A stretch of DNA of 45,334 bases, taken from the IMG/VR virus record IMGVR_UViG_2663763534_000006, one strand, 5' to 3'. Origin of the DNA: a virus (taxonomy: Duplodnaviria > Heunggongvirae > Uroviricota > Caudoviricetes). A model generated the notes under the pieces. The model was not told the origin of the DNA and ran no database searches. It saw only the letters and a program-made list of their open reading frames with translations. The position numbers and the translations under genes are program-made. Below, piece by piece: positions 1 through 45,334 of this stretch (within the stretch, counting starts at the first letter, position 1; every line of letters starts with the position of its first letter).

Positions 1-1143
1 CTATGCTGTTTTGATATCTACGATAATCCAGTCTTTACCACGATCATCATTGTATCGGTCGGTCATTTTTCTGGATTTATGGCCTAACAACTTTTGCGTA
101 TCCAGACCCTGTTCCCGATATAACCGTTCTGACAGAGATCGCTGCTCATGAAATGTGGGCGCAGTTCCTTGCTCCCATTTTATGCCACATTTTTCCCGGG
201 CCTTTTTAAAAGCCGTTGTCAGAGTATTCGCAGAAACCTGGTCTCCTCTGTTTGCTTGAGAGGTAGTGTGACGGTAATGGACCAGATATTTACTAACAAC
301 AGCATCCCTGCACTGAGATATAACTTCACGAAGGGTAATATTCAGAGCATCGCATTTCAGGTTAAGCGGAATAGCAAGTTTTGAACCGGTTTTTTCCTGA
401 GTAATGTGCAACATGTCGTCCCATATATCAGAGAATTTCAAATTGCAGATATCGCCTAAACGTTGTCCAGTAACAAGAGCAAGTAGCATGCCGCATTTTA
501 AATAGGGCTGCCGTCTGCTTACGCTGTCAAATATTGCCTGCCATTCGGGCAGTGACAATCTTTGGCGGTTTACTCGATTTCGCGGTTGTTTTGTTGCCTG
601 CGCTGGGTTAAATCCTGGCGGAACATGTCCTGCGTGTTGTGCTTCTTTGAAGACGTCGATCAACACCATTCTCACGACTTGCGCCATCCTGTTATGACCT
701 TCAGCCTTTACAGCATCAATTATTTCGGCAATATCAAGTGCGGTAATATCCTTGAGGTGTTGCATTCCACAATGCTCACGGAAAAGACGAATGGGTTTGC
801 CTTTTTGCCGATAGGAGTTGGGTCTTAGTTCATTATGTTGCAGCCTGTCCTCTTGGATAGAAATATATTTATCAAGCCATTCTGTCACCGTAATGTCTGA
901 GCGCCTGCCTTTCATTCTTTCCAGACGCTCATTGACGCTTAATATTTGTCTGGTACGTTGTTCAGCAATAATGGTATTTGCTTCAGTAGCAACTTGTTTT
1001 GCTTCATTCTCATCAGTTCCTAAGCTATGAAAACGACCGGATAGTGGATGTTTGTATTGCCAATATACCTTTCCGGTTCGCTTATCTAATTTGCAATATA
1101 AATTGGGTATAGAGATTTTGTGAGATCGGGGTCTAGCAGCCAT
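1..1143 (-). CDS. int: Phage tyrosine integrase (site-specific recombinase)
   Basis: 380-aa ORF with lambdoid integrase C-terminal catalytic region (HEQRSLSERLY...LLGHK); resembles Rac-type IntR by recall. Stop codon at window positions 1-3, so the att site would lie off-window to the left. Confidence 0.9.
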   Translation of the reverse strand: MAARPRSHKISIPNLYCKLDKRTGKVYWQYKHPLSGRFHSLGTDENEAKQVATEANTIIAEQRTRQILSVNERLERMKGRRSDITVTEWLDKYISIQEDRLQHNELRPNSYRQKGKPIRLFREHCGMQHLKDITALDIAEIIDAVKAEGHNRMAQVVRMVLIDVFKEAQHAGHVPPGFNPAQATKQPRNRVNRQRLSLPEWQAIFDSVSRRQPYLKCGMLLALVTGQRLGDICNLKFSDIWDDMLHITQEKTGSKLAIPLNLKCDALNITLREVISQCRDAVVSKYLVHYRHTTSQANRGDQVSANTLTTAFKKAREKCGIKWEQGTAPTFHEQRSLSERLYREQGLDTQKLLGHKSRKMTDRYNDDRGKDWIIVDIKTA

Positions 1144-1369
1144 CAGCGATTATCCTTTGGAGTTTTGGGTTTGCGTTTATTGGGAGTTGCGGTTCTGCAA
1201 GCGTTCCTACAAAACGGGAATTTCGGTCAATCATCCAGTAGCGACCAACTTTTATAGCGGGTGGGGCCATCATTTTCCCTTGCGCGTATTTTTTCAGAAC
1301 TCGCTCACTTGGTGCTAAGTCCCCAAATTCTTCTTTAGCCCAGTCCTGTAAAGTGATTAGTCGAGACAT
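1133..1369 (-). CDS. xis: Excisionase-like protein
   Basis: 78-aa ORF directly upstream of int, overlapping its start by 11 nt; has the LTLQ-W ... PP-K-GR-W pattern of lambda-type Xis. Confidence 0.6.
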   Translation of the reverse strand: MSRLITLQDWAKEEFGDLAPSERVLKKYAQGKMMAPPAIKVGRYWMIDRNSRFVGTLAEPQLPINANPKLQRIIADGC

Positions 1370-1508
1370 TTGTCCTCCTCTTAGCTGCTGAGGGAGTTTG
1401 TGACCGATATATCTGACATGATATTAAGCTCATGGCAGGTACATCTCTTGACTGGTCATAGAGATAAATTTAATGCTGAGAAATGCAGTATTGAATTTAT
1501 CAATTTTT

Positions 1509-1748
1509 CTATTTCCTGCGCATGTCACGTAACTTCTTAATGTGTTCTGCCGTTTCGATCTCTTCTGCTATCCGATCTGCATCAGCTTTATTCACAGGTT
1601 CAAAGTCATGATTAAAGCGGAACATGCTGGCGATACATGTTCTGCCTTTTCGGATGTAGTGAACTTTGTTGTGGGTAGAACGCAGGATTTTGCAGGGAGT
1701 GCCGTGGTGGTCGACGTACCAGGTGTTAGGGTCAATCACTCTGAACAT
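1509..1748 (-). CDS. Hypothetical protein (int-proximal small gene)
   Basis: 79-aa ORF in the leftward operon between xis and the lambda-like small ORFs; no recognisable motif. Confidence 0.4.
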   Translation of the reverse strand: MFRVIDPNTWYVDHHGTPCKILRSTHNKVHYIRKGRTCIASMFRFNHDFEPVNKADADRIAEEIETAEHIKKLRDMRRK

Positions 1749-2061
1749 TCTTGACCTTGTGTTGTGCGGATTGATATTCAGTGCTGATATTCACCTTTAT
1801 AGCGAACACCTTTACCGGTTTATCGCCAAAGTGCGGATGTGTGATTGTCTTCACTTCATATCCGTCATACGGAACATCAATTCTGCGACTGGAATCGTCG
1901 CGCTTCGGATATCCCTTTGTGATAATCAGGCGGTCATATTCCCGGAACATAATTCGCTTATTCCAGTAGTCATTACACAAGCGATACTCTTCCGTTTTCT
2001 CTCCGCGAATCATGGCATCGAAGTATTCACTTTTAACAGCAAGTTGCAGGTTAGCCATCAC
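1732..2061 (-). CDS. Hypothetical protein
   Basis: 109-aa ORF, same strand, short overlap with neighbours; function unknown. Confidence 0.45.
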   Translation of the reverse strand: MMANLQLAVKSEYFDAMIRGEKTEEYRLCNDYWNKRIMFREYDRLIITKGYPKRDDSSRRIDVPYDGYEVKTITHPHFGDKPVKVFAIKVNISTEYQSAQHKVKNVQSD

Positions 2062-2279
2062 TTAATCCCCCTTTGTTTGCGGATAAGCTCCAGATCTTGC
2101 TGGCAACTGGCGCAAGTCCGACAACCCTGAACGGCCAGGCGTCTTCGTTCATCTATCGGATCGCCACACTCACAACAATGAGTGGCAGATACAGCCAGGT
2201 AGTTCAGGCGGCGCATTTTTATTGCTGTGTTGCGCTGTAATTCTTCTATTTCTGATGCTGAATCAATGATGTCTGCCAT
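2058..2279 (-). CDS. TraR/DksA-family C4-type zinc-finger protein
   Basis: 73-aa ORF with CxxC...CxxC spacing (CCECGDPI...CRTCASC) typical of TraR/DksA-family phage proteins; 4-nt overlap with the downstream ORF. Confidence 0.6.
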   Translation of the reverse strand: MADIIDSASEIEELQRNTAIKMRRLNYLAVSATHCCECGDPIDERRRLAVQGCRTCASCQQDLELIRKQRGIK

Positions 2280-2332
2280 CTTTCATTAATCCCTGAACTG
2301 TTGGTTAATACGCTTGAGGGTGAATGCGAACA

Positions 2333-2355
2333 ATAAAAAAGGAGCCTGTAGCTCC
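2333..2355 (-). terminator. Intrinsic terminator candidate (leftward transcription)
   Basis: Hairpin GGAGCctgtaGCTCC followed on the minus strand by a run of 6 T; lies after the orf60a-like gene. Confidence 0.4.
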
Positions 2356-2472
2356 CTGATAATTTTGCTTTTCATGTTCATCGTTCCTTAAAGACGCCGT
2401 TTAACATGCCGATTGCCAGGCTTAAATGAGTCGGTGTGAATCCCTTCAGCGTTACCGTTTCGCGGTGCTTCT

Positions 2473-2655
2473 TCAGTACGCTACGGCAAATGTCATTGAC
2501 GTTTTTGGAAACTGCTGTCTGACTTTTTTGATTTCAGAATTAGCCTGACGGGCAATGCTGCGAAGGGCGTTTTCTTGCTGAGGTGTCACTGAACAAGCCC
2601 CATGTCGGCAAGCATAAGCACACAGAATATGAAGCCCGCTGCCAGAAAAATGCAT
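2473..2655 (-). CDS. Small ORF (lambda orf60a-like)
   Basis: 60-aa ORF in the position and with the size of lambda orf60a; identity by recall only. Confidence 0.35.
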   Translation of the reverse strand: MHFSGSGLHILCAYACRHGACSVTPQQENALRSIARQANSEIKKVRQQFPKTSMTFAVAY

Positions 2656-2665
2656 TCAGTGGTTG

Positions 2666-2857
2666 TCATACCTGGTCTCTCTCATCTGCTTCTGCTTTCG
2701 CCACCATCATTTCCAGCTTTTGTGAAAGGGATGTGGCTAACGTATGAAATTCTTCGTCTGTTTCTGCTGGTATTGGCACAAACCTGACTCCAATTTGAGC
2801 AAGGCTATGTGCCAAATCAATACTCGTTCTTAACTCAACAGGAGATGCTTTGTGCAT
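2666..2857 (-). CDS. Small ORF (lambda orf63-like)
   Basis: 63-aa ORF between the orf60a-like gene and exo, matching lambda orf63 in size and position. Confidence 0.4.
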   Translation of the reverse strand: MHKASPVELRTSIDLAHSLAQIGVRFVPIPAETDEEFHTLATSLSQKLEMMVAKAEADERDQV

Positions 2858-3018
2858 ACCGCCCCCCGTTTATTATTTATCTCCTCAGCCAGCCGCTGGG
2901 CTTTCAGCGGATTTCGGATAACAGAAAGACCGTGAAATACCCAGCCTCGCTTTGTAACGGAGTAGACGAAAGTGATCGCGCCTACCCGGATATTATCGTG
3001 AGGATGGGTCATCGCCAT
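2830..3018 (-). CDS. Small ORF (lambda orf61-like)
   Basis: 62-aa ORF immediately upstream of exo on the same strand; size and position as lambda orf61. Confidence 0.35.
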
Positions 3019-3689
3019 TGCTCTCCAAATACAAAACCAATTTCAGCCAGTGCTTCGTCCATTTTTTCGATGAACTCCGGCACCATCTCGTCAAAACTCG
3101 CCATGTACTTTTCATCCCGCTCAACCACGACATAATGCAGGCCTTCACGCTTCATTCGTGGGTCATAGTTGGCAAAGTACCAGGCATCTTTTCGTGTCAC
3201 CCACATGCTGTACTGCACCTGGGCCATGTAAGCCGACTTTATGGCCTCGAAACCACCGAGCCGGAACTTCATGAAATCCCGGGAGGTAAACGGGCATTTC
3301 AGCTCAAGGCCATTGCCGTCACTGCATAAACCATCGGGAGAGCAGGCGGTGCGCATACTTTCGTCGCGATAGATGATCGGGGATTCAGTAACATTCACGC
3401 CGGAAGTGAATTCAAACAGGGTTCTGGCGTCGTTCTCGTACTGTTTTCCCCACGCCAGCGCCTTAGCATTAACTTCCGGAGCCACACCGGTGCAAACCTC
3501 AGCCAGCAGGGTGTGGAAGTAGGACATTTTCATGTCAGGCCACTTCTTTCCTGAGCGGGGCTTTGCTATCACGTTGTGAACTTCTGAAGCGGTGATGACG
3601 CCGAGCCGTAATTTGTGCCATGCATCATCCCCCTGTTCGACAGCTCTCACGTCGATCCCGGTACGCTGCAGGATAATGTCCGGTGTCAT
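3009..3689 (-). CDS. exo: Lambda exonuclease (Red alpha)
   Basis: 226-aa translation starting [38 protein letters not shown] matches lambda Exo essentially along its length; 4-nt overlap with bet. Confidence 0.95.
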
Positions 3690-4471
3690 GCTGCCACCTT
3701 CTGCTCAGTGGCTTTCTGTTTCAGGAATCCAAGAGCTTTCACTGCTTCGGCCTGTGTCAGTTCTGACGATGCGCGAATGTCGCGGCGAAATATCTGGGAA
3801 CAGAGCGGCAATAAGTCGTCATCCCATGTTTTGTCCAGGGCAATCAGCAGAGTGTTAATCTCCTGCATGGTTTCATCGTTAACCGGAGTGATGTCGCGTT
3901 CCGGCTGACGTTCTGCAGTGTATGCGGTATTTTCGACAATGCGCTCGGCTTCATCCTTGTCATAGATACCAGCAAATCCGAAGGCCAGACGGGCACACTG
4001 AATCATGGCTTTATGCCGTAACATCCGTTTGGGATGCGACTGCCACGGCCCCGTGATTTCTCTGCCTTCGCGGGTTTTGAATGGTTCGCGGCGGCATTCA
4101 TCCATCCACTCGGTAACGCAGATCGGATGATTGCGGTCTTTGCGGTAAATCCGGCATGTACATGATTCATTGTCCTGCTCAAAGTCCATACCATCAAACT
4201 GCTGGTTTTCATTGATGATGCGGGACCAGCCATCAACGCCCACCACCGGAACAATGCCGTTCTGCTTATCAGGGAAGGCGTAAATTTCTTTCGTCCACGG
4301 ATTAAGGCCGTACTGGTTGGCGACGATCAACAATGCGATGAACTGCGCATCGCTGGCATCACCTTTAAATGCCGTCTGGCGAAGAGTGGTGATCAGTTCC
4401 TGTGGGTCGACAGAATCCATGCCGACACGTTCAGCCAGCTTCCCTGCCAGCGTTGCGAGTGCTGTACTCAT
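3686..4471 (-). CDS. bet: Red beta single-strand annealing protein
   Basis: 261-aa translation starting [38 protein letters not shown] matches lambda Bet. Confidence 0.95.
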
Positions 4472-4476
4472 CCGTT

Positions 4477-4773
4477 TTATACCTCTGAATCAATATCAGC
4501 CTGATGGTGAGCAATGGTTTCAACTATGTACCGGATGTGTTCTGCCATGCGCTCCTGAAACTCAACATCGTCATCAAACGCACGGGTAATGGCTTTTTTG
4601 CTGGCCCCGTGGCGTTGTAAATGATCGATGCATAGCGATTCAAACAGGTGCTGGGGCAGGCCTTTTTCCATGTCGTCTGCCAGTTCTGCCTCTTTCTCTT
4701 CACGGGCGATCTGCTGGTAGTGACGCGCCCAGCTCTGAGCCTCAAGACGATCCTGAATGTAATAAGCGTTCAT
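4477..4773 (-). CDS. gam: Gam, RecBCD inhibitor (short form)
   Basis: 98-aa translation [56 protein letters not shown] matches the GamS portion of lambda Gam; an in-frame stop with no ATG upstream excludes the long form. Confidence 0.85.
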
Positions 4774-4848
4774 GGCTGAACTCCTGAAAATGGCTGTGAA
4801 AATATCGCCCGCGAAATGCCAGGCTGATTAGGAAAACAGGAAAGGGGG

Positions 4849-4992
4849 TTAGTGAATGCTTTTGCTTGATCTCAGTTTCAGTATTAATATCCATTTTTTA
4901 TAAGCGTCGACGGCCTCACGAAACATCTTTTCATCGCCAATAAAAGTGGCGATAGTGAATTTAGTCTGGATAGCCATAATTGTTTGATCCAT
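4849..4992 (-). CDS. kil: Kil (host killing / FtsZ inhibitor)
   Basis: 47-aa internal-Met [50 protein letters not shown], with the size and position of lambda kil, overlapping the cIII 3' end as in lambda. Confidence 0.7.
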
Positions 4993-5125
4993 TTTTTGGG
5001 ACTCCTGGCTGATTAAGTATGTCGATAAGGCGTTTCCATCCGTCACGTAATTTACGGGTGATTCGTTCAAGTAAAGATTCGGAAGGGCAGCCAGCAACAG
5101 GCCACCCTGCAATGGCATATTGCAT
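4961..5125 (-). CDS. cIII: CIII (FtsH inhibitor, lysogeny regulator)
   Basis: 54-codon ORF (below the ORF-track cutoff) read from the reverse strand: MQYAIAGWP...YGYPD, with a TAA stop at 4961-4963; matches lambda cIII. Confidence 0.8.
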   Translation of the reverse strand: MQYAIAGWPVAGCPSESLLERITRKLRDGWKRLIDILNQPGVPKNGSNNYGYPD

Positions 5126-5197
5126 GGTGTGCTCCTTATTTATACATAACGAAAAACGCCTCGAGTGAAGCGTAATTGGTATGCGGTAACGCCGCGC

Positions 5198-5566
5198 TCA
5201 GGCGGCCTTGATAGTCATATCATCTGAATCAAATATTCCTGATGTATCGATATCGGTAATTCTTATTCCTTCACTACCATCCATTGGAGGCCATCCTTCC
5301 TGACCATTTCCATCATTCCAGTCGAACTCACACACAACACCATATGCATTTAAGTCGCTTGAAATTGCTATAAGCAGAGCATGTTGCGCCAGCATGATTA
5401 ATACAGCATTTAATACAGAGCCGTGTTTATTGAGTCGGTATTCAGAGTCTGACCAGAAATTATTAATCTGGTGAAGTTTTTCCTCTGTCATTACGTCATG
5501 GTCAATTTCAATTTCTATTGATGCTTTCCAGTCGTAATCAATGATGTATTTTTTGATGTTTGACAT
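5198..5566 (-). CDS. ea10: Ea10-like early protein
   Basis: 122-aa ORF with the size and position of lambda ea10; identity by recall. Confidence 0.7.
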   Translation of the reverse strand: MSNIKKYIIDYDWKASIEIEIDHDVMTEEKLHQINNFWSDSEYRLNKHGSVLNAVLIMLAQHALLIAISSDLNAYGVVCEFDWNDGNGQEGWPPMDGSEGIRITDIDTSGIFDSDDMTIKAA

Positions 5567-5583
5567 CTATTCATATCCTCATA

Positions 5584-5612
5584 GATAAAAAATCGCCCTC
5601 ACACTGGAGGGC
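5584..5612 (-). terminator. Intrinsic terminator candidate in the leftward operon
   Basis: Hairpin GCCCTCacactgGAGGGC followed on the minus strand by a T-run (plus-strand AAAAAAT at 5586-5592), between ral and ea10. Confidence 0.35.
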
Positions 5613-5748
5613 AAAGAAGATTTCCAATAATCAGAACAAGTCGGCTCCTGTTTAGTTACGAGCGACATTGCTCCGTGTATTCACTCGTTGGAATGAATAC
5701 ACAGTGCAGTGTTTATTCTGTTATTTATGCCAAAAATAAAGGCCACTA

Positions 5749-5949
5749 TCAGGCAGCTTTGTTGTTCTGTTTACCAAGTTCTCTGGCAATCATTGCCGTC
5801 GTTCGTATTGCCCATTTATCGACATATTTCCCATCTTCCATTACAGGAAACATTTCTTCAGGCTTAACCATGCATTCCGATTGCAGCTTGCATCCATTGC
5901 ATCGTTTGAATTGTCCACACCATTGATTTGTATCAATAGTCGTAGTCAT
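5749..5949 (-). CDS. ral: Ral (restriction alleviation)
   Basis: 66-aa ORF MTTTIDTNQWCGQFKRCNGCKLQSEC..., lambda Ral size and position. Confidence 0.8.
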   Translation of the reverse strand: MTTTIDTNQWCGQFKRCNGCKLQSECMVKPEEMFPVMEDGKYVDKWAIRTTAMIARELGKQNNKAA

Positions 5950-6019
5950 ACGGATAGTCCTGGTATTGTTCCATCACATCTTGAGGATGCTCTTCGAACT
6001 CTTCAAATTCTTCTTCCAT
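5933..6019 (-). CDS. Very small acidic ORF (lambda orf28-like)
   Basis: 28-codon ORF MEEEFEEFEEHPQDVMEQYQDYPYDYDY read from the reverse strand, overlapping the ral start; low confidence. Confidence 0.25.
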   Translation of the reverse strand: MEEEFEEFEEHPQDVMEQYQDYPYDYDY

Positions 6020-6162
6020 ATATCACCTTAAATAGTGGATTGCGGTAGTAAAGATTGTGCCTGTCTTTTAACCACATCAGGCTCGGTGGTTCTCGTGTAC
6101 CCCTACAACGAGAAATCGGATAAACTCTATTCACCCCTACAGAGAGCAAAAGAGAAACGCCG

Positions 6163-6744
6163 ATGAACAACTCATGGTGGCAGGAACTAATGCATTTTTT
6201 CCTGCAAGGAATGACACTTAAACAGTTGATTCATATGCTAATCATCCTGATCATATTGATTATTGTTATGCCGGTAAGCGTAAAAGAATGGATAAACCTG
6301 CATAATCCAGAAATCCTTCCTCATTACTGGATGTATTACATCCTGTTGTTTTGCGTTAGCTATGTGCTTAACGGCGTTGTTAATTCCGCTTATCACGCTG
6401 TGACTGAAAGAATTGAGGTATTCGCTGCTCAGAAGCGCAAATCTAAAGAAGAAAAATATGTGCAAGATTTGTTTGATTCGTTAACTCTTGGAGAAAGAGC
6501 GTATTTGGCATTCGCTGTAGCCGCTAATAACCAGCTACAAACGGAAAAGGGCGCTCATGAATCAATTTCATTGCTCAAAAAAGGACTCCTCGTTCGAAGG
6601 CCTCCTGCTGTTGGATATCCTGATACCGACCGTTTCGTTATCCCTGAAAGCTATAGACATGAGTGCTACATTAGGTTTGCCGGGAAGGCAGACAGCCTTA
6701 TGGATGAACTTATCGCTCAGGATAAGCATGGCAAAAACAAGTAA
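6163..6744 (+). CDS. sieB: Superinfection exclusion protein B
   Basis: 193-aa ORF on the opposite strand to the pL operon, with an N-terminal hydrophobic segment (LIHMLIILIILIIVMPV); resembles lambda/Rac SieB by recall. Confidence 0.8.
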   Translation: MNNSWWQELMHFFLQGMTLKQLIHMLIILIILIIVMPVSVKEWINLHNPEILPHYWMYYILLFCVSYVLNGVVNSAYHAVTERIEVFAAQKRKSKEEKYVQDLFDSLTLGERAYLAFAVAANNQLQTEKGAHESISLLKKGLLVRRPPAVGYPDTDRFVIPESYRHECYIRFAGKADSLMDELIAQDKHGKNK

Positions 6745-6760
6745 TTAGCAAATGAATTTA

Positions 6761-7033
6761 TCATCTCGCCGTCAGTTGTTTTGATTTCCGGTAGCCTGCC
6801 GCGTAAAGAGCTACGTTCGGAAGACAAGTTGAACCTTCATATTTTCTGGTCAACGTTGTCAGAGTTATCACTTCTGCTCTCATTGCTGGTTTGAGCTTGC
6901 ATTGCAAGACCACTCGTGAAGGGGTTGGCCTGTGTAGCTTGTCGGAGCTGATCGCCTCCTGACTTTGCAGATTTGCGCGACGAGCTCTACGGCGAGAAGC
7001 TGCGGTGCCTTTAAATTCTGTTTTTCTGGACAT
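6761..7033 (-). CDS. N: N-like transcription antiterminator
   Basis: 90-aa ORF from an internal Met preceded by GGGAGGA; N-terminal arginine-rich motif (KGTAASRRRARRANLQ) as in N proteins; sits between the pL region and sieB/ral. Sequence is not lambda N. Confidence 0.6.
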   Translation of the reverse strand: MSRKTEFKGTAASRRRARRANLQSQEAISSDKLHRPTPSRVVLQCKLKPAMRAEVITLTTLTRKYEGSTCLPNVALYAAGYRKSKQLTAR

Positions 7034-7131
7034 GGATTCCTCCCGAATAAACTTTGGCGATGCAATCTCGAAGCTCCTCCTGAGACGGTTGCTTCGGCAT
7101 TGCATCCCACAGCTTATGTGGTTGGGTGATC

Positions 7132-7178
7132 TGGCTTTTCAGCCACGTAGTCGAGAGTCGACGTTGTTTAAAGAGCCT
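7132..7178 (-). promoter_or_regulatory. nutL candidate (boxA-like plus boxB hairpin)
   Basis: On the minus strand: GGCTCTTT (boxA-like, 7170-7177) then hairpin TGGCT-GAAAA-AGCCA (7132-7145), about 100 nt upstream of the N start; same GAAAA loop as the nutR candidate. Confidence 0.4.
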
Positions 7179-7199
7179 GCCAGTCTGTTCCATTTGGCT

Positions 7200-7440
7200 T
7201 CCAGCGTCCTGCTGACGGTTAAATAGTACGATATGTACTTTACAAGATCAATACAATTTGTTGTAAGTTGGCGTGGTTTTTTATAACGCTTTGTATTTAA
7301 TAGTGTTGTTTTTTAGCGTGGATGTATTGCCTCGGCGATGTAAGGAGAGATCAGAATTGCGTGGTTTAGTGGGTTGCATCTATTTATTTTTCAATAAATA
7401 TAATTGGTTATGTGTTTTTAGGTGGGCGAACGTGAGGCAA
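7200..7440 (-). promoter_or_regulatory. pL/OL region candidate
   Basis: Non-coding interval between N and the cI-linked cassette; contains the palindrome TACAAtttgTTGTA (7252-7265) sharing TTGTA/TACAA half-sites with the cI-cro intergenic region. Confidence 0.35.
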
Positions 7441-7464
7441 AGAAAACCCGGCGCTGAGGCCGGG
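7441..7464 (-). terminator. Intrinsic terminator ending the cI-linked operon
   Basis: Hairpin CCCGGCgctgagGCCGGG (7447-7464) followed on the minus strand by TTTTCTTT, immediately after the stop of the 250-aa ORF. Confidence 0.5.
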
Positions 7465-7469
7465 TTGTA

Positions 7470-8222
7470 TTATGCTGCAAGTCTCTTAACCCAAGTCTCT
7501 CTTTTGGAGAATGGTAGAACTTGGCTTGATTCATGGAAGAGTAAGGAGAGTTGTTGCATTTGATCACCAATTGCTTCGCTGTCTATAACAACAAATCTGT
7601 TGTTATACTCCTCACTTGAAGCTTTAAGATCAATTAGTTTCCCAAGCAATGAGTAAGCACTATTCCAGCTTCCTCCGTGTTTCACGCTTGATGTAAAAAC
7701 GTATTTAGGTATGTCGGTTTTTATTGTTACAGGGACGGTAATTTGATGTCCACTCAAGCCATATACGTTTTCACGAAGAGAAAGTGCGTCTCTAAGCTCT
7801 GTGTGATATAGATAATCAATAACCATACTTTCAAACTTTTCAGCTTGAACTGGCTGATACCAGTCTAACGACAAAGTTGATGCGAGTATACCAGCTCTAA
7901 TTATGTTCGATGTAATCGCACCGACATCCTTTTCTGTTGCCCAAGCAATGATTTCTCCTCGAGCATTGAGTTCTGCGCCTTCTTTAAGCAGTAATTGTCG
8001 TATCTCATCAAGTCGTTTTTTGGTAAGCGAGATCCCTCTTGCCTCCATATTCATTAAGGCATCGCATCTGTCACTAACTAAATACCTACCATTGACTTCA
8101 CGGATAAAGGCACCGACATGCTCTCCATCATCACAGTAAGTGAATGGACTGATAATTCTCAAGGTCTTGCCTATTGGATGGCATTCGAAACCTAGTTGTG
8201 AGATCACTGTTGAGCACATCAT
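7470..8222 (-). CDS. Hypothetical protein, distal gene of cI-linked two-gene cassette (rexB slot)
   Basis: 250-aa ORF, same strand as cI, 4-nt overlap with the upstream ORF; no TM segments or recognisable catalytic motifs; AT-rich relative to flanking lambda-like genes. Confidence 0.6.
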   Translation of the reverse strand: MMCSTVISQLGFECHPIGKTLRIISPFTYCDDGEHVGAFIREVNGRYLVSDRCDALMNMEARGISLTKKRLDEIRQLLLKEGAELNARGEIIAWATEKDVGAITSNIIRAGILASTLSLDWYQPVQAEKFESMVIDYLYHTELRDALSLRENVYGLSGHQITVPVTIKTDIPKYVFTSSVKHGGSWNSAYSLLGKLIDLKASSEEYNNRFVVIDSEAIGDQMQQLSLLFHESSQVLPFSKRETWVKRLAA

Positions 8223-8776
8223 ATTCCAAACCCCATTTGCCCCGACTCATCTTCAAGCGGTAAAGGTATTCTCCCAGAGTAAGTTATGTTCAGATGTTTA
8301 CAGAAGTAATTCCAATACCCTACCAGGTCATCTGGGTTTATGTCATCTTCGATTGGAAACGCTATTCTATCACTATAGTATCCAGCTTCTTCATAGTATA
8401 CATGGTAGTGAGCACCGTAAATGATATCTTGGTACTTCGGATGATCGACCTTGTAACTATTCGTGTGTTTGTCAAAGTGATAGGTATCTACCGCGAAAAC
8501 CCTCTTGTTATGATAGAAAGCAATAATATTTATTTTAGGGTAAGAAATCGGGTCATCAGGTTCTGAATCCTGATCTGGTTTCCATTTCAGTTCAAACTTT
8601 AGCCCTTGTATAGGTATACAATCCTCATCCAAGGGGATGATATGGGCTTGTAGCCACATATCAGAGCGACTTGGTTTCTGTTTCCATTTAACGCCAGAAA
8701 AGTTAACTATTTTTTTACAATAAAGTACTTTATCAACTTCTACTTGGCTTGGCTGATAATCATCTATTTTTGCCAA
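8219..8776 (-). CDS. Hypothetical protein, proximal gene of cI-linked two-gene cassette (rexA slot)
   Basis: 185-aa ORF starting 40 nt after the cI stop on the same strand; apparent TTG start; acidic/aromatic-rich; no recognisable family. Confidence 0.55.
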   Translation of the reverse strand: MAKIDDYQPSQVEVDKVLYCKKIVNFSGVKWKQKPSRSDMWLQAHIIPLDEDCIPIQGLKFELKWKPDQDSEPDDPISYPKINIIAFYHNKRVFAVDTYHFDKHTNSYKVDHPKYQDIIYGAHYHVYYEEAGYYSDRIAFPIEDDINPDDLVGYWNYFCKHLNITYSGRIPLPLEDESGQMGFGI

Positions 8777-8815
8777 TGTTTACCGCCCTGTAAATTGTAG
8801 ATAAAAGTGGTTTCA

Positions 8816-9475
8816 TCACCCAAACGTCTCTTCAGGCCATTGGCTGGCGATAACTTTCCCCACAACGGAACAACTCTCATTGCATGGGATCATTGGGTAT
8901 TGTGGGTTTAGTGGCTGTAGAAACACCTGACCGCTATCCCTGATCAGTTTCTTGAAGGTAAATTCATCACCACCAAGTCTGGCTATGCAGAAATCGCCGG
9001 GCTCAACAGCTTGCTCAGGGTCAACCAGAATTAACATCCCGTCAGGAAAGCTGGGTTTGGAACCTGTTGGTGCGGTCATTGAGTTACCTTCAACCTCAAG
9101 CCAGAATGCAGAGTCACTGGCTTTTTTGGTTGTGCTTACCAATCTCTCCGCATCGCCTTTGGTAAAGGTTCTGAGTTCTGGAGAGAACATCCCAGCCTGA
9201 ACATGAGAAAAAACAGGGTACTCATATTGTTTTTTAACTGGGGCCGATGAGTATTCGCCAACAGGTGAAAATGTCCCGTCGTGGTTGAATGATATGTTAT
9301 CAATACCAAGGTATTTAAACACCACACCAATATCACTAAGAGATGGATGACGAGATCCGCGCAACCAGTGTCCAATCCCACCCTGCGTCATACCTAGCTC
9401 TTCGGCTAACTTCTCTTGAGTTATGCCGAGCTCTTTCATTCTGGATCTAGCCAGTTCATACCATTTCATTTTCAT
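8816..9475 (-). CDS. cI: CI repressor (LexA-like S24 C-terminal domain)
   Basis: Start placed at the internal Met MKMKWYEL (9475) preceded by AAGGA. C-terminal part ([29 protein letters not shown]...[18 protein letters not shown]) matches lambda cI; N-terminal HTH domain ([23 protein letters not shown]) is different. Confidence 0.9.
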
Positions 9476-9586
9476 GTCCTTATTATTACGCTCTGTACTG
9501 GAACCATCCATGCACAATGTGTATTTTTACTTGTATTCGCAAAGTACATATTGTATTTTTTTATTCGTGTTTACTATGGAGGGCAT
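9476..9586. promoter_or_regulatory. OR operator / divergent pRM-pR region
   Basis: 111-bp cI-cro intergenic region, AT-rich, with repeated TTGTA/TACA half-sites (e.g. TACAtatTGTA at 9545-9555) resembling those in the OL candidate. Confidence 0.5.
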
Positions 9587-9802
9587 ATGAGCAACCTACG
9601 AAAATATCGAGAGTCACTGAATATCTCTCAAACAACACTTGCTAAGGCAGTTGGATGCACACAGGGAGCTATCGGACATTGGGAATCTGGTCGTCGCTTC
9701 CCAGACCTTAAAACATGCCGTGCTCTTGTTGCGTGCCTAAACAAGTTAGGCGCAAAAGTCAGTCTTGATGACGTGTTCCCGCCGGAACACAAAGCCGCTT
9801 AA
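9587..9802 (+). CDS. cro: Cro-like HTH repressor
   Basis: 71-aa ORF divergent from cI, SD GGAGGG upstream; HTH segment ISQTTLAKAVGCTQGAIGHWESG. Confidence 0.75.
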   Translation: MSNLRKYRESLNISQTTLAKAVGCTQGAIGHWESGRRFPDLKTCRALVACLNKLGAKVSLDDVFPPEHKAA

Positions 9803-9812
9803 TAAGCGGATC

Positions 9813-9858
9813 CGCTCTTTGTAACAACGGACATTCGTCCTACGTCGCTGAAAAGCGA
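9813..9858 (+). promoter_or_regulatory. nutR candidate (boxA-like plus boxB hairpin)
   Basis: CGCTCTTT (9813-9820) followed by hairpin TCGCT-GAAAA-GCGA (9843-9856) just downstream of cro. Confidence 0.45.
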
Positions 9859-9943
9859 GTTCCAAGATATCTGACCAACTAAGGCCATATGCGTTTCCAT
9901 GCATACCTTTCAACTAACTATTCACTATTGGAAATCTTAAGAA

Positions 9944-10240
9944 ATGGAAAGAACAAGTTACAGCAAACTATCACAGCGTGACGTTGATCGCGCAGAAACA
10001 GATTTACTTATCAATCTGTCAGCTATTACCCAGCGCGGTCTGGCAAAGATGATTGGCTGTCATGAATCGAAGATAAGCAGAACGGACTGGAGATTTATTG
10101 CTTCGGTCTTGTGTGCTTTCGGAATGGCATCAGACATCAGTCCGATTAGCAGGGCTTTTAAGTATGCGCTTGATGGACTCACCAATAAAAAACGCCCGGC
10201 GGCAACCGAGCGTTCTGAACAAATCCAGATGGAATTCTGA
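9944..10240 (+). CDS. cII: CII transcriptional activator (hybrid)
   Basis: 98-aa ORF; C-terminal LTNKKRPAATERSEQIQMEF matches lambda cII, N-terminal two-thirds differ. Confidence 0.8.
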   Translation: MERTSYSKLSQRDVDRAETDLLINLSAITQRGLAKMIGCHESKISRTDWRFIASVLCAFGMASDISPISRAFKYALDGLTNKKRPAATERSEQIQMEF

Positions 10241-10272
10241 GGTCATTACTGGATCAATCCACAGGAGTCATT

Positions 10273-11172
10273 ATGACAAATACAGCAAAAATACTCAACT
10301 TCTGCAGAGGTAACTTTGCCAAACAGGAGCGTAATGTGGCAGATCTCGATGATGGTTACGCCAGACTATCAAATATGCTGCTTGAGGCTTATTCAGGCGC
10401 AGATCTGACCAAGCGACAGTTTAAAGTGCTGCTTGCCATTCTGCGTAAAACCTATGGATGGAATAAACCAATGGACAGAATCACCGATTCTCAACTTAGC
10501 GAGATTACAAAGTTACCCGTCAAACGGTGCAATGAAGCCAAGTTAGAACTCGTCAGAATGAATATTATCAAGCAGCAAGGCGGCATGTTTGGACCAAATA
10601 AAAACATCTCAGAATGGTGTATCCCTCAAAACGAGGGAAAATCCCCTAAAACGAGGGATAAAACATCCCTCAAATTGGGGGATTGCTATCCCTCAAAACA
10701 GGGGGACACAAAAGACACTATTACAAAAGAAAAAAGAAAAGATTATTCGTCAGAGAATTCTGGCGAATCCTCTGACCAGCCAGAAAACGACCTTTCTGTG
10801 GTGAAACCGGATGCTGCAATTCAGAGCGGCAGCAAGTGGGGGACAGCAGAAGACCTGACCGCCGCAGAATGGATGTTTGACATGGTGAAGACCATCGCGC
10901 CATCAGCCAGAAAACCGAATTTTGCAGGGTGGGCTAACGATATCCGCCTGATGCGTGAACGTGACGGACGTAACCATCGCGACATGTGTGTACTGTTCCG
11001 CTGGGCATGCCAGGACAACTTCTGGTCCGGTAACGTGCTGAGCCCGGCCAAACTCCGCGACAAGTGGACCCAGCTCGAAATCAACCGTAACAAGCAACAG
11101 GCAGGTGTGACAGCCTGCAAACCAAAACTCGACCTGACAAACACTGACTGGATTTACGGGGTGGATTTATGA
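10273..11172 (+). CDS. O: Replication initiator O
   Basis: 299-aa translation (MTNTAKILNF...WIYGVDL) matches lambda O; contains the ori iterons. Confidence 0.95.
   Translation: MTNTAKILNFCRGNFAKQERNVADLDDGYARLSNMLLEAYSGADLTKRQFKVLLAILRKTYGWNKPMDRITDSQLSEITKLPVKRCNEAKLELVRMNIIKQQGGMFGPNKNISEWCIPQNEGKSPKTRDKTSLKLGDCYPSKQGDTKDTITKEKRKDYSSENSGESSDQPENDLSVVKPDAAIQSGSKWGTAEDLTAAEWMFDMVKTIAPSARKPNFAGWANDIRLMRERDGRNHRDMCVLFRWACQDNFWSGNVLSPAKLRDKWTQLEINRNKQQAGVTACKPKLDLTNTDWIYGVDL
10621..10750. repeat. Replication origin: four iterons plus AT-rich stretch inside O
   Basis: Four about 18-bp direct repeats ATCCCTCAAAACGAGGGA-like at 10621, 10642, 10665, 10688, followed by an A-rich segment (10706-10750). 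Confidence 0.75.
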
Positions 11173-11870
11173 AAAACATCGCCGCACAGATGGTTAATTT
11201 TGACCGTGAGCAGATGCGTCGGATCGCCAACAACATGCCGGAACAGTACGACGAAAAGCCGCAGGTACAGCAGGTAGCGCAGATCATCAACGGTGTGTTC
11301 AGCCAGTTACTGGCAACTTTCCCGGCGAGTCTGGCTAACCGTGACCAGAACGAACTGAACGAAATCCGCCGCCAGTGGGTTCTGGCTTTCCGGGAAAACG
11401 GGATCACCACAATGGAACAGGTTAACGCAGGAATGCGCGTAGCCCGTCGGCAGAATCGACCATTTCTGCCATCACCCGGGCAGTTTGTTGCATGGTGCCG
11501 GGAAGAAGCATCCGTTATCGCCGGACTGCCAAACGTCAGCGAGCTGGTTGATATGGTTTACGAGTATTGCCGGAAGCGAGGCCTGTATCCGGATGCAGAG
11601 TCTTATCCGTGGAAATCGAACGCGCACTACTGGCTGGTTACCAACCTGTACCAGAACATGCGGGCCAATGCGCTGACTGACGCGGAATTACGACGCAAGG
11701 CTGCCGATGAACTGACCTGTATGACAGCGCGAATTAACCGTGGTGAGACGATACCTGAACCAGTAAAACAACTTCCTGTCATGGGCGGCAGACCTCTAAA
11801 TCGTGTTCAGGCGCTGGCGAAGATCGCAGAAATTAAAGCTAAGTTAGGACTGAAAGGAGCAAGTGTATGA
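11169..11870 (+). CDS. P: Replication protein P (DnaB helicase loader)
   Basis: 233-aa ORF, 4-nt overlap with O; translation matches lambda P. Confidence 0.95.
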   Translation: MKNIAAQMVNFDREQMRRIANNMPEQYDEKPQVQQVAQIINGVFSQLLATFPASLANRDQNELNEIRRQWVLAFRENGITTMEQVNAGMRVARRQNRPFLPSPGQFVAWCREEASVIAGLPNVSELVDMVYEYCRKRGLYPDAESYPWKSNAHYWLVTNLYQNMRANALTDAELRRKAADELTCMTARINRGETIPEPVKQLPVMGGRPLNRVQALAKIAEIKAKLGLKGASV

Positions 11871-12157
11871 CGGGCAAAGAGGCAATTATTCATTACCTGG
11901 GGACGCATAATAGCTTCTGTGCGCCGGACGTTGCCGCGCTAACAGGCGCAACAGTAACCAGCATAAATCAGGCCGCGGCTAAAATGGCACGGGCAGGTCT
12001 TCTGGTTATCGAAGGTAAGGTCTGGCGAACGGTGTATTACCGGTTTGCTACCAAGGAAGAACGGGAAGGAAAGATGAGCACGAACCTGATTTTTAAGGAG
12101 TGTCGCCAGAGTGCCACGATGAAACGGATATTGGCGGTATATGGAGTTAAAAGATGA
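11867..12157 (+). CDS. ren: Ren
   Basis: 96-aa ORF overlapping the P stop; MTGKEAIIHYLGTHNSFCAPDVAALTGATVTSINQAAAKMARAGLL matches lambda Ren. Confidence 0.85.
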   Translation: MTGKEAIIHYLGTHNSFCAPDVAALTGATVTSINQAAAKMARAGLLVIEGKVWRTVYYRFATKEEREGKMSTNLIFKECRQSATMKRILAVYGVKR

Positions 12158-12182
12158 CCATCTACATCACTGAGCTAATAAC

Positions 12183-12214
12183 AGGCCTGCAGGTAATCGC
12201 AGGCCTTTTTATTT
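12183..12214 (+). terminator. Intrinsic terminator (tR2-like)
   Basis: Hairpin AGGCCTGCaggtaatcGCAGGCCT followed by TTTTTATTT, between ren and ninB. Confidence 0.55.
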
Positions 12215-12230
12215 GGGGGAGAGGGAAGTC

Positions 12231-12671
12231 ATGAAAAAACTAACCTTTGAAATTCGATCTCCGGCACATCAGCAAAACGCTATTCACGCAGTACAGCAAA
12301 TCCTTCCAGACCCAACCAAACCAATCGTAGTAACCATTCAGGAACGCAACCGCAGCTTAGACCAAAACAGGAAGCTATGGGCCTGCTTAGGTGACGTCTC
12401 TCGTCAGGTTGAATGGCATGGTCGCTGGCTGGATGCAGAAAGCTGGAAGTGTGTGTTTACCGCAGCATTAAAGCAGCAGGATGTTGTTCCTAACCTTGCC
12501 GGGAATGGCTTTGTGGTAATAGGCCAGTCAACCAGCAGGATGCGTGTAAGCGAATTTGCGGAGCTATTAGAGCTTATACAGGCATTCGGTACAGAGCGTG
12601 GCGTTAAGTGGTCAGACGAAGCGCGACTGGCTCTCGAATGGAAAGCGCGATGGGGAGATCGGGCTGCATGA
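12231..12671 (+). CDS. ninB: NinB (recombination protein)
   Basis: Start at MKKLTFEIRS; translation matches lambda NinB. Confidence 0.85.
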   Translation: MKKLTFEIRSPAHQQNAIHAVQQILPDPTKPIVVTIQERNRSLDQNRKLWACLGDVSRQVEWHGRWLDAESWKCVFTAALKQQDVVPNLAGNGFVVIGQSTSRMRVSEFAELLELIQAFGTERGVKWSDEARLALEWKARWGDRAA

Positions 12672-13195
12672 CTATCAAATCAAATACGCCAGCACACGAC
12701 AAGGACTGCTGGCAAACGCCGCTTTGGCTTTTTGATGCACTGGATATTGAGTTTGGATTCTGGCTGGATTCGGCAGCGAGCGACAAAAATGCTCTGTGCG
12801 CTCACTGGCTAACTGAGGACGACGACGCGCTCAATTCTGAGTGGGTAAGCCACGGTGCAATCTGGAATAACCCACCGTACAGCAATATCAGGCCGTGGGT
12901 GGAAAAAGCCGCTGAGCAGTGTATACAACAGCGACAGACGGTAGTGATGCTTGTGCCAGAGGATATGTCTGTCGGATGGTTCAGCAAGGCTCTGGAGAGT
13001 GTTGACGAAGTTCGTATTATCACTGATGGACGGATTAATTTTATCGAACCATCGACAGGGCTGGAGAAGAAGGGAAACAGCAAAGGCTCCATGCTGCTGA
13101 TTTGGCGACCGTTCATCAGTCCTCGACGGATGTTTACTACCGTATCCAAAGCGGCATTGATGGCGATCGGGCAGGGCGTCAGGAGGGCTGCATGA
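12668..13195 (+). CDS. Phage DNA N6-adenine methyltransferase
   Basis: 175-aa ORF with ATGA overlap to ninB; contains the NPPY motif ([10 protein letters not shown]) of N6-adenine methyltransferases. No adjacent restriction endonuclease gene seen. Confidence 0.75.
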
Positions 13196-13368
13196 GACGA
13201 CAGCGACGAAGCATCACCGACATAATCTGCGAAAACTGCAAATACCTTCCAACGAAACGCTCCAGAAATAAACGCAAGCTAATCCCAAAAGAATCTGACG
13301 TAAAAACCTTCAATTACACAGCCCACCTGTGGGATATCCGGTGGCTAAGATATCGTGCGAGGAAATGA
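13192..13368 (+). CDS. ninE: NinE-like protein
   Basis: 58-aa [26 protein letters not shown]..., ATGA-coupled to the methyltransferase gene; resembles lambda NinE. Confidence 0.6.
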
Positions 13369-13712
13369 CAATGGATTATTCACAGTTAAGTGATTTTGAA
13401 ATTAACAGAATGGTAGGAGACATAATTTTTAAAGGCCTTTGGGCAAGTAAACCGGAAACATCAGGGAATAACACCAACAAATGGTATTACGGAAATGCTG
13501 ATACAACTTTTGAGCCATTAAATCATTTGCCTGACTACTGCAATGATCCGAGCGCTTCATGGCCGATTATTGAGAAATACAGGATTTCTATCTTAGACCA
13601 GTTAACTGAATGGTGTGTGGATGCAAAAGGCGTAAGCCCAATATTTGATACCAGACCTCTCCGCGCCGCCATGATTGTCTTTCTCCTGATGCAGGAGGCC
13701 AATAATGCTTAG
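13365..13712 (+). CDS. Hypothetical nin-region protein
   Basis: 115-aa ORF, ATGA-coupled to ninE; function unknown. Confidence 0.5.
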
Positions 13713-13899
13713 CCCATCTCAATCCCTTCAATACCTGAAAGAAAGCATAGAGCGGGCTTCAATGTGCACAGAGTGGATTCTATCTAGGTTTAGCGCATAC
13801 AGAAGATTGCCGGTAAAGGGCATGCCAAGCAAGTCGATGCTGCATATGCAAAAGAATGCGCGCTGGAAGGTATGGCGAGAACACAGGTTATGTGGCTGA
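13705..13899 (+). CDS. Small nin-region ORF with NinF-like N-terminus
   Basis: 64-aa ORF; the first about 18 residues ([18 protein letters not shown]) resemble lambda NinF as recalled, the remainder does not. Confidence 0.4.
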
Positions 13900-13918
13900 A
13901 AGAGGGGGTTATTAAGGC

Positions 13919-14281
13919 GTGAATACCTACAGCATCACATTACCCTGGCCTCCGAGCAATAATCGCTATTACCGCCATAATCGCGGGCGCACGCACGTCA
14001 GCGCAGAGGGGCAGGCATACCGCGATAACGTCGCCCGAATCATTAAAAACGCAATGCTGGATATCGGCCTGGCTATGCCTGTGAAAATCCGCATTGAGTG
14101 CCACATGCCGGATCGCCGTCGCCGTGACCTGGATAATCTGCAAAAAGCCGCTTTTGACGCACTCACTAAAGCAGGTTTCTGGCTGGATGATGCTCAGGTC
14201 GTTGATTACCGCGTTGTGAAGATGCCTGTTACCAAAGGTGGGAGGCTGGAACTGACCATCACCGAAATGGGGAATGAATGA
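13919..14281 (+). CDS. rusA: RusA Holliday junction resolvase
   Basis: 120-aa ORF with GTG start; translation ([23 protein letters not shown]...) matches E. coli prophage RusA. Confidence 0.9.
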
Positions 14282-14418
14282 TGTTTGAGTTTAATATGGC
14301 AGAACTTCTTCGCCACCGCTGGGGGCGTCTGCGCTTATATCGTTTCCTCGGTTCTGTTTTGACCGATTACCGAATACTGAAGAATTACGCCAAAACCCTG
14401 ACAGGAACAGGAGTATGA
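14278..14418 (+). CDS. Small ORF downstream of rusA (ylcG-like)
   Basis: 46-codon [49 protein letters not shown] overlapping the rusA stop; below the ORF-track cutoff, read directly from the sequence. Confidence 0.35.
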
Positions 14419-14503
14419 AGTCAGAGATAACAATCAACTAATACTGTTTTGTTGATTTTTGCTTGTAATTGGCGTTCTGGTCTGATTTTTGTGGAGTAAG
14501 TTG

Positions 14504-14887
14504 ATGCGTGATATTCAGATGGTTCTTGAGCGTTGGGGTGCGTGGGCGGCTAATAATCATGAAGATGTGACCTGGTCGTCCATTGCCGCCGGTTTTAAGG
14601 GATTAATTCCTTCAAAAGTAAAATCTCGCCCGCAATGTTGTGACGATGACGCGATGATCATTTGCGGGTGCATGGCCCGTCTGAAAAAGAACAACAGCGA
14701 TTTACACGATTTATTAGTAGATTATTATGTATGTGGTATGACATTCATGTCACTGGCAAGTAAGCATTGCTGCTCGGATGGTTATATCGGGAAAAGGTTA
14801 CAGAAGGCTGAGGGCATAATTGAAGGGATGTTAATGGCATTAGATATCCGGTTAGATATGGATATCGTTGCTAATAATTCTAATTGA
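14504..14887 (+). CDS. Q: Late-gene antiterminator Q (phage 21 / QuuD type)
   Basis: Start placed at the ATG giving [24 protein letters not shown]...; Cys-rich Q-like protein upstream of the lysis region. Confidence 0.85.
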
Positions 14888-14919
14888 TATGCAATTGTTT
14901 ACTAAAAGTTATTAAAAAT

Positions 14920-14938
14920 GGGGCGTGGAAACGCCCCC
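14920..14938 (-). terminator. Intrinsic terminator candidate for the porin transcript
   Basis: Hairpin GGGGCGtggaaaCGCCCC followed on the minus strand by ATTTTTAATAACTTTT, downstream of the porin stop. Confidence 0.4.
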
Positions 14939-15028
14939 AAAATAAAGGGTAATATATAACAGAAGGTTTATATAGTAAGAAGCAAGGTAGTGCTTCTAAA
15001 GGAAGTGGCTTGAGGGCTCCACTTATAT

Positions 15029-15064
15029 GTTGCGGAGGCAAAGCCTCCCGCAACATATCTTTTT
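15029..15064 (+). terminator. Intrinsic terminator downstream of Q
   Basis: Hairpin GTTGCGGAGGcaaagCCTCCCGCAAC followed by ATATCTTTTT on the plus strand, between the Q stop and the porin stop. Confidence 0.5.
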
Positions 15065-15075
15065 CGTAAGTCAGA

Positions 15076-16158
15076 TTAGAACTGATAAACCAGACCTACA
15101 GCGACGATGTCGTCGGTATCAATACCAGCTGTTTTGGTAAACTTACTATCGTCAATTAAGTTGATTTTGTAATCAACAAAAGTGGACATGTTTTTATTAA
15201 AGTAGTAAGTAGCACCGACATCGACATACTTGACTAAGTCTCGGTCACCATGAACACCAAGGTCTTTACCTTTTGACTGAAGGTAAGCAACAGATGGACG
15301 CAGACCGAAGTCAAACTGATATTGTGCTACTGCTTCAAAGTTTTGTGCTTTGTTTGCAATATGGTTATTACCAAAAACGGTCATATTCTGAGTTTCAGAA
15401 TATGTGGTAGCCAGATAGATATTGTTCGCATCATATTTCAGGCCTGCAGCCCATACTTCCGCATTTTTGCCGGAGGCATTGAATTTGCTCTTACCATAGG
15501 CGACCTGACCGTCAGTGCGATCTGATTTAGCATAGGTTGCACCCACGCCGAATCCTTCATACTCATAAGTAGTGGAGAAACCGAAACCATCACCATTGGC
15601 TTCAGTTACGTCAGTGCGGTCATTTTTACCCTGATACTGAGCAGCAAAGTTCAGGCCATCGACCAGACCAAAGAAGTCGTTGTTACGATAAGTTGCAACA
15701 CCAGTAGTGCGACCAGTCATGAACACATCTGTTTGGGTCCAGGTATCACCACCGAATTCTGGCAGAACGTCAGTCCACGCACCGATGTCGTATGCTACAC
15801 CGTAGTTACGGCCGTAATCGATTGAGCCGTAATCACCAAATTTCAGGCCTGCAAATGCAAGACGGGTTTTGTCTTTGGAAGAACCTTGAGATTCAGCACG
15901 GTTGCCTTTGAATTCATATTCCCACTGACCGAAACCAGTCAGTTGATCGTTGATTTGGGTTTCACCTTTGAAGCCAAGACGGGCATAAGTAGTATCACCA
16001 TCATCTGCATCATTAGAGGAGAAGTAGTGCTTGGCATTAACTTTCCCGTATAGATCCAGCTTGTTACTGTCTTTATTATAAATTTCAGCTGCCTGAGCAG
16101 ACATCGCCATCAGTACTGATGCAGCTACAGCAGAAATTGCCACTGTTAATTTTTTCAT
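15076..16158 (-). CDS. Outer-membrane general porin (OmpC/NmpC/Lc family)
   Basis: Start placed at [23 protein letters not shown] (signal peptide); beta-barrel porin features incl. C-terminal ...VGLVYQF; intact ORF on the strand opposite to late transcription. Confidence 0.9.
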
Positions 16159-16584
16159 TGTACGCCCTTTTTTTGAACTATTATTAAAAAATGATGTCAC
16201 TGCGCGATAAATATTCATCTAATCAATGTGATTATTTCAAGATGTAAGTTTTAGTTTCTCATTTAATTTGTGAAGTAGATCTCTATTTTTATCTGAACCT
16301 TTTCTATCTAATCCTATTCATGGCTCTTGTCTGAACAAAAATAAATCTATTAGCTAATTTATATTAATGGCACTTATTTATAAGTGCTCTATAATTCTTT
16401 AGCTTAATTTAAACAAACTAAAAATAACATCGGAAATTATTAACTGGTTATTTGTTGAAGTTTTCTTATGCATTTGTGGTGGTGTTTTGAACACTCGGTG
16501 GCATTCTCACAAATATCATTTAGTAGTTTACGTACGTAAAAAATTGGTTATGCTGTTAAGAGTGGTTACTTCGTCACACAGCTT

Positions 16585-16610
16585 AAACCCGCCGTCGAGC
16601 GGGTTTTTCC
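16585..16610 (+). terminator. Intrinsic terminator upstream of lysis genes (possible tR')
   Basis: Hairpin AAACCCGCcgtcgaGCGGGTTT followed by TTCCATTTTTT, about 140 bp upstream of the holin start. Confidence 0.45.
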
Positions 16611-16746
16611 ATTTTTTGAGTCTCGATATTAGCTGATAACCCAATACCTGAGTTATTCACTGACTCCGAATCTGTTACGTTTCTGCCTTTATTGCGATAC
16701 GTAGTATCCCCTTAATTTACACCCGCTTTGTCTGCGAGGTGGGGTT

Positions 16747-16962
16747 ATGAAATCCATGGATAAGTTAACAACGGGTGTCGCCTATGGTACCTCAGCAGGT
16801 AGTGCCGGGTACTGGTTTTTACAGTTGCTCGATAAAGTCACGCCCTCACAGTGGGCGGCAATAGGTGTGCTGGGTAGCCTGGTATTTGGCCTGCTGACGT
16901 ACCTGACAAACCTTTATTTCAAGATTAAAGAAGATAAGCGCAAGGCTGCGAGAGGTGAATAA
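16747..16962 (+). CDS. S: Holin (phage-21-type pinholin, class II)
   Basis: 71-aa [32 protein letters not shown]... with dual-start MKSM motif and two TM segments; resembles S21. Confidence 0.85.
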
Positions 16963-17459
16963 TGCCTCCATCATTACGAAAAGCCGTTGCTGCTGCTATT
17001 GGTGGCGGAGCAATTGCTATAGCATCAGTGTTAATCACTGGCCCAAGTGGTAACGATGGTCTGGAAGGTGTCAGCTACATACCATACAAAGATATTGTTG
17101 GTGTATGGACTGTATGTCACGGGCATACAGGAAAAGACATCATGCTCGGTAAAACGTATACCAAAGCAGAATGCAAAGCCCTCCTGAATAAAGACCTTGC
17201 CACGGTCGCCAGACAAATTAACCCGTACATCAAAGTCGATATACCGGAAACAATGCGCGGCGCTCTTTACTCATTCGTTTACAACGTGGGTGCTGGCAAT
17301 TTCAGAACATCGACGCTTCTTCGCAAAATAAACCAGGGCGATATCAAAGGCGCATGTGATCAGCTACGTCGCTGGACATATGCTGGCGGTAAGCAATGGA
17401 AAGGTCTCATGACTCGTCGTGAGATTGAGCGTGAAATCTGTTTGTGGGGTCAGCAATGA
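16962..17459 (+). CDS. R: SAR endolysin (lysozyme)
   Basis: 165-aa ORF overlapping the holin stop; N-terminal signal-anchor-release segment ([16 protein letters not shown]) and lysozyme-like core; resembles R21. Confidence 0.9.
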
Positions 17460-17917
17460 ACAGAGTAACCGCGATTATCTCCGCTCTGGTTATCTGCATC
17501 ATCGTCTGCCTGTCATGGGCTGTTAATCATTACCGTGATAACGCCATTACCTACAAAGCCCAGCGCGACAAAAATGCCAGAGAACTGACGCTGGCGAACG
17601 CGGTAATTACTGACATACAGATGCGTCAGCGTGATGTTGCTGCGCTCGATGCAAAATACACGAAGGAGTTAGCTGATGCGAAAGCTGAAAATGATGCTCT
17701 GCGTGATGATGTTGCCGCTGGTCGTCGTCGGTTGCACATCAAAGCAGTCTGTCAGTCAGTGCGTGAAGCCACCACCGCCTCCGGCGTGGATAATGCAGCC
17801 TCCCCCCGACTGGCAGACACCGCTGAACGGGATTATTTCACCCTCAGAGAGAGGCTGATCACTATGCAAAAACAACTGGAAGGAACCCAGAAGTATATTA
17901 ATGAGCAGTGCAGATAG
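17456..17917 (+). CDS. Rz: Spanin, inner-membrane subunit
   Basis: Start [23 protein letters not shown]-coupled to R; N-terminal TM plus coiled-coil. Confidence 0.8.
17676..17858 (+). CDS. Rz1: Spanin, outer-membrane lipoprotein subunit, embedded in Rz
   Basis: 60-aa ORF in the +1 frame within Rz; lipobox LVVVGC and proline-rich segment ([18 protein letters not shown]), lambda Rz1-like. Confidence 0.7.
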
Positions 17918-17948
17918 AGCTGCCCATATCGATGGGCAACTCATGCAA

Positions 17949-18242
17949 TTATTGTGAGCAATACACACGCGCTTCCAGCGGAGTATAAATGCCTAAAGTA
18001 ATAAAACCGAGCAATCCATTTACGAATGTTTGCTGGGTTTCTGTTTTAACAACATTTTCTGCACCACCACAAATTTTTGCTGCATCGACAGTTTTCTTCT
18101 GCCCAATTCCCGAAACGAAGAAATGATGGGTGATGGTTTCCTTTGGTGTTACTGCTGTAGGTTTGTTTCCAACAGTAAACGTCTGTTGAGCACATCCTGT
18201 AATAAGCATTGCCAGAGCGGCAGAAAACAACATTTTTTTCAT
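17949..18242 (-). CDS. bor: Bor lipoprotein (serum resistance)
   Basis: Start MKKMLFSAALAMLITGC (lipobox); remainder matches lambda Bor. Confidence 0.85.
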   Translation of the reverse strand: MKKMLFSAALAMLITGCAQQTFTVGNKPTAVTPKETITHHFFVSGIGQKKTVDAAKICGGAENVVKTETQQTFVNGLLGFITLGIYTPLEARVYCSQ

Positions 18243-18722
18243 CTTATTATCCTGCATTGTTAAAAACGGCAGAATCCTATGTGACAACAATTAAACGATA
18301 GTTAAATGGATTGATGAAAATTAAAACTACACAGGTGGGCTCAGACTATTGGAGGAAGTTGGGGACACTCAGAATCCTGTGGAATGAAATAAACCGGTCT
18401 ATCCGTCCATTACCCTTTTAGCTGCGCTGTATCGTCGCCGTATTCCCGCATTAACCATGACCGTAGCCCGACGGGGAATTCCTTCTGCGTGAGTGTGCGG
18501 GAATAATTAAAAACGATGCACACCGGGTTTTTACCGCGTTAATGATTCGCGGGTTTATCCCGGTGCGATGGTGGAAGAAACAGGAAGCTGTATTACAGAA
18601 AGTGCTACTACTGTATCCCGATGCGATGTATGTAATGTGAGTCAGATAATGGCACAGGATGTGGTGATGTGGCAGTCTGGAACACAGGATATATTGTCAG
18701 AATAAGACCCGTAGGAATAAAA

Positions 18723-19049
18723 ATGAAAAGACGCCTTTTACTACTTTTTCTGTTATCTGTCCTGGCAGTGGGATGCTCGCAGCAAAAAGCTGATGAGCCC
18801 CGGCAATTAGTGACGGTGTATCCACGATATCCGGAATATGCTGCAGCAAATTATATCAAGGGGCTGGTTGAGGTTAAGTTCGATATTGGTGCTGATGGGA
18901 CTGTGACACGGATCGTTTTTCTCCGCTCAGAGCCTCATAATTTGTTTCGTGATGAAGTGGTGAAGGCCATGGCGAAATGGCGATTTGAAAAGAATCGCCC
19001 CTGTCAGGGAGTGAAGAGACAATTTATCTTTACGCCGTCACGTCCTTGA
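18723..19049 (+). CDS. Putative lipoprotein / envelope protein
   Basis: Start MKRRLLLLFLLSVLAVGC (lipobox); position corresponds to the putative envelope-protein gene right of bor in lambda. Confidence 0.6.
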   Translation: MKRRLLLLFLLSVLAVGCSQQKADEPRQLVTVYPRYPEYAAANYIKGLVEVKFDIGADGTVTRIVFLRSEPHNLFRDEVVKAMAKWRFEKNRPCQGVKRQFIFTPSRP

Positions 19050-19171
19050 TGCTTCCAGGTAGAGAGGGGCTGGAAGCAGGAGAAAAATGAAAGAGCCAGC
19101 GGTTATATTTTTGTCATGGCTGACGAGGAATGATGGAAGAAGGCGTTGTATGCCACACAACGCCTCACTGT

Positions 19172-19525
19172 TCATTTCTTCTTTTTCTCTGGTGGAACCC
19201 GATGAATAAGAGTTGCACTGGTTTCCGATGAGATGGCGATATACTCGGGCAAAGTATGCTGGCAGTTTTCCAACTGGTCAAAAATACCTGCTCTCGTCTG
19301 TTGCAATGCCTGCAGCATGCGGCGGCAATGCGCCTTGCTTTTACTAACCATCTTTCCTTCCTCTATCAGTCGCTGCGTGAACTCATCATGGAATACCAGG
19401 TAAATGCGGATGTTATCGGTTTTGGCTACGCAGCATAGTACAAAACGGACAGGTGCATCCCGGGACGGGGGAGGCGTCACATGTCCCTGTGATGGTTGTT
19501 CCGGGTAATGTACTGTGTGGGGCAT
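19172..19525 (-). CDS. Hypothetical protein (overlaps the preceding call)
   Basis: 117-aa ORF in a different frame overlapping 19413..19525; lysine-rich C-terminus; may be the C-terminal part of a frameshifted gene. Confidence 0.25.
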   Translation of the reverse strand: MPHTVHYPEQPSQGHVTPPPSRDAPVRFVLCCVAKTDNIRIYLVFHDEFTQRLIEEGKMVSKSKAHCRRMLQALQQTRAGIFDQLENCQHTLPEYIAISSETSATLIHRVPPEKKKK

Positions 19526-19664
19526 AAAAATGTCCGATAATTTTACTTTCTACCGCAGTTAGTTGATTCGTTGGTCCTGGTAGCACATTGGGCGAGGATT
19601 TAAATGCCAGGCAACTGAAGGATGATGTCGCAAGGGAGATAGCGAGAATATTTCTGATTTTCAT
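19413..19664 (-). CDS. Hypothetical secreted Cys-rich small protein
   Basis: Internal start MKIRNILAISLATSSFSCLA (signal-peptide-like); overlaps the 19172..19525 ORF, so at most one is real, or the gene is frameshifted. Confidence 0.3.
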   Translation of the reverse strand: MKIRNILAISLATSSFSCLAFKSSPNVLPGPTNQLTAVESKIIGHFYAPHSTLPGTTITGTCDASPVPGCTCPFCTMLRSQNR

Positions 19665-19779
19665 TTGATGATGCCTCTGTGTGAAATGACGGTAAACGAC
19701 GCACTTGTGCCGGCACATAATAGCAAGCACCATAATAGATCAGATTCGATTCTTGCTGTAAGTGATAATTATTCTCGTT

Positions 19780-19990
19780 TTCGGGTCCTTTCCGTCGATC
19801 CAACAGGTTACGGGGCGGCGACCTCGCGGTTTTTCACTATTTATGAAAATTTTTCAGGGAAAATCGTGTCGGTACTTCTCGAATATAACTTTTTGTTTTT
19901 TTTAATATTGCATCCGTAAAGGTCCGACATGAAAGTGTCCGAAAATGCCTTTTTCTGGCGTTTTCATGTCGGGCCTTGTATTTGATAATG
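19780..19990 (+). other. cos site (cosQ-cosN-cosB); cosN 12-nt cohesive end at 19813..19824
   Basis: GGGCGGCGACCTCGCGGTTTTTCACTATTTATGAAAATTTT closely matches the lambda cos sequence; about 180 bp upstream of the Nu1 start, as in lambda. Confidence 0.75.
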
Positions 19991-20000
19991 GGTTGTTTTC

Positions 20001-20549
20001 ATGAAGGTTAATAAAAAGAGGCTTGCCGAAATTTTCAACGTGGACCCGCGGACGATTGAACGCTGGCAGTCTCAGGGGCTCCCTTGCGTCTCCAAAGGCA
20101 GTAAGGGCATTGAATCTGTATTTGATACTGCCATGGCAATTCAGTGGTATGCGCAGAGGGAAACTGATATCGAAAACGAAAAGCTCCGCAAAGAACTGGC
20201 CGATTTGCGTGCGGCAGCGGAGTCAGATTTACAACCCGGCACCATTGACTATGAACGCTACCGGCTCACAAAAGCGCAGGCAGATGCGCAGGAACTGAAA
20301 AATGCCCGTGAAGACGGAGTGGTGCTGGAAACTGAACTGTTTACCTTCATTCTGCAACGTGTGGCACAGGAGATTTCGGGGATACTTGTGCGTGTGCCGT
20401 TGACATTACAGCGTAAATATCCGGACATTTCACCATCACACCTTGATGTGGTGAAAACTGAAATCGCGAAAGCCTCCAATGTTGCAGCTAAGGCCGGTGA
20501 AAACGTGGGCGGGTGGATCGATGATTTCAGACGCGCAGAAGGCAGCTAA
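20001..20549 (+). CDS. nu1: Terminase small subunit
   Basis: 182-aa ORF starting [28 protein letters not shown] (winged-HTH), similar to lambda Nu1. Confidence 0.9.
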
Positions 20550-22449
20550 TGCAGCCGGTGCGATAGCTACAGGGCTTTTATCTCTCATTATTCCTGTTCC
20601 ACTGACGACAGTTCAGTGGGCCAATAAACATTATTACCTTCCTAAAGAGTCGTCTTATACCCCGGGGCGATGGGAAACACTGCCGTTTCAGGTTGGCATC
20701 ATGAACTGTATGGGCAACGATCTGATTCGCACGGTTAACCTGATTAAATCTGCCCGTGTTGGTTATACAAAGATGTTGCTGGGAGTGGAGGCTTATTTTA
20801 TTGAGCATAAATCACGCAACAGCCTTCTTTTTCAGCCCACGGACTCAGCTGCTGAAGATTTTATGAAATCTCATGTTGAGCCAACGATAAGGGATGTTCC
20901 TGCATTGCTGGAGCTGGCTCCATGGTTCGGAAGAAAACACCGCGATAATACGCTCACCCTGAAGCGTTTTTCCTCCGGTGTGGGGTTCTGGTGTCTGGGT
21001 GGTGCGGCAGCAAAAAACTACCGTGAAAAATCCGTGGATGTGGTCTGTTATGACGAGCTTTCCTCGTTCGAACCGGATGTTGAAAAAGAGGGTTCGCCAA
21101 CCCTGCTGGGGGATAAACGTATTGAGGGCTCTGTATGGCCAAAATCCATTCGCGGCTCGACGCCTAAAATCAAAGGCTCCTGCCAGATCGAAAAAGCCGC
21201 TAACGAGTCGGCACACTTCATGCGTTTTTATGTGCCCTGTCCGCACTGTGGGGAGGAGCAGTATCTGAAATTTGGCGATGATGCCTCGCCTTTCGGTCTT
21301 AAGTGGGAGAAGAATAAGCCAGAAAGTGTTTTCTACCTTTGTGAGCATCATGGCTGTGTGATCCATCAGTCTGAGCTTGACCAGAGTAACGGGCGGTGGA
21401 TCTGTGAAAACACGGGCATGTGGACCCGTGACGGCCTGATGTTTTTCAGCGCCCGGGGTGATGAAATTCCGCCGCCGCGCTCCATCACTTTCCATATCTG
21501 GACGGCGTACAGTCCGTTCACCACCTGGGTACAGATTGTCTATGACTGGCTGGATGCACTGAAAGATCCCAACGGCCTGAAAACCTTTGTGAACACCACG
21601 CTGGGCGAGACCTGGGAAGAGGCTGTGGGCGAAAAACTCGATCACCAGGTGCTGATGGATAAGGTTGTGCGTTACACGGCGGCGGTGCCTGCCCGGGTGG
21701 TTTATCTGACGGCGGGCATTGACTCGCAGCGAAACCGTTTTGAGATGTATGTCTGGGGATGGGCTCCGGGAGAGGAAGCCTTTCTGGTGGATAAAATCAT
21801 CATTATGGGGCGTCCCGATGAGGAAGAGACGCTGTTACGTGTGGATGCGGCGATCAACAAAAAATACCGCCATGCAGACGGAACCGAAATGACCATTTCC
21901 CGTGTCTGCTGGGACATCGGGGGGATCGATGGCGAAATCGTTTATCAGAGGTCAAAAAAACACGGTGTTTTCCGGGTGCTGCCGGTAAAAGGCGCATCTG
22001 TCTATGGCAAGCCGGTGATCACCATGCCAAAAACCCGCAATCAGCGGGGCGTGTATCTGTGTGAAGTGGGGACGGACACCGCAAAAGAAATTCTCTATGC
22101 CCGTATGAAAGCCGATCCCACGCCTGTGGATGAAGCCACGTCGTATGCTATCCGTTTTCCTGATGATCCGGAGATTTTTTCGCAGACAGAGGCGCAGCAA
22201 CTGGTCGCGGAAGAGCTTGTGGAGAAGTGGGAAAAAGGAAAGATGCGTCTGCTGTGGGATAACAAAAAGCGGCGTAACGAAGCGCTGGACTGCCTGGTGT
22301 ATGCCTACGCGGCATTACGTGTGTCCGTGCAACGCTGGCAGCTTGATCTGGCTGTACTGGCAAAATCCCGGGAAGAAGAGACGACCCGGCCAACCCTTAA
22401 AGAACTGGCAGCGAAGCTGTCCGGAGGAGTGAATGGTTACAGTCGCTGA
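20521..22449 (+). CDS. A: Terminase large subunit
   Basis: Start at the ATG overlapping the Nu1 3' end; strong similarity to lambda gpA along its length (e.g. [32 protein letters not shown]). Confidence 0.95.
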
Positions 22450-22639
22450 ACTGCAGGCGCTGCGTCAGGCGCGCCTTGATTTATTAACCGGTAAACGGGT
22501 GGTGTCTGTCCAGAAAGATGGTCGCAGAATTGAATATACGGCGGCTTCTCTGGATGAGCTTAACCGGGCGATCAATGATGCGGAGTCGGTACTGGGGACA
22601 ACCCGGTGTCGCCGTCGTCCGCTGGGAGTGAGGTTATGA
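22433..22639 (+). CDS. W: Head-tail joining protein W
   Basis: 68-aa ORF with LLTGKRVVSVQKDGRRIEYTAASLDEL, lambda gpW-like. Confidence 0.8.
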   Translation: MVTVAELQALRQARLDLLTGKRVVSVQKDGRRIEYTAASLDELNRAINDAESVLGTTRCRRRPLGVRL

Positions 22640-24228
22640 AACGAACGCCTGTCCTGATTGATGTGAACGGCGTTCCGCTTCGTGAGAGTCTCAGCTACAA
22701 CGGGGGCGGTGCAGGATTTGGCGGGCAAATGGCTGAGTGGTTGCCACCGGCGCAGAGTGCCGATGCGGCCCTGCTGCCCGCGTTGCGTCTGGGGAATGCC
22801 CGGGCAGATGATCTGGTGCGCAATAACGGAATAGCGGCTAATGCGGTGGCTCTGCATAAGGATCACATTGTCGGGCATATGTTTCTGATCAGCTACCGTC
22901 CGAACTGGCGCTGGCTGGGGATGCGGGAGACCGCAGCAAAAAGCTTTGTCGATGAGGTGGAGGCGGCCTGGTCGGAATACGCCGAAGGGATGTTTGGCGA
23001 GATCGACGTGGAAGGAAAACGCACGTTCACGGAATTTATCCGTGAAGGTGTGGGCGTTCATGCGTTTAACGGCGAAATCTTTGTGCAGCCGGTCTGGGAT
23101 ACGGAAACCACGCAGTTATTCCGTACGCGTTTTAAAGCCGTGAGTCCGAAACGGGTGGACACGCCTGGACACGGTATGGGGAACCGTTTTCTGCGGGCCG
23201 GTGTGGAGGTCGATCGATATGGCCGTGCCGTCGCGTACCATATCTGTGAGGATGATTTTCCGTTCTCTGGTAGTGGACGATGGGAACGGATCCCGCGTGA
23301 ACTTCCCACTGGGCGTCCGGCCATGCTGCATATTTTCGAGCCGGTGGAGGACGGGCAGACCCGTGGGGCTAATCAGTTTTACAGCGTCATGGAACGGCTG
23401 AAGATGCTCGATTCCCTGCAGGCAACACAGCTTCAGTCGGCCATAGTGAAGGCGATGTATGCAGCGACGATTGAAAGTGAACTTGATACCGAAAAGGCCT
23501 TTGAATATATCGCCGGCGCGCCACAGGAGCAGAAGGATAATCCGCTTATTAATATTCTGGAGAAGTTTTCCAGCTGGTATGACACGAATAACGTGACACT
23601 GGGCGGTGTCAAAATTCCGCACCTTTTCCCTGGTGATGATCTGAAACTACAGACTGCGCAGGATTCAGACAATGGATTTTCTGCGCTTGAACAGGCGCTG
23701 CTGCGGTATATCGCCGCCGGTCTTGGCGTTTCCTACGAACAGTTGTCCCGTGATTACTCGAAGGTCAGTTACTCAAGTGCCCGCGCCTCCGCCAATGAGT
23801 CGTGGCGCTATTTTATGGGGCGGCGAAAATTTATTGCGGCCCGGCTGGCCACGCAGATGTTTTCCTGCTGGCTGGAAGAGGCACTTCTTCGGGGGATTAT
23901 TCGTCCGCCACGGGCACGTTTTGATTTTTATCAGGCGCGATCAGCCTGGTCACGGGCAGAGTGGATTGGTGCCGGAAGAATGGCCATTGACGGGCTCAAG
24001 GAAGTCCAGGAATCAGTGATGCGCATTGAGGCCGGACTGAGCACGTATGAGAAAGAGCTGGCGCTGATGGGCGAGGATTATCAGGACATTTTCCGCCAGC
24101 AGGTCAGGGAATCTGCTGAGCGGCAAAAAGCCGGACTCTCACGTCCGGTGTGGATAGAGCAGGCGTATCAGCAGCAGATAGCGGAGAGTCGTAGGCCGGA
24201 AGAGGAGACAACACCACGTGAGACGTAA
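22636..24228 (+). CDS. B: Portal protein
   Basis: Start MKRTPVLIDV, ATGA-coupled to W; extensive similarity to lambda gpB. Confidence 0.95.
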   Translation: MKRTPVLIDVNGVPLRESLSYNGGGAGFGGQMAEWLPPAQSADAALLPALRLGNARADDLVRNNGIAANAVALHKDHIVGHMFLISYRPNWRWLGMRETAAKSFVDEVEAAWSEYAEGMFGEIDVEGKRTFTEFIREGVGVHAFNGEIFVQPVWDTETTQLFRTRFKAVSPKRVDTPGHGMGNRFLRAGVEVDRYGRAVAYHICEDDFPFSGSGRWERIPRELPTGRPAMLHIFEPVEDGQTRGANQFYSVMERLKMLDSLQATQLQSAIVKAMYAATIESELDTEKAFEYIAGAPQEQKDNPLINILEKFSSWYDTNNVTLGGVKIPHLFPGDDLKLQTAQDSDNGFSALEQALLRYIAAGLGVSYEQLSRDYSKVSYSSARASANESWRYFMGRRKFIAARLATQMFSCWLEEALLRGIIRPPRARFDFYQARSAWSRAEWIGAGRMAIDGLKEVQESVMRIEAGLSTYEKELALMGEDYQDIFRQQVRESAERQKAGLSRPVWIEQAYQQQIAESRRPEEETTPRET

Positions 24229-25723
24229 TCTTTCACACATTATTGCCGCAGCATTCAATGAACCGCTGCTTCTGGAGCCCGCCTATGCGCGGGTTTTCTT
24301 TTGCGCGCTCGGGCGCGAGATGGGGGCAGCAAGTCTTTCGGTACCACAACAGCAGGTACAGTTTGATGCTCCCGGAATGCTGGCTGAAACGGACGAGTAC
24401 ATGGCCGGAGGTAAACGACCGGCCCGTGTTTACCGGGTGGTGAACGGTATTGCTGTACTGCCGGTGACCGGCACGCTGGTGCACCGGCTGGGTGGTATGC
24501 GGCCATTTTCCGGAATGACAGGCTATGACGGCATTGTCGCCTGTCTTCAGCAGGCAATGGCGGATAGCCAGGTGCGGGGCGTACTGCTGGACATTGACAG
24601 TCCGGGCGGGCAGGCCGCCGGCGCGTTTGACTGCGCTGACATGATTTACCGCCTCCGTCAGCAGAAGCCGGTCTGGGCACTGTGCAATGACACGGCCTGT
24701 TCTGCAGCCATGCTGCTGGCGTCGGCCTGCTCCCGACGGCTGGTTACCCAGACATCCCGTATCGGCTCCATTGGCGTGATGATGAGCCATGTCAGCTATG
24801 CCGGTCATCTGGCGCAGGCCGGTGTGGATATCACGCTGATTTACTCAGGGGCGCACAAGGTGGATGGCAATCAGTTTGAAGCGTTGCCGGCAGAGGTTCG
24901 CCAGGACATGCAGCAGCGGATTGATGCGGCGCGCCGGATGTTTGCCGAAAAAGTGGCGATGTATACCGGTCTGTCTGTTGATGCCGTCACGGGAACAGAG
25001 GCTGCCGTTTTTGAAGGTCAGTCCGGCATTGAGGCCGGGCTGGCGGATGAATTAATCAATGCGTCGGATGCCATCAGTGTGATGGCCACGGCGCTGAACA
25101 GTAATGTCAGAGGAGGCACTATGCCGCAATTAACTGCAACGGAAGCCGCCGCGCAGGAGAACCAGCGAGTGATGGGGATCCTGACATGCCAGGAAGCGAA
25201 AGGACGTGAACAGCTTGCCACGATGCTGGCAGGACAACAGGGCATGAGCGTTGAACAGGCCCGGGCGATTCTGGCCGCGGCGGCACCGCAGCAGCCGGTG
25301 GCATCCACGCAGAGTGAAGCCGATCGCATTATGGTGTGTGAAGAAGCGAACGGTCGTGAACAACTGGCGGCAACGCTGGCGGCGATGCCGGAGATGACGG
25401 TGGAAAAAGCCCGCCCGATCCTGGCTGCTTCACCGCAGGCGGATGCCGGACCATCACTCCGTGATCAGATCATGGCACTGGATGAGGCAAAAGGGGCTGA
25501 GGCGCAGGCTGAACAGCTGGCTGCCTGCCCGGGAATGACAGTGGAGAGCGCCCGGGCTGTGCTGGCTGCGGGATCAGGTAAGGCAGAACCGGTCTCTGCA
25601 TCCACAACCGCCATGTTTGAACATTTCATGGCGAACCATTCACCGGCAGCGGTACAGGGTGGCGTGGCACAGACGTCAGCAGACGGTGATGCGGACGTGA
25701 AAATGCTCATGGCCATGCCATGA
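24218..25723 (+). CDS. C: Head maturation protease / scaffold (S49 peptidase family; Nu3-like C-terminal region)
   Basis: 501-aa ORF starting MRRNLSHIIAAAFNEPLLLEPAYARVFFCALG, lambda gpC-like; C-terminal region carries three tandem about 35-aa repeats. Confidence 0.9.
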   Translation: MRRNLSHIIAAAFNEPLLLEPAYARVFFCALGREMGAASLSVPQQQVQFDAPGMLAETDEYMAGGKRPARVYRVVNGIAVLPVTGTLVHRLGGMRPFSGMTGYDGIVACLQQAMADSQVRGVLLDIDSPGGQAAGAFDCADMIYRLRQQKPVWALCNDTACSAAMLLASACSRRLVTQTSRIGSIGVMMSHVSYAGHLAQAGVDITLIYSGAHKVDGNQFEALPAEVRQDMQQRIDAARRMFAEKVAMYTGLSVDAVTGTEAAVFEGQSGIEAGLADELINASDAISVMATALNSNVRGGTMPQLTATEAAAQENQRVMGILTCQEAKGREQLATMLAGQQGMSVEQARAILAAAAPQQPVASTQSEADRIMVCEEANGREQLAATLAAMPEMTVEKARPILAASPQADAGPSLRDQIMALDEAKGAEAQAEQLAACPGMTVESARAVLAAGSGKAEPVSASTTAMFEHFMANHSPAAVQGGVAQTSADGDADVKMLMAMP

Positions 25724-25759
25724 AGTCAGTGCTGACCATCAATAGGAGGTTTTTACAAT

Positions 25760-26107
25760 ATGGTGACGAAAACCATCACTGAACAGCGTGCGGAAGTACG
25801 TATTTTTGCCGGTAATGATCCGGCTCATACCGCCACAGGCAGCAGCGGGATTTCCTCGCCAACACCGGCACTGACGCCCCTGATGCTGGATGAAGCCACC
25901 GGGAAACTGGTGGTCTGGGACGGACAGAAAGCCGGTAGTGCGGTTGGCATACTGGTACTGCCGCTTGAAGGCACAGAGACGGCGCTGACGTATTACAAGT
26001 CGGGAACCTTTGCGACGGAGGCAATCCACTGGCCTGAAAGTGTGGATGAACACAAAAAGGCCAACGCCTTTGCTGGCAGTGCCCTGAGTCACGCGGCGCT
26101 GCCGTAA
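25760..26107 (+). CDS. D: Head decoration protein D
   Basis: 115-aa ORF with DPAHTAT...TPLMLD...FYKSGTF pattern of lambda gpD. Confidence 0.85.
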   Translation: MVTKTITEQRAEVRIFAGNDPAHTATGSSGISSPTPALTPLMLDEATGKLVVWDGQKAGSAVGILVLPLEGTETALTYYKSGTFATEAIHWPESVDEHKKANAFAGSALSHAALP

Positions 26108-26164
26108 CACGTTATCAGGCCACCGCGGTGGCCTGACTGATTTCTGAATGAAAGGAACTGATTT

Positions 26165-27193
26165 ATGGGATTGTTTACGACCCGCCAGTTACTCGGTTAT
26201 ACCGAACAAAAAGTTAAATTTCGTGCGCTGTTTCTGGAGCTGTTTTTCCGCCGTACGGTGAATTTCCATACCGAAGAGGTGATGCTGGACAAAATTACCG
26301 GAAAAACGCCGGTGGCGGCCTATGTCTCCCCGGTTGTTGAAGGAAAAGTGCTGCGTCATCGTGGTGGTGAAACCCGCGTGTTGCGTCCGGGCTACGTCAA
26401 GCCGAAACACGAATTTAATTACCAGCAGGCGGTTGAGCGCCTTCCTGGTGAAGATCCATCTCAACTGAATGATCCGGCTTACCGCCGTCTGCGTATCATT
26501 ACCGATAACCTCAAACAGGAAGAGCACGCGATTGTCCAGGTGGAAGAAATGCAGGCGGTAAATGCTGTGTTGTATGGCAAATACACCATGGAAGGAGACC
26601 AGTTCGAGAAAATTGAGGTCGATTTTGGCAGGTCGACGAAGAATAACATCACTCAGGGTAGTGGTAAGGAGTGGTCAAAACAGGATCGTGACACGTTCGA
26701 TCCTACACATGATATTGACCTCTACTGCGACCTGGCCAGCGGTCTTGTGAATATTGCCATTATGGACGGTACCGTCTGGCGTCTTCTGAATGGTTTTAAG
26801 CTGTTCCGCGAAAAACTGGATACCCGTCGCGGTTCAAATTCTCAACTCGAAACGGCAGTGAAAGATCTGGGCGCAGTGGTGTCCTTCAAGGGGTATTACG
26901 GCGATCTGGCCATTGTGGTGGCGAAAACGTCTTATATAGCAGAAGACGGTATCGAAAAACGTTATCTTCCAGATGGCATGCTGGTTCTGGGGAATACTGC
27001 TGCAGATGGGATCCGTTGTTACGGTGCCATTCAGGATGCTCAGGCGTTGTCCGAAGGTGTGGTGGCCTCTTCCCGTTATCCGAAACACTGGCTGACGGTA
27101 GGGGATCCCGCCCGTGAATTTACCATGACGCAGTCCGCGCCGCTGATGGTGTTGCCGGACCCGGATGAGTTTGTGGTGGTACAGGTGAAATAA
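26165..27193 (+). CDS. E: Major capsid protein E
   Basis: 342-aa ORF with strong similarity to lambda gpE (e.g. GYVKPKHE, TRRGSNS-LETAVKDLG, GDPAREFTM-QSAPLM). Confidence 0.95.
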   Translation: MGLFTTRQLLGYTEQKVKFRALFLELFFRRTVNFHTEEVMLDKITGKTPVAAYVSPVVEGKVLRHRGGETRVLRPGYVKPKHEFNYQQAVERLPGEDPSQLNDPAYRRLRIITDNLKQEEHAIVQVEEMQAVNAVLYGKYTMEGDQFEKIEVDFGRSTKNNITQGSGKEWSKQDRDTFDPTHDIDLYCDLASGLVNIAIMDGTVWRLLNGFKLFREKLDTRRGSNSQLETAVKDLGAVVSFKGYYGDLAIVVAKTSYIAEDGIEKRYLPDGMLVLGNTAADGIRCYGAIQDAQALSEGVVASSRYPKHWLTVGDPAREFTMTQSAPLMVLPDPDEFVVVQVK

Positions 27194-27202
27194 TCCGTGA
27201 GC

Positions 27203-27230
27203 GGGGGCGAAATGCCCCCGTGTCTTTTTT
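27203..27230 (+). terminator. Intrinsic terminator/attenuator after E
   Basis: Hairpin GGGGGCgaaatGCCCCC followed by GTGTCTTTTTT. Confidence 0.4.
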
Positions 27231-27244
27231 CACAGGGGGCTGAT

Positions 27245-27619
27245 ATGGCAACGAAAGAGCAAAATCTGAAACGGCTTGATGAACTGGCCCTGATTCTGGG
27301 GCGTGAGCCGGATATATCCGGGAGTGCCGCAGAGATAGCGCAGCGGGTGGCAGAATGGGAAGAGGAAATGCAGTCATCCGGCGATGATGTACAGGTTATG
27401 AATATGGATATCCGGGAGCGGGAAACCGCGGCTCATGATGTTCGTGAGGAAACATCCGGCGCGTTAACGCGCATCAGAGTTCTGACCTGCCTCCATCTCT
27501 GTGGCGTTGATGGTGAAACGGGGGAATCCGTTGAGCTTGCGGATGTTGGTCGGGTGATTCTGATTATGTCCTCAGATGCAAAAACACACGTTGATGGTGG
27601 AATGGCTGTTTATGCGTGA
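27245..27619 (+). CDS. FI: DNA packaging protein FI
   Basis: Start MATKEQNLKRLDEL; position and size as lambda FI. Confidence 0.75.
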   Translation: MATKEQNLKRLDELALILGREPDISGSAAEIAQRVAEWEEEMQSSGDDVQVMNMDIRERETAAHDVREETSGALTRIRVLTCLHLCGVDGETGESVELADVGRVILIMSSDAKTHVDGGMAVYA

Positions 27620-27965
27620 TTTTCAGAATGCCTTTGATGCCGCCCTTGCCGGGGTGGACAGTACGATTGTTGAAGTGATGGGCATCAGTGCGCAGTTCAC
27701 CTCCGGTGCACAGCGTGGCGGCGAGGTTCATGGCGTTTTTGACGATCCGGAGTCGCTGGGTTTTGCCAGTAGTGGGATCCGTATTGAAGGAAGTAACCCG
27801 TCATTATTTGTGCTTACGGATACGGTTTGTGCTGTACGGCGTGGTGACACGCTGACCATTAACGGCGAGATGTTCTGGGTGGACCGTGTTTCTCCGGATG
27901 ACGGAGGGAGTTGTTATCTCTGGCTCAACCGGGGGCAACCACCTGCCGCCAGCCGTCGCCGCTGA
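27612..27965 (+). CDS. FII: Head-tail connector FII
   Basis: Start MRDFQNAFDAALAGV overlapping the FI stop; C-terminal DRVSPDDGGSCYLWL matches lambda FII. Confidence 0.85.
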   Translation: MRDFQNAFDAALAGVDSTIVEVMGISAQFTSGAQRGGEVHGVFDDPESLGFASSGIRIEGSNPSLFVLTDTVCAVRRGDTLTINGEMFWVDRVSPDDGGSCYLWLNRGQPPAASRRR

Positions 27966-27976
27966 AAGGGGGATGT

Positions 27977-28555
27977 ATGGCCATAAAAGGTCTTGAGCAG
28001 GCCGTTGAAAACCTCAGCCGTATCAGCAAAACGGCAGTGCCTGGTGCCGCCGCAATGGCCATTAACCGCGTTGCTTCATCCGCGATATCGCAGTCGGCGT
28101 CACTGGTTGCCCGTGAGACAAAGGTACGCCGGAAACTGGTAAAGGAAAGGGCCAGGCTGAAAAGGGCCACGGTCAAAAATCCGCAGGCCAGAATCAAAGT
28201 TAACCGGGGGGATTTGCCCGTAATCAGGCTGGGTAACGCGCGGGTTGTCCTGTCCCGACGCAGGCGTCGTAAAAAGGGGCAGCGTTCATCCCTGAAAGGT
28301 GGCGGCAGCGTGCTTGTGGTGGGAAACCGTCGTATTCCCGGCGCGTTTATTCAGCAACTGAAAAATGGCCGGTGGCATGTCATGCAGCGTGTGGCCGGGA
28401 AAAACCGTTACCCCATTGATGTGGTGAAAATCCCGATGGCGGTGCCGCTGACCACGGCGTTTAAACAGAATATTGAGCGGATACGGCGTGAGCGTCTTCC
28501 GAAAGAGCTGGGCTATGCGCTGCAGCATCAACTGAGAATGGTAATAAAGCGATGA
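27977..28555 (+). CDS. Z: Tail completion protein Z
   Basis: Start MAIKGLEQAVENLSRISKTAVPGAAAMAINRVASSA; translation matches lambda gpZ. Confidence 0.9.
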   Translation: MAIKGLEQAVENLSRISKTAVPGAAAMAINRVASSAISQSASLVARETKVRRKLVKERARLKRATVKNPQARIKVNRGDLPVIRLGNARVVLSRRRRRKKGQRSSLKGGGSVLVVGNRRIPGAFIQQLKNGRWHVMQRVAGKNRYPIDVVKIPMAVPLTTAFKQNIERIRRERLPKELGYALQHQLRMVIKR

Positions 28556-28806
28556 AACATACTGAACTCCGTGCAGCCGTACTGGATGCACTGGAGAAGC
28601 ATGACACCGGGGCGACGCTTTTTGATGGTCGCCCTGCTGTTTTTGATGAGGAAGATTTTCCGGCAATTGCCGTTTATCTCACCGGCGCTGAATACACGGG
28701 CGAAGAGCTGGACAGCGATACCTGGCAGGCGGAGCTGCATATTGAAGTTTTCCTGCCTGCTCAGGTGCCGGATTCAGAGCTGGATTCGTGGATGGAGTCC
28801 CGGATT
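28552..28806 (+). CDS. U: Tail terminator protein U (3' end lost in N-run)
   Basis: MKHTELRAAVLDALEKHDTGATLFDGRP... matches lambda gpU; ORF runs into the N-run starting at 28807. Confidence 0.8.
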
Positions 28807-28993
28807 NNNNNNNNNNNNNNNNNNNNNNNNNNNNNNNNNNNNNNNNNNNNNNNNNNNNNNNNNNNNNNNNNNNNNNNNNNNNNNNNNNNNNNNNNNNNNN
28901 NNNNNNNNNNNNNNNNNNNNNNNNNNNNNNNNNNNNNNNNNNNNNNNNNNNNNNNNNNNNNNNNNNNNNNNNNNNNNNNNNNNNNNNNNNNNN
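28807..28993. other. Run of 187 N (unresolved or masked sequence) across the U/V junction
   Basis: Literal n characters in the sequence; too short to hold the expected missing U 3' end plus V 5' end. Confidence 0.99.
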
Positions 28994-29392
28994 GGCACGG
29001 TCGATGTGTTCCGTGGCTGGGTCAGCAGTATCGGTAAGGCGGTGACGGCGAAGGAAGTGATCACCCGTACGGTGAAGGTCACCAATGTGGGCCGTCCGTC
29101 AATGGCAGAAGATCGCAGTACGGTGACGGCGGCAACCGGTATGACCGTGACGCCTGCCAGCTCCTCGGTGGTGAAAGGGCAGAGCACCACGCTGACCGTG
29201 GCCTTCCAGCCGGAGGGCGCAACTGACAAGAGCTTCCGTGCGGTGTCAGCGGATAAAACAAAAGCCACCGTGTCGGTCAGTGGTATGACCATCACCGTGA
29301 ACGGCGTTGCTGCAGGCAAGGTCAACATTCCGGTTGTATCCGGTAATGGTGAACTTGCTGCGGTTGCAGAAATCACTGTCACCGACAGTTAA
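28994..29392 (+). CDS. V: Major tail protein V (C-terminal portion incl. Ig-like domain; 5' end in N-run)
   Basis: [56 protein letters not shown]... matches the lambda gpV C-terminal region. Confidence 0.8.
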
Positions 29393-29407
29393 TCCGGAGA
29401 GTCAGCG

Positions 29408-29830
29408 ATGTTCCTGAAAACCGAATCATTTGAACATAACGGCGTGACCGTCACGCTTTCTGAACTGTCAGCCCTGCAGCGTATTGAGCATCTCGCCCTG
29501 ATGAAACAGCAGGCAGAACAGGCGGAGTCAGACAGCAACCGGCAGGTTACTGTGGAAGACGCCATCAGAACCGGTGCTTTTGTGGTGGCGATGTCCCTGT
29601 GGCATAACCATCCGCAGAAGACAAAGCAGCCTTCCATGAATGAAGCCGTTAAACAGATTGAGCAGGAAGTGCTTACCACCTGGCCCGCGGAGGCAATTTC
29701 TCATGCTGAAAACGTGGTGTACCGGCTGTCCGGTATGTATGGGTTTGTGGTGAATGATGCCCCTGACCAGGCAGAGGACTCCGGGCCTGCAGAGCCTGTT
29801 TCTGCGGGAAAGTGTTCGACGGTGAGCTGA
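29408..29830 (+). CDS. G: Tail assembly chaperone G
   Basis: 140-aa ORF MFLKTESFEHNGVTVTLSELSALQRIEHL, lambda gpG-like. Confidence 0.85.
   Translation: MFLKTESFEHNGVTVTLSELSALQRIEHLALMKQQAEQAESDSNRQVTVEDAIRTGAFVVAMSLWHNHPQKTKQPSMNEAVKQIEQEVLTTWPAEAISHAENVVYRLSGMYGFVVNDAPDQAEDSGPAEPVSAGKCSTVS
29806..29812 (+). other. Programmed -1 frameshift slippery site (G GGA AAG) for the G-T fusion
   Basis: Heptamer GGGAAAG near the 3' end of G; the T frame continues open to 30246. Confidence 0.6.
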
Positions 29831-30246
29831 GTTTTGCCCTGAAACTGGCGCGAGAGATGGGGCGACCTGACTGGCGCGCCATGCTTGCCGGGATGTCATC
29901 CACGGAGTATGCCGACTGGCACCGCTTTTACAGTACCCATTATTTTCATGATGTTCTGCTGGATATGCACTTTTCCGGGCTGACGTACACTGTGCTCAGC
30001 CTGTTTTTCAGCGATCCGGATATGCATCCGCTGGATTTCAGTTTGCTGAACCGGCGTGAGGATGACGAAGAGCCTGAAGATGATGTGCTGATGCAGAAAG
30101 CGGCAGGGCTTGCCGGAGGCGTCCGCTTTGCCCCGGACGGAAATGAAGTTATCCCCGCTTCCCCGGATATGGCGGGCATGACGGAGGATGACGTAATGCT
30201 GATGACAGTATCAGAAGGGATCGCAGGAGGAGTCCGGTATGGCTGA
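29812..30246 (+). CDS. T: Tail assembly protein T frame (expressed as G-T fusion)
   Basis: -1 frame ORF overlapping the G 3' end, lambda gpT-like. Confidence 0.75.
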   Translation: MFDGELSFALKLAREMGRPDWRAMLAGMSSTEYADWHRFYSTHYFHDVLLDMHFSGLTYTVLSLFFSDPDMHPLDFSLLNRREDDEEPEDDVLMQKAAGLAGGVRFAPDGNEVIPASPDMAGMTEDDVMLMTVSEGIAGGVRYG

Positions 30247-32381
30247 ACCGGTAGGCGATCTGGTCGTTGATTTAAGTCTGGATGCGGCCAGATTTGACGA
30301 GCAGATGGCCAGAGTCAGGCGTCATTTTTCCGGTACGGAAAGTGATGCGAAAAAAACAGCGGCAGTCGTTGAACAGTCGNNNNNNNNNNNNNNNNNNNNN
30401 NNNNNNNNNNNNNNNNNNNNNNNNNNNNNNNNNNNNNNNNNNNNNNNNNNNNNNNNNNNNNNNNNNNNNNNNNNNNNNNNNNNNNNNNNNNNNNNNNNNN
30501 NNNNNNNNNNNNNNNNNNNNNNNNNNNNNNNNNNNNAAGGACTCCTTCGGCGGGATGATCCCCATGTTCCGGGGGCTTGCCGGTGCGATCACCCTGCCGA
30601 TGGTCGGGGCCACCTCGCTGGCGGTGGCGACCGGTGCGCTGGCGTATGCCTGGTATCAGGGNNNNNNNNNNNNNNNNNNNNNNNNNNNNNNNNNNNNNNN
30701 NNNNNNNNNNNNNNNNNNNNNNNNNNNNNNNNNNNNNNNNNNNNNNNNNNNNNNNNNNNNNNNNNNNNNNNNNNNNNNNNNNNNNNNNNNNNNNNNNNNN
30801 NNNNNNNNNNNNNNNNNNNNNNNNNCCGGGGCATTGCAGGCGGCGAACGAGGCCGCAACGAAAGGGTTTGATGACCAGACCCGACGCCTGAAAGAGAACA
30901 TGGGCACGCTGGAAACCTGGGCAGACAGGACAGCACGGGCATTCAAATCCATGTGGGATGCGGTGCTGGATATTGGTCGTCCTGATACCGCTCAGGAGAT
31001 GCTGATTAAGGCAGAGGCTGCGTTTAAGAAAGCGGACGACATCTGGAATCTGCGCAAGGATGATTATTTTGTTAACGATGAAGCGCGGGCGCGTTACTGG
31101 GATGACCGTGAAAAGGCCCGTCTTGCGCTTAAAGCCGCCCGAAAGAAGGCTGAACAGCAGAGTCAACAGGACAAAAATGCGCAGCAGCAGAGCGATACCG
31201 AAGCGTCACGGCTGAAATATACCGAAGAGGCGCAGAAGGCTTACAAACGGCTGCAGACGCCGCTGGAGAAATATACCGCCCGTCAGGAAGAACTGAACAA
31301 GGCACTGAAAGACGGGAAAATCCTGCAGGCGGATTACAACACGCTGATGGCGGCGGCGAAAAAGGATTATGAAGCGACGCTGAAAAAGCCGAAACAGTCC
31401 GGCGTGAAGGTGTCTGCGGGCGATCGTCAGGAAGACAGTGCTCATGCTGCCCTGCTGACGCTTCAGGCAGAACTCCGGACGCTGGAGAAGCATGCCGGAG
31501 CGAATGAGAAAATCAGCCAGCAGCGCCGGGATTTGTGGAAGGCAGAAAGTCAGTTCGCGGTACTGGAGGAGGCGGCACAACGTCGCCAGCTGTCCGCACA
31601 GGAGAAATCCCTGCTGGCGCATAAAGATGAGACGCTGGAGTACAAACGCCAGCTGGCTGCACTTGGCGACAAGGTTACGTATCAGGAGCGCCTGAACGCG
31701 CTGGCGCAGCAGGCGGATAAATTCGCACAGCAGCAACGGGCAAAACGGGCCGCNNNNNNNNNNNNNNNNNNNNNNNNNNNNNNNNNNNNNNNNNNNNNNN
31801 NNNNNNNNCAGAATATGGCGGCGATGCTGACCGGCAGTGAACAGAACTGGCGCAGCTTCACCCGTTCCGTGCTGTCCATGATGACAGAAATTCTGCTTAA
31901 GCAGGCAATGGTGGGGATTGTCGGGAGTATCGGCAGCGCCATTGGCGGGGCTGTTGGTGGCGGCGCATCCGCGTCAGGCGGTACAGCCATTCAGGCCGCT
32001 GCGGCGAAATTCCATTTTGCAACCGGAGGATTCACAGGAACCGGCGGCAAATATGAGCCAGCGGGGATTGTTCACCGTGGTGAATTTGTCTTCACGAAGG
32101 AGGCAACCAGCCGGATTGGCGTGGGGAATCTCTACCGGCTGATGCGCGGCTATGCCACCGGCGGTTATGTCGGTGGCACCGGAAGTCCGGCGCAAATGCG
32201 GCGTTCAGAGGGTATCAGGTTTGAGCAGAACAACAACGTGGTGATTCAGAACGACGGTACGAATGGTCTGCCAGGTCCACAGATGATGAAGGCGGTGTAT
32301 GACATGGCCCGCAAGGGTGCCCGTGATGAAATCCAGGCACAGATGCGCGATGGTGGTCTGTTCTCCGGAGGTGGACGATGA
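30239..32381 (+). CDS. H: Tail tape measure protein H (interrupted by three N-runs)
   Basis: Starts MAEPVGDLVVDLSLDAARFDEQMARVRRHFSGTESDAKK and ends ...MRDGGLFSGGGR, matching lambda gpH; N-runs at 30380-30536, 30662-30825 and 31754-31808; the frame changes across the first. Confidence 0.85.
30380..30536. other. Run of 157 N inside H
   Basis: Literal n characters; length not a multiple of 3 and the reading frame differs on either side. Confidence 0.99.
30662..30825. other. Run of 164 N inside H
   Basis: Literal n characters. Confidence 0.99.
31754..31808. other. Run of 55 N inside H
   Basis: Literal n characters. Confidence 0.99.
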
Positions 32382-32707
32382 AAACCTTCCGCTGGAAAGT
32401 GAAACCCGGTATGGATGTGGCTTCGGCCCCTTCCGTAAGAAAGGTGCGCTTTGGTGATGGCTATTCCCAGCGAGCGCCTGCCGGGCTGAACGCTGACCTG
32501 AAAACGTACAGCGTGACGCTTTCTGTTCCCCGTTGGGAGGCCACAGCGCTGGAGTCGTTTCTGGCTGAGCACGGGGGCTGGAAAGCCTTTCTGTGGACGC
32601 CGCCTTATGAGTGGCGGCAGATAAAGGTGACCTGCGCAAAATGGTCGTCGCGGGTCAGTATGCTGCGTGTTGAGTTCAGCGCAGAGTTTGAACAGGTGGT
32701 GAACTGA
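32378..32707 (+). CDS. M: Tail tip protein M
   Basis: 109-aa ORF overlapping the H stop; lambda gpM-like. Confidence 0.9.
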   Translation: MKTFRWKVKPGMDVASAPSVRKVRFGDGYSQRAPAGLNADLKTYSVTLSVPRWEATALESFLAEHGGWKAFLWTPPYEWRQIKVTCAKWSSRVSMLRVEFSAEFEQVVN

Positions 32708-33405
32708 TGCAGGATATCCGGCAGGAAACACTGAATGAATGCACCCGTGCGGAGCAGTCGGCCAGCGTGGTGCTCTGGGAAATCGACCTGACAGAGGTCG
32801 GTGGAGAACGTTATTTTTTCTGTAATGAGCAGAACGAAAAAGGTGAGCCGGTCACCTGGCAGGGGCGACAGTATCAGCCGTATCCCATTCAGGGGAGTGG
32901 TTTTGAACTGAATGGCAAAGGCACCAGTACGCGCCCCACGCTGACGGTTTCTAACCTGTACGGTATGGTCACCGGGATGGCGGAAGATCTGCAGAGTCTG
33001 GTCGGCGGAACGGTGGTCCGGCGTAAGGTTTACGCCCGTTTTCTGGATGCGGTGAACTTCGCCAGCGGAAACAGTGACGCCGATCCGGAGCAGGAGGTGA
33101 TCAGCCGCTGGCGCATCGAGCAGTGCAGCGAACTGAGCGCGGTGAGTGCCTCCTTTGTACTGTCCACGCCGACGGAAACGGATGGCGCTGTTTTTCCGGG
33201 GCGCATCATGCTGGCCAACACCTGCACCTGGACCTATCGCGGTGACGAGTGCGGTTATAGCGGTCCGGCTGTCGCGGATGAATATGACCAGCCGACGTCC
33301 GATATCACGAAGGATAAATGCAGCAAATGCCTGAGTGGCTGTAAGTTTCGCAATAACGTCGGCAACTTTGGCGGCTTCCTTTCCATTAACAAACTTTCGC
33401 AGTAA
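32707..33405 (+). CDS. L: Tail tip protein L
   Basis: 232-aa ORF with C-terminal Cys cluster (CSKCLSGCKFRNN), lambda gpL-like. Confidence 0.9.
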   Translation: MQDIRQETLNECTRAEQSASVVLWEIDLTEVGGERYFFCNEQNEKGEPVTWQGRQYQPYPIQGSGFELNGKGTSTRPTLTVSNLYGMVTGMAEDLQSLVGGTVVRRKVYARFLDAVNFASGNSDADPEQEVISRWRIEQCSELSAVSASFVLSTPTETDGAVFPGRIMLANTCTWTYRGDECGYSGPAVADEYDQPTSDITKDKCSKCLSGCKFRNNVGNFGGFLSINKLSQ

Positions 33406-33410
33406 ATCCC

Positions 33411-34154
33411 ATGACAGAGACAGAATCAGCGATTCTGGCGCACGCCCGACGATGTGCGCCAGCGGAGTCGTGCGGCTTCGTAGTGAGAACGCCGGAGGGG
33501 GAAAGATATTTTCCCTGCGTGAATATCTCCGGTGAGCCGGAGGAGTATTTCCGGATGTCGCCGGAGGACTGGTTGCGTGCACAAATGCAGGGTGAGATTG
33601 TGGCGCTGGTCCACAGTCATCCCGGTGGTCTGCCCTGGCTGAGTGAGGCCGACCGGCGGCTGCAGGTGCAGAGTGATTTGCCGTGGTGGCTGGTCTGCCG
33701 GGGGGCGATTCATAAGTTCCGCTGTGTGCCGCATCTCACCGGGCGGCGCTTTGAGCACGGGGTGACGGACTGTTACACGCTGTTCCGGGACGCTTACCAT
33801 CTGGCGGGGATTGAGATGCCGGACTTTCATCGTGAGGATGACTGGTGGCGTAACGGCCAGAATCTCTATCTGGATAATCTGGAGGCCACAGGGCTGTATC
33901 AGGTGCCGTTGTCAGCGGCGCAGCCGGGCGATGTGCTGCTGTGCTGTTTTGGTTCATCGGTGCCGAATCATGCCGCCATTTACTGTGGTGACGGCGAGCT
34001 GCTGCACCATATTCCTGAACAACTGAGCAAACGAGAGAGGTACACCGACAAATGGCAGCGACGCACACACTCCCTCTGGCGTCACCGGGCATGGCACGCA
34101 TCTGCCTTTACGGGGATTTACAACGATTTGGCCGCCGCATCGATCTTCGTGTGA
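33411..34154 (+). CDS. K: Tail tip assembly protein K (NlpC/P60-like)
   Basis: ORF starting MTETESAILAHARRCAPAESCGFVV, lambda gpK-like; 3' end overlaps I as in lambda. End coordinate taken from the ORF track. Confidence 0.8.
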   Translation: MTETESAILAHARRCAPAESCGFVVRTPEGERYFPCVNISGEPEEYFRMSPEDWLRAQMQGEIVALVHSHPGGLPWLSEADRRLQVQSDLPWWLVCRGAIHKFRCVPHLTGRRFEHGVTDCYTLFRDAYHLAGIEMPDFHREDDWWRNGQNLYLDNLEATGLYQVPLSAAQPGDVLLCCFGSSVPNHAAIYCGDGELLHHIPEQLSKRERYTDKWQRRTHSLWRHRAWHASAFTGIYNDLAAASIFV

Positions 34155-34723
34155 AAACAGGGGCCGAAGCCATCCGGGCGCTGGCTACACAGCTCCCGGC
34201 GTTTCGTCAGAAACTGAGCGACGGCTGGTATCAGGTACGGATTGCCGGGCGGGATGTCAGCACGTCCGGATTAACGGCGCAGTTACATGAGACTCTGCCT
34301 GATGGCGCTGTGATTCATATTGTTCCCAGAGTCGCCGGGGCCAAGTCAGGGGGTGTATTCCAGATTGTCCTGGGAGCAGCCGCCATTGCCGGATCATTCT
34401 TTACCGCCGGAGCCACCCTTGCAGCATGGGGGGCAGCCATTGGGGCCGGTGGTATGACCGGCATCCTGTTTTCTCTCGGTGCCAGTATGGTGCTCGGCGG
34501 TGTGGCGCAGATGCTGGCACCGAAAGCCAGAACTCCCCGCACACAGACAACGGATAACGGTAAGCAGAACACCTATTTCTCCTCACTGGATAACATGGTT
34601 GCCCAGGGCAATGTTCTGCCTGTTCTGTTCGGTGAAATGCGCGTGGGGTCACGTGTGGCATCTCAGGAGATCAGTACAGCTGATGAAGGTGATGGTGGTG
34701 AAATCGTGGTGATTGGTCGCTGA
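34052..34723 (+). CDS. I: Tail tip assembly protein I
   Basis: 223-aa ORF, lambda gpI-like, overlapping the K 3' end. Confidence 0.85.
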   Translation: MAATHTLPLASPGMARICLYGDLQRFGRRIDLRVKTGAEAIRALATQLPAFRQKLSDGWYQVRIAGRDVSTSGLTAQLHETLPDGAVIHIVPRVAGAKSGGVFQIVLGAAAIAGSFFTAGATLAAWGAAIGAGGMTGILFSLGASMVLGGVAQMLAPKARTPRTQTTDNGKQNTYFSSLDNMVAQGNVLPVLFGEMRVGSRVASQEISTADEGDGGEIVVIGR

Positions 34724-34783
34724 TGGAACATGTTTTATGTGAAACCGCCTGCGGGCGGTTTTGTCGTTTATGGAGCATGAGGA

Positions 34784-37700
34784 ATGGGTAAAGGTAGCAG
34801 TAAGGGGCATACCCCGCGCGAAGCGAAGGACAACCTGAAATCCACGCAGTTGCTGAGTGTGATCGATGTCATCAGCGAAGGGCCGATTGAAGGTCCGGTG
34901 GATGGGTTAAAAAGCGTGCTGCTGAACAGTACGCCGGTGCTGGACAGTGAGGGGAATACCAATATCTCCGGTGTCACGGTGGTGTTCCGGGCAGGTGAGC
35001 AGGAGCAGACACCGCCGGAGGGGTTTGAATCCTCCGGCTCCGAGACGGTGCTGGGTACGGAAGTGAAATATGACACGCCGATCACCCGGACCATCACGTC
35101 GGCAAACATCGACCGTCTGCGCTTTACCTTCGGTGTGCAGGCACTGGTGGAAACCACCTCAAAGGGTGACCGGAATCCGTCGGAAGTCCGCCTGCTGGTT
35201 CAGATACAGCGTAACGGTGGCTGGGTGACGGAAAAAGACATCACCATTAAGGGCAAAACAACTTCACAGTATCTGGCCTCGGTGGTGGTGGATAACCTGC
35301 CGCCGCGCCCGTTTAATATCCGGATGCGCAGGATGACGCCGGACAGCACCACAGACCAGCTGCAGAACAAAACGCTCTGGTCGTCATACACCGAAATCAT
35401 CGATGTGAAACAGTGCTACCCGAACACGGCACTGGTCGGCGTACAGGTGGATTCGGAGCAGTTCGGCAGCCAGCAGGTGAGCCGTAATTATCATCTGCGC
35501 GGGCGTATTCTGCAGGTGCCGTCGAACTATAACCCGCAGACGCGGCAATACAGCGGTATCTGGGACGGAACGTTTAAGCCAGCATACAGCAACAACATGG
35601 CCTGGTGTCTGTGGGATATGCTGACCCATCCTCGCTACGGCATGGGGAAACGTCTTGGTGCAGCAGATGTGGATAAATGGGCGCTGTATGTCATCGGCCA
35701 GAATTGCGACCAGTCGGTGCCTGACGGCTTCGGCGGCACGGAGCCGCGCATCACCTGTAATGCTTACCTGACCACGCAGCGTAAGGCGTGGGATGTTCTC
35801 AGCGATTTCTGCTCGGCGATGCGCTGTATGCCGGTATGGAACGGGCAGACGCTGACGTTCGTGCAGGACCGACCGTCGGATAAGGTGTGGACCTATAACC
35901 GCAGTAATGTGGTGATGCCGGATGATGGCGCGCCGTTCCGCTACAGCTTCAGCGCCCTGAAGGACCGCCATAATGCCGTTGAGGTGAACTGGATTGACCC
36001 GGATAACGGCTGGGAAACGGCAACAGAGCTTGTGGAGGACACGCAGGCCATTGCCCGTTACGGTCGTAACGTCACGAAGATGGATGCCTTTGGCTGTACC
36101 AGCCGGGGGCAGGCACACCGCGCCGGGCTGTGGCTGATTAAAACGGAACTGCTGGAAACGCAGACCGTGGATTTCAGCGTCGGCGCAGAAGGGCTTCGCC
36201 ATGTACCGGGCGATGTTATTGAAATCTGTGATGATGACTATGCCGGTATCAGCACCGGTGGTCGTGTGCTGGCGGTGAACAGCCAGACCCGGACGCTGAC
36301 GCTCGACCGTGAAATCACGCTGCCATCCTCCGGTACCACGCTGATAAGCCTGGTTGACGGTCAGGGTAATCCGGTCAGCGTGGAGGTCCAGTCCGTCACC
36401 GACGGCGTGAAGGTGAAAGTGAGCCGGGTTCCTGACGGCGTTGCAGAATACAGCGTGTGGGGGCTGAAGTTGCCGACGTTGCGCCAGCGCCTGTTCCGCT
36501 GTGTGAGTATCCGTGAGAACGACGACGGCACGTATGCCATCACCGCCGTGCAGCATGTACCGGAAAAAGAGGCCATCGTGGATAACGGGGCGTACTTTGA
36601 CGGCGACCAGAGCGGCACGGTGAATGGTGTCACGCCGCCAGCGGTGCAGCACCTGACCGCCGAAGTCACCGCAGACAGCGGGGAATATCAGGTGCTGGCG
36701 CGCTGGGACACGCCGAAGGTGGTGAAGGGCGTGAGCTTCCTGCTCCGTCTGACCGTAACAGCGGATGACGGCAGTGAGCGGCTGGTCAGCACGGCCCGGA
36801 CGACGGAAACCACATACCGCTTCAGGCAACTGGCGCTGGGGAACTACAGGCTGACAGTCCGGGCGGTAAATGCGTGGGGGCAGCAGGGCGATCCGGCGTC
36901 GGTATCGTTCCGGATTGCCGCACCGGCAGCGCCGTCGCGGATTGAGCTGACGCCGGGCTATTTTCAGATAACCGCCACGCCGTATCTTGCCGTTTATGAT
37001 CCGACGGTACAGTTTGAGTTCTGGTTCTCGGAAAAGCGGATTGCGGATATCAGGCAGGTTGAAACCACAGCTCGCTATCTTGGCACGGCGCTGTACTGGA
37101 TAGCTGCCAGTATCAATATCAAGCCGGGCCATGATTATTATTTTTACATCCGCAGTGTGAACACCGTTGGCAAATCGGCATTCGTGGAGGCTGTTGGCCA
37201 GCCGAGTGATGATGCATCCGGCTATCTGGATTTTTTCAAAGGAGAGATAGGGAAAACCCATCTGGCTCAGGAGTTGTGGACGCAGATTGATAACGGTCAG
37301 CTTGCGCCTGACCTGGCGGAAATCAGAACGTCCATCACGGATGTCAGTAATGAAATCACGCAGACCGTCAATAAGAAACTGGAAGACCAGAGTGCAGCGA
37401 TCCAGCAGATACAGAGGGTTCAGGTTGATACAAATAATAACCTGAACAGCATGTGGGCTGTGAAGCTGCAGCAGATGCAGGACGGACGCCTTTATATCGC
37501 GGGTATTGGTGCCGGTATTGAAAACACCCCTGACGGCATGCAGAGTCAGGTGCTGCTGGCGGCAGACAGGATTGCGATGATTAATCCTGCGAATGGCAAC
37601 ACAAAGCCGATGTTTGTTGGGCAGGGCGATCAGATATACATGAATGAAGTGTTCCTGAAATATCTGACGGCTCCCACCATTACCAGCGGCGGTAATCCTC

Positions 37701-38263
37701 CGGCATTTTCCCTGACACCGGACGGGCGGCTGACGGCGAGAAATGCTGATATCAGCGGTAACGTGAATGCGAACTCCGGGACGCTCAACAACGTCACGAT
37801 TAACGAGAACTGTCGGGTTCTGGGAAAACTGTCCGCGAACCAGATTGAAGGCGATCTCGTTAAAACAGTGGGCAAAGCTTTCCCCCGGGACTCCCGTGCA
37901 CCGGAGCGGTGGCCATCAGGAACCATTACCGTCAGGGTTTATGACGATCAGCCGTTTGACCGGCAAATTGTTATTCCGGCGGTGGCTTTCAGCGGTGCCA
38001 GACATGAACGGGAGAATAGCGATACTTATTCGTCATGCCGCCTGATAGTGAAGAAAAACGGGGCTGAAATTTATAACCGAACGGCTCTGGATAATACTCT
38101 GATTTACACGGGTGTTATTGATATGCCTGCAGGCAGTGGCGTAATGACACTGGAGTTTTCGGTATCAGCATGGTGGGTAAATGGCTGGTATCCCACAGCA
38201 AGTATCAGCGATTTGCTGGTTGTGGTGATGAAGAAAGCCACCGCAGGCATCAGTATCAGCTGA
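34784..38263 (+). CDS. J: Central tail fibre / host specificity protein J
   Basis: 1159-aa ORF starting [29 protein letters not shown], lambda gpJ-like throughout. Confidence 0.95.
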
Positions 38264-38282
38264 ATTTTATAACCCCAATACG

Positions 38283-38308
38283 GGCGTCAGAAATGACGCC
38301 TTTTTTAT
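38283..38308 (+). terminator. Intrinsic terminator after J
   Basis: Hairpin GGCGTCAgaaaTGACGCC followed by TTTTTTATT. Confidence 0.5.
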
Positions 38309-38330
38309 TGCAGAAAAGCGAGAGGTAATT

Positions 38331-38930
38331 ATGCGTAAATTATGTGCTGTTATTCTGTCCGCAGTAGTCTGGCTGGTTGCCGCTGGTACGCCAGCGAGCG
38401 CAGCAGAGCATCAGTCCACACTAAGCGCCGGGTATCTTCAGACCCATACTGATATGCCAGGCAGTGATGACCTGAAGGGCATTAACGTGAAATACCGTTA
38501 TGAATTTACGGACACGCTGGGGCTGGTGACGTCATTCAGTTATGCCAATGCCAAAGATGAGCAAAAAACGCATTACAGCGATACCCGCTGGCATGAAGAT
38601 TCAGTGCGTAACCGCTGGTTCAGCATGATGGCGGGGCCATCTGTACGCGTGAATGAATGGTTCAGTGCTTATGCGATGGCAGGTGTGGCTTACAGCCGTG
38701 TTTCGACGTTCTCCGGGGATTATCTCCGCGTAACTGACAACAAGGGGAAAACGCACGATGTGCTGACCGGAAGTGATGATGATCGCCACAGCAACACGTC
38801 TCTGGCGTGGGGAGCTGGCGTGCAGTTTAACCCGACCGAATCCGTGGCCATTGATATTACTTATGAAGGCTCCGGCAGTGGTGACTGGCGCACTGACGGT
38901 TTCATCGTGGGTGTCGGTTATAAATTCTGA
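38331..38930 (+). CDS. lom: Lom outer-membrane protein (Ail/Lom family)
   Basis: 199-aa ORF with signal peptide and C-terminal ...GVGYKF beta-barrel terminus; lambda Lom-like. Confidence 0.9.
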   Translation: MRKLCAVILSAVVWLVAAGTPASAAEHQSTLSAGYLQTHTDMPGSDDLKGINVKYRYEFTDTLGLVTSFSYANAKDEQKTHYSDTRWHEDSVRNRWFSMMAGPSVRVNEWFSAYAMAGVAYSRVSTFSGDYLRVTDNKGKTHDVLTGSDDDRHSNTSLAWGAGVQFNPTESVAIDITYEGSGSGDWRTDGFIVGVGYKF

Positions 38931-38956
38931 TTAGCCAGGTAACACAGTGTTATGAC

Positions 38957-38984
38957 AGCCCGCCGGTTCAGGCGGGCTTTTTTG
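38957..38984 (+). terminator. Intrinsic terminator after lom
   Basis: Hairpin AGCCCGCCggttcagGCGGGCT followed by TTTTTTG. Confidence 0.5.
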
Positions 38985-38988
38985 TGGA

Positions 38989-41373
38989 GTGGATATGGCA
39001 GCAGTAAAAATCTCAGGTGTGCTGAAAGATGGTGCGGGAAAACCAATACAGAACTGCACTATTCAACTGAAGGCAAAGCGTAACAGCACCACGGTACTGG
39101 TGAACACGGTGGCTTCTGAAAATCCGGATGAAGCCGGACGTTACAGCATGGATGTTGAGTATGGCCAGTACAGCGTCACCCTGCTGGTTGAAGGTTTTCC
39201 GCCTTCACATGCCGGGACCATTACCGTCTATGAAGGTTCCAGACCAGGTACGCTGAATGATTTTCTCGGTGCCATGACGGAAGATGATGTCATGCCGGAG
39301 GCATTGCGCCGTTTTGAGGAAATGGTGGAAGAAGCGGCACGCAACGCCGAAGCCGCCTCTCAGAGCGCAGCGGCGGCAAAGAAATCCGAAACTGCAGCGG
39401 CATCATCGAAGAACGCGGCGAAAACCTCAGAAACGAATGCAGCTAACAGCGCACAGGCGGCAGCGACCTCACAGACTGCATCGGCAAACTCCGCGACAGC
39501 AGCCAAAAAATCAGAAACCAACGCGAAAAACAGCGAGACAGCCGCAAAGACGAGCGAAACCAACGCAAAGTCCAGCCAGACGGCAGCGAAGACCAGCGAA
39601 ACGAATGCCAAAGCCAGTGAAACTGCGGCAAAAAACAGCCAGGTTGCAGCAGCCCAAAGCGAGAGCGCGGCAGCTGGTTCTGCGACTTCAGCAGCTGGAT
39701 CAGCAACTGCTGCGGCTAACAGCCAGAAAGCTGCGAAGACGAGTGAAACTAACGCAAAGTCCAGCCAGACGGCAGCGAAGACCAGCGAAACGAATGCCAA
39801 AGCCAGTGAAACTGCGGCGAAAAACAGTCAGGATGCTGCAGCCCAAAGCGAGAGTGCCGCAGCTGGTTCTGCAAGTGCGGCGGCTTCTTCTGCCACTGCA
39901 TCAGCCAACAGTCAAAAAGCTGCAAAAACCAGTGAAACCAACGCAAAGGCGAGCGAGACTGCGGCGGCTAACTCGGCGAAAGCATCCGCTGCAAGCCAGA
40001 CGGCTGCAAAAGCAAGTGAAGACGCAGCCAGAGAGTATGCAAGCCAGGCTGCGGAGCCGTATAAACAAGTTTTGCAGCCGCTTCCCGATGTGTGGATACC
40101 GTTTAACGATTCACTGGATATGATTACGGGCTTTTCGCCATCATATAAAAAGATTGTTATTGGCGACGACGAAATAACGATGCCTGGTGACAAGGTTGTT
40201 AAGTTTAAACGCGCATCGAAAGCAACCTATATTAATAAATCTGGTGTACTGACAGAGGCTGCCATTGACGAGCCGCGATTTGAACGTGATGGCCTGCTTA
40301 TTGAGGGGCAAAGAACTAATCTTCTGCTTAATTCAACAAATCCATCTAAATGGAATAAGTCAGGCAATCTGGAACTCACAGAAATATCCACGGATTCTTT
40401 TAATTTTACTTATGGGAGATTTACTGTAAAAGATACTCTTATTGATCAGACAAGTGCGATTAATATCGTAACGGTTTCTGGCAGTAAAGGATTTGATGTC
40501 ACAGGTGATGAAAAATATGTGACCATTTCATGCCGTGTCAGAAGTGATGTTGAAAATATAAGGTGTCGTTTAAGATTTGAACATCATGATGGTTCTACTT
40601 ACACTTTTTTGGGAGATGCTTACCTCAATTTATCAACACTTGTAATTGATAAGACTGGTGGTGCAGCAAATCGTATTATTGCAAAGGCTGTAAAAGATGA
40701 GGCTACTGGTTGGATTTTCTATCAGGCTACAATTAATGCACTAGATACAGAGAGCATGATTGGTGCGATGGTTCAATATGCTCCAGTAAAAGGTTCAGGC
40801 ACAGCATCTGGAGACTATCTGGATATCGCAACTCCACAAGTGGAAGGTGGATCAAGTGCTTCGTCATTTATTGTAACTGATATAATTGCAAGCACTCGCG
40901 CAAGCGATATGGTGACAGTCCCAATCAAGAATAACCTTTATAATCTTCCTTTTACAGTTCTTTGTGAGGTACATAAGAACTGGTATAAAACGCCAAATGC
41001 AGCACCGCGTGTTTTTGATACCGGCGGTCATCAAACCGGAGCGGCTATTATTCTTGGCTTCGGTCGTTCAACAGATTACGACGGATTTCCTTATTGCGAT
41101 ATAGGTTTGGCTAACAGACGGGTAAACGAAAACGCATCGCTTGAAAAAATGGTTATGGGGATGCGTGTAAAGTCAGATCAGTCTACGTGCTCAGTAAGTA
41201 ACGGGCGTATATCCAGCGAAAAGAAAGCCACATGGTCCTATATTCAGAACACCGCAATTATCCGTATTGGAGGCCAGACTACAGCCGGGTTGCGTCATTT
41301 ATTTGGTCATGTCAGGAATTTCAGAATATGGCACAAGGCATTGACTGATGCTCAGGTGGGGGAGTCAATCTAA
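38989..41373 (+). CDS. stf: Side tail fibre with divergent C-terminal distal domain
   Basis: 794-aa ORF; N-terminus (MAVKISGVLKDGAGKPIQNCTIQLKAKRNSTTV...) matches lambda Stf, followed by an Ala/Ser/Thr/Lys-rich repeat shaft and an AT-rich C-terminal about 400 aa unlike lambda Stf. Confidence 0.85.
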   Translation: MDMAAVKISGVLKDGAGKPIQNCTIQLKAKRNSTTVLVNTVASENPDEAGRYSMDVEYGQYSVTLLVEGFPPSHAGTITVYEGSRPGTLNDFLGAMTEDDVMPEALRRFEEMVEEAARNAEAASQSAAAAKKSETAAASSKNAAKTSETNAANSAQAAATSQTASANSATAAKKSETNAKNSETAAKTSETNAKSSQTAAKTSETNAKASETAAKNSQVAAAQSESAAAGSATSAAGSATAAANSQKAAKTSETNAKSSQTAAKTSETNAKASETAAKNSQDAAAQSESAAAGSASAAASSATASANSQKAAKTSETNAKASETAAANSAKASAASQTAAKASEDAAREYASQAAEPYKQVLQPLPDVWIPFNDSLDMITGFSPSYKKIVIGDDEITMPGDKVVKFKRASKATYINKSGVLTEAAIDEPRFERDGLLIEGQRTNLLLNSTNPSKWNKSGNLELTEISTDSFNFTYGRFTVKDTLIDQTSAINIVTVSGSKGFDVTGDEKYVTISCRVRSDVENIRCRLRFEHHDGSTYTFLGDAYLNLSTLVIDKTGGAANRIIAKAVKDEATGWIFYQATINALDTESMIGAMVQYAPVKGSGTASGDYLDIATPQVEGGSSASSFIVTDIIASTRASDMVTVPIKNNLYNLPFTVLCEVHKNWYKTPNAAPRVFDTGGHQTGAAIILGFGRSTDYDGFPYCDIGLANRRVNENASLEKMVMGMRVKSDQSTCSVSNGRISSEKKATWSYIQNTAIIRIGGQTTAGLRHLFGHVRNFRIWHKALTDAQVGESI
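39540..39960 (+). repeat. Tandem direct repeat (about 189-bp unit, 2 or more copies) within the stf shaft
   Basis: Near-identical DNA segments beginning about 39544 and 39734; the protein motif KTSETNAKSSQTAAKTSETNAKASETAAKNSQ.AAAQSESAAAGSA occurs twice. Confidence 0.6.
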
Positions 41374-41654
41374 TGAAAGATTTAACACTCAAATTTGCCG
41401 ACAGGGCCGACTTTTCGGCCTTTATGGAGAGTGCCGGCTATTATGATGACGAGTCGATGCAGGATGATATTCTTATTGACGTGATAGGTAACGTGTACAA
41501 AGAAACCGGAGAACTTACCGAAGATGGCGAGCCGGTATGTGTTAAGGAAGACGGATATTTTGTAAACGTGCGCATCATTAATGATGCAAAAAAATCGTCA
41601 ATATTCGATGAATACGTGGTTGCTGTTGAGCATCAACTTCGTGGCTGGATGTGA
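41373..41654 (+). CDS. Hypothetical small acidic protein after stf (possible fibre assembly/accessory protein)
   Basis: 93-aa ORF overlapping the stf stop; not obviously lambda Tfa-like; position suggests a fibre accessory role. Confidence 0.45.
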   Translation: MKDLTLKFADRADFSAFMESAGYYDDESMQDDILIDVIGNVYKETGELTEDGEPVCVKEDGYFVNVRIINDAKKSSIFDEYVVAVEHQLRGWM

Positions 41655-41663
41655 GGAAGAAAA

Positions 41664-42704
41664 ATGGCTACATCGACAGTAATTCCTGAAGACATCAAAA
41701 CGCTAAAATCCGACGTTAGCAAATTAAAAAACGATCAAGGAAGCTACGCAACAAAATCATATGTAGACAATAAAACAACATGGAATAGTTATTGCAATGT
41801 AATCTATGATCAAAAGACATTGCCGACCACTGGAACTATATTTAGCGGTAAGATTCACTTGTCAAATAAGACAGGAGAAACCGAAAACGCTTATAGTGAG
41901 ATGTACACTAGAAAAAATATTGACGGTACAAAAGATACAATGACAAGGATTGTCACACACAATGGAACAAAAGGTATCTTTTGGGATTTTAGCGATCTTT
42001 ACGGTGGAACATTAATTTTTCCAGGCAGTGATGGTTACCTTAAGATGGGGAACTGTCTCATGTCGTATGGTGTGCGGGGAAGTAACGCGCTTATTAAGTT
42101 TGACTGCACAGACACATTACAAATCAAATATGCCAATCATGGGTCAACCATGACAATCAACACACAGGGAACCGCTCATTCTGGCGCTACTACTAGTTTG
42201 TGGGGTAACTCTACCCGTCCGGTTGTATATGAAGTTGGTGCTGATGGTGGCGCTTATATGTTCTATGCGCAGAAAAATACCGATAACACCTATATGTTAA
42301 GCGTTAATGGTGCATGTCATGCCACCGCATTTAACCAGCATTCCGACCGGGATCTGAAAGACAACATTCAGGTGATCGATAATGCAACCGACCGCATCCG
42401 TAAAATGAACGGCTATACATACACGCTTAAAGAAAACGGTATGCCCTATGCTGGTGTCATTGCACAGGAAGCTCTGGAAGCAATCCCAGAAGTTGTAGGT
42501 TCCGCAATGAAATATCAGGACGGTGCAAGCGGATCGGAAGGTGAAGAAGGTGAACGTTATTACACAGTAGATTATTCTGGTGTTACTGGCTTGCTTGTTC
42601 AGGTAGCCAGAGAGTCAGACGACAGAATAACAGCACTGGAAGAAGAAAACGCAGAATTAAGACAAAGATTATCTGCAATTGAGGCGGCGCTTGCGTCTAA
42701 ATAA
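41664..42704 (+). CDS. Tail fibre/tailspike-like protein with C-terminal intramolecular chaperone (S74-like) domain
   Basis: 346-aa ORF; C-terminal region (HSDRDLKDNIQVIDNATDRIRKMNGYTYTLKE ... coiled-coil ITALEEENAELRQRLSAIEAALASK) resembles the auto-cleaving chaperone domain of endosialidase and L-shaped tail fibres. Confidence 0.65.
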   Translation: MATSTVIPEDIKTLKSDVSKLKNDQGSYATKSYVDNKTTWNSYCNVIYDQKTLPTTGTIFSGKIHLSNKTGETENAYSEMYTRKNIDGTKDTMTRIVTHNGTKGIFWDFSDLYGGTLIFPGSDGYLKMGNCLMSYGVRGSNALIKFDCTDTLQIKYANHGSTMTINTQGTAHSGATTSLWGNSTRPVVYEVGADGGAYMFYAQKNTDNTYMLSVNGACHATAFNQHSDRDLKDNIQVIDNATDRIRKMNGYTYTLKENGMPYAGVIAQEALEAIPEVVGSAMKYQDGASGSEGEEGERYYTVDYSGVTGLLVQVARESDDRITALEEENAELRQRLSAIEAALASK

Positions 42705-42710
42705 TATTAA

Positions 42711-42732
42711 GGGGCCGAGCGCCCCGTTTTAT
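42711..42732 (+). terminator. Intrinsic terminator after the fibre gene
   Basis: Hairpin GGGGCcgagcGCCCC followed by GTTTTATT. Confidence 0.45.
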
Positions 42733-42740
42733 TGGGTAGG

Positions 42741-43040
42741 ATGAAAATGGATATAACACCTTTCCTTCATGCGCTTTGTGCTGTGGCTGCGCAGCTACTG
42801 ATTGGTCTTTTTACCGGGAACTGGGCTTACGGGGCGATAGCCGGTTGTACGTTCTTCATTGCGCGGGAACACACCCAGGCAGAATATCGCTGGATTGAAA
42901 TGTTCGGGCATGGCAAGCGAATGAATATGCCGTGGTGGGGCGGTTTTGATCCGCGCGCGTGGGATGTGGCAAGCCTTATGGATTTTGCTGTACCGATGGT
43001 GGCGTGTCTGCTGGTCTGGCTGTTGGTTTATCGAGGGTGA
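42741..43040 (+). CDS. Small hydrophobic membrane protein
   Basis: About 99-aa ORF from the ATG giving MKMDITPFLHALCAVAAQLLIGLF...; two or three predicted TM segments. Confidence 0.5.
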   Translation: MKMDITPFLHALCAVAAQLLIGLFTGNWAYGAIAGCTFFIAREHTQAEYRWIEMFGHGKRMNMPWWGGFDPRAWDVASLMDFAVPMVACLLVWLLVYRG

Positions 43041-43173
43041 AAAAAGGTGAGCTGTATATGCAACGGAGGAAGAAACCCCGTTGCTGGAAGCCTGGAAAAA
43101 GTATCGGGTGTTGTTGAATCGTGTTGATACATCACTATCTCCAGATATCGAGTGGCCAAGTCAACCATAAATC

Positions 43174-43200
43174 AATATCCCCTGCGATGCAGGGGATATT
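43174..43200. repeat. Perfect 12-bp inverted repeat with 3-nt spacer, downstream of sopB
   Basis: AATATCCCCTGC gat GCAGGGGATATT, followed on the plus strand by TCTTAATT; candidate bidirectional terminator or partition-protein binding site. Confidence 0.5.
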
Positions 43201-43202
43201 TC

Positions 43203-44168
43203 TTAATTATCAGTAGATTGTTCCTCTAGTAACAACTCAATTCTGCTTAGTATTTCTTTAGATATTTTTCGGCTATCAATTTTTATAGTTACAAAATTAC
43301 CTTTATATCTAGCCGTGATCCCTTCCCCATATTTTTTCTCGTCTTTTGTTTTTTCCTCGTCGCCAACCAGAACAGAGTCAGATAATATTTGTATAATCCG
43401 TGAAGCTTCTAAATCCTCGCCGTTTTTTTTAATTGCCAGAAGATGATGAGCAGCATTGCTCATGGCAGCCATGTTTTTTTTGTAGACCTTAAACAAAGAA
43501 TCTCCAGCACGAGCTGACAGTTCTCCTGGATGATTGAAGATAGCTAATATATCTTTTGGTAGACCAGCTGTATTAATACAGCGAGTGATAATATTTCTGT
43601 CTATATTTTCAGCCTCGGCTAATGCTTTAACGTTACCATCAAAGTCATTTAGCTTGCGTAAGTATCTCTTTCCTCTTTCGTATGCACTAATAGGCCTATA
43701 ATCGTTACCAATTTGGGATAACCAATGCATCTGTTCATCGTCGAGATCACCTATTAAGACGCGATAGTCACATCCTGTTAATATCGCTGCTTTTCTTCTA
43801 CGTGAGCCGTCAGCGACTTCAACGACTCCAGACACTTTTCTGGCGAAAGCTGGATTTTGTTGTCCAGACGTTAGAAAAGATGGGATTAAATCGGCTAGAG
43901 AGGATTCATTTAATAAATCTTGATCGCGTTCATTACCTAGCCATACCATTGTTGCCATTTCAACTTTATCTGCGGGAATTGTCTCTAACTTAAAGTTAAC
44001 ATTACGTCCGCATACTGGCAAAGTTATGCTGTTACCGGTTAATGAACTCAGTTGACGTTTTAAATCACCAACCATAGGTGATACGGGCTGATGTTCAGGG
44101 GCATGATGATTATTACTCATAATGCGATTAATATCTGGAGCATTTTTTAGAAGAGAGCGCTGTTTCAT
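43203..44168 (-). CDS. sopB: ParB-type partition protein (F-plasmid SopB-like)
   Basis: 321-aa ORF with ITLPVCGR...WLGNERDQ...SGVVEVADGSRRRKAA...ITRCINTA segments matching F SopB by recall; co-directional with and downstream of sopA. Confidence 0.85.
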   Translation of the reverse strand: MKQRSLLKNAPDINRIMSNNHHAPEHQPVSPMVGDLKRQLSSLTGNSITLPVCGRNVNFKLETIPADKVEMATMVWLGNERDQDLLNESSLADLIPSFLTSGQQNPAFARKVSGVVEVADGSRRRKAAILTGCDYRVLIGDLDDEQMHWLSQIGNDYRPISAYERGKRYLRKLNDFDGNVKALAEAENIDRNIITRCINTAGLPKDILAIFNHPGELSARAGDSLFKVYKKNMAAMSNAAHHLLAIKKNGEDLEASRIIQILSDSVLVGDEEKTKDEKKYGEGITARYKGNFVTIKIDSRKISKEILSRIELLLEEQSTDN

Positions 44169-45334
44169 TATTCGTTCTCCCAGCGAGGTTTTATTAGATC
44201 ATCAAAAATTTCTCGGCAAACAGGGTCCCATATAGAAACAGCATTTCTCCATGCATTCAATGTTGAACGTTGGTTTGCTGCTTGTTCAAATACTGTTCTC
44301 ATTTTTATCTGGCCTTTACCTACTTCATCGGTAACGCGTACAACCTGACGTAATACCATTGATCCCCATGTATTTCTTATTTGTTCTTCCATCCATCGTG
44401 ATTGATTCCCTGTAGTGAGACTATATTTAGTCAGAAGTAAGCGAACGGTTGGCTCAAATCCACCTAGGTCAACGCTTTCCAATAGATCGAGAAGCATTGT
44501 GAAAAACTGTAGAACAGAAGCGTAATCAAATAATTCTGCAGGTGTAGCAACAACAATAACGTCAGCGGCACAAACAACGTTAATGGTTCCTGTACCGAGG
44601 TTCGGAGCACTATCTATAACGATAACATCGTAGTTATCCCAAACTGATTCAATAGCTGCGCGCAGCATAAGGTGTGGAGGATGAGGCAATTTACCCTGAG
44701 CATGATATTGCATGAGATCTGTTTCTATACGATGTAAAGCTAGGCAGCTAGGGATAATGTCTAGCCCAGGCCAACATGTTGGCTTTATAGCATATTCAGC
44801 GTTATCGCGTTCTCCTAAGTAAAATGGCAGTAAAGTATCCTCGGCATGGATATGTAAATCAGGAACATAACCGTGATACATAGAGGCCGTGCCTTGAGGA
44901 TCGTTACCTTCAACCAAAAGAACACGATGACCTTGTAATGCTAACCATTGAGCTTGATGTACCGCAGACGATGTTTTATAAACACCGCCTTTGTGTGACA
45001 TAACGGCAAGCACAACAGGGTTTTTATCTTGTGGTCGTTGGTTTGGGTTGCCAAAAACTGCTCGCATACTGTTGATTTGATCTATGGTATAACCAGCACG
45101 ACGTTCAATTCTTCCTCTCATTTCAAAGTCAGGTGCAGGTAAACGCCCGCTCTTCTCAGCATCTCTAATTGCTTGAGGAGTTACACCAATTAAATCTGCT
45201 ACTTCAGTTATACCCCATCGGCGGGTGATACGCCGAGCTTCAGGACTATCATCACCGAATTGAGCGATAGCAATTGCTTGGGTCATTTCTTGACCTCTCG
45301 TAACACAATCTTGCAATAACTTTTTCAAAGACAT
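44168..45334 (-). CDS. sopA: ParA-type partition ATPase (F-plasmid SopA-like)
   Basis: 388-aa ORF with deviant Walker A KGGVYKTS and long F SopA-like stretches (LLVEGNDPQGTASMYHG, IKPTCWPGLDIIPSCLALHRIET, YDVIVIDSAPNLG); start codon is the last 3 nt of the window. Confidence 0.9.
   Translation of the reverse strand: MSLKKLLQDCVTRGQEMTQAIAIAQFGDDSPEARRITRRWGITEVADLIGVTPQAIRDAEKSGRLPAPDFEMRGRIERRAGYTIDQINSMRAVFGNPNQRPQDKNPVVLAVMSHKGGVYKTSSAVHQAQWLALQGHRVLLVEGNDPQGTASMYHGYVPDLHIHAEDTLLPFYLGERDNAEYAIKPTCWPGLDIIPSCLALHRIETDLMQYHAQGKLPHPPHLMLRAAIESVWDNYDVIVIDSAPNLGTGTINVVCAADVIVVATPAELFDYASVLQFFTMLLDLLESVDLGGFEPTVRLLLTKYSLTTGNQSRWMEEQIRNTWGSMVLRQVVRVTDEVGKGQIKMRTVFEQAANQRSTLNAWRNAVSIWDPVCREIFDDLIKPRWENE

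What the first reader, a model, noticed from the sequence alone, without database searches (positions are those of the whole stretch)
7441..8815. Uncharacterised two-gene cassette in the rexAB slot of the immunity operon
Directly downstream of cI, on the same strand with only a 40-nt gap, lie two translationally coupled ORFs (8219..8776, 185 aa; 7470..8222, 250 aa; 4-nt overlap), followed immediately by an intrinsic terminator (7447..7464 hairpin plus T-run on the minus strand). This is where lambda carries rexA-rexB and where other lambdoid phages carry lysogen-expressed exclusion or abortive-infection genes. The two proteins do not resemble RexA/RexB in size or character (no RexB-like multi-TM profile) and I cannot place either in a known family. 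The cassette is AT-rich relative to the flanking lambda-like cI and N regions, which suggests horizontal acquisition. Co-expression with the repressor from pRM predicts a function acting in the lysogen, most plausibly anti-phage defence or exclusion, mechanism unknown.
Basis: partly seen in the sequence, partly recalled or inferred. Interest (0 to 1): 0.85.

Follow-up and report, generated by a model that had tools for sequence, protein, structure and literature searches.

The report
Uncharacterised two-gene cargo behind prophage repressor
Two overlapping genes of unknown function sit just after the repressor gene of this lambda-like E. coli prophage, where phages keep genes that protect their host from other phages; the same pair follows many unrelated repressors in other bacteria, so it is a good but untested anti-phage defence candidate.

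Summary
On the minus strand, cI (8816..9511) is followed after 39 nt by gene A (8219..8776, 185 aa, TTG start). Gene B (7470..8222, 250 aa) overlaps A by ATGA. A hairpin terminator follows (7445..7466), identical to the tM annotated in phage 933W.

Both genes are under strong purifying selection, encode soluble proteins and are unrelated to RexA/RexB. B is a DUF1828 protein with a chaperone-like N-domain. Its C-domain has a restriction-endonuclease-like fold but lacks the canonical D...(D/E)xK residues. A has a confidently predicted fold with no PDB match and an invariant His/Asp/Asn/Arg cluster.

The two proteins match the untested PADLOC candidate system PDC-M24: B clearly, A weakly.

A and B stay adjacent with the 4-nt overlap down to about 25% identity. 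In prophages of seven sampled genera, two viral contigs and a Pseudomonas phage they follow at least eight unrelated repressor types. Outside prophages they sit beside type III restriction-modification genes, a methyltransferase or a TIR gene.

The cI-to-tM slot carries other cargo in related phages, such as the stk kinase in 933W.

Lysogen-expressed defence is the best reading. It is untested and the mechanism is unknown. This is a good candidate, not a surprise in kind.

The parts
8816..9511 (-). cI-type repressor (HTH_3 + Peptidase_S24), first gene of the operon. The ORF listing extends it to a TTG at 9517; RefSeq uses the ATG that gives 696 nt.
   Evidence: Pfam HTH_3 E 2e-10 and Peptidase_S24 E 1e-28. 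Annotated 'LexA family protein', 696 nt, in E. coli Nissle and 'cI' in PhiR57_1.
8777..8815 (-). 39-nt cI-to-A spacer, with a GGGCGG Shine-Dalgarno-like element upstream of the TTG start.
   Evidence: Sequence read directly. No terminator-like site in it. One weak promoter-like match (9 of 12) at 8794..8766, no better than the shuffled expectation.
8219..8776 (-). Gene A: 185 aa, soluble, TTG start. The fold is orphan. Invariant residues are W31, R92, N106, H123, H125, F158 and P173; near-invariant are D97, H104, G121 and Q180. Distantly related to DUF6978 / PDC-M24A.
7470..8222 (-). Gene B: 250 aa, soluble. The ATG start overlaps A's stop (ATGA). The N-domain (about 1-121) is DUF1828 with a T3SS-chaperone/DUF2170-like fold. 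The C-domain (about 127-250) has a restriction-endonuclease-like (PD-(D/E)xK) fold without the canonical catalytic motif.
7437..7466 (-). Intrinsic terminator tM (hairpin 7466..7445 plus T-rich tail). It is the conserved right-hand boundary of the cargo slot.
   Evidence: Terminator scan. 98% identical to the annotated tM of 933W. The alignment with 933W and PhiR11_1 is conserved through the hairpin and diverges right after it on the cargo side.

Best explanation
A and B form an obligate two-protein module carried as exchangeable cargo in the maintenance (cI) operon of temperate phages. Most likely it acts in the lysogen as an anti-phage defence or exclusion system.

Proposed working, with the status of each step:
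1. Transcription from the repressor promoter reads through cI, A and B and stops at tM. This is inferred from a 39-nt gap with no terminator, and from tM being annotated as the terminator of the pM transcript in 933W.
2. A is translated from a weak non-ATG start, and B is translationally coupled through the ATGA overlap, giving low, matched amounts. The sequence features are shown; the coupling is inferred.
3. The two soluble proteins form a cytoplasmic complex. This is inferred from strict co-occurrence and correlated divergence. Possibly A's conserved, poorly ordered C-terminal tail binds B's chaperone-like N-domain; that is speculation.
4. On superinfection, a phage product or phage DNA is sensed. 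The effector is then either B's restriction-endonuclease-like C-domain acting on nucleic acid, or A's conserved His/Asp/Asn/Arg cluster, a putative metal site, acting as an enzyme. Phage development is blocked directly or by abortive infection. This is inferred, and which protein is sensor and which is effector is unknown.
For: Module:
- In 59 metagenomic loci found through a motif of distant A homologues (about 25% identity), every locus with room has a B homologue directly downstream, as a rule with the 4-nt overlap.
- A and B identities to the window pair rise and fall together.

Position:
- The pair lies downstream of the repressor, on the same strand, in every prophage or phage locus examined. 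In three of them one extra cargo gene lies between the repressor and A.
- These loci come from Salmonella, Aeromonas, Klebsiella, Izhakiella, Yersinia, Providencia, Xenorhabdus, Pantoea, Thorsellia, two IMG/VR contigs, E. coli O104:H4 and a Pseudomonas phage.
- The 15 repressors compared fall into at least eight groups and two architectures, with and without Peptidase_S24.

Slot:
- The same tM and flank bound different cargo in 933W (DUF3024/PDC-S43, L0083, stk kinase matching PD-T4-6, L0081) and in PhiR11_1.
- Lambda keeps rexAB in the corresponding position.

Defence association outside prophages:
- The pair sits next to type III Mod+Res (L065), a similar N6_N4 methyltransferase (L037), a methyltransferase directly after B (L045), a TIR protein (L081) and ParE (L059).
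- Both proteins match the PADLOC candidate PDC-M24.

Folds.

Real genes: purifying selection.
Against: - No experiment or transcript data exist for this pair. I found no paper that mentions it.
- PDC-M24 is only a computational candidate. The A match to it is weak (E 5e-4, C-terminal 60 residues). Only 3 of 23 family members match it or DUF6978.
- B's nuclease-like domain lacks an invariant D...(D/E)xK. The invariant polar residues are S157, H159 and D198, with an acidic residue at 214 and R209 in 28 of the 30 sequences aligned.
- A has no structural relative that would indicate an activity.
- The largest metagenomic lineage (37 loci, about 65% GC) lies among housekeeping genes such as dapA, bamC and uvrB, not in an obvious defence island.
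- My gene calls in those high-GC loci were crude.
Confidence: 0.55

Rival explanations
1. The pair is a toxin-antitoxin or addiction module that stabilises the prophage or island, with no primary role against phages.
For: - Two overlapping, strictly co-inherited genes.
- One metagenomic locus has a ParE toxin gene next to it.
- Its presence in chromosomal non-phage contexts is compatible with a selfish module.
Against: - Neither protein matches any toxin or antitoxin family in Pfam, NCBIfam or PADLOC.
- There is no small DNA-binding antitoxin-like domain.
- The proteins are large for type II TA (185 and 250 aa).
- Many TA systems are themselves defence systems, so this rival overlaps with the main reading.
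Confidence: 0.12
2. The pair is a restriction-like nuclease: B, helped by A, cuts DNA in a sequence- or modification-dependent way, with protection by a methyltransferase encoded elsewhere.
For: - Several non-prophage lineages have an N6_N4 methyltransferase next to the pair, in L045 directly after B.
- The prophage carries an N6-adenine methyltransferase in its nin region.
Against: - The canonical catalytic D...(D/E)xK is not conserved.
- No methyltransferase lies in the cI operon of any of the prophage loci.
- From general knowledge of lambdoid phages, the nin-region methyltransferase would not be expressed in a lysogen.
- The methyltransferases in L065 and L037 look like type III Mod (in L065 with its own Res), that is, separate systems.
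Confidence: 0.12
3. The pair is an accessory of lysogeny control. It would modulate repressor stability, induction or the lysis-lysogeny decision for the benefit of the phage.
For: In every prophage or phage locus examined it lies downstream of the repressor in the same orientation, whatever the repressor type.
Against: - The same pair, with the same overlap, occurs without any adjacent repressor, in chromosomal contexts and next to restriction-modification or TIR genes.
- It follows both LexA-like cleavable repressors and short non-cleavable ones, which are inactivated by different routes.
- Closely related phages with the same cI carry other cargo instead, so it is dispensable for the switch.
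Confidence: 0.1
4. The genes are cargo with a host-fitness role unrelated to phages, such as stress or metal handling. They would be carried in the repressor operon only because that operon is expressed in lysogens.
For: - A's conserved histidine cluster suggests metal binding.
- A bioRxiv proteomics study describes a DUF6978 protein of S. aureus in the same terms and reports that it responds to ciprofloxacin.
- The large high-GC lineage lies among housekeeping genes.
Against: - B has a nuclease-like fold and a chaperone-like domain.
- The pair is associated with restriction-modification and TIR genes.
- The slot is known for exclusion genes.
Confidence: 0.08

Closest known systems
Lambda rexA-rexB (lysogen-expressed exclusion genes in the cI operon)
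   Same: - Same genomic logic: two genes directly downstream of cI on the same strand, ending at a terminator just upstream of the pL/N region.
- Presumably expressed in the lysogen.
   Different: - No sequence relationship (hhalign probability below 1% in all four comparisons).
- Different sizes: 185 and 250 aa here, against 279 and 144 aa for RexA and RexB.
- No membrane protein here, whereas RexB is a multi-pass membrane protein.
- The Rex mechanism of membrane depolarisation therefore cannot be transferred.
PADLOC-DB v2 candidate system PDC-M24 (PDC-M24A + PDC-M24B), corresponding to DUF6978 + DUF1828 proteins
   Same: - Two adjacent genes in the same order.
- B matches PDC-M24B over its full length (E 5e-10) and passes Pfam DUF1828.
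- A matches the C-terminal third of PDC-M24A and of DUF6978, including the HxH region.
   Different: - The A family here is a narrow sister clade: 32 clusters at 50% identity in 1.84 billion proteins.
- It mostly fails the PDC-M24A and DUF6978 models (3 of 23 members, best E about 2e-6).
- From my knowledge of PADLOC's naming, PDC systems are untested candidates. No paper in the library mentions PDC-M24.
933W cI-operon cargo (L0084/DUF3024, L0083, stk, L0081)
   Same: - It occupies the same slot, bounded by cI and the same tM terminator.
- stk matches the defence kinase family PD-T4-6.
- From memory, stk was shown to exclude phage HK97.
- The DUF3024 gene also sits between cI and the A-B pair in Izhakiella and Providencia prophages.
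   Different: Unrelated proteins. The kinase-based mechanism does not apply here.
PD-(D/E)xK nuclease effectors with N-terminal sensor domains (for example Can2/Card1 and restriction endonucleases of the NgoMIV/PspGI group)
   Different: - The N-domain is chaperone-like (DUF2170 / T3SS chaperone fold), not CARF.
- The catalytic D...(D/E)xK is not conserved.
- A second obligatory protein, A, is present.

Membership tests
RexAB | Homology to RexA and RexB | tested here: not met
   hhalign of the A and B family alignments against lambda RexA and RexB gives probabilities of 0.07-0.19%.
RexAB | One partner is a multi-pass inner-membrane protein (RexB) | tested here: not met
   Maximum 19-residue hydropathy is 0.45 (A) and 1.19 (B), against 3.03 for SieB in the same window.
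RexAB | Location directly downstream of cI in the maintenance operon | tested here: met
   39-nt gap, same strand, terminator after the second gene. Compare the lambda layout.
PADLOC candidate PDC-M24 | A protein matching a PDC-M24B model | tested here: met
   PDLC04540 E 4.7e-10, residues 2-249 on profile positions 4-254 of 256.
PADLOC candidate PDC-M24 | An adjacent protein matching a PDC-M24A model | tested here: inconclusive
   PDLC04536 E 4.8e-4, residues 104-163 only. Only 3 of 23 family members match a PDC-M24A model, best E 1.5e-6.
PADLOC candidate PDC-M24 | Demonstrated anti-phage activity | not testable with these tools
   No paper in the library mentions PDC-M24. An experiment is needed.
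Pfam DUF1828 (PF08861) | Score above the gathering threshold | tested here: met
   33.5 bits against a cut-off of 22, residues 26-110 of B. RefSeq also names it a DUF1828 domain-containing protein.
Pfam DUF6978 (PF22398) | Score above the gathering threshold | tested here: not met
   22.0 bits against a cut-off of 29.6, C-terminal 60 residues of A only. 3 of 23 relatives match, best E 2e-6.
PD-(D/E)xK nuclease superfamily (B, C-domain) | Restriction-endonuclease-like alpha-beta-beta-beta-alpha-beta core fold | tested here: met
PD-(D/E)xK nuclease superfamily (B, C-domain) | Conserved catalytic D ... (D/E)xK residues on strands 2 and 3 | tested here: not met
   Across 30 diverse B homologues there is no invariant Lys or Glu in the C-domain. 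The invariant polar residues are S157, H159 and D198. K173 and K200 vary. Activity through non-canonical residues cannot be excluded.
Type II toxin-antitoxin | Match to a known toxin or antitoxin family, or a small DNA-binding antitoxin | tested here: not met
   No such hit in Pfam, NCBIfam or PADLOC at E up to 1.
Type II restriction-modification | Cognate methyltransferase adjacent and co-expressed | tested here: not met
   No methyltransferase between cI and tM in the window or in any of the prophage loci. One lies directly after B in one metagenomic lineage only (L045).

The most novel reading that the evidence does not exclude
The A-B pair is a mechanistically new two-protein immune system. 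A would be an orphan-fold, histidine-cluster metalloenzyme with no solved relative. It would be controlled by, or control, a protein that joins a secretion-chaperone-like sensor domain to a degenerate restriction-endonuclease fold. The system would be spread by temperate phages as a plug-in of the repressor operon, from Pseudomonas to Escherichia. It could account for part of the unexplained resistance of E. coli Nissle 1917 to lambda and Stx phages.
Probability: 0.3. Interest if true: 0.8.

Novelty: new member of a known kind. Interest (0 to 1): 0.55.

Why it matters
If the pair is a defence system, it is one that temperate phages install in well-known strains. These include the probiotic Nissle 1917, the uropathogen UTI89, the E. 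coli type strain, the O104:H4 outbreak lineage (a divergent copy) and many Salmonella. It would affect which other phages, Shiga-toxin phages among them, can infect or lysogenise these strains, and it would bear on phage therapy.

The repressor-to-tM slot is also a clean, easily searched place to mine further lysogen-expressed genes. PhiR11_1 holds another unknown pair there.

Protein A has no structural relative, so working out its activity could reveal new biochemistry.

The test is cheap. The phages (PhiR57_1, PhiR63_2, ev017, ev207) are in culture and plate on laboratory hosts.

Tried and rejected
- **RexAB homology:** rejected.
- **Known defence systems in PADLOC v2:** only the candidate PDC-M24 matched.
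- **NCBIfam:** nothing meaningful.
- **PDB by sequence:** the only 'significant' hit is a designed Kelch propeller, SAKe6AC-LB (E 4e-6, and 1e-10 with the profile). It is the sum of five or six per-repeat matches, each with an individual E above 50, so it is an artefact. Hits for B were ankyrin designs and noise.
- **BFVD fold search for A:** one uncharacterised siphovirus protein.
- **AFDB fold search:** the library was unavailable.
- **Loci of distant A homologues:** the alignment-based search failed because no stretch was conserved enough. Two of three single-protein scans of viral contigs found nothing. A degenerate DNA motif found nothing in viral contigs but 59 loci in metagenomes.
- **Representative-genome scan with the B alignment:** only 8 loci.
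- **Literature:** no paper on PDC-M24. DUF1828 and DUF6978 appear only incidentally. Brenes & Laub 2025 (Cell Host Microbe) is, from memory, the likely source of the PhiR phages. It is the most likely place for an experimental test of this pair, but I could not read it.
- **The 'phage repressor pr' of Nissle (Bury et al. 2018):** it turned out to be the cII homologue, not this operon. The supplement lists the pair only as hypothetical proteins EcN_1291 and EcN_1292, with no expression data.
Full report
**What is there.**
The window is a lambda-like prophage. Its first 25 kb are 100% identical to the temperate coliphage PhiR63_2, and its head and tail genes resemble phage 21.

On the minus strand the order is as follows.
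- Divergent cro, then the cI repressor (8816..9511; HTH_3 + Peptidase_S24).
- A 39-nt spacer.
- Gene A (8219..8776, 185 aa, TTG start).
- Gene B (7470..8222, 250 aa), whose ATG overlaps A's stop in ATGA.
- A G+C-rich hairpin with a T-rich tail (7466..7445).
- Further left come N (6761..7105) and a SieB-family gene on the other strand (6163..6744).

The hairpin and its flank are 98% identical to the feature annotated 'tM; putative terminator for pM transcript' in phage 933W.

The cassette has 39.6% G+C, against 48.9% for the window. That is in the lowest 1.2% of same-size windows.

**The genes are real and conserved.**
- The cassette is >=99% identical in 241 of 5426 complete E. coli genomes. 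239 of them carry at least 80% of it, always in one copy on the chromosome. They include Nissle 1917, UTI89 and the type strain ATCC 11775.
- It is also present in phages ev017, ev207, PhiR57_1, PhiR63_2 and an Stx1a phage.
- Homologues at 47-84% (B) and 37-71% (A) identity occur in Salmonella, Klebsiella, Yersinia, Providencia, Xenorhabdus, Aeromonas and others.
- Non-synonymous differences per site are 0.09-0.20, while synonymous sites are near saturation at 0.61-0.88.
- Both proteins are acidic and soluble, with no membrane segment.
- All eight A homologues examined start with GTG or TTG, followed by Ala-Lys in seven of the eight (Gly-Lys in Aeromonas). B always starts at the overlapping ATG.

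**What the proteins look like: B.**
B passes Pfam's threshold for DUF1828 over residues 26-110. The AlphaFold2 model has mean pLDDT 84 and two domains.

Across 30 diverse homologues:
- Invariant C-domain residues are W121, F130, V134, G155, S157, G158, H159, W186, G194, D198 and W244.
- There is an acidic residue at 214, and R209 in 28 of 30.
- The canonical D...(D/E)xK is absent.
- The N-domain keeps G11, P26, D32 and D51.

**What the proteins look like: A.**

Its family is small: 32 clusters at 50% identity in 1.84 billion proteins. Invariant residues are W31, R92, N106, H123, H125, F158 and P173. D97, H104, G121 and Q180 are nearly invariant. This pattern suggests a metal or catalytic site.

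**Relation to known families.**
- Neither protein resembles RexA or RexB.
- In PADLOC-DB v2, B matches PDC-M24B over its full length (E 5e-10). A matches PDC-M24A weakly (E 5e-4, last third only).
- A's match to Pfam DUF6978 is below threshold. Only 3 of 23 relatives match either model.
- The pair is therefore best described as a divergent sister of an untested computational defence candidate.
- No other defence, toxin-antitoxin or NCBIfam model matches.
- The searchable literature holds nothing on the pair.

**Gene neighbourhood: the pair stays together.**
A degenerate DNA motif from distant A homologues (about 25% identity to the window protein) found 59 metagenomic loci. In every one with room, a B homologue follows directly, as a rule with the same 4-nt overlap. 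Larger apparent overlaps come from my first-start ORF calls.

**Gene neighbourhood: in prophages the pair follows the repressor.**
This holds on the same strand in all of the following.
- Salmonella Gifsy-2-like prophages at pncB, with a 128-131 aa HTH-only repressor.
- Aeromonas caviae, with two different HTH+S24 repressors.
- Klebsiella, with an HTH-only repressor.
- Izhakiella, Yersinia, Providencia, Xenorhabdus, Pantoea, Thorsellia and two IMG/VR contigs. Pfam counted eight Peptidase_S24 proteins among the scanned neighbours, which I assign to the eight upstream ORFs of these loci.
- A Rac-like prophage of E. coli O104:H4.
- A D3-like Pseudomonas phage, where the A homologue is not annotated.

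In three of these loci one extra cargo gene lies between the repressor and A: DUF3024 in Izhakiella and Providencia, and a 216-aa hypothetical in the Pseudomonas phage.

The 15 repressors compared fall into at least eight groups. Repressor and cargo similarity are uncoupled:
- The Salmonella repressor is unrelated to the window's, while A is 70% and B 84% identical.
- The O104:H4 repressor is 71% identical, while A is 40% and B 51% identical.

**Gene neighbourhood: the slot is a cargo hotspot.**
933W and PhiR11_1 share the tM hairpin and the N-side flank. Between cI and tM they carry other genes:
- In 933W: a DUF3024 protein (PADLOC PDC-S43), L0083, the stk kinase (which matches PD-T4-6) and L0081.
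- In PhiR11_1: two unknown proteins.

The DUF3024 gene also sits between cI and the A-B pair in Izhakiella and Providencia, so cargo stacks in this slot.

**Gene neighbourhood: outside prophages.**
The pair lies next to type III Mod and Res genes (L065), a similar methyltransferase (L037), a methyltransferase directly after B (L045), a TIR-domain protein (L081), ParE (L059) and phage packaging genes (L049).

One abundant high-GC lineage, however, lies among housekeeping genes.

**Interpretation.**
The most economical reading is an obligate two-protein module, carried as exchangeable cargo of the maintenance operon and acting in the lysogen, most likely against other phages.

Shown:
- The anatomy, conservation and pairing.
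- The recurrence behind unrelated repressors.
- The hotspot nature of the slot.
- The folds (as predictions).
- The association with restriction-modification and TIR genes in several lineages.

Inferred:
- Co-transcription with cI.
- Translational coupling.
- Complex formation.
- The defence function.
- Any assignment of sensor and effector.

I consider defence about 55% likely. The rivals are a plain addiction module, a restriction-like nuclease with a distant methyltransferase, an accessory of lysogeny control, and an unrelated host-fitness function. Each is less well supported, for the reasons given under the rivals.

**Link to Nissle 1917.**
Prophage 3 of Nissle, at icd, carries the identical cassette. 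The supplement of Bury et al. 2018 lists it as hypothetical proteins EcN_1291 and EcN_1292, absent from the comparison strains.

That paper attributes partial protection to a 'phage repressor' gene, EcN_1294, and postulates a further unidentified factor in prophage 3. The published primers place EcN_1294 on the cII homologue of this window (9944..10240), not on cI.

The A-B pair and the SieB gene are obvious candidates for the missing factor, but this is only a lead.

**Novelty and score.**
The kind of thing is well known: lysogen-expressed cargo behind the repressor. A computational resource already lists a related pair as a defence candidate. A specialist would not be surprised by its existence.

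What is open is the mechanism, and it involves a protein with no structural relative. The system is common in important strains and easy to test with phages already in culture.

I could not read Brenes & Laub 2025, which from memory is the likely source of the PhiR phages. It might already have tested this pair, and that lowers my confidence in novelty.

I rate interest at 0.55.

Noticed in passing
window 9944..10240 (+): The 'phage repressor (pr)', EcN_1294, that Bury et al. 2018 cloned from E. coli Nissle and found to reduce lambda and Stx phage plating about 200-fold maps by its published primers to the cII homologue. It does not map to the cI repressor.
   Followed up: partly
window 6163..6744 (+): A SieB-family superinfection exclusion gene (Pfam SieB E 2.5e-22; phrog_1301) lies on the opposite strand next to N. 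It is a second likely exclusion gene of this prophage.
   Followed up: no
L086 (phage PhiR11_1) 3565..4945 (-): The same cI-to-tM slot holds a different pair of unknown genes (283 and 163 aa) with no Pfam or PADLOC match. This is another uncharacterised cargo pair.
   Followed up: partly
L015 4044..4385, L017 4053..4394, L085 (933W L0084) 5299..5640: A 113-aa DUF3024 protein (PADLOC candidate PDC-S43) is the first cargo gene after cI in 933W. In Izhakiella and Providencia prophages it sits between cI and the A-B pair, so cargo genes stack in this slot.
   Followed up: partly
window 8774..8776 and homologous loci L001, L005, L009, L015-L017, L087: All eight A homologues examined start with GTG or TTG, never ATG, followed by Ala-Lys in seven of the eight (Gly-Lys in Aeromonas). 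This suggests deliberately weak translation of A.
   Followed up: partly
L089 (Pseudomonas phage VB_PaD_phPA-G, PP083311) 3420..4004 (+): An unannotated A homologue (hmmsearch E 1e-27) lies in a gap of the deposited annotation. It overlaps the B homologue by 4 nt and is downstream of the CI-like repressor and one extra gene.
   Followed up: yes
L087 (E. coli O104:H4 FDAARGOS_348) 4442..5748 (-): The outbreak-lineage strain carries a divergent copy of the pair (A 40%, B 51% identical) behind a cI that is 71% identical to the window's. 31 E. coli genomes gave only a 60-80% identity match, of which this is one.
   Followed up: partly
L022 (518-bp contig labelled Actinomadura rugatobispora): A 43% G+C fragment encodes an 82% identical enterobacterial-type B, plus the end of A, in an actinomycete assembly. 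It is probably contamination.
   Followed up: no
L026-L083 (37 metagenomic loci, about 65% G+C): One abundant high-GC lineage carries the pair (>=80% identical A proteins). In the representatives scanned it sits among housekeeping genes (dapA, bamC-like lipoprotein, Sua5/YciO), with no phage or defence genes recognised nearby. My gene calls there were crude.
   Followed up: partly

Follow-up and report, generated by a model that had tools for sequence, protein, structure and literature searches.

What takes the place of the lambda-type fibre tip in the 45,334-nucleotide window analysed here (IMG/VR record IMGVR_UViG_2663763534_000006, Caudoviricetes), and do the genes behind it form one host-range unit? 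The first-pass annotation had seen a horizontally acquired host-range cassette with a possible cognate exclusion gene; the first half of this proposal stands, in that an exchanged receptor-binding module is present, whereas the membrane gene lies outside the cassette. The region is probably a widespread type of modular host-recognition cassette for side tail fibres, explained in four parts: a chimeric Stf, its 93-aa partner, a second fibre, and a separate membrane protein. The open reading frames sit where they had been placed, and the AT-rich sequence described from ~40.0 kb onwards is seen as a fall in GC content from 0.52–0.57 to 0.36–0.46 between ~40.0 and 42.6 kb, with a return to 0.50 over the membrane gene. 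All four genes have an existing PHROG family, and the arrangement is not unusual, since lambdoid prophages have it as one of their standard Stf alternatives. The features are as follows.

38989..41373, + strand: stf (whole gene), long side tail fibre, 794 aa (ORF; full-length phrog_1419 ‘tail protein’; 86% identity to Tritos Stf)
39001..39390, + strand: N-terminal tail-attachment domain of Stf, residues 5–134, lambda orf-401-like (Pfam PF08400 phage_tail_N, E 7e-67)
39391..40071, + strand: Ala/Ser/Thr-rich shaft of Stf (59% identity to lambda orf-401 up to residue 331)
40072..40338, + strand: conserved junction box, Stf residues 362–450 (LQPLPDVWIPFNDSLDMITG...), recombination point and start of the exchangeable distal module (71–100% identity in all lineages)
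40339..40878, + strand: hypervariable beta-sandwich domain, Stf residues 451–630, predicted glycan-binding receptor-binding domain (NF048003, 6tb9, AlphaFold, Foldseek)
40879..41373, + strand: C-terminal domain of Stf, residues 631–794, two allelic types (protein identity comparison)
41373..41654, + strand: 93-aa acidic protein, pI 4.2, predicted fibre assembly factor or adaptor (phrog_1361; TAATG overlap with the stf stop codon)
41664..42704, + strand: putative short second fibre, 346 aa, with a C-terminal S74 intramolecular chaperone (full-length phrog_4563 ‘tail fiber protein’; Pfam PF13884; >200 homologues)
41664..41756, + strand: N-terminal anchor motif (MATSTVIPEDIKTLKSD) and short coiled coil, residues 1–31 (motif conservation; helix 9–23 in the AlphaFold model)
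41757..42008, + strand: hypervariable segment of the second fibre, residues 32–115 (~37% identity in proteins otherwise 80–100% identical)
42009..42341, + strand: fibre shaft/tip segment akin to the T4 gp34 C-terminal repeats (PDB profile search: 4uxe, 5nxf (T4 gp34), E 1e-8)
42342..42701, + strand: S74 intramolecular chaperone domain, then C-terminal helix (Ser227 at 42342–42344, where the Pfam match begins; Lys232 at 42357–42359)
42711..42725, + strand: weak terminator-like site, a short GC hairpin then GTTTTATT, between the fibre genes and the membrane gene (consensus scan; sequence inspection)
42747..43040, + strand: 97-aa polytopic membrane protein (102 aa from TTG 42732), backbone gene outside the cassette (phrog_1443; 92–98% identity in Tritos, phage 21, and ev243)
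43174..43200, bidirectional: terminator-like hairpin with a 12-bp stem between the fibre operon and convergent parB/sopA (consensus scan)

The small multi-TM protein noticed behind the fibre genes indeed has two strongly hydrophobic segments (residues 4–24 and 76–96) and a weaker one (25–39). Its reading frame may open at 42732, 42741, or 42747, and the ATG at 42747 is the most likely start; an AGG resembling a Shine-Dalgarno sequence lies 6 nt before it, and this start agrees with the annotated 97-aa homologues. The central loop is near-invariant from Escherichia to Comamonas and Aeromonas, and H8, R40, E41, Q44, E46, D68, and D79 are invariant polar residues. None of the 562 homologues is named. 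The protein might be an accessory factor in lysis or at the envelope (a holin-like protein, an antiholin, a binding protein, or a small membrane enzyme) with a conserved envelope target and no link to host range. Its ~97 aa with two to three transmembrane segments would fit, the invariant polar residues suggest a defined site, and genes for a Peptidase_M15_4 endolysin and an Rz1-like lipoprotein lie within ~1.3 kb downstream in a Comamonas kerstersii prophage. However, that Rz1 match falls below the Pfam cut-off, the protein is devoid of the charged C-terminal tail typical of holins, the family is without annotation (438 clusters, no Pfam domain among those tested), and E. coli lambdoids already have their S/R/Rz lysis genes elsewhere in the genome. 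Such a role is possible, though on the unlikely side.

As for the fibre genes, Stf is a chimera, in which a lambda-type attachment domain and a repeat-rich shaft are joined at the residue-362 box to an exchangeable distal module of ~430 aa. Residues 5–331 are 59% identical to lambda orf-401, while nothing past residue 331 matches orf-401, orf-314, or Tfa; the N-terminus and shaft are lambda-like and the distal part is not, just as had been described, and the locus has neither a gp37-like tip nor Tfa. The shaft contains a 189-nt tandem repeat (39529–39966, 2.3 copies, Tandem Repeats Finder). The switch to the AT-rich distal module occurs at the box LQPLPDVWIPFNDSL at nt 40072, BLAST breakpoints fall at nt 40073–40075 in three phage groups alike, and free-standing homologues in Comamonas have the counterpart of the junction box as their N-terminus. 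The same module is seated on T5-like, P2-like, rV5-like, T1-like, and 9g-like fibres, and its DNA is 91.5% identical to that of a Salmonella T5-like phage. Both the breakpoint (nt 40072–40075) and the occurrence on such different fibres bear out its reading as a horizontally exchanged receptor-binding module.

The distal module is equivalent to a free-standing receptor-binding protein of the RcGTA head-spike-fibre type. NCBIfam NF048003 (GTA_spike_fiber) matches Stf residues 437–638 (E 2e-15), and Rcc01080 (PDB 6tb9) is found at E 1e-4 with the single sequence and 5e-7 with a profile, the homology extending over residues ~406–653. Rcc01080 decorates the head as a free-standing protein, whereas the Stf domain is joined to a tail-fibre shaft and has an additional ~155-aa domain behind it. 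In the AlphaFold model of Stf, pLDDT reaches 80–95 in residues 451–630 only and is <35 in the connector and C-terminal domain; with this beta-sandwich, Foldseek retrieves the fibres of phages Pa193/E217, CBM4/6/22/30, and legume lectins. The RcGTA head spike fibre binds capsular polysaccharide in Rhodobacter (PMC10218006), and from this and the similarity of the predicted fold, the most likely ligand of the CBM-like beta-sandwich is a surface glycan (O-antigen, LPS, or capsule). Residues 451–630 are only 30–55% identical in Stf proteins otherwise 97% identical, and 97–100% identical in Salmonella phage FGS017. The C-terminal domain (631–794) gave no match in a PDB sequence search; its identity is 77–100% in Tritos, ESCO3, FGS017, L007, and L008 and ~44% in the phage 21 type. 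The module comprises a conserved N-terminal connector, the hypervariable, probably glycan-binding beta-sandwich, and a C-terminal domain of two types.

In the place of a lambda-type Tfa, stf is followed by the 93-aa protein, as had been remarked; no entry in Pfam or NCBIfam matches it. Its family (181 phage records, with a tail-fibre gene adjoining in every record listed) has members in lambdoid, T1-, T5-, 9g-, rV5-, and P2-like loci and adjoins the distal module throughout, even in loci without a second fibre, and behind the free-standing spike-fibre proteins of Comamonas lies a weak homologue (hhalign E 5e-4). This translationally coupled protein is the constant partner of the module and most likely replaces Tfa as an assembly factor or adaptor. 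It is not solely an adaptor, because phage 21, ev243, and rV5-like phages retain both the module and the small protein although they have no second fibre.

Sequence evidence supports the reading of the 346-aa protein as a second fibre carrying an S74 intramolecular chaperone domain. Pfam Peptidase_S74 covers residues 227–278 (E 6e-14, 52.5 bits against a cut-off of 22), the checked translation there reads H-S-D-R-D-L-K-D-N, and the region aligns to the SSDRRIK region of S16 gp37 in 6f45. S-D-R-D/E-L-K is near-invariant across 40 homologues, and the context of Ser227 and Lys232 is intact. With a long C-terminal helix at 304–345 in the monomer AlphaFold model (pLDDT 59, poor outside one domain), the chaperone domain followed by a helix that had been recognised from the motif is upheld. 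The protein would form a short trimer made up of a 16-residue anchor and its coiled coil, then a hypervariable segment (the DNA identity gap against plasmid pG749_3 spans 41769–41982), a T4-gp34-like shaft/tip, where the alignment falls on a WG..R..V.EVG...FY.Q.N motif, and the S74 chaperone. The latter should drive trimer folding and then self-cleave at Ser227 to yield a ~226-aa fibre. Its domain resembles those of K1F endosialidase, T5 pb1, and S16 gp37 in matching PF13884 above the gathering cut-off, in the Ser-x4-Lys context, and in its C-terminal position after a fibre shaft, but the carrier is unusually short and has no virion-attachment domain besides the 16-residue motif.

It is improbable that this protein, or the 227–234-aa allele at the same position, is instead a trans-acting chaperone for Stf trimerisation, with the 93-aa protein as a co-chaperone and one receptor-binding protein per particle. 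Stf does lack both an intramolecular chaperone domain and Tfa, curators label homologues ‘putative lateral tail fiber chaperone’ (BASEL, third gene) or ‘endosialidase chaperone’, and the minimal 224–234-aa alleles hold little beyond the anchor, the coiled coil, and the S74-like domain. Yet the characterised S74 domains, those of K1F endosialidase and T5 pb1, act in cis on the polypeptide bearing them, and the 346-aa protein has a gp34-like shaft as well as a hypervariable segment of the sort typical of receptor-binding proteins. Moreover, T5-like phages encode a 581-aa LtfB-type fibre at this position, and P2-like prophages a gp34-type fibre that has a Tfa chaperone of its own, while phage 21, ev243, and rV5-like phages assemble the module without the 346-aa protein.

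The unit of a long fibre, a ~92-aa protein, and a second fibre recurs in lambdoid, T1-like, T5-like, 9g-like, and P2-like phages. Tritos, 2G7b, HannyBb, PhiR63_1, and plasmid pG749_3 carry the same four genes in the same order (DNA ~93% identical, proteins 80–98%), and such cassettes differ mainly in Stf residues 451–630 (~52% identity to Tritos) and second-fibre residues 32–115. Phage 21 and ev243 have a full-length Stf homologue (49–58%), a 92-aa protein (43–54%), and a membrane protein 92–94% identical, but no second fibre gene, and in phage 21 the Stf C-terminal domain is of the other type. The hypervariable segments are freely shuffled: variable domains of identity class 1.0, 0.5, and 0.3 occur with both Stf C-terminal types and all second-fibre alleles.

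That the membrane gene came with the cassette as a cognate superinfection-exclusion gene blocking the receptor of the fibres is very improbable: its moron-like layout (it closes the fibre operon after a weak terminator-like hairpin and has a separate ribosome-binding site), the placement of the family behind fibre genes in several genera of temperate phages and its absence from virulent cassette carriers, and its recurrence in four Comamonas/Pantoea prophages after a GTA-spike-type fibre protein and a small protein are set against 90–100% identity across every combination of Stf variable-domain, C-terminal, and second-fibre alleles, a backbone-like GC content, a near-invariant central loop that points to a conserved target and not a variable receptor, homologues in non-prophage chromosomal contexts (Aeromonas and Silvania) and behind unrelated fibres or tailspikes, its presence in phage 21 and ev243 without a second fibre, its absence from Nonagvirus, T5-like, Drexlerviridae, and P2-like cassette carriers, and the lack of a PADLOC match. 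The positional analogy with Cor, on which the exclusion idea drew, is loose: in N15, cor (gene 24) lies upstream of the fibre gene and a UmuD-like gene adjoins parB, and Cor of N15, phi80, and HK022 is a 78-aa lipoprotein unrelated to the membrane protein and differently placed relative to the fibre genes. The data thus do not support a role in blocking a cognate receptor, given the allele-independent conservation, the presence in phage 21, the absence from non-lambdoid carriers, and no kinship with Cor. In temperate phages, the gene of the membrane protein is conserved as the last of the fibre operon, and it does not belong to the cassette.

Within the cassette proper, every second fibre examined begins with M[AV]TxTxIPxDI[KT]xLK, whatever its body. 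This anchor is common to second fibres with four body types in six phage groups and is present in all 10 cross-lineage loci and all 78 untruncated IMG/VR loci; in 14 phage records found by both searches, it lies 10–90 nt downstream of the small gene. In the P2-like second fibre, the S74 body is replaced by a gp34-type fibre and a Caudo_TAP chaperone, with the anchor kept. Because the same anchor heads all second fibres after the module in phages whose tails are unrelated, it most likely plugs into the shared module, and the docking site may be the distal part of Stf and/or the 93-aa protein. The Stf C-terminal domain was rejected as a required socket, since the same anchor follows Stf of either C-terminal type (~93% or ~44% identity to that of the window). 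The co-occurrence of the anchor with a small-protein subtype could merely reflect physical linkage.

A tail-anchored long fibre with a shorter second fibre encoded downstream is known from phages DT57C and DT571/2, where LtfA and LtfB, each with its own receptor-binding and S74 domain, form branched fibres, the second being attached to the first via its N-terminus (PMC4728585, PMC10713586). In the T5-like carrier FGS017, the second-fibre body is homologous to LtfB and LtfA. However, the N-terminus of LtfB (MSRPLMPKSG...) is unrelated to the anchor motif, no small gene lies between ltfA and ltfB, and LtfA has its own S74 domain and no GTA-spike-type module; the resemblance is one of mechanism, not of a shared docking interface. 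The shared anchor and this analogy suggest that the second fibre docks on the common module, which would yield a branched side fibre whose two specificities can be exchanged independently.

The lateral-fibre region of the phage consists of a long side tail fibre (Stf) and three genes downstream of it, arranged as follows.

38989-41373: stf, 794 aa
41373-41654: ORF of the 93-aa protein
41664-42704: ORF of the 346-aa protein, the second fibre
ending at 43040: small hydrophobic ORF, the membrane protein

The stf, 93-aa, and 346-aa genes are tightly coupled: the stop codon of stf and the start codon of the 93-aa ORF overlap (TAATG), and the 346-aa gene, preceded by a GAGGAAG site, begins 9 nt after the stop codon of the 93-aa ORF. 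For the membrane ORF, the most likely start codon is ATG 42747, which gives a product of 97 aa and is preceded by a short hairpin of GC pairs and, as a Shine-Dalgarno-like sequence, AGG. The GC content drops from 0.52-0.57 to 0.36-0.46 over about 40.0-42.6 kb and returns to 0.50 across the membrane ORF; the ORF positions and the AT-rich stretch from about 40.0 kb reported in the first-pass annotation agree with this map and profile.

The N-terminal part of Stf is of the lambda type. Its residues 5-134 form the lambdoid tail-attachment domain PF08400 (Pfam, E 7e-67), and residues 5-331 share 59% identity with lambda orf-401. Past residue 331, no resemblance to lambda orf-401, orf-314, or Tfa was found, and none of the window genes matches the Caudo_TAP (Tfa) chaperone in Pfam. 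The T4 gp37-like tip with a downstream Tfa gene, typical of a lambda-type Stf, is accordingly missing, and the absence of orf-314/Tfa similarity supports the earlier view that the Stf tip departs from lambda and is not followed by a lambda-type Tfa. Similarity to the fibres of T5-like, 9g-like, and phage 21-type phages sets in abruptly at codon 362 (nt 40072, LQPLPDVWIPFNDSL), with BLAST breakpoints at 40073-40075, and residues 362-450, the junction box, show 71-100% conservation everywhere. The proposed swap of a receptor-binding module is thus borne out, both by the non-lambda tip from codon 362 and by the presence of the same module on the fibres of unrelated phages: P2-H-like, T5-LtfA-like, rV5-like, T1-like, and 9g-like fibres also bear this module of about 430 aa. 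In Comamonas and Pantoea prophages, it occurs as a free-standing protein of 388-402 aa whose N-terminus corresponds to the junction box.

Within the Stf shaft lies a tandem repeat of 189 nt (63 aa), present in 2.3 copies (39529-39966) and composed of 21- and 42-nt heptad-like sub-repeats. It makes up much of the length difference from the shorter Stf of phage 21 (686 aa), and the many antisense ORFs over the shaft are artefacts of repeat composition. Between J and stf lie a lom gene (38331-38930; Ail/Lom, E 7e-127), as in lambda and ev243, and a strong terminator-like hairpin (38957-38978); at the corresponding position in phage 21, the terminator is present and lom is absent.

Within the distal module, residues 451-630 of Stf are hypervariable, with 30-55% identity even between Stf proteins that are otherwise 97-100% identical; the same segment is 97-100% identical to that of FGS017, a T5-like phage of Salmonella Infantis. 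For residues 631-794 there are two types: one shares about 93% identity with the window's sequence, the other about 44%. The variable domain belongs to the GTA head-spike-fibre family (NCBIfam NF048003, 57.9 bits against a cut-off of 36, Stf residues 437-638) and aligns with RcGTA Rcc01080 (PDB 6tb9). In an AlphaFold model of the distal 444 aa, the variable beta-sandwich alone is confident (pLDDT 80-95), the connector and C-terminal domain being poorly modelled, and the structures closest to it are those of Pseudomonas phage fibres, CBM4/6/22/30, and legume lectins. Because Rcc01080 binds capsular polysaccharide (PMC10218006), the receptor of the variable domain is most likely a glycan. A LamG-like C-terminus, guessed from the ...RIWHKALTD ending of Stf, has no such match in Pfam.

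At the DNA level, window positions 40073-41396 are 91.5% identical to the lateral-fibre gene of vB_Si_CECAV_FGS017, the phage isolated on Salmonella Infantis. The match indicates that the module passed between phage families recently and that E. coli and Salmonella may have a receptor in common. Four prophage loci from Comamonas and Pantoea (L109, L112, L114, L117) encode free-standing GTA-spike-fibre-domain proteins in the order 250-aa fibre-like protein, spike-fibre protein, small protein with weak kinship to the 93-aa family, and membrane protein; the gene neighbourhood therefore recurs in Betaproteobacteria.

The 93-aa protein is acidic (pI 4.2) and has no family match in Pfam or NCBIfam. 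Its family directly follows the distal module in all loci examined, including phage 21, ev243, and rV5-like phages, which carry the module and the small protein without a second fibre. The protein encoded after the free-standing Comamonas homologues is a weak relative (hhalign E 5e-4, probability 33%). On the simplest reading, the 93-aa protein would serve as a dedicated assembly factor or adaptor in place of Tfa.

The second fibre ends in a Peptidase S74 chaperone domain (PF13884, 52.5 bits against a gathering cut-off of 22, E 6e-14). Residues 227-278 align with profile positions 1-57, so that the match begins exactly at Ser227, and the Ser-Lys context is preserved as S227-D-R-D-L-K232, with Lys five residues downstream (S-D-x-R-x-K). 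The S-D-R-D/E-L-K positions are at least 90% conserved among 40 homologues, i.e., nearly invariant. We take S227 and K232 to be the Ser/Lys dyad after S911/K916 of endoNF; the region aligns with SSDRRIK of S16 gp37 (6f45). With a significant S74 match and an intact Ser-Lys context, the initial identification of an auto-chaperone fibre holds. A domain of this family would be expected to free itself by autoproteolysis once the trimer has folded. Residues of about 170-226 are homologous to the shaft repeats of T4 gp34 (E 1e-8), and residues 32-115 form a second hypervariable segment. The AlphaFold monomer has a mean pLDDT of 59, as expected for an intertwined trimer, and Foldseek gave nothing meaningful beyond weak similarity to T4 gp34.

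In roughly half of the lambdoid loci that encode the same small protein, a 227-234-aa alternative replaces the 346-aa fibre (IMG/VR loci L031, L024, and others; L012:3194-3868). It is almost bodiless, with the same N-terminus, a longer coiled coil, and an S74-like domain bearing the variant S-S-I-R-Y-K, and is 57% identical to the product of the third gene of Drexlerviridae phage swan01.

What unites every gene found after the small protein is the first 16 residues of its product, M[AV]TxTxIPxDI[KT]xLK, referred to here as the anchor.

Fibre types carrying the anchor
346-aa type
minimal 224-234-aa type
581-aa LtfB-like type of T5-like phages
388-aa type of Seuratvirus
gp34-type fibre with its own Caudo_TAP chaperone, in a P2-like prophage

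The anchor is present in 78 of the 78 untruncated IMG/VR loci and, in the phage collection, all 14 records found by both searches have it 10-90 nt downstream of the small gene. Anchor-bearing phages have no tail parts in common beyond the module and the small protein; therefore, the partner of the anchor must be encoded in one of these. Such a pairing points to a branched fibre, and an anchor common to phages with unrelated tails suggests that the second fibre would be held on the virion through the first fibre alone. In lambdoids, the presence of a second fibre follows the small-protein subtype, a correlation that could be explained by physical linkage. The Stf C-terminal domain was considered as the socket, an idea that is weakened by the finding of anchored second fibres alongside either C-terminal type, so that this domain is not required. 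A branched fibre has been proposed for LtfA/LtfB, the L-shaped fibres of the T5-like phage DT57C (PMC4728585, PMC10713586). However, the N-terminus of DT57C LtfB is unrelated to the anchor, and ltfA and ltfB have no small gene between them. The second fibre lacks homology to the N-terminal 45 aa of LtfB and phiEco32 gp15, and a docking interface homologous to that of DT57C LtfB was rejected on the absence of N-terminal similarity in BLAST.

The membrane protein had been proposed to be a superinfection exclusion gene cognate to the fibres. This is contradicted by its distribution: it is 92-98% identical to its counterparts in Tritos, phage 21, and ev243 and 90-100% identical over 80 loci comprising all combinations of Stf and second-fibre alleles, and it is absent from the non-lambdoid carriers of the cassette (Nonagvirus, T5-like, Drexlerviridae, P2-like). 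Unlike Cor-type proteins, which are small lipoproteins with a signal peptide and lipobox, it is polytopic and has no lipobox. Kinship to Cor or to a known defence protein was rejected: BLAST found no similarity to N15 Cor, and PADLOC, Pfam, and NCBIfam returned no match. The conservation pattern speaks against exclusion tied to a particular receptor and favours a conserved target.

Close homologues of the protein number 562, and grouping at 50% identity gives 438 clusters; all members are single-domain proteins of 70-140 aa, and no fusions or Pfam domains were found in the remote relatives. Members from Escherichia, Comamonas, and Aeromonas alike have a nearly invariant central loop, AREHTQAEYRWI..FG.GKR.NMPWWGGFD; the membrane segments vary, and His8 and Asp79 are conserved (window 42747-43040; loci L015, L016, L108-L121). 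These features seem to fit a small enzyme or a specific binder better than they fit a holin or a protein for exclusion. Outside E. coli, its homologues lie behind various prophage fibre or tailspike genes; in Comamonas, the gene is directly ahead of the lysis genes, and in Aeromonas and Silvania, homologues occur in non-phage contexts. The family may mark the ends of temperate-phage fibre operons and act on a conserved envelope target. The analysis takes an unsupported cognate-exclusion annotation off a very common prophage gene of a widespread small membrane-protein family.

The cassette itself is an unremarkable representative of a widespread class, catalogued and experimentally uncharacterised, and in its arrangement it is one standard alternative to lambda stf/tfa. 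All four proteins have full-length PHROG matches (phrog_1419, 1361, 4563, and 1443), the 346-aa and Stf-tip families each count hundreds to thousands of E. coli sequences, and cassettes about 93% identical are found in phages Tritos, 2G7b, HannyBb, and PhiR63_1 and in plasmid pG749_3. Literature searches on Rcc01080 in connection with coliphage fibres, on intramolecular chaperones of lambdoid side fibres, and on ECOR prophages yielded no paper on this cassette. Modestly new is only the conserved anchor with the small-protein architecture.

The window begins with a minus-strand stop codon within the integrase region, and over its left 20.4 kb it is 100% identical to PhiR63_2, an integrase-bearing lambdoid. 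Its right end coincides exactly with the sopA start codon; here (43203-45334), N15-type parB/sopA, with 73% and 93% aa identity to N15 gp27/gp28, are arranged as in pG749_3, and phage 21 and PhiR63_2 have sitABCD in their place. The window could be a hybrid integrative/plasmid prophage; otherwise, the shared J-stf region contains a recombinant or assembly join.

Tentatively, and with rather more doubt than confidence, it can be proposed that the anchor, the acidic protein of about 92 aa, and the GTA-spike-type module constitute a universal plug-and-socket system and that the membrane protein is the founding member of an unnamed family; no description of such a system was found in the literature searched. 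If true, sipho- and myoviruses with unrelated tails (lambdoid, T1-, T5-, 9g-, and P2-like) could exchange second receptor-binding fibres. Lateral-fibre cassettes set which O-antigen or capsule types a phage gets past, and module boundaries therefore aid host-range prediction and engineering. Practical handles are the exact recombination box in Stf (residue 362), the two short hypervariable segments bearing the allelic diversity, and the short conserved anchor, which may suffice for mounting a foreign second fibre.

Follow-up and report, generated by a model that had tools for sequence, protein, structure and literature searches.

The closest described counterparts of the partition genes considered here are found in the linear plasmid-prophage N15, in the F plasmid and in a set of N15-like phage-plasmids of Escherichia coli. 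The N15 Sop system comprises genes 27 and 28 and the sites IR1–IR4, and the sites recognized by N15 SopB are 18-bp inverted repeats, GTGCGACCNNGGTCGCAC (PMC7205306). The order of elements at that end of N15 is tail fibre, terminator, sopB, sopA, about 460–490 bases of further sequence, the telomere and then telN. The SopABC system of F (ParABS-F) is of type Ia, in which the ParA has an N-terminal extension for DNA binding and a Walker A motif of the deviant form KGGxxK[ST], and is encoded in one operon with a ParB-family partner directly downstream, together with an autoregulatory CTTTGC operator and a cognate cis-acting centromere. The N15-like phage-plasmids with lambda-like tails (pAH01-1, NZ_CP055252; pG749_3, NZ_CP014491; MARGA_3 unnamed2; and PhiR46_1, PV340565) encode a protelomerase and a CyRepA1-type RepA.

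The DNA analysed here, referred to as the window, is the whole 45,334-nucleotide stretch catalogued as the virus IMGVR_UViG_2663763534_000006. A preliminary description placed a sopAB partition module, recognized as a close relative of that of F, in the b-region at the right end of an integrase-bearing lambdoid prophage, and proposed that the phage can persist as a plasmid, that the module acts against F-like plasmids by incompatibility or exclusion, or that it is the remnant of an adjacent integrated element. Comparison of the sequence with genomes, plasmids and phage-plasmid contigs points to a different setting. With a probability of about 0.92, sopAB is the operon of an N15-like linear plasmid-prophage that was joined to an icd-integrated prophage by assembly. 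The features discussed below are collected in Table 1.

Table 1. Positions of the main features of the window, 5' to 3'.
Feature	Position	Strand	Description
Lambda-type tyrosine integrase	1–1143	minus	assigned from domain matches
Lambdoid prophage, left and central part	1–30661		icd-integrated; 99.85% identical to the IHE3034 prophage
N runs	28807–28993, 30380–30536, 30662–30825, 31754–31808		short contigs lie between the runs
Phage-plasmid arm, tail genes	31809–43040	plus	tape-measure 3' end, M, L, K, I, J, lom, stf, tail-fibre accessory
tfa 3' remnant (tail-fibre assembly)	43060–43170	plus	assigned from sequence matches and the annotation of phage-plasmid L005
Hairpin	43174–43200		12-bp stem and 3-nt loop; T-rich tails on both strands; terminator scan positive on both
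sopB	43203–44168	minus	321 aa; ParB-family centromere-binding protein; GSRRRKA patch and SopB HTH domain
sopA	44168–45334	minus	388 aa; type Ia ParA partition ATPase; N-terminal HTH region

The sop genes and their products

Both reading frames are intact, and they share one base (TAATG). The deviant Walker A motif of SopA is KGGVYKT (residues 115–121). It is preceded by a weak match to a MerR-type HTH at residues 42–68, and the protein scores 734 bits over its full length against the NCBIfam SopA equivalog NF010259 (cut-off 725). In SopB the arginine patch of ParB proteins is GSRRRKA (residues 121–127); the protein scores 408 bits against the SopB-type equivalog NF010252 (cut-off 274) and matches Pfam PF18090 (SoPB_HTH) above the cut-off. 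The reading frames, equivalog scores and Walker A motif agree with the original identification of the two genes as overlapping homologues of sopA and sopB, and the concern that they might be degenerate, with the Walker A motif lost, can be set aside. The ATPase with its N-terminal DNA-binding extension and the ParB-family partner encoded directly downstream in the same operon are those of a type Ia system.

Because SopA is 93% identical to its N15 homologue and 74% identical to that of F, and SopB 73% and 50%, respectively, the nearest characterized relative of the module, by sequence identity, is N15 and not F. This fits the remark in the preliminary description that N15 is the kind of element in which partition genes are to be expected. 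Some differences from N15 are evident: SopB is 21 residues shorter at its C-terminus, the GC content of sopAB is 40.5% compared with 48.9% in N15, and the element carrying the genes has lambda-type J, lom and stf genes where N15 has N15-type tail-tip genes. With F the module shares a SopA of 388 residues, the one-base overlap and a Walker A lysine at position 120. From the N15-like E. coli phage-plasmids it does not differ substantively; they differ from the window in carrying another stf allele, and the left part of the window is an unrelated prophage. The SopA protein is identical in five phage-plasmids (L001, L003, L005, L010 and L017), and SopB is identical in the last two of these. The sop genes are therefore real, intact members of an already characterized N15/F-type system.

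A gapped scaffold as the source of the window

The window corresponds to bases 91086–136419 of LFXU01000036.1, a scaffold of 136,875 bases in total, the last 21,007 bases of which include a match of 100% identity to positions 24784–45334 with the same gap structure. The scaffold belongs to the draft genome of E. coli ST131 SN5 (LFXU00000000), which was sequenced on an Illumina HiSeq instrument and assembled with CLC Genomics Workbench 7.5 (PMC4551883). The window contains 563 N bases in four runs, all of which lie in tail genes between 28807 and 31808 and separate the integrase-bearing part from the sop-bearing part. From the way in which the program works, we infer that these runs are scaffolding gaps.

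Long exact repeats are places where an assembly of short reads can be expected to break. Gaps 1–3 overlap the longest exact repeats (149–248 bp) that are common to the prophage-type and plasmid-type tail genes. In the same comparison, gap 4 is without an exact run of at least 60 bp and merely abuts one. No complete genome or PLSDB plasmid covers positions 20001–45000 of the window at 80% or more. Since the N runs interrupt the stretch from int to sop, the description of sop as lying at the right end of a prophage with an integrase holds for the text string only and not for a contiguous DNA molecule.

Two elements meet at the gaps

The part of the window before the gaps has the gene content of a lambdoid prophage (int, xis, exo, bet, a cI-like repressor, O, P, Q, and lysis, head and proximal tail genes), and the lambda-like tyrosine integrase noted earlier is indeed present at its left end. 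Positions 1–28806 and 28994–30379 are 99.85% identical to the prophage adjoining icd in IHE3034 (from 1284563 onward), and the 125-bp island at 30537–30661 matches the icd prophage exactly. This is a prophage of ExPEC strains. It is present in 195 of the 5426 complete E. coli genomes, and sopAB is found on none of those 195 chromosomes. The IHE3034 copy ends with stf, sitABCD and an icd' duplicate.

The best guide to the part beyond the gaps is L017, a gap-free phage-plasmid contig of 46.5 kb in which the protelomerase gene adjoins sopA and the SopA, SopB and J proteins are identical to those of the window. Positions 31809–38408 are 99.97% identical to L017 (two mismatches in 6600 bases) and positions 42609–45334 are 100% identical. 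Outside the source scaffold, only contigs of phage-plasmid type were seen to encode exactly this J protein. When compared in steps of 300–500 bases, identity to the prophage is 100% before the gaps and 94–99% after them, whereas identity to the phage-plasmids is 96% before and 100% after. The change from prophage to phage-plasmid sequence thus falls exactly at the gaps, and what the window holds is not the uninterrupted sequence from int to the module, with attR or chromosome beyond, that cargo in a b-region would present.

The low GC content of the sop block was previously taken as support for recent acquisition. The difference itself is real (40.5%, compared with 55–57% in the head and tail genes). 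It is not, in terms of sequence composition, evidence of recent acquisition by the prophage, because every identical plasmid copy of the sop module has the same low GC content.

One stretch of the arm beyond the gaps fits the phage-plasmids less closely. The stf cluster at 38409–42608 is 100% identical to stf clusters of chromosomal prophages and 76–99% identical to the plasmids compared, with no match to the latter at 40509–40808. It is possible, although we consider it unlikely, that the scaffold is a three-way chimera in which this cluster belongs to a third element, a further lambdoid prophage on the SN5 chromosome, and was drawn in during assembly. The two types agree completely in the flanks of the cluster, about 300 bp in length, the very same Stf protein is frequent in chromosomal settings and no PLSDB plasmid matches 38300–45334 above 97.6%, all of which would suit such an origin. 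However, N runs are absent from both stf switches, shuffling of tail-fibre alleles is natural, and the C-terminal 49-mer of this stf is found beside sopAB in a phage-plasmid contig from IMG/VR, so that such alleles do occur on elements of this kind. The plasmid arm may therefore be either a natural tail-fibre mosaic or the product of a second mis-threading at stf. In a three-way chimera, the plasmid DNA would consist of 31809–38408 and 42609–45334 only. The stf question leaves the assignment of sopAB to a plasmid-prophage unaffected.

The intergenic hairpin and the tfa remnant

The perfect 12-bp inverted repeat reported between the tail-fibre genes and sopB is present (Table 1). It was proposed that the genome be searched for further copies; the search returned one copy per sop module, directly 3' of sopB, in all of the relatives compared, and none elsewhere in the 47-kb plasmids. 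At the equivalent position, a terminator stem-loop is annotated in N15. Together with its T-rich tails, this placement suggests that the hairpin serves as a terminator in both directions for the tail-fibre genes and sopB, which converge on it. The palindrome was also considered as a dispersed centromere, and this was rejected: it occurs once per plasmid and always after sopB. Immediately to its left, positions 43041–43157 match the 3' ends of tfa genes from many lambdoid phages, and an incomplete tfa is annotated in plasmid L005 at the position equivalent to the remnant listed in Table 1.

The scaffold ends at a telomere

Inspection of the sequence beyond the window had been suggested as a way of finding the sopA operator, a centromere array and attR. 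The scaffold runs for 456 bases past the sopA ATG and ends in ...CCCATTATACG, one base short of the centre of an N15-type hairpin palindrome. The terminal sequence is the N15 telO core, the same core as in N15 telRL. Six independent assemblies continue through the hairpin, and in these a perfect inverted duplication is centred 456–459 bases from the sopA ATG; in one of the phage-plasmids with an identical SopA and SopB (L010) the centre lies at 457 bases, in CCCATTATACGC|GCGTATAATGGG. The cut site of N15 itself is 487 bases from N15 sopA, and two further phage-plasmid contigs (L019 and L020) end about 20 bases short of the telomere centre. The position and orientation of the module, in the order of elements described above, also agree with those in N15. 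A telO/tos hairpin telomere beside the sop operon is what characterizes an N15-like plasmid-prophage. Because the scaffold stops one base short of the hairpin centre seen in the read-through assemblies, the sequence identifies this point as a physical DNA end: the DNA past sopA is, on this evidence, the telR hairpin end of a linear plasmid-prophage and is neither attR nor chromosome. The attR site sought beyond the window is thus replaced by a telomere half-site.

In the 456 bases that follow the window in the source scaffold, SopA operator hexamers CTTTGC, the autoregulatory element of a type Ia system, occur at −99 and −80, with inverted copies at −46 and −27. The hexamers upstream of F sopA are at −100, −81, −62 and −28, so that the spacing of three of them (−99, −80 and the inverted copy at −27 here; −100, −81 and −28 in F) is nearly equal in the two systems. 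Such hexamers lie upstream of sopA in N15 as well.

The centromere probably lies elsewhere

The absence of a sopC-like array of direct repeats after sopB, noted at the outset, is borne out by repeat and motif scans. Around sopAB, the scan for tandem and dispersed repeats returned only pairs at chance level and the terminator hairpin. The F sopC core, TGGGACCNNGGTCCCA, has no match in the window with up to three mismatches allowed, and the module thus differs from F in lacking both the tandem sopC downstream of sopB and any site of this sequence in the window. The N15 motif GTGCGACCNNGGTCGCAC is likewise absent from the window (0 copies, up to three mismatches allowed), which as a whole contains no cognate cis-acting centromere.

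In N15 and its relatives this motif lies on the repA/early arm, with four copies in N15, six in pAH01-1 and five in the MARGA_3 plasmid. The 18-bp motif is shared between N15 and relatives that have the identical SopA; relatives of the present module have five or six sites where N15 has four. In contrast to F, this family has scattered centromere sites of N15 specificity. Sequence comparison thus suggests that the window lacks a centromere because N15-type SopB sites lie on the other plasmid arm, and a sopAB operon without cis sites is as expected if the window has the telR arm only.

Distribution among genomes and plasmids

The sopAB genes occur in 15 of the 5426 complete E. coli genomes, at 21 places on plasmids and two on chromosomes. 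The plasmid records are of 14.5–75 kb, most of them about 46 kb. In nine plasmid records from complete genomes, the sopAB DNA is 99.1–99.9% identical and the SopA protein is identical. An index of the public collection has this SopA sequence, unchanged, in 6510 blocks. A protelomerase and an N15-type RepA are present in pAH01-1, the MARGA_3 plasmid and two phage-plasmid contigs (L009 and L012), all of which have a SopA identical to that of the window.

Several plasmid records of 50–92 kb that are labelled circular contain two sopAB matches each. In pG749_3 and in metagenome contigs, the double sopAB consists of inverted copies around the hairpin. Both chromosomal places belong to the single record of YDC107, so that recurrence on the chromosome in finished genomes amounts to one in 5426. 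This record starts with an inverted duplication, rich in errors, whose centre is the hairpin; a prophage at the Qin site follows, and no protelomerase gene was found in the YDC107 assembly. The chromosomal sopAB of YDC107 looks like a misassembly of the same kind. The idea that YDC107 has a natural linear chromosome was considered and rejected, the protelomerase being absent from its assembly.

Alternative explanations

A more radical alternative to an assembly join is that the scaffold is correct and that a homologous crossover in the tape-measure region fused the icd prophage with the linear plasmid. Because the plasmid is linear, such a fusion would yield a linear chromosome, in the whole culture or in a subpopulation: the circular chromosome would have been opened and given N15-type hairpin caps, with sopAB at one end. 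E. coli engineered to carry a chromosome linearized by N15 tos is reportedly viable. Moreover, the scaffolder had read pairs that link these contigs across the N gaps, and the two elements have long, near-identical tail genes that are able to recombine. Read pairs in collapsed repeats, however, link to both copies and do not show to which element the flanks belong. No complete genome contains such a fusion, and YDC107, the one apparent case, being without a protelomerase in its assembly, has no maintained linear chromosome. In addition, icd is far from the terminus, and a scaffolder going wrong at a repeat is a far likelier event a priori. We therefore regard a genuine fusion as very improbable. 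In a short-read assembly, a true crossover between prophage and plasmid would look alike.

The original reading, in which sopAB is cargo in the b-region of an integrating lambdoid phage with attR beyond, has in its favour that the window, as it stands, has int and sopAB on a single string, with the genes ordered as in a prophage, but we give it next to no credence in view of the four N runs at the switch of sequence type, the telomere half-site past sopA at which the scaffold ends, the lack of any cognate centromere site in the window and the 195 complete genomes in which this prophage has stf and sitABCD at its end instead.

Proposed origin and implications

The surprising combination of an integrase and a partition module is almost certainly a product of scaffolding, because the sequence type switches at the gaps and the scaffold ends at a telomere. 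The preliminary description had itself named an assembly artefact joining a plasmid fragment to the prophage as the finding that would overturn it, and such a join is what the sequence indicates. The three biological readings that it offered (a plasmid lifestyle, incompatibility with F or an integrated remnant) were all attached to a setting that is almost certainly the join of a plasmid fragment to a prophage.

The events behind the scaffold may be reconstructed as follows. We infer that ST131 SN5 contains the icd prophage and a phage-plasmid as separate replicons, the latter an N15-like telomere phage. The lambda-type tail genes of the two elements are about 95–99% identical, and the assembler would have broken at stretches identical in both; the scaffolder would then have bridged the N gaps by leading from prophage contigs into plasmid contigs. 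In this way, the telR-proximal arm of the plasmid would have been joined to the chromosomal lambdoid prophage at icd by short-read assembly.

The module itself belongs to a system that is already characterized. By analogy with the literature on N15 and F, SopB would bind 18-bp inverted-repeat centromere sites dispersed on the other plasmid arm, and ATP-bound SopA on the nucleoid would position the SopB–DNA complexes such that each daughter cell receives one copy. SopA, with SopB as co-repressor, would switch off transcription from its own promoter by way of the CTTTGC hexamers adjacent to the telomere, again by analogy with these systems.

The wider message is one of caution. N15-like phage-plasmids have long lambda-type head and tail genes that are near-identical to those of chromosomal prophages, and because of this, short-read scaffolds and even 'complete' long-read assemblies fuse phage-plasmids, duplicate them around the hairpin or call them circular. 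The output of prophage callers then includes hybrid 'prophages' with the partition genes of a plasmid. The warning signature is the combination of N runs in tail genes, a contig that stops about 456 bases past sopA at CCCATTATACG, and inverted duplications that have this point as their centre. Awareness of this signature guards against reporting, wrongly, that an integrating phage has plasmid modules.

Anomalous records of the linear phage-plasmid

In plasmid pG749_3 the two sopAB copies are arranged as a perfect inverted duplication whose midpoint falls about 457 bases upstream of sopA, and the sopAB pairs in metagenome contigs (loci L007-L016) are likewise perfect inverted duplications with their centre about 457 bases upstream of this gene. 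In pG749_3 and in the metagenome contigs alike, the duplication is an artefact of reading through the hairpin of a linear replicon. Several plasmid records in PLSDB/RefSeq that are labelled circular exceed the unit of roughly 46-47 kb, with two sopAB matches each (examples are tabulated).

The chromosome record of E. coli YDC107 is labelled 'complete circular' and carries at its start an inverted duplication that is riddled with frameshifts. The gene order of this duplication is tail genes, sopBA, hairpin, sopAB and tail genes; it is followed by head genes and then by a Qin-site prophage, and the end of the record falls within the head genes of the same prophage. No protelomerase gene was found in the YDC107 assembly. 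It looks as if the assembler fused an arm of the phage-plasmid into the chromosome. The contig at locus L012 holds a full N15-like phage-plasmid segment, comprising Q, cro, cB, repA, telN, sopAB and tail genes. This segment sits no more than about 45 kb from the contig end, and is likely to be a further case of a phage-plasmid joined to a chromosome contig.

Protelomerase is present in the plasmid records of AMSCJX02, which has two copies, and PEC011, and sopAB had no match in either assembly. Both records seem to be partial assemblies of the telL arm only, from this phage-plasmid family.

Two 48,499-bp 'plasmids', NZ_CP068597.1 (Paenibacillus sonchi) and NZ_CP104294.1 (Stenotrophomonas maltophilia), match the early, lambda-like part of the window at 96.6%; rexA, bet and P are among the lambda genes that they contain. 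In length they come close to the phage lambda genome, which is about 48.5 kb, and both are probably lambda control DNA submitted as plasmids.

Features of the window and of the comparison records
Feature	Location or record	Strand	Remarks
Porin gene annotated ompC	window 15076-16218	-	identity to IHE3034 annotation
iss, serum-survival lipoprotein gene	window 17949-18242	-	identity to IHE3034 annotation
lom-distal, stf and tail-fibre accessory cluster	window 38409-42608
YDC107 anomalous regions	NZ_CP025707.1 1-68000 and 5178000-5198311		loci L006, L026, L027
L012	GCA_964019885.1 CAXHUB010000001.1, 3768034-3789200		on 3.81-Mb contig
Protelomerase-bearing plasmid	NZ_CP031108.1		AMSCJX02, 27.2 kb
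Protelomerase-bearing plasmid	NZ_JBRAXZ010000005.1		PEC011, 36 kb
Oversized plasmid	NZ_CP014491.1		pG749_3, 62.5 kb
Oversized plasmid	NZ_LT906558.1		61.5 kb
Oversized plasmid	NZ_CP126957.1		68 kb
Oversized plasmid	NZ_CP019258.1		75 kb

Prophage cargo and tail-fibre cluster of the window

The icd prophage carries the ompC-annotated porin gene and iss. The window lacks sitABCD, the cargo usually found at the right end of this prophage, since the scaffold crosses into plasmid sequence before it. Within stf, window 39529-39966 holds 2.3 copies of a 189-bp repeat unit (85% matches), which codes for Ala/Ser/Thr-rich repeats of the KTSETNAK type.

The tail-fibre cluster differs from every plasmid in PLSDB. 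It matches chromosomal lambdoid prophages with 100% identity, and several of these prophages adjoin a Dus-family gene and pspG. Neither of the switches that bound the cluster contains an N run, and the segments on either side are 100% plasmid type.
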